Notes under the pieces: model-generated
Told to the model about the DNA's origin: nothing
Database searches by the model: none
Seen by the model: only the letters and a program-made list of their open reading frames with translations
Program-made: the position numbers and the translations under genes
From: Rebecca billardiae RCC1528
Lineage: Eukaryota > Protista > Haptophyta
Assembly (NCBI GenBank): GCA_965240325.2
Contig: OZ251242.1
Location: 1,116,001 to 1,180,000, forward strand
DNA length: 64,000 nucleotides
Direction of reading: 5' to 3'
Part shown: in pieces, positions 1 through 64,000 of the stretch
How positions within the stretch are numbered: the first letter of the stretch is position 1
Layout: each line of letters begins with the position of its first letter

Positions 1-935
1 CCCAGAAAGCCTCTGACGGATCGGGCACTGCCGCCGACGAATCAGGAGACCCGCGTCGTCCTACCTGTGTCGTTAAATCATAGAATGAGTCACTGAGCCC
101 GTCTTCGGCTCAGCGGGCTCAAAACTGACTTCGGAGCGACGCGAAGCTTCAGGTTTTGAGCTCAGTGACTATGAAATGGGCTGGCTACGAATAGCTGCGG
201 GTATTTTTCAATACCAGGGGCCTTGCCGGACTCAGTATCTTCCCGGCCGGCGCGACGGCCGGCGGCCACCGATCGGCGCATGCGACCTGCGCGCCGCCGC
301 GTGCGCGCCCGCCGCGCTGAGGCGAGCGGCGTACGACGCGAACTCGCCAAGCGGGCTGCCGAACATGATGCGCTCGGCGCTTGCATGCCTCCGCAGTGGC
401 GGCAGCAGCCAGTCGTCCAGCGCGGAGAGGGCGCGTCCTCGCTCGGCGCCGCTCGGCGTTGAACGGCGGCTGCGAGCAGCTCGGCCTTGCACGCGTCGGT
501 GACGCTCAGGGTAACGTAGCGCATGCCCACTACGCGTGCGCCGCCGTGCACTCTGACGAGGCCTCAGGCGAGCGGCGAGACGACTTCTGGCGCGGGCGTT
601 GCGTGCACACTCCCGGCGTGCCGAGCAGCGTCAGAATAGCTGCGCGCCGGCATTGGTGGTGGGGTCGGCGAGGCTGGTGTTCGCCGGGGGGCGCGGCAGA
701 CTCGAGCACATTGCTTCATGGCACGCATGCAGTGAGACACGCCGCAAAATTAGCGAAGACTGAGGAGCTGGCGGCTGAGGTCCGTCGGTCAGCCCGAGTC
801 ACGCCTCACAGTCCACACGGCGGTGCGTCGCGCCGGCAACGGTCTGACCCAAGCCGCACGCGTCCCAGAGCTAGTAGGCTGCACAGAGGCGCCACAGCTT
901 GGGCATGGTCCCTGGTATACGGGCTGTGCCACACG

Positions 936-3900
936 TCATACTGACACTCGTCCGCTGATGTCGCACTCAGCCTCGTCGTAGTCGTTGTCGAGCTCCACGC
1001 GCCCGCGCATAGCCTGCGCCATCGTCGCCAGATGAAGCATCAGCAGCGCTGTGCCAGCCAGGGCAGCAGACGCAGCGCCCAGCCAGGCCACGCGGTCGCT
1101 GCTCCACGCACGAAGCTCCGCGACATTCGCATCGCCGGAGTCCACCAATGACCTCCCTGCGAGGACGGGCTCTCCCCGTGACACCGACGGACGAAGGGGG
1201 ACTCCACCTTGCGTGCTGCTCAGCCCGCGCCTGCCATTATTCGCTGCGCATGCAAACGGCGTGTGCGCCAGCTGCCACAGCGTGTTGAGCTCAGAGTTGC
1301 CCGAGCCGTCCGGCGCCGCGCGGAAGACGAGGGCGTAGTGCTCGTAGGTCGTGCCGTCCGCTGCCGCTGCGTACGGCACGCGGTACGCGCCGTCTTGCAC
1401 CGCCGTCGCCTCGCCAATCATCGGCCAGCCCGCGCTGGTCGTTGCGCGCGCGTAGAACCACACGCGCACGACGCCGCCCACGTCGAGCCCGACGGAGCCG
1501 AGCAGCTCCGCCGGCAGCGTGAGCTCGGCCGCGCACGCGCCCACGCGCTCGAGGCGCGTGTGCAGCCGAGAGGCGTCCTCGACGCTGGTCACAAGTGGCA
1601 TGGCGTTCGGCGGTGGCGCCGGCGATGGCGACGTGGGTGGTGCGGGTGAAGGCGGTGAGGGAGAAGGCAACGGTGAAGGAGGTGGCGGCGATGGGGACGG
1701 TGGTGGAGGAGGCGGGGAGGGCGACGGCGGCGGCGGCGACAGCGAGGTGGACGGATCGTCGCAGTTGGCGAGGCAGAGGTAGTACCAGTTGCCGTTCGAT
1801 TTCCAGTCCTTGAGGCACTCGGTCAGGCCGGCGCAGCAGTCGACGTGCGCGCCGCCGGCCCACGGGTCGACGCCGTCGGCCGTGCACGGCGCCGGCGGTG
1901 GCGGACTCGGGGTTGGCGGCGGCGGCGGCGGGGACGGCGAGGGTGGCGGCGGGGACAGCGAGGTGGACGGGTCGTCGCAGTTGGCGAGGCAGAGGTAGTA
2001 CCAGTTGCCGTTCGATTTCCAGTCATTGAAGCACTCGGTTAGGCCGGCGCAGCAGTCGACGTGCGCGCCGCCGGCCCACGGGTCGACGCCGTCGGCCGTG
2101 CACGGCGCTGGTGGCGGCGGACTCGGGGTCGGCGGCGGCGGCGATGGAGAGGGTGGTGGTGGCGGTTGCGAGCGTGCACCGTCGGGGTCGTCGCAGCTGG
2201 CGAGGCAGCGGTAGTACCAGCGGCCATCCGCCTGCCAGTCAGCCAGGCACTCGGACAGCCCGGCGCAGCAGTCGAGCTTGGAGCCACCCGCCCAAGGGTC
2301 GGCGCCGCTGTGCGTGCAGTCGGAGACGACCGGCGAGGGCGGGCTTGGCGGCGGAGAGGGTGGGCGCGGCTCCTCCGGCCCGAGCTCGTACACCCGCACG
2401 TAGTCGACCACCATCTCCTGCGCCTCGCCGAGCTCGCCCGCGTCCGAGCACGACGGCGCGCGGCCGCCCAGGCAGTAGCCGCCCCACGCGCCACCCACTG
2501 CGACGTTGAGGAGCAGATGGAAGCGCTCGTCAAACGGCCACGCGCCCGGGCCAGTGCCGTCGTTGCGGAAGACGGTGTACTGCTCGCCGTCCACGTAGAA
2601 GCGGATCTCGTCGGCTGCCCACACGATCGAGTACAGGTGCCACGCCGTCACGGAGCTGAGCACGGTCGAGCCGCCGACCTGCGTGCCGAGCATGTGGTTG
2701 TACCTGCCGGTGTGCACCGTGCCGTGCACGCGCCCGACGTCGCAGCCGACGTGCTCCATGATGTCGATCTCGCCGCTGTCGGGCCAGCCGCCGTGCACCC
2801 AGTCCGTCGGGAGCATCCAGATCGCCGGCCACGTGCCCGTCCCGGTCGGCAGCCGCGCGCGCACGTCGATACGATGGCCGGCCGCCCAGTCGCCCTTGGC
2901 GCGGCTCACGAGACGCGCGGAGGTGAAGTCGCGGCCGCCATAGCTCTCGCACTGCGCGCTGATGGTGAGCACTCCGTCGGCGACGCGCGCGTTCTCCGCA
3001 CGGTCGGTGTAGTATTGCAGCTCGCCGTTGCCCCAACCGCCACCGCCGATGTCGTACGACCAGCGCGCCGGGTCCGGCAGGCCGTTACCCTCGAACTCGT
3101 CCGCCCAGACGAGCGCGCCCGGCGCGCCGATCAAGGAGCCGTCGCCTTCGCCGTCGTCGACGCCCTCCGAGCAGCTGGCGAGGCAGCGGTAGTACCAGCG
3201 GCCATCCGCCTGCCAGTCAGCCAGGCACTCGGACAGCCCGGCGCAGCAGTCGACGCGCGAGCCGCTCGACCACGGGTCGGCGCCGCTGTGCGTGCAGTCG
3301 GAGACGACCGGCGAGGGCGGGCTTGGCGGCGGCGAGCGAGGAGCACTTGGCGAGGGCGAGGGCGATGGCGATGGCGAGGGCGATGGCGAGGGCGAGGGCG
3401 AGGGCGATGGCGATGGCGATGGCGATGGCGACGGTGACGGCGACGGTGACGGCGATGCGCACGAGAACGTCGTGTGCGCCAGCTGCCACAGCGTGTTCAC
3501 CTCAGAGTTGCCCGAGCCGTCTGGCGCCGCGCGGAAGACGAGGGCGTAGTGCTCGTAGGTCGTGCCGTCCGCCGCCGCCGCGTACGGCACGCGGTACGCG
3601 CCGTCTCGAACCGCCGTCGCCTCGCCGATCATCGGCCAGCCCGCGCTGGTCGTTGCGCGCGCGTAGAACCACACGCGCACGACGCCGCTCACGTCGAGCC
3701 CGACGGAGCCGAGCAGCTCAGCCGGCAGCGTGAGCTCGGCAGCGCACGCGCCCACGCGCTCGAGGCGTGTGTGCAGCCGAGAGCTGTCGTGCGCCGTGGT
3801 GATGAGCGTGGCGGGCGCTGGCGGCGCCGGCGGGCTGGCCGGTGGGCTTGGCGGTGGCGGGGGGCGCGACGGGTGTGGCGGCGGCCTCGGAGTGGGCGGT

Positions 3901-6900
3901 GGCGCGGGCGGCGGCGACGGCGAGTGCGGCCCGGCAGGCGCGGGGCAGAGCGGGGCCGCGCTGTCAAACGGAGGGCCGTTGGCGCCGAGGAAGGTCCGGG
4001 CGTGCTGTGAGCTGAGCGCGCACTCGCCGACGCCGCTCACGCCGAGCGAGAGCTGGTCTGGCGCGCCGAGCACGTCGCCCAGCAGCGTGTCGGAGAACGC
4101 GATCGCCACGCCGTTCGCGCCGGCGCCGTCGTCCAGCCCGTCCAGCTCGTAGCGCACGCCGGCGCCCGCGAGGACGGGCGCACTGTACCCTCCGCGGTAG
4201 CCCCAGAGGTGGTCGTGGGTGAGGCGGCCGGCGTTGAGCCCGAGCGTAGGCGAGGCCCACTCCGGCGCCTCGCCGTCGTACCCCGGCCCGCGCAGCGTGA
4301 GCGTGCCCTGGTCCTCCGCCCAGATGGCGAGCCGGCGCACCGGCCGGTCGCAGCCGATCGCAAAGTCCCACTCGCCGCCGAGGGGCGCGCAGCCGTCCGC
4401 CCGCGCAAAGCCCGAGAGGTGGGGCGAGACGAGGGAGCGGTGGCCGCCGAGCGAGTCGTCGAGCGCGACGAAGAGCGGCACGACGGGGTTCCCGCCGGAC
4501 ACGCCGAAGCGCACGCGGCGGAGCACGCCGAAGTCGCCGCCCCACAGGTCGACGAAGCGCACGGCGCGCAGCACGTACTGCACGGCGCACATCGACTGCG
4601 TGCCCGCGGCGGTCTGGTCGAGGCCGCAGTGCTGCCCGGCGTTGAGCACGCCCTCGGAGACGTACCCACCTGCGAAGGTGACGTTGTCCAGGAAGAAGGA
4701 GAACGGCCCCGCCGGGCCGTTGAAGCGCAGCACCGAGCCGGGCGGGCTGAACGGCTGCACGCCGTCGTTGGCGAACACAGAGTCGAGCACGTGCGCGCTC
4801 GTGCCGCCCGGGTTGGGCGCAAAGTTCTTCGACACCTTCCAGTACATCGAGTGGTAGTTCCACACGGAGACGAGCCGGCGGAACTGCACGTCGCCGAGCG
4901 TGTAGTGGCCGACGAACATCGAGTGGTACTCGAGCGAGTCCGCCACCACCGCGACCGCGCCGTTGTCGCGCCCGTCCGCGTCGAACTCCGCGCACGTCGA
5001 GAAGTCGGTCACGTACCCGTCAGCGTCGCGCGCGACGCGCCGCGGGTACTGGTTGTCGAGGTAGATGCCAAAGCGGCCGCCGCCGTGCGTGACCTGGCGC
5101 TCGAAGCGGCCGAAGGGCGCGTGCATCGTGCACACGCGGCCCCACGCGGGCCCGCGCCCGTTCGGGTCGTGCGAGCCGGGCGTGAAGATCGTGTTCTGCC
5201 AGTTGGCGACGTGGTTGCCGATGAAGTCGTTGCTCACGCCGAGCGCGTAGATGCCGGACGCGAAGATGGCCTGCGTGAACGAGGTGGAGACCATGCACTC
5301 CTCGAACGTGGAGCACACGATGGCGTTGTGCGCGATCCGGTTGTCCATCTCGTTCCCGTCCTCCACGTAGATGCCAACGCCGCGCGTGTCCCAGAGCACG
5401 TTCGCCTCCACGGTCGAGCCGTGCGTGCCGTGCACGGTGATGCCGCCGTGCTGCGAGTCCTCGATCGCGTTCCCCACGTACGCGCAGCGCTCGCACCGGC
5501 CGAGCAGGTGGAAGTGCGCGCAGTACCGCCCCGCGCGGCCGCGCTGCCCGCATCGCTCGATCCGCGTGTGCGTGACGCGCGCGTGCGCGCCGCGCCCGGC
5601 CACGATCGTGTGCAGCCCCTCCAGAGAGTCCGCGTCGAACGGGTCGCCCGTGACGGTGATGGTGCGCGCCAGATTGACGACCTCGGCGGCGATCTCGGCG
5701 CGCTGCCCCGCCACCTCGCGCCAGCCGCCCGCCGCGGCGAACTCGAGGGGCGGCTCGACGCTCACCGTGCGCGCGGCCTCGTCCAGCGCAGTGACCCGGT
5801 GCACCGTCGACGCGCCGCCGCGCCGCACGAGCGTGCTCGCCACGCCGATGCGGTCGCCGACGCGCCAGCCCATCGCACCCGGCGCGTGCTTGAGCGTGAG
5901 CGCGCGCGCGCCCGGCGCCGCGTCGGTGGCGAGCAGCGTCCACGTGCGCGCGAGCGGGCGGCCGTGCAGCTCGTAGCTCGGCTGGCGCGCCCCACCGTCC
6001 GCGCTCGCGAGCGCGCCGAGGAAGCGCACGCCGAGCACCGGGTGCGCAGCGCCGTTGCTCTTGATGTGCACGGTCGCGCGCAGCGCCATCGGCTCTGTCT
6101 CGGAGCCGACGAGCAGCCGCTCCGCGCCCTGCACGAGCACGTACCCCGCGCGCAGGGTGAGCCCGTCAACGCCGCTGTCCCAGCTGAGCGTGCCCTCGAC
6201 GGTGAGCGTGCCCACGTCTGCGTCACTGTCCAGCAGCCAGTGCTCGCCCGCCGGCACCAGGCAGCCGCCGCTGGGCGAGGCGCAGCCGGCCGGCGAGCCG
6301 GAGGCCAGCACTTCGCTCCACAGCCGCGTAACCTCGCCGGCGGCGGACGCGGCGGCGAGCTGTCGCCGGCCTGCGCCGGGCGCGTCGGGGTGCGGCAGTG
6401 CGACGGCGCTCGGTGGCGGCGCCGCGTCGGCGTGCGTCAGCAGGCGGCCGCCGACCGCGTCGACCGCCGCCCACCCTGCACCTCTCAGCCACACGCTCAG
6501 AGCCGCTGCGCGCGCGCCCTCGGGCGGCAGCTGGCTCACGACGCACGCGAAGCGCGAGCCGTCCACCGCCGTCTCGTACGCGGTGCACACGGGCGCACCC
6601 TGGAGGTAGACGCGCGCGGCGCCGTGCGCGACGACGCGCGCCTCATCCGCGCGCACGGACGGGCCAGCGCGCGCGCGCTCGTCGGATGCGCCCGCGCTCG
6701 GCCCAGCGGCCGCAGGCGTGTGCGCGGCGGCGAGCGCGTGCGCCGTGAGGTGGAGGCCGCTGCCCTCGCACTCGACGCGCGCGCCGAGGCGCAGCGTGGG
6801 CGTCGGCGCCACGCCGTCGTCCGACCCGCCGACGGCGGCAGCAGCCGTCGCACTCGCGCCGTCCACGGTGCACGCGCGCACCCGCGGCGTCGCCTCGGGG

Positions 6901-8837
6901 CCTGCCGTCTTGAACCGGCAGCCGGCCTGGATGCGGCACTCTGCTCGCATGCCGCGCACGCGCACCTCGACTTGGGCGGCGCCGGCCGCGTGGCCGCCGC
7001 CGCCCGGCGAGGCGGCGGCGCCTGCGCGCTTCGCGCCGTGGGCGTCGCCTGCCGCCACCGCCGCCGCCGGTGCCGCCACCGCAGCGCTGCGCTCCGCCGC
7101 GGCCGCGAGCGGTGTCAGCCATGCGGCGGGCAGCGCGCGCAGCTCCAGCGGCGCGCGCGCTGCGGGAAGCGCGCCCGCGTGCTCGTCAGCAGCAGGCCAG
7201 ATGCGCACGCGCACACGCAGCTGGTCGCCGTGCTCGATGTGCGCAAAGGCCACGCGCAGCTCGTACTCCTCAGCCGCGCGCAGCTCCATCGGCTCGGCTC
7301 CCGCCCCGAGCAAAGCCGGCGGTCCGCCCGCGCCGCTGCGCCGCACCTCCACCGCGCACAGGGCCGAGGGAAGCGAGCGCGAGCAGAGCGGCTCGAAGGC
7401 GTAGCGGCCGTCGAAGGGCACGTGGAGCACGGCGTCGCCGTGTGCCACGAACGCGTCGTGTCGGAAGCCCTGCGCGTCCGCCGCCTCCGGGTGCAGCGCG
7501 GGCCATTCCACCGCGTCCGAGATGAGAGCAGCCGCCCGCGAGCTGACGGCTGCGGACGCGCTCTCGACGGCGCGCGGCGCATGCTGCACGCCGGCACACT
7601 GGCCAAGCATCTGCACGCCCGCGTGCGCGCCCAGGGCCTTGAGGCACGCCGACGCCCGCTCCGCGCTCTCGAGCGGGAGCGTCTCGAGCAGCAGCCCGCG
7701 AGGCGCGCTCGGCTCAGCCACCGCGGAGCCGTGCGCGCTCGACTCCGCGCGGCCGCGCCCGCCCTGTGCTGCGCGCTCAGCCTGCTCGTCGGTCTTGACG
7801 CCTGCGCCGCTCGCGGGTGCCTCGAGCGCGTGCAGCTCACACTCGAGCACGTGCACGTCCGCGCGCACGACCTCGCACCACCGACCGCCCAGGAGGACGA
7901 CGTTGTCCGCGGGCGACGAGGCAAAGCCTGAGCCGCGCACCGTCACGCGCGCGCCGCCGTTCGCGCCGGCCGCGCTGTGGCTGAGCTGCGTGATCTGCGG
8001 CACGACGGTGACGAGCAGCGGCGTCGTGCGCAGCTCGGTGCGGTTGCCCACTCCAGGCGCTGCGCCGTTCGTGAGCAGCACCGTGCCGTGCGCCTCCTCG
8101 TCGTCCGGATGCGCCCTCTCGATCCGGGCGCTCAGCGGCCACTCGCCCGCCGGCAGCTGCGGCACGCGCACGTGCACGTGCCACGCGCCGTCGGCGCCGG
8201 GGCTCTTGACGCACCGCCCAGAGTGCTCGTCGGGGCGCACCTCCGCCGGGCCGACGTAGAACGATGCCTGCGCGCGGGGGCTGCTGAGCAGGTGCGCGCC
8301 GTGAAGCTCAAGCGGCAGCGTGTCGCCCTCAGCGCCGCGCAGCGTCGCATGCGGCGCGCCTGGCGCGTGGCTCGGCAGGGCGAGCCGTGCGGTGGCGACG
8401 ACGAGGAGGTCTTCGGTGTACGTGACAAAGCACGTGGCGCATGTGAGCAGGCGCGTCGCCCCGTCTGCGCCATCCGCGGCGAGTGCGACGCGCACGTTGT
8501 ACTTGCCGGCGCGCATGGGCGGCGCGCGCGCTGCGATGAACCCGCCGCGTGGATCGGAGCGGTGGGGGAGGACCTCGGCGTGCGTCTCGCCGACGTAGAC
8601 CTTGATACCTTCGTGCACGTGCGCCATCCCCGCCAGGGCGCCCTCGTCGCCGCGGATGATCAGCGTCGCGCCACCGAGGAGGCCCATGCGCGACGGCGTG
8701 ACACCGACGAGCGCGGGCGGCGGCGGCCGGCTGCGCGCGGCCAAGGCGAACTCCGGCGCGTCGTGCGCGGCGAGAGCCATGGCGACGGTGATGGGGAGAA
8801 GACCGACGGCACCGCGCAGAAAGCGCGCGGGCGGCAT
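936..8837 (-). CDS. Large secreted/membrane-anchored protein: IPT/TIG, PA14-like region, G8 + parallel beta-helix (fibrocystin-L/CEMIP-like), Pro-rich linkers, GH16 beta-1,3-glucanase, four Cys-rich repeats, C-terminal TM
   Basis: Single ORF. Likely start MPPARF at 8837 followed by a hydrophobic signal. IPT-like motifs (GGATLIIRG, GGARVTVRGSGF). G8/PbH1 motifs (GRAGRYCAHFHLLG, ITVHGTHG, YVEDGNE). GH16 motifs WADEF, GWGNGELQYY, WPAIWML and catalytic EIDIMEHVG. C-terminal hydrophobic helix. Confidence 0.88.
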   Translation of the reverse strand: MPPARFLRGAVGLLPITVAMALAAHDAPEFALAARSRPPPPALVGVTPSRMGLLGGATLIIRGDEGALAGMAHVHEGIKVYVGETHAEVLPHRSDPRGGFIAARAPPMRAGKYNVRVALAADGADGATRLLTCATCFVTYTEDLLVVATARLALPSHAPGAPHATLRGAEGDTLPLELHGAHLLSSPRAQASFYVGPAEVRPDEHSGRCVKSPGADGAWHVHVRVPQLPAGEWPLSARIERAHPDDEEAHGTVLLTNGAAPGVGNRTELRTTPLLVTVVPQITQLSHSAAGANGGARVTVRGSGFASSPADNVVLLGGRWCEVVRADVHVLECELHALEAPASGAGVKTDEQAERAAQGGRGRAESSAHGSAVAEPSAPRGLLLETLPLESAERASACLKALGAHAGVQMLGQCAGVQHAPRAVESASAAVSSRAAALISDAVEWPALHPEAADAQGFRHDAFVAHGDAVLHVPFDGRYAFEPLCSRSLPSALCAVEVRRSGAGGPPALLGAGAEPMELRAAEEYELRVAFAHIEHGDQLRVRVRIWPAADEHAGALPAARAPLELRALPAAWLTPLAAAAERSAAVAAPAAAVAAGDAHGAKRAGAAASPGGGGHAAGAAQVEVRVRGMRAECRIQAGCRFKTAGPEATPRVRACTVDGASATAAAAVGGSDDGVAPTPTLRLGARVECEGSGLHLTAHALAAAHTPAAAGPSAGASDERARAGPSVRADEARVVAHGAARVYLQGAPVCTAYETAVDGSRFACVVSQLPPEGARAAALSVWLRGAGWAAVDAVGGRLLTHADAAPPPSAVALPHPDAPGAGRRQLAAASAAGEVTRLWSEVLASGSPAGCASPSGGCLVPAGEHWLLDSDADVGTLTVEGTLSWDSGVDGLTLRAGYVLVQGAERLLVGSETEPMALRATVHIKSNGAAHPVLGVRFLGALASADGGARQPSYELHGRPLARTWTLLATDAAPGARALTLKHAPGAMGWRVGDRIGVASTLVRRGGASTVHRVTALDEAARTVSVEPPLEFAAAGGWREVAGQRAEIAAEVVNLARTITVTGDPFDADSLEGLHTIVAGRGAHARVTHTRIERCGQRGRAGRYCAHFHLLGRCERCAYVGNAIEDSQHGGITVHGTHGSTVEANVLWDTRGVGIYVEDGNEMDNRIAHNAIVCSTFEECMVSTSFTQAIFASGIYALGVSNDFIGNHVANWQNTIFTPGSHDPNGRGPAWGRVCTMHAPFGRFERQVTHGGGRFGIYLDNQYPRRVARDADGYVTDFSTCAEFDADGRDNGAVAVVADSLEYHSMFVGHYTLGDVQFRRLVSVWNYHSMYWKVSKNFAPNPGGTSAHVLDSVFANDGVQPFSPPGSVLRFNGPAGPFSFFLDNVTFAGGYVSEGVLNAGQHCGLDQTAAGTQSMCAVQYVLRAVRFVDLWGGDFGVLRRVRFGVSGGNPVVPLFVALDDSLGGHRSLVSPHLSGFARADGCAPLGGEWDFAIGCDRPVRRLAIWAEDQGTLTLRGPGYDGEAPEWASPTLGLNAGRLTHDHLWGYRGGYSAPVLAGAGVRYELDGLDDGAGANGVAIAFSDTLLGDVLGAPDQLSLGVSGVGECALSSQHARTFLGANGPPFDSAAPLCPAPAGPHSPSPPPAPPPTPRPPPHPSRPPPPPSPPASPPAPPAPATLITTAHDSSRLHTRLERVGACAAELTLPAELLGSVGLDVSGVVRVWFYARATTSAGWPMIGEATAVRDGAYRVPYAAAADGTTYEHYALVFRAAPDGSGNSEVNTLWQLAHTTFSCASPSPSPSPSPSPSPSPSPSPSPSPSPSPSPSPSPSPSAPRSPPPSPPSPVVSDCTHSGADPWSSGSRVDCCAGLSECLADWQADGRWYYRCLASCSEGVDDGEGDGSLIGAPGALVWADEFEGNGLPDPARWSYDIGGGGWGNGELQYYTDRAENARVADGVLTISAQCESYGGRDFTSARLVSRAKGDWAAGHRIDVRARLPTGTGTWPAIWMLPTDWVHGGWPDSGEIDIMEHVGCDVGRVHGTVHTGRYNHMLGTQVGGSTVLSSVTAWHLYSIVWAADEIRFYVDGEQYTVFRNDGTGPGAWPFDERFHLLLNVAVGGAWGGYCLGGRAPSCSDAGELGEAQEMVVDYVRVYELGPEEPRPPSPPPSPPSPVVSDCTHSGADPWAGGSKLDCCAGLSECLADWQADGRWYYRCLASCDDPDGARSQPPPPPSPSPPPPTPSPPPPAPCTADGVDPWAGGAHVDCCAGLTECFNDWKSNGNWYYLCLANCDDPSTSLSPPPPSPSPPPPPPTPSPPPPAPCTADGVDPWAGGAHVDCCAGLTECLKDWKSNGNWYYLCLANCDDPSTSLSPPPPSPSPPPPPPSPSPPPPSPLPSPSPPSPAPPTSPSPAPPPNAMPLVTSVEDASRLHTRLERVGACAAELTLPAELLGSVGLDVGGVVRVWFYARATTSAGWPMIGEATAVQDGAYRVPYAAAADGTTYEHYALVFRAAPDGSGNSELNTLWQLAHTPFACAANNGRRGLSSTQGGVPLRPSVSRGEPVLAGRSLVDSGDANVAELRAWSSDRVAWLGAASAALAGTALLMLHLATMAQAMRGRVELDNDYDEAECDISGRVSV
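3352..3456 (-). repeat. Hexamer repeat encoding a (Ser-Pro)n linker
   Basis: GGCGAG/GGCGAT/GGTGAC units translating to SPSPSP on the minus strand. Confidence 0.9.
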
Positions 8838-9217
8838 GGTGAGAGGAGAGGGTGAGATGCGCGTGTCGTGGACTGGCCGAGCAGCAAGAGGGGCGTGCGT
8901 GATGCGCGGCCGCGCCGGAAGGAAAGTCGCACCCTTCGTCGCTGTGGTCCGCCTGGGTTTGACGAGCATCTAACCTGCGCGAGAATGCCTCCGAAATCAT
9001 TGTACAGAGTAGGGGTGGTCATGTTCCGATCCCACAGCTGCTTGGTGGGCTTGAATGTTGAGCCGGTGTGAACCTTCCTCTGCGCTTGGAGAAGCACCAC
9101 CGTGCGCTGTCCGGTGCCTGCCCTGCCGCATGAGACTCCGGTGTTTGGCAGGCCGGCTGCCGAAACAAGAGTCAAGACCGCGCGGCCGGACGGCCTTTCG
9201 ATCGACCTCGTCGCCGC

Positions 9218-10834
9218 ATGGTCGCAGTCCTGCTCACCGCGGCGCTCGCGCTCCTTGGGGGCGCGCGGCCCCCGCTCGCGGGCCGGCGGTGCGCCGTGCG
9301 CGCGTCGACCGTGCAGCCCGCCGGCACTGACGCCGCCACGCCGTCGGGCAGCGGCCTGGGCGCGCACCTGCCCGTGCCGCCAGCGCTCGCCGACATGCTG
9401 CGCGCGCGCGGCATCGTCGAGCCCACGCCCATCCAGGAGGTCGCGTTCAGCCGCGTCCTCGCGGGCGAGAGCGTGGTGCTGCACGCCGAGACGGGAAGTG
9501 GCAAGTCGCTCGCCTTCCTCCTGCCCACGCTGCTCCGCCTCTGCGCCGAGGGCGCCGAAGACGACGCCGACACCGGGCTGTGCACAAAGCTGCTCGTGGT
9601 CGCGCCGACGCGCGAGCTCGCGGTGCAGCTGGGCGCGGAGGCTCGGTCGCTGCTGGACGCGCTCGGCGAGACGAGCGCCGCCAGCCCCGCCGTCGAGCTC
9701 GTCGTCGTCGGCACCGCGCCCTCGCCCGCCGCGCTCGGCGCGGCGCGCGTGCTCGTTGGCACACCCGCGGAGCTGCACCTCGTCCTGTGCGCCTCCGAGC
9801 TGGACGCGCCGGTGGCGGGCGCGGTGCGCGCGGCGGTGCTGGACGAGGTGGACCGACTGCTCCCCGTCACGCAGCTCTTCGGCCCCGAGGCCGCGCGGCG
9901 CAAGCGCAAGCTCAACCAGGCGCGCACCCGCCAGAGCGCGACAGAGACGCTTCTATTGGGCCTCCTCGAGCGGAATACCCACATGGGTATGCAGGTGGTC
10001 GCGGCGTCGGCGACGGCGTCGAAGCCGATCTGCTCGAAGCTGCAGCGCGTGCTCCGGCGCGACCAGCTCGGCCGCTGGTTCGACGCGCCGCCCGCCATCG
10101 TCCGCCCCGCCGCGCTCGTCGGCGCCGACCTCATGTCGCAGCCGCGCGCCGTCACCATCCCGGCCGGCGTGACTCACCTGACGAGATTTGTGCAGAGCGC
10201 CGGCGCGCGCGAGCTGGCGCGCGCGCTGCGCGAGGCGCACGAGGCGCTGCGCCCGCGCTCGGCGCTCGTCTTCGTGTGCAAGTCCGCCGGCATCACCGTG
10301 CGCGAGGCGACCGAGGCGCTGCGCGACGAGGGGCTGCCGGCGGCGGCACTGCACGAGGCGCTTGGGCTGACGGCCGCGCGCGCACGCGTCGCGGCCGCGG
10401 TCGCGGCCGACCAGGGCGGCGGCGGCGCGGGCGCGGGCGGCGCGGAGGAGGCGGGGCTGCACGACGTGTCGGCGACGCTGCTCGACCAGCACGGCGTGCT
10501 CACCGGCGGCTTCGGCGCCGCCGAGCCCTCCGCCGGGCCGCCGCCGCTCGTCGTCACGTTTGAGGACAATGCGCGCGGGCTGCACTTTGATGCGGTCGAC
10601 GTCGTGTATATCGCGGGCAAGCCGTCCAACCCGGCGACGTACCTGCACCTGGCGGGGCGCACGGGGCGGCAGCCCGTGCTGCGCGGGACGGTGGTCACGC
10701 TGTGCACGCGCAAGGCCGCGCGTGAGCTGCACAGCTGGAGCGCGCAGCTCGGCGGCGTCACGTTTGGTGAGCTGGGCACGACAGCAGCCGACTCTCGGGC
10801 GGAGTCAGAGTCGTCGTCGGAGTCAGGTCACTGA
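9218..10834 (+). CDS. DEAD-box RNA helicase, probably plastid-targeted
   Basis: PTPIQ, AETGSGKS, PTRELA, LDEVD, SAT, ARGL and HLAGRTGR motifs; hydrophobic N-terminus followed by an Arg/Ala-rich stretch. Confidence 0.88.
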   Translation: MVAVLLTAALALLGGARPPLAGRRCAVRASTVQPAGTDAATPSGSGLGAHLPVPPALADMLRARGIVEPTPIQEVAFSRVLAGESVVLHAETGSGKSLAFLLPTLLRLCAEGAEDDADTGLCTKLLVVAPTRELAVQLGAEARSLLDALGETSAASPAVELVVVGTAPSPAALGAARVLVGTPAELHLVLCASELDAPVAGAVRAAVLDEVDRLLPVTQLFGPEAARRKRKLNQARTRQSATETLLLGLLERNTHMGMQVVAASATASKPICSKLQRVLRRDQLGRWFDAPPAIVRPAALVGADLMSQPRAVTIPAGVTHLTRFVQSAGARELARALREAHEALRPRSALVFVCKSAGITVREATEALRDEGLPAAALHEALGLTAARARVAAAVAADQGGGGAGAGGAEEAGLHDVSATLLDQHGVLTGGFGAAEPSAGPPPLVVTFEDNARGLHFDAVDVVYIAGKPSNPATYLHLAGRTGRQPVLRGTVVTLCTRKAARELHSWSAQLGGVTFGELGTTAADSRAESESSSESGH

Positions 10835-11174
10835 GTCTGAGCCTGGGTCGCGCCAGGGCTTGCCACTGGCGCTTTCGCCCCCCGGGGGTGTTTGTGTACG
10901 CCTCGCTGGTTAGCCCCTTGGACAGCTTCAGGTTCACGACCGGCGACTGGCCGGTGACAGCCCTCCGGGGCCTGGGGCCCTGGGAGTGGGTGCCAGCCTA
11001 GGCTGCCAAGCCCTCGAGCTTGAGCTGGCCGGGCCGTCCGGGAGCGCTGGCCGGCCAGGCTGGGGACGTGTCCGGGTGGGTAACGACGAATATGGGGGTA
11101 CCCACTTGAAAAAATAGGAACGGCGGCCGTCCGCGCATATCTAATTTTGGGCTTTTGGCCGCAGTCAAGCCGCC

Positions 11175-12331
11175 ATGTCCTCCGACGTTGACGGCGTCGT
11201 CTATCGTGCGAAGCTCGCGGAGCAGGCGGAGCGCTATGAGGAGATGGTGCGATGGTGCCGAGCATCGCGTCGGGCTGCTCGCAAATCCCACCTGCGCGCA
11301 GAATGTCTGCCGCCCAATGCCCTGCGGCTGGCTGCCCGTGCGAAACTGTGTGTGCGCGACTGGCCTTGCTGAGCCTCGCCCGCCACCGCTGCACCTACCC
11401 TCCTCGCAGATGAACTTCATGAAGGAGGTGGCGAACATGCAGCCGAGCCTCACGCTCGAGCAGCGCAACCTGCTCAGCGTCGCGTACAAGAATATCGTCG
11501 GCGCCCGCCGCGCGGCCTTCCGCATCATCTCGTCGATCCTCGCCAAGGAGAAGGAGCGGGATGGCGACGGCGGCCACGTGCCGATGATCACGGCGTACAA
11601 GGCGAAGATCGAGGGCGAGCTGGAGAAGATCTGCCAGGACATCATCGGCCTGCTCGACACCAAGCTGATCAAGGACGCCGACACGCAGGGCAGCGCCGAG
11701 GCGCGCGTCTTCTTCAACAAGATGAAGGTGCAGTGCGCCCGCCCGCCCGACCGCCCGACCGTCATGCGCCGTGCCGCTGCCACCGGCGAGGGAGGTTCGG
11801 ACGTCGCGTCGCGCGTCGGCCCGGGCCGACGGCGGCGCTCACGGCGCGCACGTCTCGCGCGCCCGGCGAGGCGCGCGGGGGGCTCTCGCCTCCCCACCAC
11901 CCTTGGTCGTGGCCCCTGGATGTGCCAGCGCTCTCACACGCCCTTGCCCACCTCCGCTTGCCCGTGCCCCTGCCGAACGCCGGCTGTGCCCGACGCAGGG
12001 CGACTACTTCAGGTACCTCGCCGAGTTCCAGGACGGCGAGGACGTGAAGCAGTCTTCGAGCTCGGCGTACACCGTGGCGAAGAAGATCGCCGACGAGGGC
12101 CTCGCGCCGACCCACCCGATCCGGCTCGGGCTCGCGCTCAACTATTCGGTCTTCCTGTTTGAGGTGATGGGCAAGGAGTCGGAGGCGTGCGAGCTCGCCA
12201 AGTCGGCGTTCGACGACGCGATCGCCGAGCTGGACACGCTGGACGAGGAGTCGTACAAGGATTCGACGCTGATCATGCAGCTGCTGCGAGACAACCTCAC
12301 GCTGTGGACGAGCGATGAGAAAGCGGAATGA
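11175..12331 (+). CDS. 14-3-3 protein, 3 exons (11175-11246, 11410-11727, 11999-12331)
   Basis: [26 protein letters not shown]|[24 protein letters not shown] and [25 protein letters not shown] introns 11247-11409 and 11728-11998 give a clean spliced frame. Confidence 0.97.
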
Positions 12332-13360
12332 GCGCGCTCGCCGCCGTAGCAGCCGACTTCAAGCGCACGTACCCAGCAGCGCGGCACTGGCAGCAGGGCG
12401 ACGCGCCGGCGCGGCAGCACGCGCCAGGTTGATGTAACAGTATAGTTGAGGAGCTTGCGGTCTGTCATCAGTCAGACGACTACTTAGCTCAGCAGAGTCC
12501 GCGCGCCCGGGAGACCGAGCCGACGGTCCCGCCGCCGTCCGCCGAGACCGTTCCGCCCGCGGCGCCGCCGGCGGGACTTCAAGATCGGACGGTTCCGCCG
12601 GTCCGCGCTTTAGTGGCGACTACCGCGTGGTCCGACGGTACTTCACTGTGACTGCTAGATCACTCGTCACTCAGTTGCGGCACCGTGACGGGTGAAGTCC
12701 GGTCACTAGACTGCGGCCGCGGGTCAGTCACAACCGGTATACGGTTCTTAGATCGGGCGACTGACGACGACCGACCGCCGGTATACCGCCACTCTCACTC
12801 GAAGATGATACTACTATATACCGTCAGGGCGGTACGACCGCCTTATGATTGGCGGCCCCGCGGCGGCGCCTGATCGGGTCCGCTGCTGCCACTCCTGGAC
12901 GCCGGCTGGACGAGCCCGAGGCTGTCAGTCAGACTCAGAGAGTCGCAGAGTATATAGACTGCTGTGTCGCGGTGTCAGTCGGGTCGGTCGTGACTCGACG
13001 ACGACTGCTATATATATACTACTACCCGTCTACCGAGTAACCGGGACCGGTCGGATCGGATCAGTCGGATTCAAGTCGGCGCCCGCCCCGCGGCCCCGCC
13101 CGCGATCAACTCGGCCGCCATCGGCTAACTCCTGAGATACACTGCTATTAACTGGTCCACGGACGACGGACCGAACGGTCCCGCCGATGATCGGAGCATG
13201 CAGCAGCGATATGATGAATTGATGACGATGTCGATGATTATGCGGATCCGCGCCTGCCGCTGCACTGTGACTCTCGGAGCCTGGCGGCAACCGTTGACGC
13301 CAACTACGGTTCAGATCGACGATCGCGTCCCGGAGTGAAGTAACGGATCAATGCCTGCCG

Positions 13361-15406
13361 CTACTGCCCTTCGCGGGCCCCCAGCAACCTGCGCAGCGCC
13401 GGCGGCACGGCGACGGCGGCGAGCAGCAGCGCCGCAGCGGCAACGCCTAGCGCGACGACGGCCGCCGCCCCCTCGCTCGCGCGCTCGCGCTCGCCGTGCT
13501 GGCGCGTGCTCGACTCCTGGACGGCCTTGCCAGCGCGCGCCGCGGCGCCGCTGGCGGCGGCGCCGGCCGCGGCCGTTGCCATGCTCGGCCCGAAGACGGC
13601 GGCGCACACGTCGGGCGGCGTGCCCTCCTTGCCCCCATGCCCACGCCCGTGCCGGCGACTGTGCCGCTTGCCGCGCCCGTGCTTGTCGCCGTGCTCGCCC
13701 TCCAGCTCGAGCTCGTGCGCCAGCTGGCTGAACGACACGACGCGCGGCGCGCCCTCGGCGCACGCGCGCTGGAACGGGGCGGGGTCGACGAGCGCGTTGC
13801 TCGCCATCATCGCCTTGTAGTAGCACGCCGACGCCTTGACGTACCGCTCCTCGCTCTCGTAGTCCACGTAGACCAGCCCGAAGCGCTGCGTGTACCCCTC
13901 GGCCCACTCAAAGTTGTCGAGCAGCGACCAACCAGTGTACCCGGCGAGCGGCACGCCGTCCTCGTTGATCGCCTTGTACATCTCGGAGGTGTAGTTGGCG
14001 AAGAAGCTGATGCGCTGCGCGTCGCACACCGCCTCGCCCGCGCTCGCCGCGCCCACGCTCCAGCCGTTCTCCGTGATGTAGATCGCCGGCGGCGCGTACC
14101 GCGCGTTGATCCAGTTGAGGAGCTTGCGCACGCCCCACGGCACCGAGAAGAGCCAGCTCGAGTTGGAGGTGGGCCACTCGTCGAGGATGATCTCCTCGGT
14201 GGCGGAGTCCTCGCCCCACGAGGGCGGGTGCGCGTCCGTGCCGTATTCGCTCGGCAGCGGCGCGTCGCGCAGCAGCCGCCCCGAGTACGTGTTCAGCCCG
14301 AACATGTCCGCCGATCCCTTGAGCAGCGCGCGCTCGGCGGCCGTGAAGGTCGGGAGCCGCTCGCCGAGCGCCGCGCGCATCGACTCCGGGTAGTCGCCGA
14401 GCCAGACGGGGTCGGCGAACCAGCCGAGGAAGAACTCGTTGTGCCGCGCCGCCGCGGCGATGTCCGCCTCCGACGCGCTCGCCGGCTCCGCCCAGTCGAT
14501 GTTGTTCGTCATGCCGATCCGACCGCGCTGCCGCGCCGCGAAGCGCGATCGGTACTCGCGCACGGCGCGGCCGTGCGCGAGCAGGACGTGGTGGCCGGCG
14601 AGGTAGACGTCGGTGCCGGCGGGCGCGCGCGCGCCCTTGCGGCACGCGTCGGCGCCGTCCCAGTTGCACAGCGACGGCGCGTGCTGCCCCGACATCCCGA
14701 GCACCGTGAACGTCCACGCCTCGTTGAAGGTGTACCACGTCTTCACGCGGTCGCCGAAGAGCTCAAAGCACAGGCCGGCGTACTCGGCGAAGAGGGCGGG
14801 CATCCGCGCGTCGAGCCAGCCCGCGTACTGCGAGGGGTGCCCGTGCGCGCTGTCGTTGAGCAGCGCCTGCGGCAGGTCCCAGTGGTACAGCGTCACCACC
14901 GGCTCGATGCCCGCGCCGCGCAGCGCGTCGATGAGCGAGTCGTAATACGCGCGGCCGGCCGGGTTGGCGCGCCCGCCGGAGGCGTCGAGCGTGCCGCCGG
15001 GGAGCAGCCGGGGCCACGAGATCGAGAAGCGGTACTGCTTGAGCCCGAGCGCGCGCATCAGCGCCACGTCCTCGCGGAAGCGGTGGTACTGGTCGCACGC
15101 GACCGACCCGGTGTCGCCTCGGCCGTCATTCATGCCCGGGTTGATCTCGCTGCCGTCGGCGCCGGTGAAGACGTCCCAGATCGAGAGGCCGCGCCCGCCC
15201 TCGGCGTATGCGCCCTCGACCTGGTACGCCGCCGTGCCCAGGCCCCACTCGAAGCCATCGGGGAACGCGCCCTGGTGCGAGTACTCGCGCGGGTGCGTGT
15301 ACCGGTATGGCAGCGGGTACGGCGCGGCGGCCGCGGGGCGAAGGAGGGCGGCGAGGGCGAGGGCGGCGAGGGCAAGCTGCGCGAGCATGTGGCCGACCGA
15401 GAGCAT
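13361..15406 (-). CDS. Glycoside hydrolase family 1 (beta-glucosidase) with signal peptide and C-terminal TM anchor
   Basis: TAAYQVEG, YRFSISWPR, TLYHWDLP, acid/base TFNEA, nucleophile ITENG and WSLLDNFEW. Start taken at MLSVGH (15406); 15388 is an alternative. Confidence 0.95.
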   Translation of the reverse strand: MLSVGHMLAQLALAALALAALLRPAAAAPYPLPYRYTHPREYSHQGAFPDGFEWGLGTAAYQVEGAYAEGGRGLSIWDVFTGADGSEINPGMNDGRGDTGSVACDQYHRFREDVALMRALGLKQYRFSISWPRLLPGGTLDASGGRANPAGRAYYDSLIDALRGAGIEPVVTLYHWDLPQALLNDSAHGHPSQYAGWLDARMPALFAEYAGLCFELFGDRVKTWYTFNEAWTFTVLGMSGQHAPSLCNWDGADACRKGARAPAGTDVYLAGHHVLLAHGRAVREYRSRFAARQRGRIGMTNNIDWAEPASASEADIAAAARHNEFFLGWFADPVWLGDYPESMRAALGERLPTFTAAERALLKGSADMFGLNTYSGRLLRDAPLPSEYGTDAHPPSWGEDSATEEIILDEWPTSNSSWLFSVPWGVRKLLNWINARYAPPAIYITENGWSVGAASAGEAVCDAQRISFFANYTSEMYKAINEDGVPLAGYTGWSLLDNFEWAEGYTQRFGLVYVDYESEERYVKASACYYKAMMASNALVDPAPFQRACAEGAPRVVSFSQLAHELELEGEHGDKHGRGKRHSRRHGRGHGGKEGTPPDVCAAVFGPSMATAAAGAAASGAAARAGKAVQESSTRQHGERERASEGAAAVVALGVAAAALLLAAVAVPPALRRLLGAREGQ

Positions 15407-16006
15407 CGCCGATCGAGGCGCTGGGCGGCGTGCGGGGCGGCGAGACGCGCGCGGGAGAGCGGCCGTGCTGCTGCCGTCGATCCGGCGCCGATCTTCGCGC
15501 GCAGAGCGACGAGCAATTTCGGGGCTCAGGCGGTCATCACAGACAGAGGGAATCCACGACGTACGACACTCTATCCGCTGGCACTCTACAGGCACCCTTG
15601 CGCAGTACTCTCAATCTCATCGACTTCTGCGGCTTCGCAGTCACTAGTCAGCAGCCAGCACGTACGGCAGTGCCTGCGCACGCCCATGATATTCAATTCG
15701 ATTTAGTTTCGTTGTGCAGTAAGTGTTATACTGATGGACGACCCGGAAATACCGTCACTGTGACACTGCGGCCCAGCCCTGGCAGCTTCCCGACAAGGGC
15801 CTTGTTCCCGAGGCGGCAGGCCCGCGCACTGCGATGCCGTGGGCGGTCGCACCGGCACCGCGGACGACGGCTGGCGCCTGGCCCTCACGCGGGCCTCACG
15901 CGGTCAAGCGCCGCCGCGGCAACTCCGTCCGGGCTGCCAGCCGGCGCTTACTGGCGGCGACTGCCCCGCGCCATCGCGCACCGAGTCACTCTCGGAGTCA
16001 CGAGTG

Positions 16007-17806
16007 TCACTGTGACGCACCCCGGCGCCGCAGGGGTGGCAGCTGCGCAATCCGCGCAGGAGAGACGAGGTCGTCCATCCAATCGGCCAAGCGCACGCCG
16101 TGGCCGAGCGCTGCAGACTGCCTGCCACACGAGTACGCGCCGCCGTCTGACGTGATCCAAAGCGCCTGGCAGTAGTCGGGAAAGCAGTCCACCAGCTGGC
16201 CGTGCGCTGGGGCGTGCACGCGCACCGGAAGCAGCTGATCTGCACCAGCTGAGCCGATGCCAAGCTGGCCGCGGTTGTTGTCGCCAAACGTGTACACGCT
16301 GCCGTCAGCGCCCATCACAGCACTGCAATGAAAGCCCGCGCTGGCGCGCACGATGCGCACGCCCTGCAGCGCCTCGATGCGCCTGGGCACGAGTGTGTCG
16401 GAGGTGTCACCATGGCCAAGGCAACCGCAATCCCCACGCCCGAACGAGTGCACACCGCCTGTGGCATCCACCACCAGGCTGTGCTCCTCGCCCGCGCTCA
16501 CATGCACGGCGCGCACGCCCTCCAGCGCCTCGATGCGCTGAGGCGTGCGCAGAGTGTTCTGGTCGCCATGCCCGAGGCGGCCTGCTTGGCCGGCACCGCA
16601 CGAGTACACGGCACCGCCCATCGACAGCAGCAGCGTGTGCCCGTAACCAGCGGCAATGCCGCCCACGCGCACACCGTCCAGCGCATCGATGCGCACAGGC
16701 TCCAGCCGGTCCTCAACGTCGCCGTGGCCGAGCTGGCCGTACTCGTTCCATCCCCAGCTGTACACACCACCCGCAGCACTGAGCGCGAGGCTGTGATGCT
16801 CACCAGCGGCGATGCCCACGACGAGCCCCATGCTGCTCATGCCCAGCGCGGTGAAGACTCGGCGATCCTCCTCGTCGCCCAGGCCCAGCTCGCCGAATTC
16901 ATTCGAACCACACGCGTACACGGCACCACAGTCGCTCAGCGCGAGCAGGTGTCCGTTGCCAGCGGCCACCGCACGCATGCGCACCGCCGAAAGTGATGCC
17001 ACGCGCGTCGGCACGAGGACCGCTGACTCGCGCAGCTCCGGATGGCCCAGTACAGCGGGCGCATCTATCTCCTCCTCACCGCACGTGTGCAGCCCGCCCG
17101 ATGCATCCACGAACGCGCTGAAGGTGATCCCCTCGTTGTCTCCGCTACTACCCATCACAGCCACGCACGCGTGCGCAGCCGCCAGCTCCAGCACGCGCTC
17201 GCGTGCGAACAGCTCCGCCCGCCACGAGAGAGGCGCAGGCAGCGCGCCCTCATGCCCGCGCTGGCGCGCGCGCTCGAGCAGCGCGTGCTCCACCGGTGAG
17301 CGGCCAGCAGGCGTGCCGCGGAAGAGGCGCGATGTGCCGTTCAGGCTGGCCAGATCCTGCGCACTCTCGATCCAGCCGAGGATGCGCGAGATCACGTCCG
17401 TCGGCAGGTCGCACAGCGTGACAGTGGCAGCGTTGTGGCACGGCGGATCGCGCTGCACGGCCGTCACCTCCTCGCGCGAAGCGCCTCCTGTGCACGCCGC
17501 AACGGCGAAGTAGCGCAATGCCACGAGCTCGTGGATGCCGTCGTACTGCGTCCTTGCCGACGCCGCCTTCGTCACGCGCTTGCACCCGGGCCGGCCGCAC
17601 CGCACGGCGCAACGCTCGGACGCGAGCGCGCGCTGGAGGAGGCACGCGTTGTGCACGACGTGCTCGTCGTCGCACGCGAGCTGCGCCCACGGCTGCATAC
17701 CGATGCGATCGCCGCACAGCGCGCACGACGCGCCGAACACGGGCGACGCGCCGGCGTTGCCTTCGTCAGCGCGCCGCGAGCGCTCGGAGGGCTCCATCAT
17801 CATCAT
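16007..17806 (-). CDS. RING-like + F-box + RCC1-repeat protein, solo inverted copy of the array family
   Basis: CALC...C-x3-H-x2-H-x2-C...C-x4-C; F-box LCDLPTDVISRILGWI...DLASLNGTSRLFR; repeated VYSWGxNxxGQLGHG. Clearly homologous to the array copies. Confidence 0.9.
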   Translation of the reverse strand: MMMMEPSERSRRADEGNAGASPVFGASCALCGDRIGMQPWAQLACDDEHVVHNACLLQRALASERCAVRCGRPGCKRVTKAASARTQYDGIHELVALRYFAVAACTGGASREEVTAVQRDPPCHNAATVTLCDLPTDVISRILGWIESAQDLASLNGTSRLFRGTPAGRSPVEHALLERARQRGHEGALPAPLSWRAELFARERVLELAAAHACVAVMGSSGDNEGITFSAFVDASGGLHTCGEEEIDAPAVLGHPELRESAVLVPTRVASLSAVRMRAVAAGNGHLLALSDCGAVYACGSNEFGELGLGDEEDRRVFTALGMSSMGLVVGIAAGEHHSLALSAAGGVYSWGWNEYGQLGHGDVEDRLEPVRIDALDGVRVGGIAAGYGHTLLLSMGGAVYSCGAGQAGRLGHGDQNTLRTPQRIEALEGVRAVHVSAGEEHSLVVDATGGVHSFGRGDCGCLGHGDTSDTLVPRRIEALQGVRIVRASAGFHCSAVMGADGSVYTFGDNNRGQLGIGSAGADQLLPVRVHAPAHGQLVDCFPDYCQALWITSDGGAYSCGRQSAALGHGVRLADWMDDLVSPARIAQLPPLRRRGASQ

Positions 17807-18016
17807 CTCGCGCGCGTCTTCCGGGAGATCGACGTAATTCTTGCACGCGCCATTTGCCCATTTCCAATTTTATTTCCATCCGCCGATTTATGATCGGGCC
17901 CCGGCAGGCTGGATCAGGTCGATGACGGTACGTGAGATGGCACCGGCGACGGCGGCAACCGGACGAACCGCGCGCCAATGCGCTGATGATGATATTGACG
18001 ACGCAATCTAGAACCG

Positions 18017-19878
18017 TCACAGCATCTGCTCGCCGTTCCGTGGTGACGATGCGCGGCCAACGGCGTCCGCGCGAGCAGCCCAGTACGCGCGGGCGGCTGG
18101 TGATGCGGCCCGGCCGATGCCGCTCGCGCTGCCGCTCGCGGCCTCGATGCGCTCCAGGGCGCTCAGGGGCTGCCGCCGCCTCACCGCGCGCACGGCGGCG
18201 GCCACCCAGCCGAGCGCCGCCACTGTCGCCAGCACGGCGGCCGCGCCAGCTGCGAGCGTCGGCGCCGCCGCCACGCTGCCGCCGTGGCGCGGCGGGTCGG
18301 CCAGCCGAGGCGCGCCTGCGCCCGAGCGCCCGCCCGCCCGCCTCGGCGCTCGCGCCGCGCCGCGCTCGCGCCGCGCGCGCTGCGCGCCGCCCTCGGCCGC
18401 CGCCGCGCTCTGATTGGCCAGCAGCTCGAGCGCCACGTCGCCAAAGGCGTAGACCGCCGAGTGCGAGTGCCACCGGCCGTTCCCGCATAGCCGGAGCGGC
18501 GGCGCGGCGCCCTCCTCCGCCGCGCACACGGGCTCGCACTCCGAGTCGCTCACCTTGCGGAACTTGCCCTCCGGGTGGCGGTGGCCACACGAGCACTCGC
18601 CCGCGTGCAGACCGACGTAGTGCCACGGGCCGGCGCCGTGGCCCGCGCACACGGCCGCGCACGCGGCGCTCGAGCCCTGCGCCGCCTCCGCGTGCAGGCG
18701 CTCAGGATACATGTGGCCGCGGCCGTCGTCGAAACAGCCCACGTACGCGATCGGCGGCGGCGGCGACGGCGGCGGCGCGGGGAGCACGGGCAGGGTGTAC
18801 ACGGCCAGCCGCAGGTGGGTGCGATCATTGTCGCCGCAGCGCCAGACCATCGCGCCGCCCGCGCCGCTCCCGTCCGCGTCGGCGCTGGCGGCGGCCGCGT
18901 CGTCCGCAAGCACCGCTCCATGGAGCTCTGCGTCCACCGCGCCGCCGTCCACGTCAGCCGCGCACGGCTGGCCACACTCGGAGTCCGGCACTTGCTTGTA
19001 CCGGTGCGCGCTGGCGGGCGGCAGCGCGTGCGCGCAGTAGCAGTCGCCCGCCTGGAGGGCCATGTACGGAGCGGTCGCGCAGACGAGCGCGCACGCGGAG
19101 ACGCCGATATTGAAGCCCTGCCGCGTGTCGTATGCGTGCATCGAGTCATCGTAGTAACAGCCCGCCCACTCTGCCTGGGGCAGGGGCGGTGAGGGCGGCA
19201 CGGGCGGCGAGGGCGAGGGCGGCGGGCTGGAGGGAGGCGCGCTCGGCGGCGCGCTCGGTGGGAACGGCGGCGGTGGCGGCGACGGCGACGGGAGCGGCGG
19301 CGGCCGCGGGAGCGGCGGCGGCGGCGGCGGAGGCAAGGGCGGCGGAGGCGACAAGGGCAGCGGAGGCGGCGAGGGGCGCGCGGCGGCGGGCTTTGCCGGG
19401 TGCCGCCTGCCGCCGAGCGCGCTCCACGGCCGAAGCACGGCCGGGAGCGGCGACGCCGGCGGTGGCCGCGGCGGCGGCGGCGGCGCGGGCGAGGGCGAGG
19501 GCGAGGGCAGCCTGGGAGCGGCACGCGGCGCGCGCCCTCCGCCGCTCGGCGCCGCGGGAGACGCCGCGTGCGGAGCTGGGCGCGTGACGGCCCAGGCGCC
19601 GGGCGGCGGCGGCGGCGGCGAGAGCAGCCGTTGCCCGTGGCGCTGCGGCCTGCCCGCCGCCAGCGGCCCGCCCGCGCGCCCGCCCGCCTCCCCTGCCGAC
19701 GGCGAGGGCGGCGCACCGTCAAGAGCGCCAGCTGGCGTGGGCGCGGGCGCGGGCGCCGGCTGCCCGGGCCTGACCCACGGCATCAGAGGCGACTGCACGG
19801 CGACGAGGGCCACTAGGGAGAAGAGAAGGAGGAGGGCGAGGGCCATGCACGCGATCGAGAGCCCGCGCAGGCCGCACG

Positions 19879-19909
<31 letters not shown>

Positions 19910-21958
19910 CTTTGCACGGCGCCGCTTGAGCGGCGGCGGTGTCGCCTCCTCCTCCTCCTCCTCCTCCTCGTCCTCGTCCTGGCTTGGCGTAGTGCCGCTT
20001 GGCGCGCCACGGGCGGGCGTCGAGCGCGCCGGCGTCGGGCCATCCCCCTCCGGTTTGGCCGCCGTGGCGCCGGCCGCCGTCGCGAGGGTCGACGACGACG
20101 ACGGCGGCGGCGAGCGCGCGAGCGCGAGCGCGGCCGCCGCCTCGTCGCGAGCCGCGCGAAGCTCTGCCGAGAGAGCGCTGCGCTCAGCCGCCAGCGCGCG
20201 CCGCTCCGCCTCCATCGACAACCGGAGGGCGGAGAGCGGCTCGGACGCCTCCGCGTCGTCGTGCGCGCACGCGCTCGCCGAGGCCGGCGTGACGCGCGCG
20301 GCGTGCGCTGCGGGCGTGGCGCCACTCCGCTGCGGCGCGGACGCCGCGGACGCCGCGGACGCCGCGGAGCGCTGCAGCTGCTGCCGCTGCTGCTGCTGCT
20401 GCTGCTGCGCCACCGGCGGTGAGATGTTCAGCTCGGGCATCGGTCGGCGCATGTCCGACTCCGGCGGCCACATGTGCGCCGGGCTCTGCGGGTCGCGCGA
20501 GTGCGGGCCGGGCTCCTCACGCCGGCGCCACGGCTCGGGCGTCTTCGGCAAGGGCTCCTCCTCCTCCTCCTGCTCGCCCCCGCCGCCACGGCCGCCCGCT
20601 GCCCAGGCCTCACGCGCCGCGGCCGGGCGGCGCCCACCGGCGTGCTGCGCGCTGGGCGCGTGTGAGGCGTCGTCGTCGCTGCTGGCGTGGTCGCCGTCCG
20701 GCGGCGCCGTCAGCCGCAGCGCGGGCTTCGCCAAGCCGCGCGAGCCGTGCGCCGCGCCCGCTCTCGCATCGCTCTCGCCGCGCCCACGCTCGCGCCGCCG
20801 CGCCGCCGCGCTCGCGCCGCTGCCGTTGCACGGGCCGTTGGAGGAGACTTGCCCGTTGCCGCCGCCATCGCTGCCGCCATCGCTGCTGCTGCTGCCGCAG
20901 CCCACGCTGACGCTCGCGTGCGCTCGCGGCGGCGGCGATGCGAGCCCGGCGCCGGCCGTGGGTGGCGCGACGGGCAGCGCCGCCGGCGGCGGCGCGAGCT
21001 CCACGGCGACAGTGACCGGGGCAGGGGCGACGGGCGGAGGCGGCGGCGGCGGGGAAGGCTCGACGGCGTCCGTTGGCGGGGCAGCGGGCGGCAGCGACGG
21101 CGGCGGCGGCGGCGGCGTGAGCGTGATCTCCGCCGGCGGCGCTCCCAGCGGCGCCACCGCCGGCGCTCGCACGTGCCGGAACGAGCCGCCGCCGCTCCCG
21201 CCGGAGCGCACGGCCGCGGCGACCGCCGAGTCTGCTCGGTGGTGAGCGAGCGCTGCGTCGCGCCTCGCCTGCTCGAGTAGCGCGCTCAGCTGCTTGCTGC
21301 CGGCGCGCTCGCGCTCGAGCTCGGCGACGGCGTCGGCGAGCTCGGCCTTCCAGCCCGCCACCGCTGCCTCCACACGCACCGACGTCCCGCCGCGCTCGCG
21401 CTCGAGCTCGGCCACGGCGTCCGCCAGCTCGGCCTGCCACGAGCTCAGCTCATCGCGAAGCGACGCGGACGCGTTGCGCTCTGCGGCGAGGGCGCGCTCG
21501 AGCTCGGTGGTCATCGAGGTGGCGCGCTCGAGGTCGGCGCGCGGCACGCTCTGCTCGCCGCCGTCGCCCGCGCTCGCGTGCATCCGCGATCGCAGCGACG
21601 CCTCGAGCCGCCGGCCCTCCGACTGCGCGCGCTGGCAGTCGCTCGTGACGGCCTGGAGCCTGGCCGAGGTGACGGCCTCAGAGTCGTCCACCTCGGCGAG
21701 CGTGGCTGCGAGGAGCTGCCGGTTCACCGCGAGCTCGGCGGCGAGCGCGTCGCGCTCACGCTGCACCGCGAGCTTTGCGTTGTTCACCTCGTCGAGCCGA
21801 ATCGCCGTCTGCCGCAGGCGCAGCACGACCGACTTGAAGTCGGAGGGCGCGATGGCGCCAACGGGCATCGCGTGGGCGACCGGGGAGGGCACACGCACGC
21901 TGCTGTCGTCCGAGCTCCAGCCGCCCGTGCTCGGCGGGTACCGCCGCCCGTCGTCCAT
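18017..21958 (-). CDS. Coiled-coil / TM / Pro-rich / two WSC-domain membrane protein
   Basis: N-terminal heptad-rich region, an internal TM, poly-Pro, two WSC-like motifs (WAGCYYD...CALVC...ALQAGDCYC; YVGCFDD...CAAVC...VGLHAGECSCG) and a second TM near the C-terminus. Start MDDGRR is inferred. Confidence 0.75.
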
Positions 21959-22460
21959 GGGTGGCCCCGCGGGATGCGCCCCGCACGCCAGCCACGCACA
22001 GGCCGGAGATGACGACCACCACCACCGAGTTGAGAACACAGCGGCGCCTGGTGAGCAAGCGAGGGTCCGGTGCTGCGCTGGGCAATTCCTCGGACTAATT
22101 CTATGATTTAAAGACACAGGCACGAGGGCGCTGGGGCGCAGCTCGCGCGGAATCTCATCATCAAACGTTTGTGGTCGTGCGGTGAAGCCTGTCGTTACAC
22201 GTGCTGTGCTGCCGTGCACCGGCAGTTTGACGAACGTTGGGAATCCGGCGGCGGTGCCGCGTGGACAAGCGGACTTTCCGCACTGACCGGTGACATCACT
22301 CGCCACTCGCCCTCGGGCGGATGGATCATCCTCATCATTGGTTGCGAATCCCAACTAAGAGGTAGCCTAGTATCCTTAGTGCTGCGAGGTCTCACGCGGC
22401 GCGAATGCCGTGTCGGCAGCGGCCAGTCGGCGCCTCCCTGCCGTGGCGCGTTGCCGCAGC

Positions 22461-23258
22461 CTAGGACGCAGCCGCCACCTCCGGGAGGCACGCGGCGTCG
22501 GCGGCCGTCGAGCTGTCGGCGGATGCTGCCGCAAGCCGCGGCGCGCATGCAGCTGCCGCCGGCTGCTCGTCGGCGGCGGGCGCGTCGGCCTCGTCCCCGC
22601 CCGAGGGCGGCGTCAGCGGCGCGCGCATCTCCATCAGCCTCGCCACCGCGCTGTCCGGCGCGCGCATCTCCGTACGCAGCGCCGACGCCCAGCGGAAGCC
22701 GAGCGACTCGTACAGCTTCACCGCGACCACGTTGTTCTCCGAGCCGGCGACGAGCAGCGAGCACGGCTTGGGCTTCTTGCCGCTGAGCATGCCCTCGACG
22801 AGCAGCTGGCGGCCGATGCCGAGGCCACGGTGCGAGCGCAGCACGTACACAAAGTCGACGACGATCATGCTGCGCCGCTCCTCCTTGAGGAAGCGCTGCG
22901 TGCGCCGGAGCATCCCCACAATCCGCTTGCCGCCGCCGGCCGTCGGCACGGTCGCGACGAGCAGGTCGCGCGGGAAGAGCTGCTTGCAGCGCGAGTCGAG
23001 GAGGCCCTTCAAAAACTCCGGATCCTGCCCACGCGCGATGCACTCCTTCCGAATCTCGCCCAATCCGGCTGCGCTCTTCGCGGGGCTGACGCTCACCACC
23101 GGCCGAGGGTGCTCGACCAGCTCCGTGTCGCAGCTGCTCGCGAGCGAGGCGAGCGAGGAGGTGGAGGCGTGGCGCTGGGGGCCGTGCGACCGGCTCGAAG
23201 CGCCCCCCGGTGCCTTGAGCGTCGACGGCGAGGTGGGCGTCGTTGGCGACGCCGTCAT
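22461..23258 (-). CDS. GNAT-family N-acetyltransferase
   Basis: VYVLRSHRGLGIGRQLL acetyl-CoA motif and NVVAVKLYESLGF. Confidence 0.85.
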   Translation of the reverse strand: MTASPTTPTSPSTLKAPGGASSRSHGPQRHASTSSLASLASSCDTELVEHPRPVVSVSPAKSAAGLGEIRKECIARGQDPEFLKGLLDSRCKQLFPRDLLVATVPTAGGGKRIVGMLRRTQRFLKEERRSMIVVDFVYVLRSHRGLGIGRQLLVEGMLSGKKPKPCSLLVAGSENNVVAVKLYESLGFRWASALRTEMRAPDSAVARLMEMRAPLTPPSGGDEADAPAADEQPAAAACAPRLAAASADSSTAADAACLPEVAAAS

Positions 23259-23643
23259 CTCCCCGTTGGCACGCTGATGATGGAGTGGAACGCAGCAGCA
23301 CCTGGCGCAGGGCAGAGCGGTTGGCTGGCCGCTGGACCAAGGGTGGTACGTGACGACCAGTCTTTATGAGTCGGGAATTGAACTGCGGGAGGTTGCCAAG
23401 AAATCGGTCGACGGATCCCGCACGGCCGCCAATCAGATGCGCGCAGCCAAGCCACGCAAAAATGCGATGCGGTAGTGCAGTGGATTTTTGGAGTAGTAAT
23501 TGTGAGTACGATTTTGAAAGAAGTAAAATGATGGGCTCGTTTTAGCCGGCGCGATGGCGGTTGCCGGTTGGCGGCGGTGCACACGGGGCGGAGTGCGCGC
23601 AATGATTGGCATGGCATGCCCCCGCGCGTGAGGACGAGCGCTC

Positions 23644-24132
23644 TCACTCGCCGCCCTCGGCGGCCGAGACGTCTTCGACGGGCTGCCCGGGCGGGCGAAA
23701 GCCTGGCACCCGCCGTGCCATCCGCCGGATGTCGGTCCAGCCGCCGCCCTTGTAGTCCTCGTCGGCAGAGCGGGCACGCGCGTCGGATTTCCTGCCCTCC
23801 GAGCCAGGGACCTCGCGGTAGAAGCCGCTCTTTCGCTTGCCGTAGTAGATGTGCCCACGCCCGAGCCGATTGTTCAGGAAGTCGTCGATCACATTGTCCA
23901 TCTCATCGGTGAGCGCGCGCCAGCGTGACTGGAGTACACCACCCTCCCGCTCGGCGCCCACCGCCTCGGCGTCGTCGTCGTCAGGGCCGACGAGCATGTG
24001 TGCAGCGCACGTGCTGCGACGATGCCGCGACACTGCAAGGCCTCCGCGCGACGCGCACGCGGCGGGACGCGCACCTCGCGCCGCGTGCGCCACCAGAGAC
24101 AGAAGCAGGAGCCGCCGCGTCGTCGGCCCCAT
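23644..24132 (-). CDS. Small hypothetical protein with bipartite (signal + transit) presequence, probably plastid
   Basis: MGPTTRRLLLLSLVAHAARG signal, Arg/Ser/Ala-rich transit-like region, and protein-like core DEMDNVIDDFLNNRLGRGHIYYGKRKSGFY. Confidence 0.65.
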   Translation of the reverse strand: MGPTTRRLLLLSLVAHAARGARPAACASRGGLAVSRHRRSTCAAHMLVGPDDDDAEAVGAEREGGVLQSRWRALTDEMDNVIDDFLNNRLGRGHIYYGKRKSGFYREVPGSEGRKSDARARSADEDYKGGGWTDIRRMARRVPGFRPPGQPVEDVSAAEGGE

Positions 24133-24433
24133 CGTGCTGGTCGGCCGCACCCGCAACGATTGATTATTGATCAGTAGCGAGCGTGACAATGTTGAGATCC
24201 CCCCACGGCTTCCGGCCAGGTGCCCTTTTTTAAGAGATGCCGCCCACCGTCGCCGGGCTGTCACCGTGCTCACGTGGCCCGTGCGCCTCGATCTCCCGCG
24301 CCCCGAGATGATGATCCACCAGGCAGGCGTGCGCGCAGTTGACGAGGCCGGGCACCTTCACCTTGTGCACCAACTTAGTAGTGTAGCCGCCGAGGACGGC
24401 CCCCGCAAAAGCGGTGGGGGGGCGCGCGGGGGC

Positions 24434-25147
24434 ATGACGGGCTGGTCGGACCCGCTCGGCATCGGCCCCACGACGGCGTACGTCTCGGCCCGCATCGACG
24501 AGTTCTCGACTGCCACCCAAAGCATCTGGCGCGACGCGTGGGAGTCCGTCGCGCGCTCGTCGACGGAGGAGCTGAGCGCGCGCGGGCTGGCAGTCCTCAC
24601 GAACGGCAGCACGGTGGGCGCGGATGGGTCGGTCAAGGAGGGCAGGGGTGGCGCGAGCGGCGCCGAGTCGGATGCCGCGCCGCTCGTCGTCGCCGCCGAC
24701 GGGCCGCCGGCGCCCGGCTCCGCCTCCACGAGCGGGCGCTCGCGCCGATCCGCGCTGAGTCTCGTCTGCCACACGGCTGACGAGGCGCAGCTCGAGCAGG
24801 AGCCGCTGGCAGGCGCGGCCGCGCCCGCGGCGGAGAGCTCGCAGCACCATGGCGCGGCCGGCGCGGCCGCGATGGACGGCCTCGCCTCGCCCAAGCGCAG
24901 CGCGCTCAGCCGGCTGCGCACGCCGCGCCGACACCGGCCCGGGACGGCCGATGCGCCCGCGGAGGCGACGCTGGTGGCCGAGGGCGTGGACGCGCCGCCC
25001 GCGAGCGAGCCCGCCGTCGCGCCGCTCACCGCGCGGCTGCAGCGGCGGCTGCTCACGCCGCGCCGCGCGCGGCCCGGCCACGGTCGGAGCGCGAGCGCGG
25101 ACGCCGCGGCCGCGGCGAAAACGGCCGAGGCGGCGCGTGCCGCGCTC

Positions 25148-25179
<32 letters not shown>

Positions 25180-25550
25180 CTCGGGCGCGGAGGCGCCGCC
25201 GCCCGCGTCAATCTTCGAGTGGCTGCCTCGGCGCAAGACGCCCGGGCGCTCCCGCGCGCGCACGCCCGTCGCCGCCGCGCCCGCTGCCGCCGAGAGCGGC
25301 AGGGACAGCGCGCTTGCAGGCGCGAGCGGCGCCGAGCCGGCGGCCGCTGCGGCGCCGGCCGCTGCGGACGGCGCCGGCCACTCGCCGTCCATCTTCGAGT
25401 GGCTCCCGCGCCGCTCGAAGACGCCGGGCCGCGCGCGCGCGCGCACGCCCAACGCTGGCGCGCCGGCCGCGGCGGACGACCCCATGGGGAACGGCCCGCT
25501 CGTGCGCGCGCGCAGTGCCACCGCCACTGTGAGCGGGCCAGGCGGCGTTG

Positions 25551-25592
<42 letters not shown>

Positions 25593-27248
25593 AGCAGGCG
25601 GCGGCGGATGCGGCCGAGACGGATGGTGGTGCGCACTCGTCGCTGTTCGAGTGGCTGCCGCACCGGCGCGCGCCGGCGAGCAAGCGCGCCGCGCGCGACT
25701 CGAGCGCGACCGCGGCCACTGCCCCAACGGCGGGCAAGGGCGCCGGCGGGGCGGAGGGCGCAGCCGGCGCGGCCGGCACTGCGGGCGCAGAGGCGGAGGC
25801 GGGCGGCGGCGGCGGCGGCGCGGCTGACTTGGCCGCCTCGGTGTCAGACGCGGAGTCCTCCGCGCACTCGTCGATCTTCGAGTGGCTGCCCCGGCGCAGC
25901 AAGACGCCGGCGCGCGCGCGGCCGCGCTCGCCAACAAAGCCGGCCGATCACGCCGCGAGCAGTGGCACGGATGGAGCCAGCCAGGCGGCGGAGGGCGGCG
26001 CCGAGGGCGGCGCCGCGGCCGCGCTGGGCGCGGCCGCGGGCACGCCCGCGCCGCCGCCGCCGCCCCGGCGGCGGCGGCGCAAGGCGGAGCAGCCGCCCTC
26101 GGTGGAGCAGCCCTCGGCCAGCGCCGGTGCGGCAGCGCTCGAGCAGCAGGGCGGAGCGGATGCGGGCGTGGTGCAGCCGGTGCCTGCTACAGCGTCAGCC
26201 GGCGGCGGCGCGGCGGAGGGCGGCGGCGGCGGCGGCGCGGGTGGCGGCGCGGGCGGCGCGGCGCAGGGCGAGGGCCTCATGGCGCGGATGCGGATTCGCC
26301 GACGAGACGCGCCGTCGGCGCCCAGCACGGCGTTCGACTTGAGCGTGGGCACGATCCCGGAGTCGGCACACGCCGACATGCCGGCTGGCGGCAGCGCGGG
26401 CGGCGCGGGCGGCGGGGGCGCCGCCGGCGGCGTGGCCGGCGCGGACGGCACGGATGGCGGTGGCGGCGGCGGCGACGCGGGCTCGTCCGCGCCGTCCGCC
26501 GCCGGCGACACGCCGCGCGGCCGGCGGTATGGGCTGAGCCTGCTGTCGGGCCGGAGGCACCGCAGCGCCGACGGCGACGACGAGCGTTCCACCACCAACA
26601 CCGCAGGCTCGGTCTCGGAGTCCGGCGCGACGCTGGCTGGCGGCGCGCACGGCGGCGCGGCCGACGCGGCCGCGGACGTTGGCGGCGACCCGGCGGCCAG
26701 CGGGCACGCCGACGGCTCGAGCGCGGCGGCGCCCGTGTGCGACAAGTGCGACGGCGCGCACGACACGCACAAGTGCCCGCACTACCCCAAGGAGCGCGAC
26801 GACCACCCGGACGCCAGAACGCGCCCGACAAAGGCCGCCCGGGACGCGGCGTCGACAAGCGTCAGCCTGGTCGGAGCCAAGGTGGTGCCGCAGCCGGGCG
26901 ACGGCAACTGCCTCTTCCATGCACTTTCGCACGGGCTGTCCGACGGCTCGACGGCGGTCACGCTGCGGCGCGAGGTGGCGGCGTTCATCGAGAAGAACGC
27001 CGGGCTCGAGATCGCCGCGACGCCGCTCGCGGAGTGGGTGCGCTGGGACGCGGGCACTTCCATCGCGTCCTATGTGCGGCGCATCTCAATGGGTGGCTCA
27101 TGGGGCGGCGGCATCGAGATCGCGGCGGTCGCGGTCATGCGCGGCGTGAACGTGCACGTGTTCGAGGCGACGCGCGACCCGAGCCGGTTCGCGCGCATCG
27201 GCCACTTCCCCGCCACGCGCGACTCCGCCGTCACCGCCGCCGCCGTCA

Positions 27249-27279
<31 letters not shown>

Positions 27280-27421
27280 TCCGGGCGAGGCCCCGAAGGA
27301 CGGCGTGCGCAACGTGCACGTGCTGTACCGCGGCGGCGTGCACTACGACGGCCTCGACGGCGGCACGCTCGTGCAGACGGCCAAGGCGGCGAAGGGCGGC
27401 GGCCATTTGAGCATCAGATGA
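24434..27421 (+). CDS. OTU-domain deubiquitinase-like protease with a long disordered N-terminus and CCHC zinc knuckle
   Basis: [19 protein letters not shown] and [11 protein letters not shown] motifs; [13 protein letters not shown]. Start MTGWSD is inferred. Confidence 0.85.
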
Positions 27422-27638
27422 GCGGCGGCCGACGGCTGCCGTCGCGTGCCTCGACTGTTACCCGCGCAGGGCTCTCTCTCAAAGCGGCTCGGTGGACCGT
27501 GGCCGTGCCGGCCTAACTCGGGAGTCCGGGCTCCGGCGGTACAGGACCTGAGGACCAGTCGTTCACGCAGCAGCTTTCCTGCGACACAGGCGACAGGGAC
27601 ACTGAACAGTGGACATCGAACCGATGTAGATAGAGTAC

Positions 27639-27750
<112 letters not shown>

Positions 27751-28116
27751 TGGAAACCCACGAGAACAAAGGCACGACTTCACGCTGGGGACCAGCCCGT
27801 CGCGGGCCTTTATTTGACGCCCCGGCTAACCTCAAACCTAGGTCTGTCTGTCGGTCACATATGCGCAATTCGCGTACCCGCTTACGCGCTCGATAGTCTG
27901 ACAAAAGCCGCTCGTCGTTCGGCGCTTTGCGTACTCACATTCGTGCGAATCGCATCGGCCCATTATTCGTCGTGTCGCGAGTTCAGTAGTTCACACTTGA
28001 CATTCGCACGAACCGTCGGTTTTTCGCTAGACATAGTTCACGAGCGAAAGGGCGCGCTGATATTGGCACGCGGGTATCATCTTGCATTTGACATATGAGC
28101 GTCGGAGCAACCTCGC

Positions 28117-28561
28117 CAGGGCTCCAAGACGGTACTCACCGGACACCGCGGTAAATACCGTTAACCGGTGCGTACCGGTGCGTACCGGTATGCACCGCCA
28201 CAAACTGCCGCGCACCGGTGAGAGTCCGGGAGGGGTCGTGTGCGCCCGGACCACAGCACCCGCGAGTACGGACTACGCGGAGCTGTCACTTGTCAGTGTC
28301 CGACTGGTCGGAGTCACTGATGCTGGCTGGCACTCTCAGTCAGGGAAGGCGACCGTACGCCGCCGATTTCGTCCAATAATTGGGCTGTTTCTATCTATCA
28401 GTAAATAGGCCCAAAAATTTTCTTCGACTCGGGCCGGCGGGGCCCCGGGGGGGACACCCCCCCGGACCCCCCCGCGGTGCGCGCACCGGTGTACCGGTAC
28501 ACCGGCGCCTGCGGCGCCGGTGCACCGGTACGCGTACCGAGCACCGGATCTTTGAGCCCTG
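28117..28561. mobile_element. hAT-type MITE (445 bp)
   Basis: TIRs CAGGGCTCCAAGA / TCTTTGAGCCCTG; perfect 8-bp TSD AACCTCGC (28109-28116 and 28562-28569); subterminal ACCGGT repeats at both ends. Confidence 0.9.
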
Positions 28562-29294
28562 AACCTCGCGCGGCCTCGCGTCGACGACGTCCCGTGAAGG
28601 ACGAGAGGCGAGAGCCCACGCCATTCCAAGGGTCGCCCTTGATTCACGTCTCGTTCGGTCGCGCGACGAGCGGCTCGCGTGCGGCGCCAAGCGAGCGACG
28701 GGGGGCGCGCGGCGGGCGCACGCGCGAGGCTGCCCACCACGCGCACGCGCGCGAACCCGCCGGCTCGGGCGACACGCGCCGCCTCAGCTCGAGCACGAGC
28801 GCGAGGCGTGGCGCCGGCCCGGTCGGGCGGCGGAGGGCTCGAGCTGCCGACTGCGCGCGACGAGCGGCTCGCGTGCGGTGCCAGCGGATGAAGCGACACG
28901 CGCGGCGTGCGCATACGCGCAGGGCCGCCATCCACGCGCGAGCGCGCGACTGCGTGCCTTCCACGAGCTGCGGCAGGCGGCCGCGGGCTGGTCGGCGGAC
29001 GGCAAGGTCGGCGGAGTGCCGCCCGCGGCCGGCGTTTCGCTTGGGCGCGGGCCACACTCTCACTCACAGCGCGGGGCGTGGTGCTGCAGACGGGCCAGTC
29101 ATTGCAGCGCGCACTCCGTGCCCAGACGTGCACACGCGCGCGCGTCGTCAGCCCGCCGCTGCGCCCCTGTGGCGCCCATGGCAGCGTCGGAATGGCAGCG
29201 TCGGAATTCCGAGCTCGGGCCACCGGCCCGGCGTGCCATCGTGCGTTTCAGAAACAGGTTTCCAGCCCAAGTTGACGCGCAGCGCCAACCCATA

Positions 29295-29962
29295 CAGGTG
29301 GGTGAGGGCAGAATGAGACAAAATCCCGGATCGTGTTTTGCGCTCCACCACGATGGCGCTCACGCCCTTCGCGCACGTCGTCGTGGAGGGCATCAGACGA
29401 AGAGTTCAAGCTGCGAGTCTCGTGGGCTAACTCCATGCCGTTGAGGAGCACGAGCACCATCAAGTTTGTCTCACTTTGGGGGGGGGAGGGCACTTTGAGA
29501 CAAACCGCGTGCGCACGCCCGACGAGCTCACCAACTGGGGAGAGCAAGCTTCCCATGGGCTCTTGGCGCGTGTCTGACGTCCCTACTGCCTCCCATTGCA
29601 TGGCCAGCCGTCAGGTTGGCGTCCCCTTGCAGTAGTAGACTACCTTGCTCACGTCACTGAAGGGCACCGTGCATCGCGGTTCGCGGCCGTCTCACAGTGG
29701 CGGGGCACGTTCGGCGGCTACGTTTGGTGCGTGCAGGCCAGGCATGGGCAGCGGAGCGGCCGGCAAACGAGCGGAGGTGCCAGGCATGCACCTTGGGCAC
29801 ACATGCGACGCGTCTTGACAGACTTGCGTCCACCTCATCGGGCGCTGTAGCGCGTGCGAGGCGGGCGCCATGCACCACGCCCAGTGGGCGCCACTGGGCC
29901 GCCACTGGGCCGCCGCCTTTGTCTGAAAGTGCCCTCTGTCTCATTCTGCCCTCATCGACCTG
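29295..29962. mobile_element. Tc1/mariner-type MITE A (668 bp)
   Basis: 26-bp imperfect TIRs CAGGTGGGTGAGGGCAGAATGAGACA / TGTCTCATTCTGCCCTCATCGACCTG, flanked by TA on both sides; internal IR GGGCACTTT(G/C)AGACAAA. Confidence 0.85.
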
Positions 29963-29964
29963 TA

Positions 29965-30597
29965 CAGGGGGGGCCAGATGAAGTTTCCCACTTCGGAAGG
30001 GAAGCCATGGCGGGCGTGAATGCCCGTCCCAACGCGATCTAAGGCCCCAGCGCCACGGCCCGGTCACTGGGGCGTGGCGTAGGCAGGTCGGCGTCGCCGT
30101 ACGAGCGCGTGCGCGTGAGTGACAGCTTCCCTTCCGACTTTTCGACCACTCTCACGTCCACGTCCACGACCCCGTACGACCGGCGCGCCGGTGAGGTTGC
30201 GCATGAGAAGGATGGGCAGGTAGCGGCCAGGATCACCGTTCTGACGGTCATACTGCCCTCTGGGGCATGCATTGCGACGGTGCATGCCTGGCAATGGTCC
30301 ACCTGACCCTACAAGCCGTGGATCTGACGAGCAAGGTTGGCTGCGCGGTAGTCGTGCGACCGCCGTCCGACACGGCTGCCGTGCGAATACGTTTGGCGTG
30401 TGCGCGCCTGTCAACGGCAGGGTGATCAACGACCGGCATGGCTAGCAAGCTGATCAGGACTAGTAACATCCTTGTCTGGGACCACGTCACGCCATTTGGC
30501 GACCTCGCCACCGCTCAATGCCCGTCCAGAGGCACTGACGTGCCGCACTACCTGGCCAGCCACCGCCAAAGTGGGGCCCACCATCTGGACCCCCCTG
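29965..30597. mobile_element. Tc1/mariner-type MITE B (633 bp)
   Basis: TIRs CAGGGGGGGCCAGATG / CATCTGGACCCCCCTG (15/16 match, extending to CCCACTT), flanked by TA on both sides. Confidence 0.82.
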
Positions 30598-30703
30598 TAT
30601 ACTTTACACGTCGTAGTCTAACTCTACAGCACGTAAGGTAGATGATACAATGTATCATCATACTGTAGTAGCTAACTGTGACTGACGAGATCGAAGATCA
30701 GAG

Positions 30704-32440
30704 ATGGAGCCCTCGCTGAAGCGCTCGCGGCGCGTGGACGAGGGCGCCGCCGCCGGCGCGTCACCGGTGTTCGGCGCGTCGTGCGCGCTGTGCGGCGATC
30801 GCATCGGTATGCAGCCGTGGGCGCAGCTCGCGTGCGACGACGAGCACGTCGTGCACAACGTGTGCCTCTTCCAGCGCGCGCTTGCGTCCGAGCGCTGCGT
30901 CGTGCGGTGCGGCCGGCCCGGGTGCAAGCGCGTGACGAAGGCGGCGTCGGCGAGGACGCAGTACGACGGCATCCACGAGCTCGCGGCATCGCATCACGTC
31001 GCCGTCGCGGCGTGCACAGGCGGCGCTTCGCACGAGGAGGTGACGGCCGTGCAGCGCGATCCGCCGTGCCACGACGCTGCCACTGTCACGCTGTGCGACC
31101 TGCCGATGGACGTGATCTCGCGCATCCTCGGCTGGATGGCGTGCGCGCAGGATCTGGCCAGCCTGAACGGCACATCGCGCCTCTTCCGCGGCACGCCTGC
31201 CGGCCGCTCGCCGGTGGAGCACGCGCTGCTCAAGCGCGCACGTCAGCGCGGGCATGAGGGCGCGCTGCCACCGCCTCCCTCGTGGCGGGCGGAGCTGTTC
31301 GCGCGCGAGCGCGTGCTCGAGCTTGCGGCTGCGCACGCGTGCGTAGCCGTGATGGGCAGTAGCAATACTCTGGAGGAGATCAAGTTCAGCGCTTTCGTGG
31401 ACGCGTCGGGCGGGCTGCACACGTGCGGTGAGGAGGAGGATCAGACAGGGCTGTGCGCGCCCGCTGCACTGGGCCATCCGAAGCTGCGCGACTCGGCGGT
31501 CCTCGTGCCGACGCGCGTGGCGTCGCTCTCGGCAGTGCGCCTGCGTGCGGTGGCTGCTGGCTATGGTCACCTGCTCGCGCTGAGCGACTGTGGTGCCGTG
31601 TACTCCTGTGGGAACAATAATCTCGGCCAGCTGGGCCTGGACGACGAGGAGACGCGCCGTGTCTTCACCGCGCTGGGCATGAGCAGCATGGGGCTCGTCG
31701 TGGGCATCGCCGCTGGTGCATGCCACAGCCTCGCGCTCACTGCATCGGGCGGTGTGTACAGCTGGGGATTTAACGAGTTCGGCCAGCTCGGCCACGGCGA
31801 CACTGAGGACCGGCTGGAGCCTGTGCGCATCGAGGCGCTGGACGGTGTGCGCGTGGGCGGCATGTCCGCTGGTTACGGGCACACGCTGCTGCTGTCCATG
31901 GACGGTGCCGTGTACTCGTGCGGTGTCGGCAGAGCAGGCCTCCTCGGGCATGGCGACGAGCAAATGCTACTCACGCCACAGCGCGTCGAGTCGCTGGAGG
32001 GCGTGCGCGCCGTGCACGTGAGCGCTGGCGACCAGCACAGCCTGGTGGTGGACGCCACGGGCGGTGTGCACTCGTTTGGGCGTGGCTGGTTTGGTCGCCT
32101 TGGCCATGGTGCTTACTCCAATGCACTCGTGCCCAGGCGCATCGAGGCGCTGCAGGGCGTGCGCATCGTGCGCGCCAGCGCGGGCTGGATCAGCAGCGCG
32201 GTGATGGGCGCAGAGGGCAGCGTGTACACGTTTGGCGACAACGAACACGGCCAGCTCGGCATCGGCTCAGCTGGCGGGCATCAGCTGCTTCCGGTGCGCG
32301 TGCACGCCCCAGCGCACGGGCAGCTAATGGACTGTGGACTGCTCTCTCGACTACCGCCAGGCGCTTTGGATCACCTCAGACGGCGGCGCGTACTCGTGCG
32401 GCAGGCAGTCGGCCGCGCTCGGCCATGGCGTGAGCTCTGA
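30704..32440 (+). CDS. RING/F-box/RCC1 array copy 1, frameshifted near the C-terminus (possible pseudogene)
   Basis: Same architecture as the other copies; a 7-bp duplication TGGACTG (32328-32341) shifts the frame in the last RCC1 blade. Confidence 0.85.
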   Translation: MEPSLKRSRRVDEGAAAGASPVFGASCALCGDRIGMQPWAQLACDDEHVVHNVCLFQRALASERCVVRCGRPGCKRVTKAASARTQYDGIHELAASHHVAVAACTGGASHEEVTAVQRDPPCHDAATVTLCDLPMDVISRILGWMACAQDLASLNGTSRLFRGTPAGRSPVEHALLKRARQRGHEGALPPPPSWRAELFARERVLELAAAHACVAVMGSSNTLEEIKFSAFVDASGGLHTCGEEEDQTGLCAPAALGHPKLRDSAVLVPTRVASLSAVRLRAVAAGYGHLLALSDCGAVYSCGNNNLGQLGLDDEETRRVFTALGMSSMGLVVGIAAGACHSLALTASGGVYSWGFNEFGQLGHGDTEDRLEPVRIEALDGVRVGGMSAGYGHTLLLSMDGAVYSCGVGRAGLLGHGDEQMLLTPQRVESLEGVRAVHVSAGDQHSLVVDATGGVHSFGRGWFGRLGHGAYSNALVPRRIEALQGVRIVRASAGWISSAVMGAEGSVYTFGDNEHGQLGIGSAGGHQLLPVRVHAPAHGQLMDCGLLSRLPPGALDHLRRRRVLVRQAVGRARPWREL

Positions 32441-32858
32441 CGTCGAGATGGACGACCTCGTCTCTCCTGCGCGCATTGCGCAGCTGCCACCGCTGCTCGT
32501 GCTGCGTAAGTAAGGGTGCGTAGCACCCGGCCGCGATGGGCGCGGCGGGCAGTCGCATCTGCCAGCCAGCGGCCGCTTGCAGCCCCGGGACTGAGTTGCA
32601 GGCGGCGATTGGCTGCATGCAGCTCCTTAACGACAGCAGTCGGTAGCCGCTGGCGGCGGTGCCGCTGCTGCCGCCCCGGGCAGTGCGGGCCGCCGGCTGC
32701 CTCAGCGGGCCAGTGGGGAGTGTGACGAGAATTGCACATCCAATAATGTACGTACCATTTTTGATCCGCGTTTTCTACACCCAACAAGCAGCCAACGGTC
32801 ATCATGCGGTCCGAGCGAGCGGCTGAAGAGATCGTCGACGGCGCCTTGGCTGCGCGGG

Positions 32859-34667
32859 ATGGAGCCTCCGCTCATGAAGCGCTCGCGGCGCGTGGACGAG
32901 GGCACCGCCGGCGCGTCGCCCGTGTTCGGCGCGTCGTGCGCGCTGTGCGGCGATCGCATCGGTGAGCAGCCGTGGGCGCAGCTCGCGTGCGACGACGAGC
33001 ACGTCGTGCACAACGTGTGCCTCTTCCAGCGCGCGCTCGCGTCCGAGCGTTGCGCCGTGCGGTGCGGACGGCCCGGGTGCAAGCGCGTGACGAAGGCGGC
33101 GTCGGCGAGGACGCAGTACGACGGCATCCACGAGCTCGCGGCATCGCATCACGTCGCCGTCGCGGCGTGCACAGGCGGCGCTTCGCACGATGAGGTGACG
33201 GCCGTGCAGCGCGATCCGCCGTGCCACGACGCTGCCACTGTCACGCTGTGCGACCTGCCGATGGACGTGATCTCGCGCATCCTCGGCTGGATGGCGTGCG
33301 CGCAGGATCTGGCCAGCCTGAACGGCACATCGCGCCTCTTCCGCGGCACGCCTGCCGGCCGCTCGCCGGTGGAGCACGCGCTGCTCAAGCGCGCACGTCA
33401 GCGCGGGCATGAGGGCGCGCTGCCACCGCCTCCCTCGTGGCGGGCGGAGCTGTTCGCGCGCGAGCGCGTGCTCGAGCTTGCGGCTGCGCACGCGTGCGTG
33501 GCCGTGATGAGCAGTAGCGCGGGCAACAAGCTGATGATGTTCAGCGCGTTCGTGGACGCGTCGGGCGGGCTGCACACCTGCGGCGAGGAGTCTGGTGAGA
33601 CAGGGCTGTGCGCGCCCGCTGCGCTGGGCCATCCGGAGCTGCGCGACTCAGCCGTTCTCGTGCCGACGCGCGTGGCATCGCTCTCGGCAGTGCGCGTGCG
33701 TGCGGTGGCCGCTGGCAACGGACACCTGCTCGCGTTGAGCAACTGTGGTGCCGTGTACTCCTGTGGGAACAATGATTTAGGCCAGCTGGGCCTGGGCGAC
33801 AAGGAGACGCGCCGTGTCTTCACCGCGCTGGGCATGAGCAGCATGGGGCTCGTCGTGGGCATCGCAGCTGCTGCACACCACAGCCTCGCGCTTACCGCAG
33901 CGGGCGGTGTGTACAGCTGGGGATGGAACGAGGACGGCCAGCTCGGTCACGGCGACACTGAGGACCGGCTGGAGCCTGTGCGCATCGAGGCGCTGGACGG
34001 TGTGCGCGTGGGCGGCATGTCCGCGGGCTGCGAGCACACGCTGCTGCTGTCGACGAGCGGCGCCGTGTACTCGTGCGGTGTCGGCGACGCAGGCCGCACC
34101 GGGCATGGCGACCAGCACCCTCTGCACACACCTCAGCGCGTCGAGGCGCTGGAGGGCGTGCGCGCCGTGCACGTGAGCGCGGGCGACACTCACAGCCTGG
34201 TGGTGGATGCCACTGGCGGTGTGCACTCGTTTGGGTCTCACTCGTTTGGCGGCCTTGGCCATGGTGACGACTCCGACGCACTCGTGCCCAGGCGCATCAA
34301 GGCGCTGCACGGCGTGCGCATCGTGCGCGCCTGCGCAGGCTGTTTCAGCAGCGCGGTGATGGGCGCAGAGGGCAGCGTGTACACGTTTGGCGACAACGAC
34401 TACGGCCAGCTCGGCATCGGTTCAGCTGGTGCGGATCAGCTGCTTCCGGTGCGCGTGCACGCCCCAGCGCATGGCCAGCTGGTGGACTGCTTTCTCGAGT
34501 ACTGCCAGGCGCTCTGGATCACGTCAGACGGCGGCGCGTACTCGTGTGGCAGGCAGAGGGCCGCGCTCGGCCATGGCGTGAGCTCTGACGACGTGATGGA
34601 CGACCTCGTCTCTCCTGCGCGCATTGCGCAGCTGCCACCGCTGCTCGTGCTGCGCAAGGGTGCGTAG
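32859..34667 (+). CDS. RING/F-box/RCC1 array copy 2
   Basis: Intact 602-aa ORF with RING-like, F-box and RCC1 motifs. Confidence 0.92.
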   Translation: MEPPLMKRSRRVDEGTAGASPVFGASCALCGDRIGEQPWAQLACDDEHVVHNVCLFQRALASERCAVRCGRPGCKRVTKAASARTQYDGIHELAASHHVAVAACTGGASHDEVTAVQRDPPCHDAATVTLCDLPMDVISRILGWMACAQDLASLNGTSRLFRGTPAGRSPVEHALLKRARQRGHEGALPPPPSWRAELFARERVLELAAAHACVAVMSSSAGNKLMMFSAFVDASGGLHTCGEESGETGLCAPAALGHPELRDSAVLVPTRVASLSAVRVRAVAAGNGHLLALSNCGAVYSCGNNDLGQLGLGDKETRRVFTALGMSSMGLVVGIAAAAHHSLALTAAGGVYSWGWNEDGQLGHGDTEDRLEPVRIEALDGVRVGGMSAGCEHTLLLSTSGAVYSCGVGDAGRTGHGDQHPLHTPQRVEALEGVRAVHVSAGDTHSLVVDATGGVHSFGSHSFGGLGHGDDSDALVPRRIKALHGVRIVRACAGCFSSAVMGAEGSVYTFGDNDYGQLGIGSAGADQLLPVRVHAPAHGQLVDCFLEYCQALWITSDGGAYSCGRQRAALGHGVSSDDVMDDLVSPARIAQLPPLLVLRKGA

Positions 34668-35068
34668 CACCCGGTGGCCAGTGCGCGATGGGCGTGGGGC
34701 AGTCGCATCTGCCAGCCAGCGCGGCCCGCTTGCAGCCCCGGGACGGAGTTGCAGGCGGCGCTAGGCTGCATGCAGCTCCTTAACAACAGCGGTCGGTAGC
34801 CGCGTTGGCGGCGGTGCCGCTGCTACCGCCCGGGCAGTGCGGGCCGCCGGCTGCCTCAGCGGGCCAGTGGGTTCGAGTGCTGGGACGCGGTCTCGCCGTC
34901 GGGTCCAGCAGTAGTCGTGACGAGAATTGCACATCCAATGTCGTGTCGTACCATTTTAATCCGCCGTTTTCTGCGCAGCAGGCAGCCAACGGTCTCGAGG
35001 TCATCATGCGGTGGCTCCGCTGCCGAGCGCGCTGCTGAAGGATCCTCGACGGCGCCTTGGCTTGCGAG

Positions 35069-36877
35069 ATGGAGCCTCCGCTCATGAAGCGCTCGCGGCG
35101 GGCGGACGATAGCACCGCCGGCGCGCCGCCCGTGTTCGGCGCGTCGTGCGCGCTGTGCGGCGATTGCATCGGTACGCAGCCGTGGGCGCAGCTCGCGTGC
35201 GACGACGAGCACGTCGCGCACAACGTGTGCCTCTTCCAGCGCGCGCTCGCGTCCGAGCGCTGCGTCGTGCGGTGCGGCCGGCCCGGGTGCAAGCGCGTGA
35301 CGAAGGCGGCGTCGGCGAGGACGCAGTACGACGGCATCCACGAGCTCGCGGCATCGCATCACGTCGCCGTCGCGGCGTGCACGGGCGGCGCTTCGCGCGA
35401 GGAGGTGACGGCCGTGCAGCATGATCCGCCGTGCCGTGACGCTGCCACCGTCACGCTGTGCGACCTGCCGACGGACGTGATCTCGCGCATCCTCGGCTGG
35501 ATCGAGTGCGCGCAGGATCTGGCCAGCCTGAACGGCACCTCGCGCCTCTTCCGCGGCACGCCTGCCGGCCGCTCGCCGGTGGAGCATGCGCTGCTCAAGC
35601 GCGCACGTCAGCGCGGGCACGAGGGCGCGCTGCCGACGCCTCCCTCGTGGCGGGCTGAGCTGTTCGCGCGCGAGCGCGTGCTCGAGCTTGCGGCTGCGCA
35701 CGCGTGCGTGGCCGTGATGAGCAGTAGCGCGGGCAACAAGCTGATGATGTTCAGCGCGTTCGTGGACGCGTCGGGCGGGCTGCACACCTGCGGCGAGGAG
35801 TCTGGTGAGACAGGGCTGTGCGCGCCCGCTGCGCTGGGCCATCCAGAGCTGCGCGACTCAGCCGTTCTCGTGCCGACGCGCGTGGCATCGCTCTCGGCAG
35901 TGCGCGTGCGTGCGGTGGCCGCTGGCAACGGACACCTGCTCGCGCTGAGCGACTGTGGTGCCGTGTACTCCTGTGGGAACAATGATCTCGGCCAGCTGGG
36001 CCTGGACGACGAGGAGACGCGCCGTGTCTTCACCGCGCTGGGCATGAGCAGCATGGGGCTCGTCGTGGGCATCGCCGCTGGTGCATGCCACAGCCTCGCG
36101 CTCACTGCATCGGGCGGTGTGTACAGCTGGGGATTTAACGAGTTCGGCCAGCTCGGTCACGGCGACACTGAGGACCGGCTGGAGCCTGTGCGCATCGAGG
36201 CGCTGGACGGTGTGCGCATGGGCGGCATGTCCGCGGGCTGCGAGCACACGCTGCTGCTGTCGACGAGCGGCGCCGTGTACTCGTGCGGTGTCGGCGACGC
36301 AGGCCGCACCGGGCATGGCGACCAGCACCCTCTGCACACACCTCAGCGCGTCGAGGCGCTGGAGGGCGTGCGCGCCGTGCACGTGAGCGCGGGCGACACT
36401 CACAGCCTGGTGGTGGATGCCACGGGCGGTGTGCACTCGTTTGGGCGTGGCTCGTTTGGCTGCCTTGGCCATGGTGATGACTCCAACGCACTCGTGCCCA
36501 GGCGCATCGAGGCGCTGCACGGCGTGCGCATCGTGCGCGCCTGCGCAGGCTGTTTCAGCAGCGCGGTGATGGGCGCAGAGGGCAGCGTGTACACGTTTGG
36601 CGACAACGAACACGGCCAGCTCGGCATCGGTTCAGCTGGTGCGGATCAGCTGCTTCCGGTGCGCGTGCACGCCCCAGCGCATGGCCAGCTGGTGGACTGC
36701 TTTCTCGAGTACTGCCAGGCGCTCTGGATCACGTCAGACGGCGGCGCGTACTCGTGTGGCAGGCAGAGGGCCGCGCTCGGCCATGGCGTGAGCTCTGACG
36801 ACGTGATGGACGACCTCGTCTCTCCTGCGCGCATTGCGCAGCTGCCACCGCTGCTCGTGCTGCGCAAGGGTGCGTAG
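35069..36877 (+). CDS. RING/F-box/RCC1 array copy 3
   Basis: Intact ORF starting MEPPLMKRSRR. Confidence 0.92.
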   Translation: MEPPLMKRSRRADDSTAGAPPVFGASCALCGDCIGTQPWAQLACDDEHVAHNVCLFQRALASERCVVRCGRPGCKRVTKAASARTQYDGIHELAASHHVAVAACTGGASREEVTAVQHDPPCRDAATVTLCDLPTDVISRILGWIECAQDLASLNGTSRLFRGTPAGRSPVEHALLKRARQRGHEGALPTPPSWRAELFARERVLELAAAHACVAVMSSSAGNKLMMFSAFVDASGGLHTCGEESGETGLCAPAALGHPELRDSAVLVPTRVASLSAVRVRAVAAGNGHLLALSDCGAVYSCGNNDLGQLGLDDEETRRVFTALGMSSMGLVVGIAAGACHSLALTASGGVYSWGFNEFGQLGHGDTEDRLEPVRIEALDGVRMGGMSAGCEHTLLLSTSGAVYSCGVGDAGRTGHGDQHPLHTPQRVEALEGVRAVHVSAGDTHSLVVDATGGVHSFGRGSFGCLGHGDDSNALVPRRIEALHGVRIVRACAGCFSSAVMGAEGSVYTFGDNEHGQLGIGSAGADQLLPVRVHAPAHGQLVDCFLEYCQALWITSDGGAYSCGRQRAALGHGVSSDDVMDDLVSPARIAQLPPLLVLRKGA

Positions 36878-37281
36878 CACCCGGTGGCCAGTGCGCGATG
36901 GGCGTGGGGCAGTCGCATCTGCCAGCCAGCGCGGCCCGCTTGCAGCCCCGGGACGGAGTTGCAGGCGGCGCTAGGCTGCATGCAGCTCCTTAACAACAGC
37001 GGTCGGTTGCCGCGTTGGCGGCGGTGCCGCTGCTACCGCCCGGGCAGTGCGGGCCGCCGGCTGCCTCAGCGGGCCAGTGGGTTCGAGTGCTGGGACGCGG
37101 TCTCGCCGTCGGGTCCAGCAGTAGTCGTGACGAGAATTGCACATCCAATGTCGTGTCGTACCATTTTAATCCGCCGTTTTCTGCGCAGCAGGCAGCCAAC
37201 GGTCTCGAGGTCATCATGCGGTGGCTCCGCTGCCGAGCGAGCGCGCTGCTGAGGATCCTCGACGGCGCCTTGGCTTGCGAG

Positions 37282-39084
37282 ATGGAGCCTCCGCTCATGA
37301 AGCGCTCGCGGCGGGCGGACGATAGCACCGCCGGCGCGCCGCCCGTGTTCGGCGCGTCGTGCGCGCTGTGCGGCGATTGCATCGGTACGCAGCCGTGGGC
37401 GCAGCTCGCGTGCGACGACGAGCACGTCGCGCACAACGTGTGCCTCTTCCAGCGCGCGCTCGCGTCCGAGCGCTGCGTCGTGCGGTGCGGCCGGCCCGGG
37501 TGCAAGCGCGTGACGAAGGCGGCGTCGGCGAGGACGCAGTACGACGGCATCCACGAGCTCGCGGCATCGCAACACGTCGCCGTCGCGGCGTGCACGGGCG
37601 GCGCTTCGCGCGAGGAGGTGACGGCCGTGCAGCATGATCCGCCGTGCCGTGACGCTGCCACCGTCACGCTGTGCGACCTGCCGACGGACGTGATCTCGCG
37701 CATCCTCGGCTGGATCGAGTGCGCGCAGGATCTGGCCAGCCTGAACGGCACCTCGCGCCTCTTCCGCGGCACGCCTGCCGGCCGCTCGCCGGTGGAGCAT
37801 GCGCTGCTCAAGCGCGCACGTCAGCGCGGGCACGAGGGCGCGCTGCCGACGCCTCCCTCGTGGCGGGCGGAGCTGTTCGCGCGCGAGCGCGTGCTCGAGC
37901 TTGCGGCTGCGCACGCGTGCGTGGCCGTGATGGGCAGTGGCGCTGAGGGGATCAAGTTCAGCGCTTTCGTGGACGCGTCGGGCGGGCTGCACACCTGCGG
38001 CGAGGAGTCTGGTGAGACAGGGCTGTGCGCGCCCGCTGCGCTGGGCCATCCAGAGCTGCGCGACTCAGCCGTTCTCGTGCCGACGCGCGTGGCATCGCTC
38101 TCGGCAGTGCGCGTGCGTGCGGTGGCCGCTGGCAACGGACACCTGCTCGCGCTGAGCGACTGTGGTGCCGTGTACTCCTGTGGGAACAATGATCTCGGCC
38201 AGCTGGGCCTGGACGACGAGGAGACGCGCCGTGTCTTCACCGCGCTGGGCATGAGCAGCATGGGGCTCGTCGTGGGCATCGCCGCTGGTGCATGCCACAG
38301 CCTCGCGCTCACTGCATCGGGCGGTGTGTACAGCTGGGGATTTAACGAGTTCGGCCAGCTCGGTCACGGCGACACTGAGGACCGGCTGGAGCCTGTGCGC
38401 ATCGAGGCGCTGGACGGTGTGCGCATGGGCGGCATGTCCGCGGGCTGTGAGCACACGCTGCTGCTGTCGACGAGCGGCGCCGTGTACTCGTGCGGTGTCG
38501 GCGACGCAGGCCGCACCGGGCATGGCGACCAGCACCCTCTGCACACACCTCAGCGCGTCGAGTCGCTGGAGGGTGTGCGCGCCGTGCACGTGAGCGCGGG
38601 CGACACTCACAGCCTGGTGGTGGATGCCACTGGCGGTGTGCACTCGTTTGGGTCTCACTCGTTTGGCGGCCTTGGCCATGGTGACGACTCTGACGCACTC
38701 GTGCCTAGGCGCATCGAGGCGCTGCACGGCGTGCGCATCGTGCGCGCCAGCGCAGGCTGTTTCAGCAGCGCGGTGATGGGCGCAGAGGGCAGCGTGTACA
38801 CGTTTGGCTACAACGAACACGGCCAGCTCGGCATCGGCTCAGCTGGTGCGGATCAGCTGCTTCCGGTGCGCGTGCACGCCCCAGCGCACGGCCAGCTGGT
38901 GGACTGCTTTCTCGAGTGGCGCCAGTCGCTCTGGATCACTGCAGGCGGCGGCGCGTACTCGTGTGGCAGGCAGCCGGCTGCGCTCGGCCATGGCGTGAGC
39001 TCTGACGACGTGATGGACGACCTCGTCTCTCCTGCGCGCATTGCGCAGCTGCCACCGCTGCTCGTGCTGCGTAAGGGTGCGTAG
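37282..39084 (+). CDS. RING/F-box/RCC1 array copy 4
   Basis: Intact ORF starting MEPPLMKRSRR. Confidence 0.92.
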   Translation: MEPPLMKRSRRADDSTAGAPPVFGASCALCGDCIGTQPWAQLACDDEHVAHNVCLFQRALASERCVVRCGRPGCKRVTKAASARTQYDGIHELAASQHVAVAACTGGASREEVTAVQHDPPCRDAATVTLCDLPTDVISRILGWIECAQDLASLNGTSRLFRGTPAGRSPVEHALLKRARQRGHEGALPTPPSWRAELFARERVLELAAAHACVAVMGSGAEGIKFSAFVDASGGLHTCGEESGETGLCAPAALGHPELRDSAVLVPTRVASLSAVRVRAVAAGNGHLLALSDCGAVYSCGNNDLGQLGLDDEETRRVFTALGMSSMGLVVGIAAGACHSLALTASGGVYSWGFNEFGQLGHGDTEDRLEPVRIEALDGVRMGGMSAGCEHTLLLSTSGAVYSCGVGDAGRTGHGDQHPLHTPQRVESLEGVRAVHVSAGDTHSLVVDATGGVHSFGSHSFGGLGHGDDSDALVPRRIEALHGVRIVRASAGCFSSAVMGAEGSVYTFGYNEHGQLGIGSAGADQLLPVRVHAPAHGQLVDCFLEWRQSLWITAGGGAYSCGRQPAALGHGVSSDDVMDDLVSPARIAQLPPLLVLRKGA

Positions 39085-39484
39085 CACCCGGTGGCCGGTG
39101 CGCGATGGGCGTGGGGCAGTCGCATCTGCCAGCCAGCGCGGCCCGCTTGCAGCCCCGGGACGGAGTTGCAGGCGGCGCTAGGCTGCATGCAGCTCCTTAA
39201 CAACAGCGGTCGGTAGCCGCGTTGGCGGCGGTGCCGCTGCTACCGCCCGGGCAGTGCGGGCCGCCGGCTGCCTCAGCGGGCCAGTGGGTTCGAGTGCTGG
39301 GACGCGGTCTCGCCGTCGGGTCCAGCAGTAGTCGTGACGAGAATTGCACATCCAATGTCGTGTCGTACCATTTTAATCCGCCGTTTTCTGCGCAGCAGGC
39401 AGCCAACGGTCTCGAGGTCATCATGCGGTGGCTCCGCTGCCGAGCGCGCTGCTGAAGGATCCTCGACGGCGCCTTGGCTGCGAG

Positions 39485-41290
39485 ATGGAGCCTCCGCTCA
39501 TGAAGCGCTCGCGGCGGGCGGACGATAGCACCGCCGGCGCGCCGCCCGTGTTCGGCGCGTCGTGCGCGCTGTGCGGCGATTGCATCGGTACGCAGCCGTG
39601 GGCGCAGCTCGCGTGCGACGACGAGCACGTCGCGCACAACGTGTGCCTCTTCCAGCGCGCGCTCGCGTCCGAGCGCTGCGTCGTGCGGTGCGGCCGGCCC
39701 GGGTGCAAGCGCGTGACGAAGGCGGCGTCGGCGAGGACGCAGTACGACGGCATCCACGAGCTCGCGGCATCGCATCACGTCGCCGTCGCGGCGTGCACGG
39801 GCGGCGCTTCGCGCGAGGAGGTGACGGCCGTGCAGCATGATCCGCCGTGCCGTGACGCTGCCACCGTCACGCTGTGCGACCTGCCGACGGACGTGATCTC
39901 GCGCATCCTCGGCTGGATGGCGTGCGCGCAGGATCTGGCCAGCCTGAACGGCACCTCGCGCCTCTTCCGCGGCACGCCTGCCGGCCGCTCGCCGGTGGAG
40001 CATGCGCTGCTCAAGCGCGCACGTCAGCGCGGGCATGAGGGTGCGCTGCCACCGCCTCCCTCGTGGCGGGCGGAGCTGTTCGCGCGCGAGCGCGTGCTCG
40101 AGCTTGCGGCTGCGCACGCGTGCGTGGCCGTGATGGGCAGTGGCGCTGAGGGGATCAAGTTCAGCGCTTTCGTGGACGCGTCGGGCGGGCTGCACACGTG
40201 CGGTGAGGAGGAGGATGAGACAGGGCTGTGCGCGCCCGCTGCACTGGGCCATCCGGAGCTGCGCAACTCGGCAGCGGTCCTCGTGCCGACGCGCGTGGCG
40301 TCGCTCTCGGCAGTGCGCGTGCGTGCGGTGGCTGCTGGCTATGGTCACCTGCTCGCGCTGAGCGACTGTGGTGCCGTGTACTCCTGTGGGAACAATGATT
40401 TAGGCCAGCTGGGCCTGGGCCACAAGGAGACTCGCCGCACGTTCACCGCGCTAGGCATGAGCAGCATGGGGCTCGTCGTGGGCATCGCCGCTCGTGCGAA
40501 GCACAGCCTCGCGCTCACTGCAGCGGGCGGTGTGTACAGCTGGGGATGTAACGAGATCGGCCAGCTCGGCCACGGCGACACTGAGCACCGGCTGGAGCCT
40601 GTGCGCATCCAGGCGCTGGACGGTGTGCGCGTGGGCGGCATGTCCGCTGGTTACGGGACCACGCTGCTGCTGTCGACGAGCGGTGCCGTGTACTCGTGCG
40701 GTGACGGCGAAGCAGGCCGCACCGGGCATGGCCACGAGAGCACTCTGCTCACGCCACAGCGCGTCGAGTCGCTGGAGGGCGTGCGCGCCGTGCACGTGAG
40801 CGCTGGCGATGATCAGGGCCTGGTGGTGGATGCTACGGGCGGTGTGCACTCGTTCGGGTCTCACTCGTTTGGCTGCCTTGGCCATGGTGACGAATCTGAC
40901 GCACTCGTGCCCAGGCGCATCGAGGCGCTGCAGGGCGTGCGCATCGTGCGCGCCAGCGCGGGCTGTTTTTGCAGCGCGGTGATGGGCGTGGACGGCAGCG
41001 TGTACACGTTTGGCTCCAACGAACACGGCCAGCTTGGCATCGGCTCAGCTGGTGCGAGTCCGCCGCTTCCGGTGCGCGTGCACGCCCCAGCGCACGGGCA
41101 GCTAATGGACTGCTCTCTCGACTACCGCCAGGCGCTTTGGATCACCTCAGACGGCGGCGCGTACTCGTGCGGCAGGCAGTCGGCCGCGCTCGGCCATGGC
41201 GTGAGCTCTGACGACGGGGTGGACGACCTCGTCTCTCCTGCGCGCATTGCGCAGCTGCCCCCGCTGCTCATGCTGCGCCGGGGTGCGTAG
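39485..41290 (+). CDS. RING/F-box/RCC1 array copy 5
   Basis: Intact ORF starting MEPPLMKRSRR. Confidence 0.92.
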   Translation: MEPPLMKRSRRADDSTAGAPPVFGASCALCGDCIGTQPWAQLACDDEHVAHNVCLFQRALASERCVVRCGRPGCKRVTKAASARTQYDGIHELAASHHVAVAACTGGASREEVTAVQHDPPCRDAATVTLCDLPTDVISRILGWMACAQDLASLNGTSRLFRGTPAGRSPVEHALLKRARQRGHEGALPPPPSWRAELFARERVLELAAAHACVAVMGSGAEGIKFSAFVDASGGLHTCGEEEDETGLCAPAALGHPELRNSAAVLVPTRVASLSAVRVRAVAAGYGHLLALSDCGAVYSCGNNDLGQLGLGHKETRRTFTALGMSSMGLVVGIAARAKHSLALTAAGGVYSWGCNEIGQLGHGDTEHRLEPVRIQALDGVRVGGMSAGYGTTLLLSTSGAVYSCGDGEAGRTGHGHESTLLTPQRVESLEGVRAVHVSAGDDQGLVVDATGGVHSFGSHSFGCLGHGDESDALVPRRIEALQGVRIVRASAGCFCSAVMGVDGSVYTFGSNEHGQLGIGSAGASPPLPVRVHAPAHGQLMDCSLDYRQALWITSDGGAYSCGRQSAALGHGVSSDDGVDDLVSPARIAQLPPLLMLRRGA

Positions 41291-41648
41291 CACCCGGTGC
41301 GTGATGGCTGCGGGGCAGTCGCATCCGCCACCCAGCGCCCGCTCGCAGCCCCGGGACGGAGTTGCAGGCGGCGCTTGGCCGCATGCAGCTCCTTAACAAC
41401 AGCAGTCGGTAGCCGCTGGCGGCGGTGCCGCCGCTGCCGCCCCGGGCAGTGCGGGCCGCCGGCTGCCTCAGCGGGCTGCCAATGCCAATGGTGTGAGTGG
41501 GGAGTGTGACGAGAGTTGCACATCCAATATAATGTACGTATACCATCATCATTTTTGATCCGTTTTCTACACCCAACAAGCAGCCAACGGTCATCATGCG
41601 GTCCGAGCGAGCGGCTGAAGAGATCGTCGACGGCGCGTTGGCTGCGAG

Positions 41649-42131
41649 ATGGAGCCTCCGCTCATGAAGCGCTCGCGGCGGGCGGACGATAGCACCGCCG
41701 GCGCGTCGCCCGTGTTCGCGGTGTTCGGCGCGTCGTGCGCGCTGTGCGGCGATCGCATCGGTGAGCAGCCGTGGGCGCAGCTCGCGTGCGACGACGAGCA
41801 CGTCGTGCACAACGTGTGCCTCTTCCAGCGCGCGCTCGCGTCCGAGCGTTGCCCCGTGCGGTGCGGCCAGCCCGGGTGCAAGCGCGTGACGAAGGCGGCG
41901 TCGGCGAGGACGCAGTACGACGGCATCCACGCGCTCAAGGCATCGCATCACGTCGCCGTCGCGGCGTGCACAGGCGGCGCTTCGCACGAGGAGGTGACGG
42001 CCGTGCAGCGCGATCCGCCGTGCCACGACGCTGCCACCGTCACGCTTTGCGACCTGCCGACGGACGTGATCTCGGCGCGCCGCAATCGCTGGCCACTGTC
42101 AGAGCCGAGTTGCGACGAACGCGCCCACTGA
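41649..42131 (+). pseudogene. Array copy 6, truncated (RING only; breaks inside the F-box at about 42074)
   Basis: Homology to the other copies stops after LPTDVIS; the ORF ends shortly afterwards in unrelated sequence. Confidence 0.85.
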
Positions 42132-42262
42132 TCGGTCCCTCGTCGCCAGTCGGTCTGCGCGGTCACCAGATGGGCAAATTACGTGAAAGTAAAGAAAAGT
42201 GTACCGTCGCCAGGCGGGCGGCGTGGCGACGAGCCCGTGCGTGTGCCGAGGAGCGGCGCCAC

Positions 42263-42937
42263 CTACCCTGCCTTGCCCTCGCCACCGGTCGTGTCTCCTC
42301 CGGAGTCCTCCATGCCCGTCGCAGCCATGCGCCGAGCGCGCTCCTCCCGCTTCCTCTCCGCCTCCGCCGCGCGCGCGGCCGCGGCGCGCTCCTCGACGAT
42401 GGCCTCCTCGGCGGCGGCGACCTTCGCCTCGAAGTCGTCGATGGGCGGCGTCTCGGTCGGCATGAGATCGTCGTACGGGAACTCGTAGTCGTACCACGGC
42501 AGCTCGTCGTCCGGGGTGTCCGCCTCTGCGCGTAGTCGTCCCTCCGGCAGCGCAGCGACTGCTGCGTCCTGCAGCCGGATCAGCTCGCCGAGGCGCTTGT
42601 TGCGCGCGCGGGAGAGCTGCAGCATGCGCCGCGAGTACTCCTTCGAGTGTGCCTGCATCTCCGCGAGCTCCTCCGCCGTCCGCTTCGGCTTTTGTTGCTT
42701 GCCGTCCCCGTACATGACGTAGTGGTGCATCTCGGCGCGCTCCTGCTGCTCCTTGCTCAGCACGACCTGCTCCTGCACCGAGCCCTTGCCGCCCTTGGCG
42801 CCCTTCCCGCCCTTGGGGTTCAGCTTCCCCTTCGTCTGCTGCCGCGTCCGCACCACCTGCTTCGCCAGCCCGCGCGCGCCCACGGGCAGCCGGAGCGCGC
42901 GCGTCGCCATCATCACGCCGCGAACGGCGCACTCCAT
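42263..42937 (-). CDS. Mitochondrial ribosomal protein mL40-like
   Basis: Basic targeting-like N-terminus; KEYSRRM...LQDAAVAALPEGRLRAEADTPD...FP...MPTETPP pattern recalls the mL40 family. The start could be a slightly downstream Met (MMATRAL). Confidence 0.72.
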   Translation of the reverse strand: MECAVRGVMMATRALRLPVGARGLAKQVVRTRQQTKGKLNPKGGKGAKGGKGSVQEQVVLSKEQQERAEMHHYVMYGDGKQQKPKRTAEELAEMQAHSKEYSRRMLQLSRARNKRLGELIRLQDAAVAALPEGRLRAEADTPDDELPWYDYEFPYDDLMPTETPPIDDFEAKVAAAEEAIVEERAAAARAAEAERKREERARRMAATGMEDSGGDTTGGEGKAG

Positions 42938-43545
42938 CGTCCCGCGCTTCGTCCTCGCTCCTCGTGCACCGCACCGGACTGCGTGGGCGGAGCCCTCATC
43001 CGGACTACTGTACGCCTCAAGATTTCGCTTTCACGACTCGCGGGGTGGCGAGCGCGGAGCGGCCTTACGCGCTACTCGCGACGGCGCTCGTCAGGCTTGC
43101 ACTGCTAGACGGATGCTGCGCTGACCATCTGCGCCCGCCGCTTGAGCAACTCCTCACACTCGGCCGATGTGCGCCCTCTGAGGCGCTCGCGCGCCCGGGG
43201 CCGTCGTCCGGCCCGCGGGCCGCGGCGCCGCGGCCGACGGGCCGACGCTGCCGGCGCTGTGTGCTGCGCTCAGACCGGGCACTGAGGGCAGCGCGTCATC
43301 CTCGAGGCCAGTGAATCCGCCAGTGCATGCGCGCGCGCCGGGTCCACGGATGTGGCCCTTCCAAGGGCGTGCTGCAACATCATAGCCTGGCTGCCAAGCC
43401 GCGGCGGCAGCCATCGTCCCGGCGAGAGATCGATCTCGTGATCTCGCTGCAGCCGAGGCACTCCGCCCGGGCCCGGCGTGAGCGACGCGTGACCAAGGGC
43501 CGTGGCGTGACGCTCCGCGCGCGCTTCATCGTCCAGCTTCGAAAG

Positions 43546-46500
43546 ATGGCGAGTGGCGCGCGGGCCTTCCGTCCAGCGCGCGCCCAGGCACTCGCCGCGG
43601 CGGCGCTGCTGCTCGGCGCGTGCGGCGTGGCGCGCGCCGCGCATGCGCGCGCGCCGGCCACCGCGCGGCGCTCGGCGCTGCGCATGGTCGCGCCCACATC
43701 CAAGCCGCAGGCCGCGCCCGTGCACTCGCGCTGGGGTGACCCGGCCGCGGTCGCGACCGACGCGCCGGGCGTGACGACGCCGACGGAGCGCGGCTCGACG
43801 GTGGACGCGCGGCGCATCGTGGACCAGAACGATGTGAGCGCGATGTGGCTCTCGCACATCCTCGTCGACACCGAGCCCGTCGCCCAGATGATTGTGCAGC
43901 GGCTGCGCGCCGGCGAGGCGGATTTTGCCGCGCTCGCGGCGAGCGCGTCGGCGTGCGAGGCGACGCGCGCGAAGGGCGGCGCGATCGGCTGGGTGTCGCG
44001 CGACGAGCTCGAGCCGCACGTCGACGAGCTCCTGCCGCCCGACGCGCAGGCGCTCGCCTTCACGCTCAAGCCGGGCGACCTCTTCGTCGCGCCCGGGCCG
44101 CGCGGCTCTCACGTGGTTCGGATCGACGACGTGATGATGCAGCTGCGCACGAGCGTCGTGGGGCGGCGCCGGCTGGGCGGCGCGGGCGAGGACCTCACGC
44201 GGCTCGTCGACGCGTGGCGCGAGCGCGCCTCCGGCGCCGCGCCCGCCAGCCCCGCCGGCGTCGCCGCCCCCGCAGGCCTCACGTACGAGATGGTGACGAT
44301 GGGCTGCCAGGTGCGCAGGGAGAGGGGGTAGGGGTGGGGGTAGGGGTAAGGGTAGGGGTATGACGATGGGCTGCCAGGTGCGCGGAGAGGGAGAGGGGGC
44401 GGGCGCGCGCGCGGAGGAGGGGCGGGGGCGTTGGGGTTCGGAGAGGGCGCACCCGCGTTGGGTGTGGGTGCGCGTGCGCGCCAGTGGCGGTGGTAAGCTG
44501 CATGGGTGCACAAGCGCACACACGCACAAGCGCGCACACGCACCGTGCCGTGGCGTCGGGCTCCCTGCGCGTAACCTCACCCGCGCGCACCCGCTCGCCC
44601 CCATCGGCACCGTGGCACCGTGCTGCCGCGTGCCGTGTGCCGCCACCGCCACACCCGGCCACCGCGCGGCGACACGCCGGCCGCCACGCCGCCCCCCTCA
44701 GATGAACGTCGCGGACTCGGAGCGGATGGCAGGCTCCCTGGAGGCCCTCGGCTTCAGGCCGCTCGACGGCGGCGGCGCGGAGCCGCCCTCCGCCCCCTCC
44801 GGCCGCGCCGACCTGGTGGTGGTCAACACGTGCTCCATCCGGGACCACGCCGAGCAGAAGGTGTACTCCACACTCGGTGTGCGCTCTGCGCGCGGCTTTG
44901 CTGGGTGTTGTGTGGCCGGCGCGCGGCTGTGCTGCGGCTGCGCGGTGCGCTGCGCGGCCGGGGGCGGGCGGGCGGCGCGCGCGGCCGTGGGGCGTGTCAG
45001 CTGTGGGCATGGGGGTGGTCGGGGGTGGGCCGTCGACTGCACACTCGGGGCGGCGTGCCCCTGTGCGGCGCGTGCCATGCGAGGGGGCAGCTGGGGCCTC
45101 CAACGCGGGCGAGGGCGGCACACCGGCCGAGCGGCCGCGCCAGCGCCGCGGTGGCGCGGCCGCGCTGGCGCCGCGCAGCGCCGCCCTCTTGGACGGGCGG
45201 CGCTCGGAGGCGCCCGCCCGCCGCACCCTGCACGCTCACCCCCGCGCCCGTGCCCCGTCCGCGCCGTCCGCGCCGCGCGCGCCGGCCGTCGGCGCAGGCC
45301 CGTACGCGATCCGCAAGCGCGCGGGCGAGCCCGTCGCGATCGTGGTCGCGGGCTGCGTCGCGCAGCAGGAGGGGGCGCGGCTGCTGCGGCGCGTGCCGGA
45401 GGTGGATGTGGTGATGGGGCCTCAGTACTCCAACCGGCTGGGCGACCTGCTCGAGGACGCGCTCAACGGCAACCAGGTGGTGGCGACGGAGCCCACGTTC
45501 ATCATGGAGGACGTCACCAAGCCGCGCCGCGCCTCGCAGGTGTGCGCGTGGGTCAACATCATCTACGGCTGCAACGAGCGGTGCGCGCGGCGCGCCGTCC
45601 CGTGCGCGCACCGCGTCGCGCCGCGCGCGCGCGTGGGCGCGCGCGCGCGCGCGCGGTGTCTCGCTCCACGCGCGCGCGTGGAGCGCGGGCGGTGGCGCTG
45701 GCATGGAGCAGCGCTGGTTGGACCGACGCGCCGCGGCGCAGTCACACGCCGGCGGGCCTGCCCACGCCGCCCGCCGGCGTCCGGCCGCGCCTGCCACGCG
45801 AGCGCTCACCCACCCACCAATGCGCGCGCGCGCGCGCGCCCGCCCGCCCGCCCGCCCGGCCCCGGCGCGCGCGCGCACGCACGCAGCTGCACCTACTGCG
45901 TGGTGCCGGGCACGCGCGGCGTGGAGCAGTCGCGCCCGCCCGACGCTATCCGCGCGGAGATGGCCGCGCTGGGCGCGCAGGGCTACAAGGAGGTCACGCT
46001 GCTCGGGCAGAACATCGACGCCTACGGCCGGGACATGAGCCCCAAGCGCAGGTTTGCAGACCTGCTTGCACACGTGGCGGAGGTGCCGGGCATCGAGCGC
46101 GTGCGCTTCGTCACGTCGCACCCGCGGTACATGTCGGACTCGGTGGTGAGCGCGGTCGCGGCGCACGCCAAGCTGATGCCCGTCTTCCACATCCCCGCGC
46201 AGTCGGGCTCGGACGAGGTGCTCAAGCGCATGGGCCGCGGGTACACGGCTGAGCGCTATCTCCAGATTGTGGATCGGATTCGGGAGAAGCTTCCGGGTGA
46301 GGATTCGGGCGCGGCGCGGCGGCGGCGCGTTGGGCGGCGGCGACGCGCGCACCCCGCCCGCGCGAAAGGCCCACCATCCCGCCCGCGCTGCCCCCGTCCT
46401 CCTACTCCCCTGCCCGCCCGCCCGCCCGCCCGTGCTCGGCCAGACGCTGCGATCACTTCAGACTTTATCGTCGGCACGCCCGGTGAGACAGCCGAGGAGT

Positions 46501-47154
46501 TCGAGGCGACGCTGCAGCTGATGGAGAAGTGCAAGGTGCGCGGAGGGACGGGCGGGAGGGCGGGAGGAGCACACGCACGCACACACACTCACACACCGCG
46601 AACGCGCGAGGGGCGGCTGACGCGCGCGCCCCGCGTGCGCGTGCGCACCGCCCACAGTTCGACGCGGCGATGACGGCCGCCTACTCGCCGCGGCCCAACA
46701 CGCCGATGGCCACCTGGCCGGACCAGCTGCCGGACTCGGTGAAGGACGAGAGGCTGCAGATCATCAACAGGCTGGTGGGCGAGCACGCGCTCGAGCGCTC
46801 GCAGCGGTGCGCGCCGCGGCGCGCGCGCCCGAGCGCGCCCCCCTCTGTCCTGCCCGCTCTGCGCCTTCGCCTCCGCGCCGCGCGCCGCTGACGTTGCGCC
46901 ACGCACGCGCCGACTGGGCGCGGTGCGCATCGGATGGCTTGGCGCGCGGTGCTGCGCGCAGCTTCCTCGGCCGCGTGGAGGAGGTGCTCGTCGAGGAGCG
47001 CAACGTGAAGCGGCCGACGCAGCTGGTCGGGCGCACGCAGACCAACCGGCTCGTCTTCTTCGACGGCGAGATCGACGAGCTGCGCGGCCGGCTCGTGCGC
47101 GTGCGCATCACGGAGGCGCGCAAGTTCTCGCTGAGCGGCGAGCTCGTGCGCTGA
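43546..47154 (+). CDS. miaB: MiaB-like tRNA methylthiotransferase with an N-terminal parvulin (PpiC) domain; exons 43546-44310, 44702-44876, 45298-45580, 45887-46296, 46444-46535, 46658-46806, 46962-47154
   Basis: TMGCQ|[27 protein letters not shown], radical-SAM GCNER|[40 protein letters not shown] and a C-terminal TRAM domain. Six GT-AG introns splice in frame. Confidence 0.93.
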
Positions 47155-47872
47155 GCGCGGTGTGCTCGGTCGTCGCGGGGCCGATGCCACACGCAGCAGG
47201 GCGCACCGAGCCGCGCGCCGCACGCATCACGAAGGCTCTCGCGCCGCGGGGCGCGCGCAAGCGCGTAAAGCGCTGAAGCTGACTGTCGGCGAGGGCAGCC
47301 GCCCTGCGTCGCGCTTGCACGCACGCACGGAGCAGCGACCGGCGCTGGCGCGCGACAGGCGCGCAAGGTGGAAACGGGGGCAGCAACGGCACTTGGCGAA
47401 CGATGGCAGTCCGTGGCCATCGGCCGCCGTCTGCTCTGTCGGCATCAAGATGAGATGAGAAACGCATCGGACCGCATGGCGTATTGCGCGGGTATCCGTC
47501 GGGGCGTGGTACTCTCCTACTCTTGATAACCAAATGTGCGTCCGTGCGTCCGTGCCGGTGGGCGGGCAATCGTCAAATTGATGACTCGATTTCGATTCCT
47601 ACGACGGTATCCACATGATACAGTGTACGGCGGCGGGATCTACTCACTCAGCACGGATTCATCATTCATCCAATATTCATCGCGAGGCATTATCGGCCAT
47701 GACATTCTGTATCGAAATTTCGTGCTGTATTACCCGTAGCCTCGAGCGCATACGAACGGAGGAGGAATCTTGCGGAAAATCGTCGCTCAAGCGCCCACAA
47801 GCCAGGTCTTGGACGTCGCCGCGAGGTTAGAACCGGCGAGGTCCTACGCCACAAGGCGGACCGCCACAGGCG

Positions 47873-48280
47873 ATGGCGCAGGCATTCTCCGGCGCGAACA
47901 TGGACCCCGAGCTTGCCGCACTCATGGGCTTGACTGCGAACCCGTCGGTATCCGCTGCCGCGGCGAACACCACGTGGAAGGCGCCGAAGCGCACCGGCCT
48001 GGAGCACTCAAAGGCGGTCGGCGAGGGCGGCGGCTTCGAGAACGACTCGTCGGAGGACGAGAGCGACGACGACGACGCCGACATGGCAATGGCACGTGAC
48101 GCGCCCGTCACGACCGCGCCACCCAAGAAGGCGATCTTGACTGGCGCCTTCTCCTCGCGACAAGTGTACGTGGGCGAGGACCTGCGCGCGTACACGCAGG
48201 AGCTCGGCGTGGTCGAGGCCGAGGCAGGGGCGGGCAAGGCGATGTACGTGCCGCCAGAGGCGCCTGGCCTGGACGATTAG
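47873..48280 (+). CDS. Hypothetical acidic protein (135 aa)
   Basis: ATG-initiated ORF with GC3-rich codons and protein-like composition; no recognised domain. Confidence 0.55.
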   Translation: MAQAFSGANMDPELAALMGLTANPSVSAAAANTTWKAPKRTGLEHSKAVGEGGGFENDSSEDESDDDDADMAMARDAPVTTAPPKKAILTGAFSSRQVYVGEDLRAYTQELGVVEAEAGAGKAMYVPPEAPGLDD

Positions 48281-48732
48281 TTCGTATCTACGCGCGCGAG
48301 CCGTGAGCACCCTGCCAGCTGCCTGCCCCAGCTGTCAGCACTGCCCGCAGCTGCCGGTCCGCGGAGCCGGCTGCCATGTGCAGCAGTCCCGCATGCACTG
48401 AGTGACTGATGCAGGCCCCTGTCAACAGTCAAGTTGAAAGTGGCGGCACTCTCACTCTCAGGCCCGAATCTGCTGCTACAGCGATCTGACTCTGACGATC
48501 TGCTCTCAGGCCAGATCTGCTGCTGGCTCCGGCTTCGGTCCGCACCAGGCCGCCCCTAACTCCGCGGTCCGGTCATTCTGTCAGACTCAGAGCGTTACAT
48601 CTTGACACTGCAATCGGCGGGATCGCCGCCTCTGATGATCTACGATAGCTCCGCGTCCTAGACCACCCCAGGTGGTCCCTTGGACGACATTACGGCCAGA
48701 TGGATCATCAGCCACACCTCCAATTATTTAGA

Positions 48733-48896
48733 CCAATAGGTTCAGACTCTATTTTCCGAGTATAACTATAAAATAGGCCCAGTCCGGGTACAATTTTTGC
48801 ATATGTATACAGGTGTCCGGAACGCTCCCGGATTGTGCTGAAATCTGAGTAAGGGACGGGTAATTACATAGTAAAAATAGAGTCTGAACCTATTGG
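48733..48896. mobile_element. Miniature inverted-repeat element (164 bp)
   Basis: Perfect 23-bp IR CCAATAGGTTCAGACTCTATTTT / AAAATAGAGTCTGAACCTATTGG; GA on both flanks. Confidence 0.65.
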
Positions 48897-49414
48897 GAGG
48901 TGGTCGGATGCGACATTTCTCGTTGAAGTCATCAATCGCCTCGGGCGGTCGGAAGGGACTCTGCTGCACATGGTCCGCTTGGTTGACTTCGGCTCGGGGC
49001 CAAGACGTAACGGAGCTGGGGGGGGTGGACCGGAGCCGGAGCCTGCTACGGCTTGCTGACTCCGTGGGCGCGGAGTACCCGCGGGCCGGGCACCGGGTCG
49101 GCGGACCGGTCAGGGCCCGCGTCCGCGGCCGTCAAGATTCTCGCGGGCCGGTGAGGCCCTAGCTCGGCCGGGCCTCGGAATGCCATGCCACGACGACGAA
49201 GTTAAATATTATTTAATAATATATATATAGGCGCGGACGCATTCTATGTGTCTGAGTTTGCACTCTGAGCCTGACGCTTGACCCGTTGCTGCCACGTCGT
49301 TTTAAAAGAAATATATATATAACGACATAATAAATTATAAATAAGTTTAATGATAATTTATTATTATTTGTCTTTGTCAGAACTGATTGATGATGGCATG
49401 ATATAGTATATACG

Positions 49415-49764
49415 AATTCTATGATTTTTAAAAGACACAGGCACGAGGGCGCAGCTCTCCTGATTCGTCTGTCGAAGTACTGAGTGGAGACCCGGAGAGT
49501 CGGTACGTGAGCGCGTTGGCCGCGGTAGTCGTCGCCGATGCTGAGTCACATACTATATGAAATAATTTAGTATAATATGTGTGTATTTATTGCTATAATC
49601 ATAGGCACTACCGTATTGAATGACATCAACCCTGGCGACCAACCGTCAACATGCTCACACCATCACTGGCATCACAGCATCACTGCCTCAAGCTTCGACC
49701 AGTACCACGACAAACGAATCAGGAGAGCTGCGCCCTCGTGCCTGTATCTTTAAATCATAGAATT
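49415..49764. mobile_element. Putative MITE (350 bp) with ~65-bp TIRs; solo arms at 36-91 and 22091-22144
   Basis: AATTCTATGATTT..AAAGACACAGGCACGAGGGCGCAGCTCTCCTGATTCGT is inverted at 49415-49482 and 49700-49764; the same motif is dispersed twice more in the window. Confidence 0.75.
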
Positions 49765-51610
49765 AGTCCGCCACCCATTCCAGGTCAGTGGGTCCGACCC
49801 GCTGGGCAACGCGGCCAGCCGGTCCACGCCTGGCCTGGGCAGTCTGCCAGGGCATCCGAGACGGCCCTGGAAATTTGTCCGGCTACAGTGTCAGGTGAGC
49901 ACTGGTGTCAGCACTCTCTATCCGACCAGCGGAAGAAGAGACCTAGTGGCAGTGGCAGCGGGGCAAGCGCGGGCCGCGGCGCGACGAGCAGGGTCGACGG
50001 AATCGTTGTCCTCTGAGCCGTCGCTCCTCGACACGGGTCACGGCGCGCGCCGTCAAGTGAACCGCCGGGAGCGCAAGGCGGCCGCGCCTGGCACTCGCCT
50101 CTGCACCTTGCTCTAGCCCCTGCTGCTGCTGCCCCCAGGCAGACTGACACTCCCGCCCTTCGAGCGGTGGCTTGGGACTCGACAAGGAGGATCCGCTGCC
50201 AGGGGCGACGCGTTCCCAGCCAGCTGCAGCAGAGCTGAGGGCACAGCGCATGCGTCGCCGTCAGCCAGCTAACTGTGCAGAGCGGCACGCGCGCACCGGC
50301 GGCCGAACACGGCACACGGGGACAGCTTGACCTAGTCTGGGATCAAGCGACACGGGAATTAGAGCACACCAGCCACTCCTGTCTCCTGGCAGTGTGCTCG
50401 TGCATGTGTCAGTTCATCCCCGGATCGGCACCGCGCGTGTGCGTGCTCTCGACTCTCGTCCACGACCGGGCACGGCCGCGCTCGCACCGGCGGCAGCGCG
50501 CGCGTGCGCGCCAGCCTCAGGCGCGGAGGAGGTGATGAGGGCGGGACCGCGGGAATGCGCGCGGCGCAGAGTGGAGTGCAACACGCCCTTTGGAGTATGG
50601 ATACGTAACGCCTGCTCTAGGGGGGGGGGGGTAGTTTTGGGGTGCCCTCAACTGCCAAAACCACCCCTCGCGGAGAGGCTTCAGGACGGACGCAAGATGG
50701 GCACCCCTCGCCCTCGCCGTCGAGGACAAGCCGGAGGACGCCCGTGTCGGTAAGGCACCCGCTGGGGCCGGGTCGCCGCGGCCGCACATGCTCGCGCAAG
50801 GCGCGTTTGAAAATGACCCCAAACGACCCCGCCCCAAAACTAACCCGGGAGGCGCGTGCGCACGTGCGGCGCGGGCTTCTGGGGCAGCATTGCTCGGCGA
50901 AGCGAGCCGCCTTGTCTTGCTGCCCAGGCTGGGGATCTCCCCGCACTCACTCCCGATGAGGCGGAAGCGACGCGCCGAAGCACTCGCGATGCCGCCGAGG
51001 CGGGCAGCGCCGTTGCCCAGCCTGGCGCCTTGTGGGACATGGCGAGCCGCTGGAGCGGCCATGCTCTCCCAGCTCGCGCGGCCACCCTGGCCAGCGGGCG
51101 GCGCCCGCCCAGTGGCACCCCAACTAACCCCACCCCAAAACTAACCCAACCCAATATTTACCCAACCCCCGGCCCCCATATGGGGGTAAGCACCCTATTC
51201 AGACTGTTGAGGACACACATGGATCTGAATCTGGAGACTGTGAAATCGTCCCAGACAGCATTTATACGAGGTGAATCCATCAAGAGATATCAAAGGTGTG
51301 ATGGAGGGTAGCTGGGAGCTCAGATGGCAGATCAGCTGCGAGCGCAGCGAGCAGCATAAAGGTGGGTGGCGACGACGAAAAATGATGAATAATGATAAAA
51401 TGTTTATTGGCGCTTGTTGACGACTCGTCATGCGTGCGCGCACGCCGTCTTACTTATTTCATCAGTTGGAAGTGCTGTCCACACAGGTCCGTGTCTGACG
51501 AGGTCACTGCTATATATTGTGTAGTAGTGCAGAAATCTCTGATATATTGCGAGAGTATGCCGTCAGCGCTGACATCAGGAGGTGTGTGTTATCAGTGTAC
51601 ACATTCACAT

Positions 51611-53546
51611 TAGCCTGGTCCAAACGCACTGGAGCACTTTCGGGGATTTTATCGCCAAATGAATGCGGGCCCCTAGGCGCGCGCTCACACCCGGAAACAG
51701 CGTAGCAAATGGGCCCAGCCCGGGCGGAGCAAAAGTTTCGGCCTAAAAATCGCATCCGCGGCCCGTCGTGAGCGTGCGCGCGCGCGCCGCGGACAACTAC
51801 GGACACATAGAGAATCGTCAGTCTGAATGTGGGTAAGTACTTAGCCGAAATGAGCCCAAACGCACGAACTTACTTATTGGCGTACGTCGAGGCGAGCATG
51901 AACCTTGGTACAGGCCATTAGGATGGGCTGTGGTCTGTGCGCAAGTGGCCGTACTCAACTACTGCAAGATCGACTATATTACCCATTTGTACCCGCATAG
52001 TATGGACAATGTACCCGCATAAATATGCGTTCTGAGTCTGTATAATTAAATGCCACTATGTCGTTACATATTCGCCATAGGTGGGTAGCTGTCCCAGGCT
52101 GCACGATTAGTGCGGCGCTCGGGGTGCAGTGGTCGGACGAGGCTCCGCCTGGCCTTCCGCGCACTCCTGCAGACAAGAAGAGGGCCGGGCTCCCACCCGG
52201 CCAGGCGTGCGGCAGTCGGTCAGGTGCTGGACCTGGTCTGGAGACCATCTCCTGCGTGGCGACTGGCCGATCTGCGGCACAACGCGCGCCGCCGTGAGCC
52301 ACACGGCAGGTTCGCAACGGATCCGGATCGCGTGTCCATGGCGGCGTGCATCGAGTCATTCAAGCTGTCAAGTCGCGTGCCACGCCCGCCCTTTCACTTG
52401 GGGCATCCGTACTGCCTACAACGACGACATGTGCGTCCTTAGACGAGGCATAATCGCGGTTCTAGCTGCTCGTCCAAGGGTCAGATCGCACGTCCTTGCT
52501 CGCCCGACAGCCTCAACGGCGGACTGATGTGATCCGCGGGTGACGATGCGACCGCTTCGAGTGCGCCTACGGCCACCACCGGGGTGGGGATCGTTCATGG
52601 GCACCCTCCGCGTGCCATGACATGCTCTGGCCGTGCGTGGTGACTTGACCCACCGCAAAAAACGGGGAAGACACCCGAGCACGTGCTTCCGAGCCACCCG
52701 AATGGCACAATGTGCCACCCATGGACACCAAACACGTGCCAAAGCGCGAGCCTTGCGTGCTGGAGTAGCCGCACGACACCAAGGAAGACGTATGAGCGCT
52801 CTCAACCATCTTCAAGCGACGACTCCGTCGACTCTGCCTCGCGGACCGCGGTACGATCCTCGACCTTGTGCTCGCAGCAAAGGCCACGACGGTAAAGCAG
52901 CACCCAGGGGATGGGAGTCAGCCGGCAGCCACTACAATGTAACTGTACATACCCAGCCCCGCAAGGCGAGCCGTCCTGATCGCCCCCAGCCCGTCATACA
53001 GCTCCACGAGAAGCACAAATCGACTGCCGCCGCCTTGGGCGACCCATGCGCAAACGTGACGGGACTGGCCGGATGAAGCGTTGGCGATGCGCAGCGCGCC
53101 CAACGCTGGTGGTGGCATCGAGTACATGCTAGGGGTAGGCGGTGCCCCATGCGAGCCGTCGCGTGCCGCGCATATTCCCGGAGGTGCCCCTTCTCGAAGG
53201 CGCAGCGCAACCCAGCAGCTGAGCGTTCGACGCGCGCCGTCGGGCGAGAAGTCGACCTGGCGACGGACCGCGGGCGGCGGAAGCAACGCAGACATGTCGC
53301 TCAAGGTGTGCACGCACACCGCCGGGGCACCCGAACGATGTGTCCAGCACTACACCTGACATGAGGCGGCGCAGTCGTCCAGTCGAGGCTCTCGAGCCCC
53401 TTCCGACCTTCGTCGCGGCGAGCCGTCGGACGGCCGGTGGCGATTTTTGACGAGCGCGACGAGCGACGAGAAAAATCGGGAGAAATGAGGCGCCCAAAAT
53501 CCGAAAAAGGCTTTTTCAGTGGCGAAAATCGGGATGGACCAGGCTA
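51611..53546. mobile_element. Non-autonomous DNA transposon (1.94 kb), superfamily uncertain
   Basis: 12-bp TIRs TAGCCTGGTCCA / TGGACCAGGCTA; TSD TTCACAT (51604-51610 and 53547-53553); interrupts one copy of a local direct repeat. Confidence 0.85.
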
Positions 53547-54439
53547 TTCACATATTCAGACGCGCCGTCAGCGTCCGCGTACGCGGTTTTATCGCGCGGG
53601 AACCGCTGCACTGACGGGTCTGACGCCGGGCACTGCTACTGTGGAGTATGAAATCTTAATGCGAGAGTATATCGTCAGCGCTGACATCAGCATATTGAGG
53701 TGTGCGTACACATATTCAGACGTGGCGCACTCGCATCAGTGATCAGACGTCATCAGCGCCCAGCGGCCAGCATCCGATCAGGTTGACCCTGTCGTCTCAG
53801 TCGTACTGCATGCCGGTCTCAAGCGCAAGGATCGCTCCCGTCTGTGCCTCGGCCGCCCACGGCGCGTACAGTTTGGTGCGCAGGCAGTCGACCTCCTCCG
53901 GTGCGAAGGTGCGCTGGCTGTGGCGGTCGCCCAGGCACATCATGCCCGCGTGGATGAGACGCCTGCGATGGCGTGCGGCACGCTGCCGGGGTGGCTCGAG
54001 CTGCCCGCTGGCTCGGCAGCTGCTGTGTCAGCAGTCACGGAAGAGGTCGCGTCAGCGTGCGGGCAGCTGCCTGCCGCGCTAGGCGCGACATCGTGCTGCT
54101 CGTGCGTGTCGAGACTCGCGTACACCTCCGTGGCGATCGCGGCGCCGCCATCGTCGCCAGCTGACTAGTTTCGTCGTAACGCAACGAGCTTCGCGCACAT
54201 TCATCGTCGTTATTCTCAAATTCCCGCCACATTTACTGCGCGCATCACGACGAAACCCAACCCCGCGTCGTCGGATCCACCGCGTGCCACCAATAATTTG
54301 GTGAACGAGGCGCGGCACTGCGCCCACGCATGCGTGCGTGCTGCTCGGCCCGGATGATGCTTGCTGTGCGTGCCCATGCGACGGACCTGTGTGCCATGCA
54401 CCGCGCTGGCATTGTTGCCACGTCCCACCGCACCGTCGC

Positions 54440-54780
54440 CGCTCGTGTTGCCACTGCTGGTGCTGCCTCTTCTGTCTCTGCCTCTTCTGTCTTCGTGCCA
54501 CCGCTCGACCCCTGCCATGCACGTGCGAGGCTGTTGCCCGTGTGAGAGAGGTGCTCGCCCGTGTGTTTGGGGCAGTTTCTGCTGTGCTTGCGAACCTGCT
54601 GGTCAGAACGCTCGTGTTGCCATTGCTCGTGCTGCCTCTTCTGTCTTCGTGTGCCGCTCGACCGCTGCCGAGCACATGCGACGCTGTGGCTCGTGTGAGA
54701 GAGGTGCTCACCTGTGTGTTTGGGGCAGTCTCTGCTGTGCTTGCCAACCTTTTTTTGCTTGCCAACCTGCTGCTCAGAAC
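54440..54780. repeat. Two-copy ~170-bp tandem duplication
   Basis: CGCTCGTGTTGCCA...GTGTGAGAGAGGTGCTC...TTTGGGGCAGT...AACCTGCTG starts at 54440 and 54609. Confidence 0.85.
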
Positions 54781-56087
54781 AGATCCGACGATGACGATTG
54801 CCTGTGCCGCCGTGTTAGCAAACTCCCAGGCCAGCCCACGACTGGCAGGCCTTGGGTCGGCTCTTCCTCCGCTGCGGGCACATCTCTTTCTCCATGGATA
54901 CCGGACTTTTTAAGTCCGGGCTCTATGGGGAGCTGAGCAATCTGCCGAGCGGAGCAAGAGCTGATATAAAAAACAGCGTTTATACCGCCGCCTGCATGTA
55001 ATAATGTTATTATACTCATACATACCACGTCGTTAATATATGATGCTGCCACGTCGTTAATATATCGACCTGGACGGAAGGCGCGGACGCATTCTATGTG
55101 TCTGTTGCACTCTGAGCCTGACGCTTGTCGGATGCTGCCACGTCGTTAATATATCGACGACGACGACGATATACTAAATTGATTAACATATACTTGTTTT
55201 AGAAGCGCGCAGACTAATCGTCTCATGACCCGTTGCAAGCGTGAGCGCCGAAAAAACGACACTTCTGCGGCCTAGAGTGACGATAGTCTTGCCGGCGGCG
55301 GCGGCGGCGGCGGGAGCGTGACAGTGCGTCTACCATCACATTCCGTTTAGCGCGCTACGCCGCGCGTGCCGGGTAGTGCCCCCGGCCCGCCGCAGCAGCA
55401 GTCGACAAGTAGTGAAGAGACGATGACCGCGGACGCAGCGCCGCAGTACAGCCTGCATCCACTTGCAGCGCGGCGCGCACTGTAGTTGCACTTGCAGCGC
55501 TCGCGCTCAGCGAGCATGGGCGTGCGCTCAGGCGTGTCAAGTGCTGTGTCGTCGGCGCGCTTCGCCTGTCACCTCGCGCACCCGTGCACGCAGCTTCATC
55601 GTCTTCATGAGGACTGCTCGGTGCTGCTGTCGCCATCCGACCCGAGTCCGCGGTCGCGCGGCGCGCGCGGTGGCAGCTGTGCACCGCAGAGTGTCACCGC
55701 TGCTGCTTCGCAGCAGTCGTCAGCAGTTGCGTCGTCATCCTCCTCGTCGTCGGCTTCCACTGCCGCAAGAACTCCTCATGAACATCAACTCCTCACACAA
55801 GCTCAGATCATCAGGTGACTGATTATGATGAAGATACCCCGATCATGTATTATTAGCGAAGGTCGACCGCGAACTGACGACCCCTTGCACGAATTCTGAA
55901 TAATACCTATAAGTGTAGTTAATTATCGCTCGCGAGGATCTCCGGCTTACTGCGATTGACGAACGAAGGTGCGCCTGGGACACCCCCCGTCGAGCGTGGC
56001 GTGCCACGCCAACAGGTCGGGCCGATCAGGGGCGCAAACATCCCGCCCCGGCCCATGGTGGCGCGGGGACGCTGCCGCGGCCAACGC

Positions 56088-59000
56088 ATGGCCATGCGGC
56101 GCGCCGTGCTCGCGCAGCTGCTGCTCGCCAGCCTCTCGCACGCTCACCTCGTCGTGACAGACGGCCCGCCGCAGTTCCGCGGCCTCGAGCTCGTCGCCGG
56201 GCCGATGCGCTTCACGCCGCCGAGCTTCGAGGTGCACGCGCCGCTGCTCGTGACCGGCGCGGACGAGTGGCGGTATGACCAGTGCCCGCCGCGCTACGTG
56301 GGCACGCGCGAGCTGCGCGGCGTGCTCGTCGTGCACTGCACGCCTCGGTTTGAGCTGTGCAGCTACGAGCAGCACGCGCGTGGCGTCGGCGCGCTCGGCG
56401 CGCTCAGCTGGGCCGCGTTCAACTTCCACGCGGCCGAGGGGCTCGGGCGCAAGCCAGGCGGCATCCGTTACTGGAGCAAGGCTGGCGACACGCTCGCCCT
56501 CGCGTGGCCACCCGCCGTCGACCTCAACCAGCCCGCTGCCGTGCCGCTGATGGCGCACCTGCGCGACAGCCGCGACGCAGTCGTCACCGCGCGCCTCACG
56601 CCGTCGCGCACGCCGTGGGACAGGATGTGGGAGCACCCGGTGACGCTCGGTCTGGTCGTGCTCGTCGGCACGCAGAGCCTGTGCAACGTCGCCTTCGCCA
56701 CCCGCGTCCTCGCGCGCCTCGTGCGCGACGCGGGCGGCCCGCGGCTGGACGTGGCGCAGGCAATCGTCTGGATCGAGCTTGTCGCCAACGGCGTGCGCGT
56801 GGCCTCGCTGCTCAACCCGTTCTTCCTGCACGTGTGGTACTCGTTCGACACGGCGATGCGGCTGCAGCTGCTGCCCATCGTGCTGAGCACGGCCGCGAGC
56901 CTGCTCTTCCTCGTCTTCGTCGCGCAGGCCGCCGCGAACGCGGGGCTCACCTCGCTGCGCGTCACGCGGCCCGCGTACCTCCGCGGGCTGGTCGCGACCG
57001 CGATCGCGTTCGCGGCACTGCTCGGCGTCGCGGACGCGGTGCGAGTGATGGGGGGCGGGCGCGTGACGGTGAACCCGGTATTCATCCACATGATCGCGCG
57101 CGTCATCCTCCCGCTCGTCGCGGTCGCGCTCGCGGTGCATGCGGACGCAATGATTCGGCGCTCGCTCGCGGACGCACCCGCCGTGCTGATGCGCGAGCTC
57201 ACGCGCCGCGTGCGCACGTCGCTGGTGCTCTCGCTGCTCGCGATCTGCGTGGGCGCGGTGTACCCGTGGATGTACGTGCGCCCGTGGGTGTGCGCGATCG
57301 GGCTCAGCACGTACCTCCTCCTCTCCAACGCCACCTCGTTTGTGCACATCGGCGCGTTTGGCGCGCTCGACGAGCGGCTCCAGGCGCGGCTCTCTCACGC
57401 GGCGGACTGGCTGCGGCCCCTCCTCTCGGCGGAGAGCCTGCGGAGGCTGAGCAAGCTGAGCGGTATGGCGCGGGACCGCTCGCCGCCGTCCATGCGCCAC
57501 ATCTCGAGCCGCAGCTCCGCGAGCTCGACCGGAGACGTGTTCGCCGCTGGGCCCAGCACCCTCGCGGACGGCGCCGGCGCTGCACCCTCGCGGGCTCGCT
57601 CGCCCGGGCACACGCCGCTGATGGCGACGCGCGCGTGGAATCGAGGCTCGGCGCGCGTGATCCCCACGCCTGAGCCGCCCGAGCCGCCCGCCGCTTTGGG
57701 GCCAGCGCCCACGCCCGACGGCGCGGCGGCCGCCGAGCCCGACGCCGGCAGCGCGGATTCCGACCCGCTGGGCGCGATGCAGCAGCACCTGCTCCTGGGC
57801 GTGCGGCTGCGGCTGCTCGAGGCCTTCTGCGAGCAGCACCAGATCGGCGAGGGCACCTCGTCGGCGGAGGTGGGCCGACTGATTGCGCGGCTCACGCGCG
57901 AGAGCGGGCACTCGCTCGCCGAGGCGAACGCCGCCGTGCGGCTCGACGACGGCACGGCCGCCGTCGGGCGCGCCAACCTCTTCGTCAGCCACGCGCAAGC
58001 GTGCTCGTTCACGCAGCTGCTCGCCGCGGTGCGGCACCACGCCGAGCTGAGCGGGCTGGACGAGTGCTCGCTCTTCCTGTGGCTCGACCTCGCGACGATC
58101 CGGCAGCACGACGTGCACGCGGGCATCCAGCACATCGGCGCGCTCATGCCGCGCATCGGCCGGATGGTCCTCGTCCTCGCGCCGTGGCACGAGCCGGTCT
58201 CCCTGCGCCGCATGTGGTGCCTCTACGAGGTCGTGCAGTGCCGGCTGCACCAGCAGATCGAGATGAAACTCGCGCTGCCGCCGTCGGAGCTGAGCGCCTT
58301 CTTCGACGCGCTCGACCGGGACGCGTCGCACGTGCGCAAGACGCTGTCCACCTTCGACTGCCGCACGGCCGAGGCGAGCCTCGCGGAAGACAGGCAGCGC
58401 ATCTTCGCGCTGATCGCCACCACCTTTGCCGCGCCCGAGGACCGGCGCCCACACCGGCCCAACCTGCGGCAGAGCTGGGTGTCGATGACCGCCAACGCCG
58501 CGGACGCGCTGAACCAGCTCGCGCGCGGCGACGGCGGCGGCGGCGGCGAGCTGCCGCAGCTGCCGGTCGACGCGGCCGCGGTCGAGCGCGCGTGCGACGC
58601 GTTCAACCTCGAGGTTCGCGCCGCGCTGCTGCACGCACTCGCGGTTGCCAGCTGGCGCACGGGCGCGCGCCGGCCGCGCGCGGTCACCGGCAGTCTGCGA
58701 TCATCGCCGCACCCGGGCAAGCGCGGGGTGGGCGCCGCGCGGCTGACGGGGAGCGACGCCTCAGGGCGGCGCAGCGAGTACTCGGCCGGGGACGCGCCCG
58801 ACGAGCGGCAGCCAAGCCTCTCCGGCTCGCCCATGCCCGCGATCGCTCGGCCGCGCGATATCACTTCTAGCCCCAGCCCGACAATGTCGCGCATGGCTTG
58901 GCCAGCCTCGTCGCCGCTGCCGAGGCGCCCCCCGCGCGAGCGCCGCTCGGAGTGGTCAGGCTACTCGCCGTCCAATCTCCGCTGGAGACGGAGCGTGGCG

Positions 59001-59324
59001 GACGAGCCGACGGGCGGCGAGCAGGCCATGCCGTCGCACGGAGGCGCGAGCGAGGCGAGCGCCCGCGGGGATGAGCACGGCGGCGGCGGCGGCGGCGGCT
59101 CCAAGCGCACCTCGAGCAGCAACGACCTGCTCGCACCACCGCCGCACGCGGCGCTTGCGCCTGGCACGCCGACGATCACGATGGCGGGTGCCGGCTTCGC
59201 AGCCGTCGAGCTTCGCCCTCCTTTGTCGCCCTTCGTCGGCACGCCCTTTGGGGATGACGACGACGACGACGACGATGATGGTCGTGCAGCACGGCGCGAT
59301 GACGACGACGTACTACAGTACTGA
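56088..59324 (+). CDS. Signal peptide + extracellular (PA-like) domain + 7 TM + cytoplasmic TIR/HET-like domain
   Basis: MAMRRAVLAQLLLASLSHA signal; seven hydrophobic segments; LFVSHAQ...FLWLDLATIRQH...LVLAPW.EPVSLRRMWCLYE; disordered tail. Confidence 0.78.
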   Translation: MAMRRAVLAQLLLASLSHAHLVVTDGPPQFRGLELVAGPMRFTPPSFEVHAPLLVTGADEWRYDQCPPRYVGTRELRGVLVVHCTPRFELCSYEQHARGVGALGALSWAAFNFHAAEGLGRKPGGIRYWSKAGDTLALAWPPAVDLNQPAAVPLMAHLRDSRDAVVTARLTPSRTPWDRMWEHPVTLGLVVLVGTQSLCNVAFATRVLARLVRDAGGPRLDVAQAIVWIELVANGVRVASLLNPFFLHVWYSFDTAMRLQLLPIVLSTAASLLFLVFVAQAAANAGLTSLRVTRPAYLRGLVATAIAFAALLGVADAVRVMGGGRVTVNPVFIHMIARVILPLVAVALAVHADAMIRRSLADAPAVLMRELTRRVRTSLVLSLLAICVGAVYPWMYVRPWVCAIGLSTYLLLSNATSFVHIGAFGALDERLQARLSHAADWLRPLLSAESLRRLSKLSGMARDRSPPSMRHISSRSSASSTGDVFAAGPSTLADGAGAAPSRARSPGHTPLMATRAWNRGSARVIPTPEPPEPPAALGPAPTPDGAAAAEPDAGSADSDPLGAMQQHLLLGVRLRLLEAFCEQHQIGEGTSSAEVGRLIARLTRESGHSLAEANAAVRLDDGTAAVGRANLFVSHAQACSFTQLLAAVRHHAELSGLDECSLFLWLDLATIRQHDVHAGIQHIGALMPRIGRMVLVLAPWHEPVSLRRMWCLYEVVQCRLHQQIEMKLALPPSELSAFFDALDRDASHVRKTLSTFDCRTAEASLAEDRQRIFALIATTFAAPEDRRPHRPNLRQSWVSMTANAADALNQLARGDGGGGGELPQLPVDAAAVERACDAFNLEVRAALLHALAVASWRTGARRPRAVTGSLRSSPHPGKRGVGAARLTGSDASGRRSEYSAGDAPDERQPSLSGSPMPAIARPRDITSSPSPTMSRMAWPASSPLPRRPPRERRSEWSGYSPSNLRWRRSVADEPTGGEQAMPSHGGASEASARGDEHGGGGGGGSKRTSSSNDLLAPPPHAALAPGTPTITMAGAGFAAVELRPPLSPFVGTPFGDDDDDDDDDGRAARRDDDDVLQY

Positions 59325-60178
59325 ACGATGACTGACAGTGACGCCAACAACCGCCGCCGCCGCATCATCACCGGCGCGCGCGCTCGGATGGCGTGCAGCT
59401 GCATCATCGGCGTCGTCATCGCGCGTAGCTGTCATATCCACATCAGCAGCTGCCAGGCCGGACGATCGCGCGGTCGTCCGGTCGGTCGATCGTCATCGCG
59501 CCATCGGAGCGTCGCGAGTGTCATCGTAATCGTCGTCGTCGAGTATAGTCTAGTCCGGTGATCGATATGATGCGCCGCCGCCTCGATGCGTTAATTCCGA
59601 TCACGACTACGACTCATCAGCACTAAGACTAGCAGTGATGAGTAGTGCTTGTCATCAGCACCGTCCGATACATCAGACCGCCGCGTATAGTACGTAGCGC
59701 AGTCGATCGCGTCGATCAGCATGCACGCGTCAGTTATACAGCAGTAGTATATATATTGTCGCATCGTCGTCGTCGTCACGACTCATCAGCAGTCGATCGA
59801 CGAGTTACTATATATATATAGTTATATAGTCGTAGCAGACGACGACGAGTCCGGTATAGCAGACGACGATATAGCTATACTGCTGCTGACGAGTGTCGTA
59901 GTAGTATTACTAGTACTAGTATGCTCGGGCAGCAGACGACGACGACGGCACGCGAGTGCTGATGATCGCGCGACGCCGAGTAGTTGCAGTAGATATTGCA
60001 TCCACATCACGCAGCCTGACGGCGCCACTGCCGCGCGGAGCAGCGGCGGCGCCTGTCGCCTGATGGTGGCTCGGAGCGCCGCAGCAGTCGACGCGCTGGC
60101 GGATGGCCGGGCGGTGCGTGCCGCACGCGCTGCCGGCGCGTCGTGGCGCAGCCGCCGCTCGCTCAGTGGCCAGACGAC

Positions 60179-62280
60179 TCAGTCCGCCTTCTCCTTGCTG
60201 AGCGCGCGCTCGAGCGTGCCGGTCACCTGCAGCAGCGTCTCGGGCGAGCGCATCAGCGTGACCACCTCGTTCCACAGCTGGTGCTCGCGCGCGAGCTCGC
60301 CCTCGGCGCGCGCGAGGTACACGCCGTCGCACAGCTCGCGCACGGTCGAGGTGTCGGCCATCTCCTCGTACACGACGCGCTGGCCCGAGCCGCCGAGCGC
60401 GCCGCGGAGGAAGCGGCCGATGGTGAGGACGACCGCGACGTAGAAGGCGACGATGCCGCCGGTGAAGAAGGACGCGCCGGCGGTCGAGGCGATCCGGTCG
60501 CACACGGCGATGAACTGCATGCCGTCGTCCGCGGAGGGCGAGGCGCCGCACGCGGCGAGCGTCGGGTCCGGGCCCGTCTGGTTGGCGAGCCACCACGCCA
60601 CGCCGCCGCCGCTCGCGCCGCCGCGTCCCTCGCGCACGCGCGAGATCGTGACGTTCTGATACGTGTGCCAGCGCGCGTAGTCCGCGCCGAGCCAGAAGGG
60701 CTGCGCGGTGGTCGCGGACGGCAGGCGCAGGAACTTGGGCGCGATCGCGTCGACCGAGAGCGTCGCGCGCGCCGAGTCAGCGTCGGCGAGCAGCTCGAGC
60801 AGCCGCGCGCGCAGCTCCGAGCCCCACGGCAGCTCGACGTCGGCGGGCGGCACGCTCACCGTGCGCATCGTCGCCGGCTGGTCGCGCGTGACCGTCAGCG
60901 TCGTGCGCAGCCACACCTGCGCCGCCGCGCGTGGGCGGTCGGGCGGCCGGTCGGTTGTGCGGCGGGTGCGCCGCGTGCTGCGCGCGGCGCGGGCTGCGAG
61001 CGCGCGCACCCGCTCCTGCGTGTTGTTGAGATCGCGCAGCAGCATGCGCAGCGAGGGCGGCGAGATGGTCCACTCCTCGGCGCTGAACGGCGGGAAGACG
61101 AGCCGCTGGTAGTCCGCCGACCAATCAGCGCGCAGGTACGCGTACCCGCACGAGCGGCCCTCGTACAGGCAGCGGCGCACGTCGAAGTCTGTCTCAAACG
61201 GCGACGAGGCCGCGTCGAGCTGCGCCCACTCGAAGCGCGAGGTGCGGAGCAGCGCGAACTCGCCGCCCGACTGCAGCCCTTCGGTGGTGAGCCCCGCCGT
61301 GCGGATGCCCACCGCGAGGGTCGCGCCCCTCACCAGGTTGGTCGCGGCGATCGGGTTCGCCGCCGAGAAGAGCAGCAGCGGCCCGAGGAGACACAGCAGC
61401 AGCGCGACCACGAGCGTGGCGCCCACGAGAAGCTTCTGGTGCAGCGGCTGGCGCTCGCCCGCTGCCGTCCACGCGCGCGCCTCCTGCATGCACTGCGTGA
61501 GGTAGAGCGACGCGTACATGTCCTGTGACGCGCGGCGGTCGCGGCGCGCGCGCACGCGGCGGCGCGGTAAGCATCGGCGGCGCGGCGCGCGGCGCGTCGT
61601 CGGCCGCGCCGGAGCCGTGCGCGGCGCAGGCCAGCTCCGCGCCGCCTCGCGCCCGGCCCAGCCCTCGCCTCGCCCCCGCTCCCCGCCCAGCGCGGCCGCG
61701 CACAGCGCCGCGCGCGCCGCGCCCGCCGCCTCGGCGCACCTCGAACTTGAGCCACTGGAAGAGGTCGAGCGAGGTGGCCATCACCGTCCAGTCGAGCAGC
61801 GCCTGCACCTCAAACAGAAACGGCGTCGCGAGGAAGGCTCGGAACGCGAGCTTGTTCGCCAGCCGCGTCGACTGCAGCAGCCTGTTCTCCTGCACGAGCA
61901 GCGGGAAAGAGTCGCGCAGCTGCACGGCGGAGAGCCAGAAGTACACGCAGAGCAGCGCGTAGAAGACGATCAGCACGTAGTTGCGCTCGCACGTGAGCTG
62001 CCCCGCGGCGGACGCGCCGAGCGCGTACGCGCCCGCCGCGTCAAAATCGACCGCGCCGGCCGCGCCGGCCGCCGCCGCGCCCGGCGCGCCCGCAGTCCGC
62101 CCCGCGGGCACGCCCGCCACCTCGGAGAGCACGTCCTTGCACGTCCACGGCTTCCAGTGGAAGAAGACGACGCCGTGCCCGAGCGCGACCGTCACCACGT
62201 GCAGCAGCAGCTTGGAGGGCAGCGCGAGGCCTCCGAAGAAGAGTCGCTCCCCTCCGCACTCGGACGCGCGCTCGCGCCGC

Positions 62281-62311
<31 letters not shown>

Positions 62312-64000
62312 GCGCGGACGCGGGCGCGCGGCGCGAGGCGGCGGAGACGGCGCTGCCGGCACTGCCGGCGCTGGTCCCGCGCAGCAGCAGCGCGCGCGCG
62401 CCGCCCTCGGCCTCGCCGAGCGTCGCGCTGCGCGCGCGCGCGCTCTCGGCGCCGCGGACGGCCAGCAGCGCGCCGCCGTGCGCCTCCGCGGCCGCGAGCG
62501 AGTTGGAGCGGCGCGCGGCGACTGCGAGCAGCTCGGCGGCGGTGCCGGGCGCGCGCGCTGCCGCGCGCGCGCGCCACGGCCGGCTCGGCGGCGAGGCCGG
62601 CGCCGACGCGCTCTCGAGCGCGCGCGCGCCGCACCGGCCGCCGCCGGCGCAGAAGCTGTGAGCGAGCAGCGCACGGCCGCTCGCGCCGCCGTCCGCGCGG
62701 CCGCCGCCGCCGCCCTCGGCGCCGCCCCACGCGCCGCCGAGCCCGTGCCGCCGGCGCTGCTGCTGCTGCTGCTGCTGCTGCGACGCGGCCGCGGACGCGA
62801 GGCTCCCCGCGAACCCGGGCGTCCACGACCGGTAAATGATCCGGTCAGCAATCAGCACGATGATCACCACGAAAAGCGCACCCACCAGCCCGCCTGAGAA
62901 GCTGCCGGTGGAAATCTCCTGGCCGAGATCGGAGCCCGCCGCCGGGCGCGCGAGCGAGTTGTAGAAGGCGAAGACGTACAGCGCGAGGAAGAGCGTGACG
63001 GGCTGATAGTACACGTACCAGTTCACGCCGAACTTGAACGGGCGCGCGCCGTCGCCGCCCACCGAGTCTTCGTCGAACGAGGCGGGGCGCGCCGCCGCGC
63101 CGCGGCGCGCGGCCGCGACGCCGCCCAGCCCGCCGCCGGCTTCGAGCGAGGGCGGCCGCGGGAGGAGGCGGCGGAGGAAGCGCACGACGGCGGCGCAGCC
63201 GCACAGCGCGGCGCACGCGGCCGAGCAGCGCGCGCACAGCGAGCACACCCAGCGCGCGCGCCCGCCGCCCTTGGCGCGCGCGCCGCGCCGCCGCGCCGCC
63301 GCCGCCGCGCTCGCCGCCGCCGAGCCGCACTCCGCGCCGTCCGCGCCGCGCGCGCCGCCGCGCCCGCCGAGCAGCGGCGCCGTCGCCATGCACGCCTCCT
63401 CGAGGTCGGCGCCGGAGCCCGCGCGGCCGGCGCGCACGACAATGATCTCGCCGCCTCGGCCGGGCCCGCCGCTCGCGCCGCTCGCGCCGCCGCCGCTGCT
63501 CGCGCTCACGCCGCCGACCGAGCCGGACGAGTCGCAGCTGAAGCGGCTGCTGCGGCTGCCCGCGCGGCGGCGCAGCACGCCGCTCTCGGCGCCGACGCTC
63601 GGGACGCCCTTCGCGCCGTACCACCCGCCGCCCACGCCGTACCACCCGCCGCCCGTGCCGCCGCCGCCGCCGCCGCCGCCGTTGCTGGCACCGCCGCCGC
63701 CGCCGCCGCCGCCGGCCTCGGCGGCGGCGCCGCCGCCACCGCCGCCGCTGCCGCTCGGGCCACCGAGCAGCGCGCGCGCTCGCTCGAGCGTGTGCATGTC
63801 CGAGGGCTCGGAGGCGGTGCGGTGCAGATGGGCGCGCGCGGCGCGCACCGCGTCGGGCTCCGCCGTCGCGGCGCGCGCGAGCGCGCCCGGCGGCTCCTGC
63901 TCCGACTCGCCGCCGCCCGCGCGCCGCGCGCCGTCAAACGTGCGTCGTATGGAGGAGGCGGTGACCTCGGGGATGCTCGGCACGCGCGCCCACCGCCCGC
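60179..64000 (-). CDS. Piezo-type mechanosensitive channel, 3' portion (continues beyond the window); introns 61523-61739 and 60917-61009
   Basis: PFLFEVQALLDW...TSLDLFQWLKFE|DMYASLY, GPLLLFS, GIVAFYVAVVLTIGRFLR, LCDGVYLARAEGELAREHQLW and LMRSPETLL. Confidence 0.92.

Follow-up and report, generated by a model that had tools for sequence, protein, structure and literature searches.

Large tandem families of F-box receptors are found in plants and nematodes, and the S-locus F-box (SLF) arrays are of the same kind; in these families the substrate-binding domain evolves rapidly while the F-box is conserved, and they are read as recognising non-self or otherwise changing partners. None of these families uses an RCC1 propeller; their substrate domains are of the FBA, LRR, kelch or FTH type, and to our knowledge no expanded family of this type has come from haptophytes. 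The recognition of viruses and other invaders by marine algae is poorly understood, though viruses control their blooms. In budding yeast, Saf1 is an F-box protein with an RCC1-like domain, in the domain order also seen in mammalian FBXO24. In FBXO24 itself, the F-box precedes a propeller of the RCC1 type, and it is the propeller that binds substrate for the SCF ligase (PMC10932545).

The proteins described below resemble FBXO24 and Saf1 in having an F-box-like motif ahead of an RCC1-type propeller, the likeness being one of domain order. Whereas those proteins are encoded by single-copy genes and have defined cellular substrates, the genes studied here belong to a set of hundreds of intronless tandem paralogues with hypervariable loops, and a subfamily of 61 members adds an N-terminal Cys/His module. 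The tandem arrangement is shared with the plant, nematode and SLF arrays, but the receptor domain is an RCC1 propeller. A search of the literature for F-box/RCC1 expansions, or for a family of this description, returned none, and mentions of 'RCC1' in connection with haptophytes proved to be culture-collection strain numbers.

The original prediction for this locus was of an array of genes joining a RING, an F-box and RCC1 repeats, whose products act as variable substrate receptors. The reading preferred here, to which we assign a probability of about 0.6, is that the members of the family are SCF substrate receptors and make up a repertoire that diversifies. If correct, this would represent a candidate innate recognition system with an antibody-like combination of constant framework, hypervariable face and cassette exchange, a kind of system described neither for RCC1 propellers nor for any haptophyte. 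The present analysis adds a model of the complex with Skp1, negative tests of RING identity and the tracing of apparent outside relatives to the same organism.

Organization of the array

The window, i.e. the whole 64-kb stretch of DNA that was analysed, comes from a very GC-rich, haptophyte-like alga. A tblastn search with copy 3 as the query located seven related copies in it, as had been proposed: four intact tandem copies, one broken copy, one remnant and one inverted copy. Their positions are given in Table 1, together with the domains of copy 3. The genes are intronless, and five of the units lie head-to-tail with a period of 2.15–2.21 kb. Direct repeats in the array show 89–100% identity, far in excess of chance.

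Table 1. Positions of the gene copies in the window and of the domains of copy 3
Feature	Position	Strand	Evidence
Copy 0, intact inverted paralogue, ~596–599 aa	16007..17806	-	tblastn + ORF
Copy 1, full-length unit with frameshift, probable pseudogene	30704..32510	+	tblastn + ORF
Copy 2, intact, 602 aa	32859..34667	+	tblastn + Pfam
Copy 3, intact, 602 aa; reference for folding and searches	35069..36877	+	tblastn + Pfam + AlphaFold
Copy 3, conserved Cys/His (C3H2C3-type) module with RING-H2-like spacing, aa 27–74	35147..35290	+	
Copy 3, F-box-like motif, aa ~127–170; predicted Skp1 contact aa 127–162	35447..35578	+	
Copy 3, conserved helical linker RSPVEHAL...ERVLE, aa 171–215	35579..35713	+	
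Copy 3, seven-bladed RCC1-like propeller, aa 216–595	35714..36853	+	
Copy 4, intact, 600 aa	37282..39084	+	tblastn + Pfam
Copy 5, intact, 601 aa	39485..41290	+	tblastn + Pfam
Copy 6, 5' remnant (Cys/His module, linker, first half of F-box)	41649..42074	+	tblastn

Copy 0 sits 13 kb upstream of the array and has 84% amino-acid identity to copy 3. In copy 1, the 7-bp sequence TGGACTG is duplicated in tandem at ~32327–32333, which shifts the frame, so that the last blade is out of frame and the final ~55 residues are lost; the ORF stops at 32440, and homology in another frame runs to ~32510. Copy 6 keeps only the first ~140 codons, and its homology is lost inside the F-box, which places the 3' edge of the array at ~42074. 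Since a frameshift has broken one of the six full-length copies and the seventh copy is a remnant, some of the turnover is plain decay. The genes that flank the arrays are ordinary cellular ones.

The RCC1 propeller

The RCC1 repeats claimed for these copies are present with certainty. Pfam WD40_RLD/RCC1 matches have E values of 1e-64 to 1e-70, and all five full tandem copies score 218–238 bits with PF25390 (cut-off 150) and 198–219 bits with PF00415 (cut-off 21.7), over at least six stretches. A profile of the propeller searched against PDB sequences matched UVR8 at E 7e-131. The AlphaFold model has pLDDT values above 90 over residues ~260–560, and Foldseek places UVR8 first (E 1e-36, TM 0.93 by target), followed by the RLDs of HERC2.

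UVR8, the plant UV-B photoreceptor, is thus the nearest solved relative in both fold and sequence, but it has neither an F-box nor a Cys/His module. Its Trp triad is not conserved in the array proteins, so UV-B sensing is not expected of them. RCC1 propellers also form the binding part of ubiquitin ligases in HERC1/2 (HECT), RCBTB-type BTB-RCC1 proteins and U-box-RCC1 proteins; there, however, the ligase module is a different one, and the genes are neither arrayed nor hypervariable. Three BTB-RCC1 proteins (P0036, P0056 and P0119) and a U-box-RCC1 protein (P0016) were among the proteins that the search returned.

The F-box-like motif and the SCF machinery

An F-box had been predicted in each full copy. 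A Pfam F-box-like match was indeed found in 28 of the 28 paralogues scanned, under or near the cut-off (best E 1.2e-5), and the core LP..[DE][VL][IL]..[IL]L is conserved; the copies in the window themselves score 14–20 bits with PF12937, below the curated cut-off of 24.3. In the monomer model this region has a pLDDT of only 47–64. F-box-only relatives share the helical linker that follows the motif.

Modelling of residues 120–215 together with Skp1, a check that had been suggested at the outset, gave an ipSAE of 0.66 (0.69, 0.66 and 0.66 in the individual runs), whereas the highest-scoring of three controls had 0.00. The partner in the model was the C-terminal exon (L031:1285-1653) of the spliced Skp1 gene, and the score may derive from solved Skp1/F-box complexes that the modelling program had learned. 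The mark that this score passes is attained by 51 of 78 solved complexes and by 2 of 108 mismatched pairs. Agreement of contacts between runs was at least 90%, the pLDDT of the partner was at least 77, and the modelled contacts set residues 127–162 against the C-terminal helices of Skp1. The profile match is thus weak, if consistent among the paralogues scanned, and Skp1 binding is a prediction from the model.

The rest of the machinery is encoded in the genome as well: besides the single Skp1 (101 bits), there are four loci that match Cullin, distributed over three contigs, and one unambiguous Rbx1 (74.5 bits). Ubiquitination by these proteins would then proceed through an SCF complex. It may be argued instead that the family has no role in ubiquitination, the F-box-like helix being a relic or a Skp1-independent motif and the propeller a plain binder or scaffold. 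The sub-threshold Pfam scores and the low-confidence fold of the F-box in the window's copies would fit that explanation, as would the many non-ligase roles of RCC1 propellers (UVR8, RCC1, RPGR). The retention of the motif and its core throughout the paralogues, and a Skp1 model that passes where the controls do not, make it very improbable.

Size of the family and exchange between copies

The Cys/His module occurs in 61 genes of the genome. First-look searches with the F-box/RCC1 part yielded 533–548 candidates, i.e. at least ~500, spread over many contigs. Nearly all of the 46 genes examined keep long open frames.

It is apparent from the distribution of differences along the units that the copies are gene-conversion mosaics. 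The identity of a single copy pair swings from 84% to 100% along the unit. The initial ~450 nt of copy 5 are identical to those of copies 3 and 4, and its propeller is just 87–93% identical. Synonymous divergence (dS) in the N-terminal part and in the propeller is sevenfold apart, as with copies 3 and 5 (0.024 vs 0.173).

Hypervariable positions and selection

Variation in the propeller is periodic. Hypervariable positions lie after AG and before GxLG in every blade, 2–5 residues per blade, and separate analyses of two paralogue clades place them at the same positions of the blades, with a nearly invariant scaffold and Cys/His module. The 25-site loop signatures comprise 45 distinct ones among 46 genes. 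In the loops, aromatic residues make up 26% and charged ones 30%, compared with 9–10% and 15–18% elsewhere, and Trp, Tyr, Phe, Asp and Glu are enriched.

The W and R of the GWRHT motifs of UVR8 lie within its dimer interface (PMC4501546). The hypervariable pair after AG aligns with these two residues. Judged from this alignment, the variable face appears to correspond to the UVR8 interface, and it is regarded as the putative ligand face.

Site classes were set in one clade and applied to the other, where dN/dS was 1.0–1.5 at hypervariable sites and 0.28–0.43 at scaffold sites. The dN of the hypervariable sites was 1.85–2.7 times the dS of the scaffold codons interleaved with them, and the confidence intervals lie above 1; all these are Nei-Gojobori values, which are rough at a GC3 of 83%, come from non-independent pairs and refer to genealogies blurred by recombination. 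When the hypervariable codons are set against their own dS, the ratio is ~1. That last value, along with the frameshifted copy and the remnant in the window, might be taken to indicate a decaying, selfishly amplified family in which loop variability merely reflects relaxed constraint. Such an explanation is extremely unlikely in view of the constraint on the scaffold, the long open frames, the excess of loop dN over the dS of interleaved codons, and the residues favoured in the loops, where GC-driven drift would be expected to bring in Ala, Gly and Pro.

In the repertoire of SCF substrate receptors that we favour, the F-box (residues ~127–165) would dock on the cell's single Skp1, and the conserved helical linker would carry the seven-bladed propeller. 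The propeller face equivalent to the dimerisation and partner-binding face of UVR8 would bind the target by means of the hypervariable residues of each blade. A germline repertoire could arise through tandem duplication, exchange of segments between paralogues (by gene conversion or unequal crossing-over) and selection for loop change. The seven copies in the window would be part of the 61-member subfamily that gained a nearly invariant N-terminal Cys/His module of zinc-binding type. With respect to the variable substrate receptors originally proposed, the tandem F-box-like/RCC1 family and the concentration of its variation on the putative ligand face are supported; the RING part, as first stated, is not.

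The nature of the targets is something that we infer rather than observe. They might be foreign, e.g. viral, proteins, as first proposed. Alternatively, the receptors might act on fast-changing partners of the alga's own, in mating, in self/non-self discrimination of the S-locus type or in the control of selfish elements. The anatomical evidence is the same as that for the repertoire in general, the variability data are silent on the ligand, and the arrays lie among ordinary cellular genes. Several hundred members on many contigs, however, exceed the known mating systems, and we regard own partners as unlikely targets.

The N-terminal Cys/His module

The module has the pattern C-x2-C-x13-C-x3-H-x2-H-x2-C, followed by C-x3-C-x4-C. 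Among 28 paralogues with identities down to 50%, the nine Cys/His positions comprise five that never change and four that are almost invariant. The predicted Cys/His pattern is therefore real and conserved, and zinc would be its presumed ligand. Its identity as a RING, which was also predicted, finds no support in the analyses below other than the spacing of the ligands.

Compared with the RING-H2 spacing C-x2-C-x(9-39)-C-x(1-3)-H-x(2-3)-H-x2-C-x(4-48)-C-x2-C, ligands 1–6 fit, but the last pair is C-x3-C or C-x4-C (candidate Cys 65, 69 and 74) instead of C-x2-C. The module and the RING-H2 finger (zf-RING_2) thus have the C3H2C3 ligand order in common, and hhalign sets ligands 1–7 in register with the genome's own RING-H2 domains (P 0.0013). 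The same comparison, against 27 such domains, gave a probability of only 18.5%, and Pfam zf-RING_2 matched in only 2 of 28 members, at E 0.03–0.2, far under the cut-off. The E2-binding surface of RING-H2 fingers includes a helical Trp, a Pro that follows ligand 7 and a hydrophobic residue that follows ligand 1. The Trp and the Pro do not vary among the 27 RING-H2 domains of the genome; the module has Arg for the Trp and Val, Ala or Cys for the Pro.

AlphaFold folds the module with little confidence: its pLDDT is below 50 within the model of the whole protein and 62 when it is folded alone, the alignment varying too little to guide folding. Foldseek found no match for it in the PDB (E at least 3.8). 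A profile of the N-terminal 215 residues produced a chance hit only among PDB sequences (NikO, E 0.14), and no RING protein was retrieved by an exhaustive phmmer search of 1.84 billion representative proteins. Protein-language-model features of residues 18–95 are nearest to RING clusters (0.86–0.88), which is a lead only.

These data bear on the possibility of a two-headed ligase, in which a working N-terminal RING recruits E2, so that each protein combines the roles of RING E3 and SCF receptor, or in which the RING replaces Rbx1. An F-box protein with an E2-recruiting head of its own would be an unusual ligase design. Ligand order and register, language-model proximity, the weak zf-RING_2 match and the strong conservation of the module are in its favour; against these stand the low hhalign probability, the scarcity of Pfam matches, the poor fold predictions, the non-canonical last pair and the replaced Trp and Pro, and a two-headed ligase is considered improbable. 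The module may be a divergent RING, but a fixed role in docking or regulation is more likely than one in recruiting E2.

It was also considered whether the module has relatives in other organisms. The phmmer search gave eight hits, just one of which, the fragment P0122, covers the module. Neither P0122 nor P0001, the best of the full-length 'outside' hits, is an independent relative: they match this organism's own C13 and C17 with 100% and 99% identity, respectively, and are its own DNA. No relatives of the module were detectable outside this organism among the 1.84 billion representative proteins, and scans of IMG/VR and JGI metagenomes gave no matches. As viral clusters are among the nearest ones by language-model features, a giant-virus origin was considered; it was rejected in view of the lack of any viral match in these scans and of the cellular flanking genes.

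A bolder reading would combine several of these elements: a germline, antibody-like repertoire of several hundred F-box/RCC1 ligase receptors, with shuffled loop cassettes, in which the 61 module-bearing members possess a lineage-specific, divergent RING-type second head, independent of Cullin, and act against foreign proteins, such as those of giant viruses. This full combination is decidedly unlikely.

With no detectable relatives, the Cys/His module is a clean target for structural work. A basic, NLS-like start (KRSRR) had been described for each full copy; it is not a feature of the family, a KRSRR-like start being confined to the C25 clade, and members of the other clade start with MERTP... 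and have no basic cluster.

Organization of the gene array

The seven related copies originally noticed in the window (G000:C25:1116001-1180000) were borne out when one copy was searched against it by tblastn (see table). Copies 1-6 lie head to tail with a period of 2.15-2.21 kb, in a genome of 72 Mb, 41 contigs and about 70% G+C. In copy 1, 7 bp are duplicated in tandem (at about 32327-32333), and the reading frame is thereby shifted ahead of the last blade of the propeller. In copy 6, homology is lost within the F-box, and the array ends there. Introns are absent from all copies, and from all of the F-box/RCC1 genes examined, in contrast to the genome's Skp1 gene (locus L031, G000:C5:832727-835870), which is interrupted by GT-AG introns, each short (about 120 nt), and has its start codon in a further upstream exon.

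Features of the window, with their coordinates in nt
Feature	Position	Strand	Remarks
GH1 beta-glucosidase gene	13361-15592	minus	
Copy 0	16007-17806	minus	Intact; 84% amino-acid identity to copy 3
Long ORF with WSC domain	18017-22351	minus	Ordinary cellular context
Long ORF with OTU-like domain	24167-27418	plus	Pfam E 3e-8
Copy 1	30704-32510		Frameshifted
Copy 2	32859-34667		Intact
Copy 3	35069-36877		Intact
Copy 4	37282-39084		Intact
Copy 5	39485-41290		Intact
Copy 6	41649 to ~42074		5' remnant, first ~140 codons
Lys/Glu-rich ORF	42263-42937	minus	224 aa
Long ORF with Piezo anchor domain	61194-63980	minus	Ordinary cellular context

The propeller, the F-box and Skp1

The presence of an RCC1 propeller in the array genes is beyond doubt. 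Pfam E values ranged from 1e-64 to 1e-70, a family profile matched UVR8 among PDB sequences at E 7e-131, and the AlphaFold model had a pLDDT above 90 across the blades; with this model, Foldseek returned UVR8 first (TM 0.93 by target), followed by the HERC2 RLDs. The F-box, predicted to share a chain with the RCC1 repeats, scored 14-20 bits in the window copies, under the Pfam cut-off of 24.3, and was matched in all 28 of the paralogues scanned (best E 1.2e-5). This architecture is already known from FBXO24, which the array genes resemble in joining an F-box to RCC1 repeats (PMC10932545). F-box/RCC1 proteins with the same linker exist in environmental data, for example P0004, a database match at 47% identity.

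The genome encodes one Skp1 only, along with several Cullins and an Rbx1. AlphaFold modelling with Skp1, suggested alongside the original prediction, was performed with aa 120-215 of copy 3 and the C-terminal exon of Skp1 alone, the exons being unjoined. The pair gave an ipSAE of 0.66 (0.69, 0.66 and 0.66 in the separate runs), and the highest value among three controls was 0.00. Of the solved complexes, 51 of 78 attained the ipSAE mark, and of the mismatched pairs, 2 of 108. Contact agreement between runs was at least 90%, partner pLDDT was at least 77, and the modelled interface places aa 127-162 on the C-terminal helices of Skp1, as in known Skp1/F-box complexes. This result represents a likeness to such complexes and not binding.

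The N-terminal Cys/His module

The Cys/His module (aa 27-74 of copy 3) had been labelled RING-like. Its pattern is C-x2-C-x13-C-x3-H-x2-H-x2-C, then three Cys with x3 and x4 between them. Of its nine Cys/His positions, five are invariant and the other four nearly so, across paralogues only 50% identical elsewhere. This ligand spacing fits a RING, and beyond it every RING test was weak or negative. Pfam zf-RING_2 gave matches in only 2 of 28 members, with E values of 0.03-0.2. An hhalign comparison with 27 of the genome's RING-H2 domains brought ligands 1-7 into register, at a probability of 18.5% (P 0.0013), and language-model features lay nearest to RING clusters (0.86-0.88), which is rated as a lead only. 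In AlphaFold models, the pLDDT of the module stayed under 50 within the whole protein and was 62 when it was modelled by itself; Foldseek with the modelled module returned no match. Two residues of the usual E2-binding surface of RING domains, the Trp in the helix and the Pro that follows ligand 7, are invariant in the RING-H2 domains of this genome and replaced in the module. It is therefore named here a conserved zinc-finger-type module. A divergent RING fold is possible, at somewhat less than even odds, and an active E2 recruiter would be unlikely. The basic KRSRR-like start, described originally as NLS-like, is present in the C25 clade (C25 being the window's contig) and confined to it; an NLS is not established.

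Loop variation, substitution rates and mosaicism

Variation was determined for 46 full-length paralogues in two clades, each treated separately. Entropy peaks at matching blade positions in both clades, the high-entropy sites of each blade being two residues after the AG motif and three or four between the strand-ending G and the GxLG motif; the scaffold, F-box and Cys/His module are nearly constant in both. Site classes were set in one clade and dN/dS was then measured in the other. With Nei-Gojobori counting at a GC3 of 83%, and subject to non-independence of pairs and to recombination, dN/dS was 1.0-1.5 at hypervariable sites vs 0.28-0.43 at scaffold sites, and 1.54 (CI 1.03-2.45) for the 29 most variable sites; the window's six full copies alone gave 0.94 at hypervariable and 0.29 at scaffold sites. 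Relative to the synonymous rate of interleaved scaffold codons, which have their genealogy in common with the hypervariable codons, dN at the latter came out higher by a factor of 1.85-2.7, the intervals lying above 1. Aromatic (26%) and charged (30%) residues are plentiful in the loops and Ala, Gly and Pro are scarce, a composition that speaks against GC-driven drift. The 25-site signatures are nearly all different (45 distinct among 46 genes).

The variable pair after AG aligns with the W and R of the UVR8 GWRHT motifs, which lie within the UVR8 dimer interface (PMC4501546). Given this alignment, the variable residues should make up one face of the propeller.

Identity between the same two copies ranges from 84% to 100% along the unit. 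Copies 3, 4 and 5 are identical across the first ~450 nt, after which copy 5 falls to 87-93%; within the repeat unit, copy 3 is closest to copy 1 over nt 900-1000 and to copy 2 over nt 600-700 and 1125-1250. Within one and the same pair of copies, the N-terminal part and the propeller are sevenfold apart in dS. Such mosaic identity is the pattern expected when paralogues undergo gene conversion or unequal crossing-over.

The hypervariable loops, the F-box/RCC1 architecture and the modelled docking to Skp1 suggest that the array genes are most likely (probability about 0.6) a diversifying set of substrate receptors for SCF ligases. To that extent the original reading of variable substrate receptors is partly supported; its RING label, its NLS and its anti-viral role are not established.

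Family size and relatives

All 62 candidate Cys/His modules in the genome were scored, and 61 were retained as copies: 33 on the window's contig, in several arrays, and the remainder on ten other contigs. The F-box, linker and propeller part gave 533-548 first-look candidates; 150 were scored, all 150 were significant, and most are without the module. When 1.84 billion representative proteins were searched exhaustively, the N-terminal 215 aa had eight matches, with the module covered by one fragment only. This fragment and the best full-length outside match were rejected as independent relatives, both coming from read sets of the same organism, and scans of IMG/VR and the JGI metagenomes were blank. 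The module is therefore without a detected relative outside this organism. Literature searches found no published description of an F-box/RCC1 expansion of this kind.

The only outside database match for the module was shown to be this genome's own DNA, a solitary Cys/His-module ORF at locus L052 (G000:C13:237657-239956, ORF 1405-1809). It has lost the Cys at position 65, stops just past the start of the F-box-like LTLEQLPP and lacks a propeller, resembling the copy 6 remnant. A genuine RING-H2 domain, scoring 48 bits (L072, G000:C25:1008547-1008672), is situated about 2.3 kb upstream of the family member at C25:1010914, both inside one 1786-aa open frame.

Genomic neighbourhood

The genes around the array are of ordinary cellular types (DEAD helicase, GH1, WSC-domain protein, OTU-like protease and Piezo). 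Directly downstream of the array, and convergent with it, is the Lys/Glu-rich ORF, for which no Pfam match was found. The OTU-like cysteine protease domain, of deubiquitinase type, is in an ORF about 3 kb upstream; its position may be fortuitous, or it may be functionally linked to a ubiquitin system. Among named relatives, the GH1 gene is closest to those from haptophytes (Prymnesium parvum, 57% identity; Diacronema lutheri, 55%), in keeping with a haptophyte-like organism. Its protein also has a 100% identical match in the Logan assembly ERR14847148, which identifies that run as coming from the same organism.
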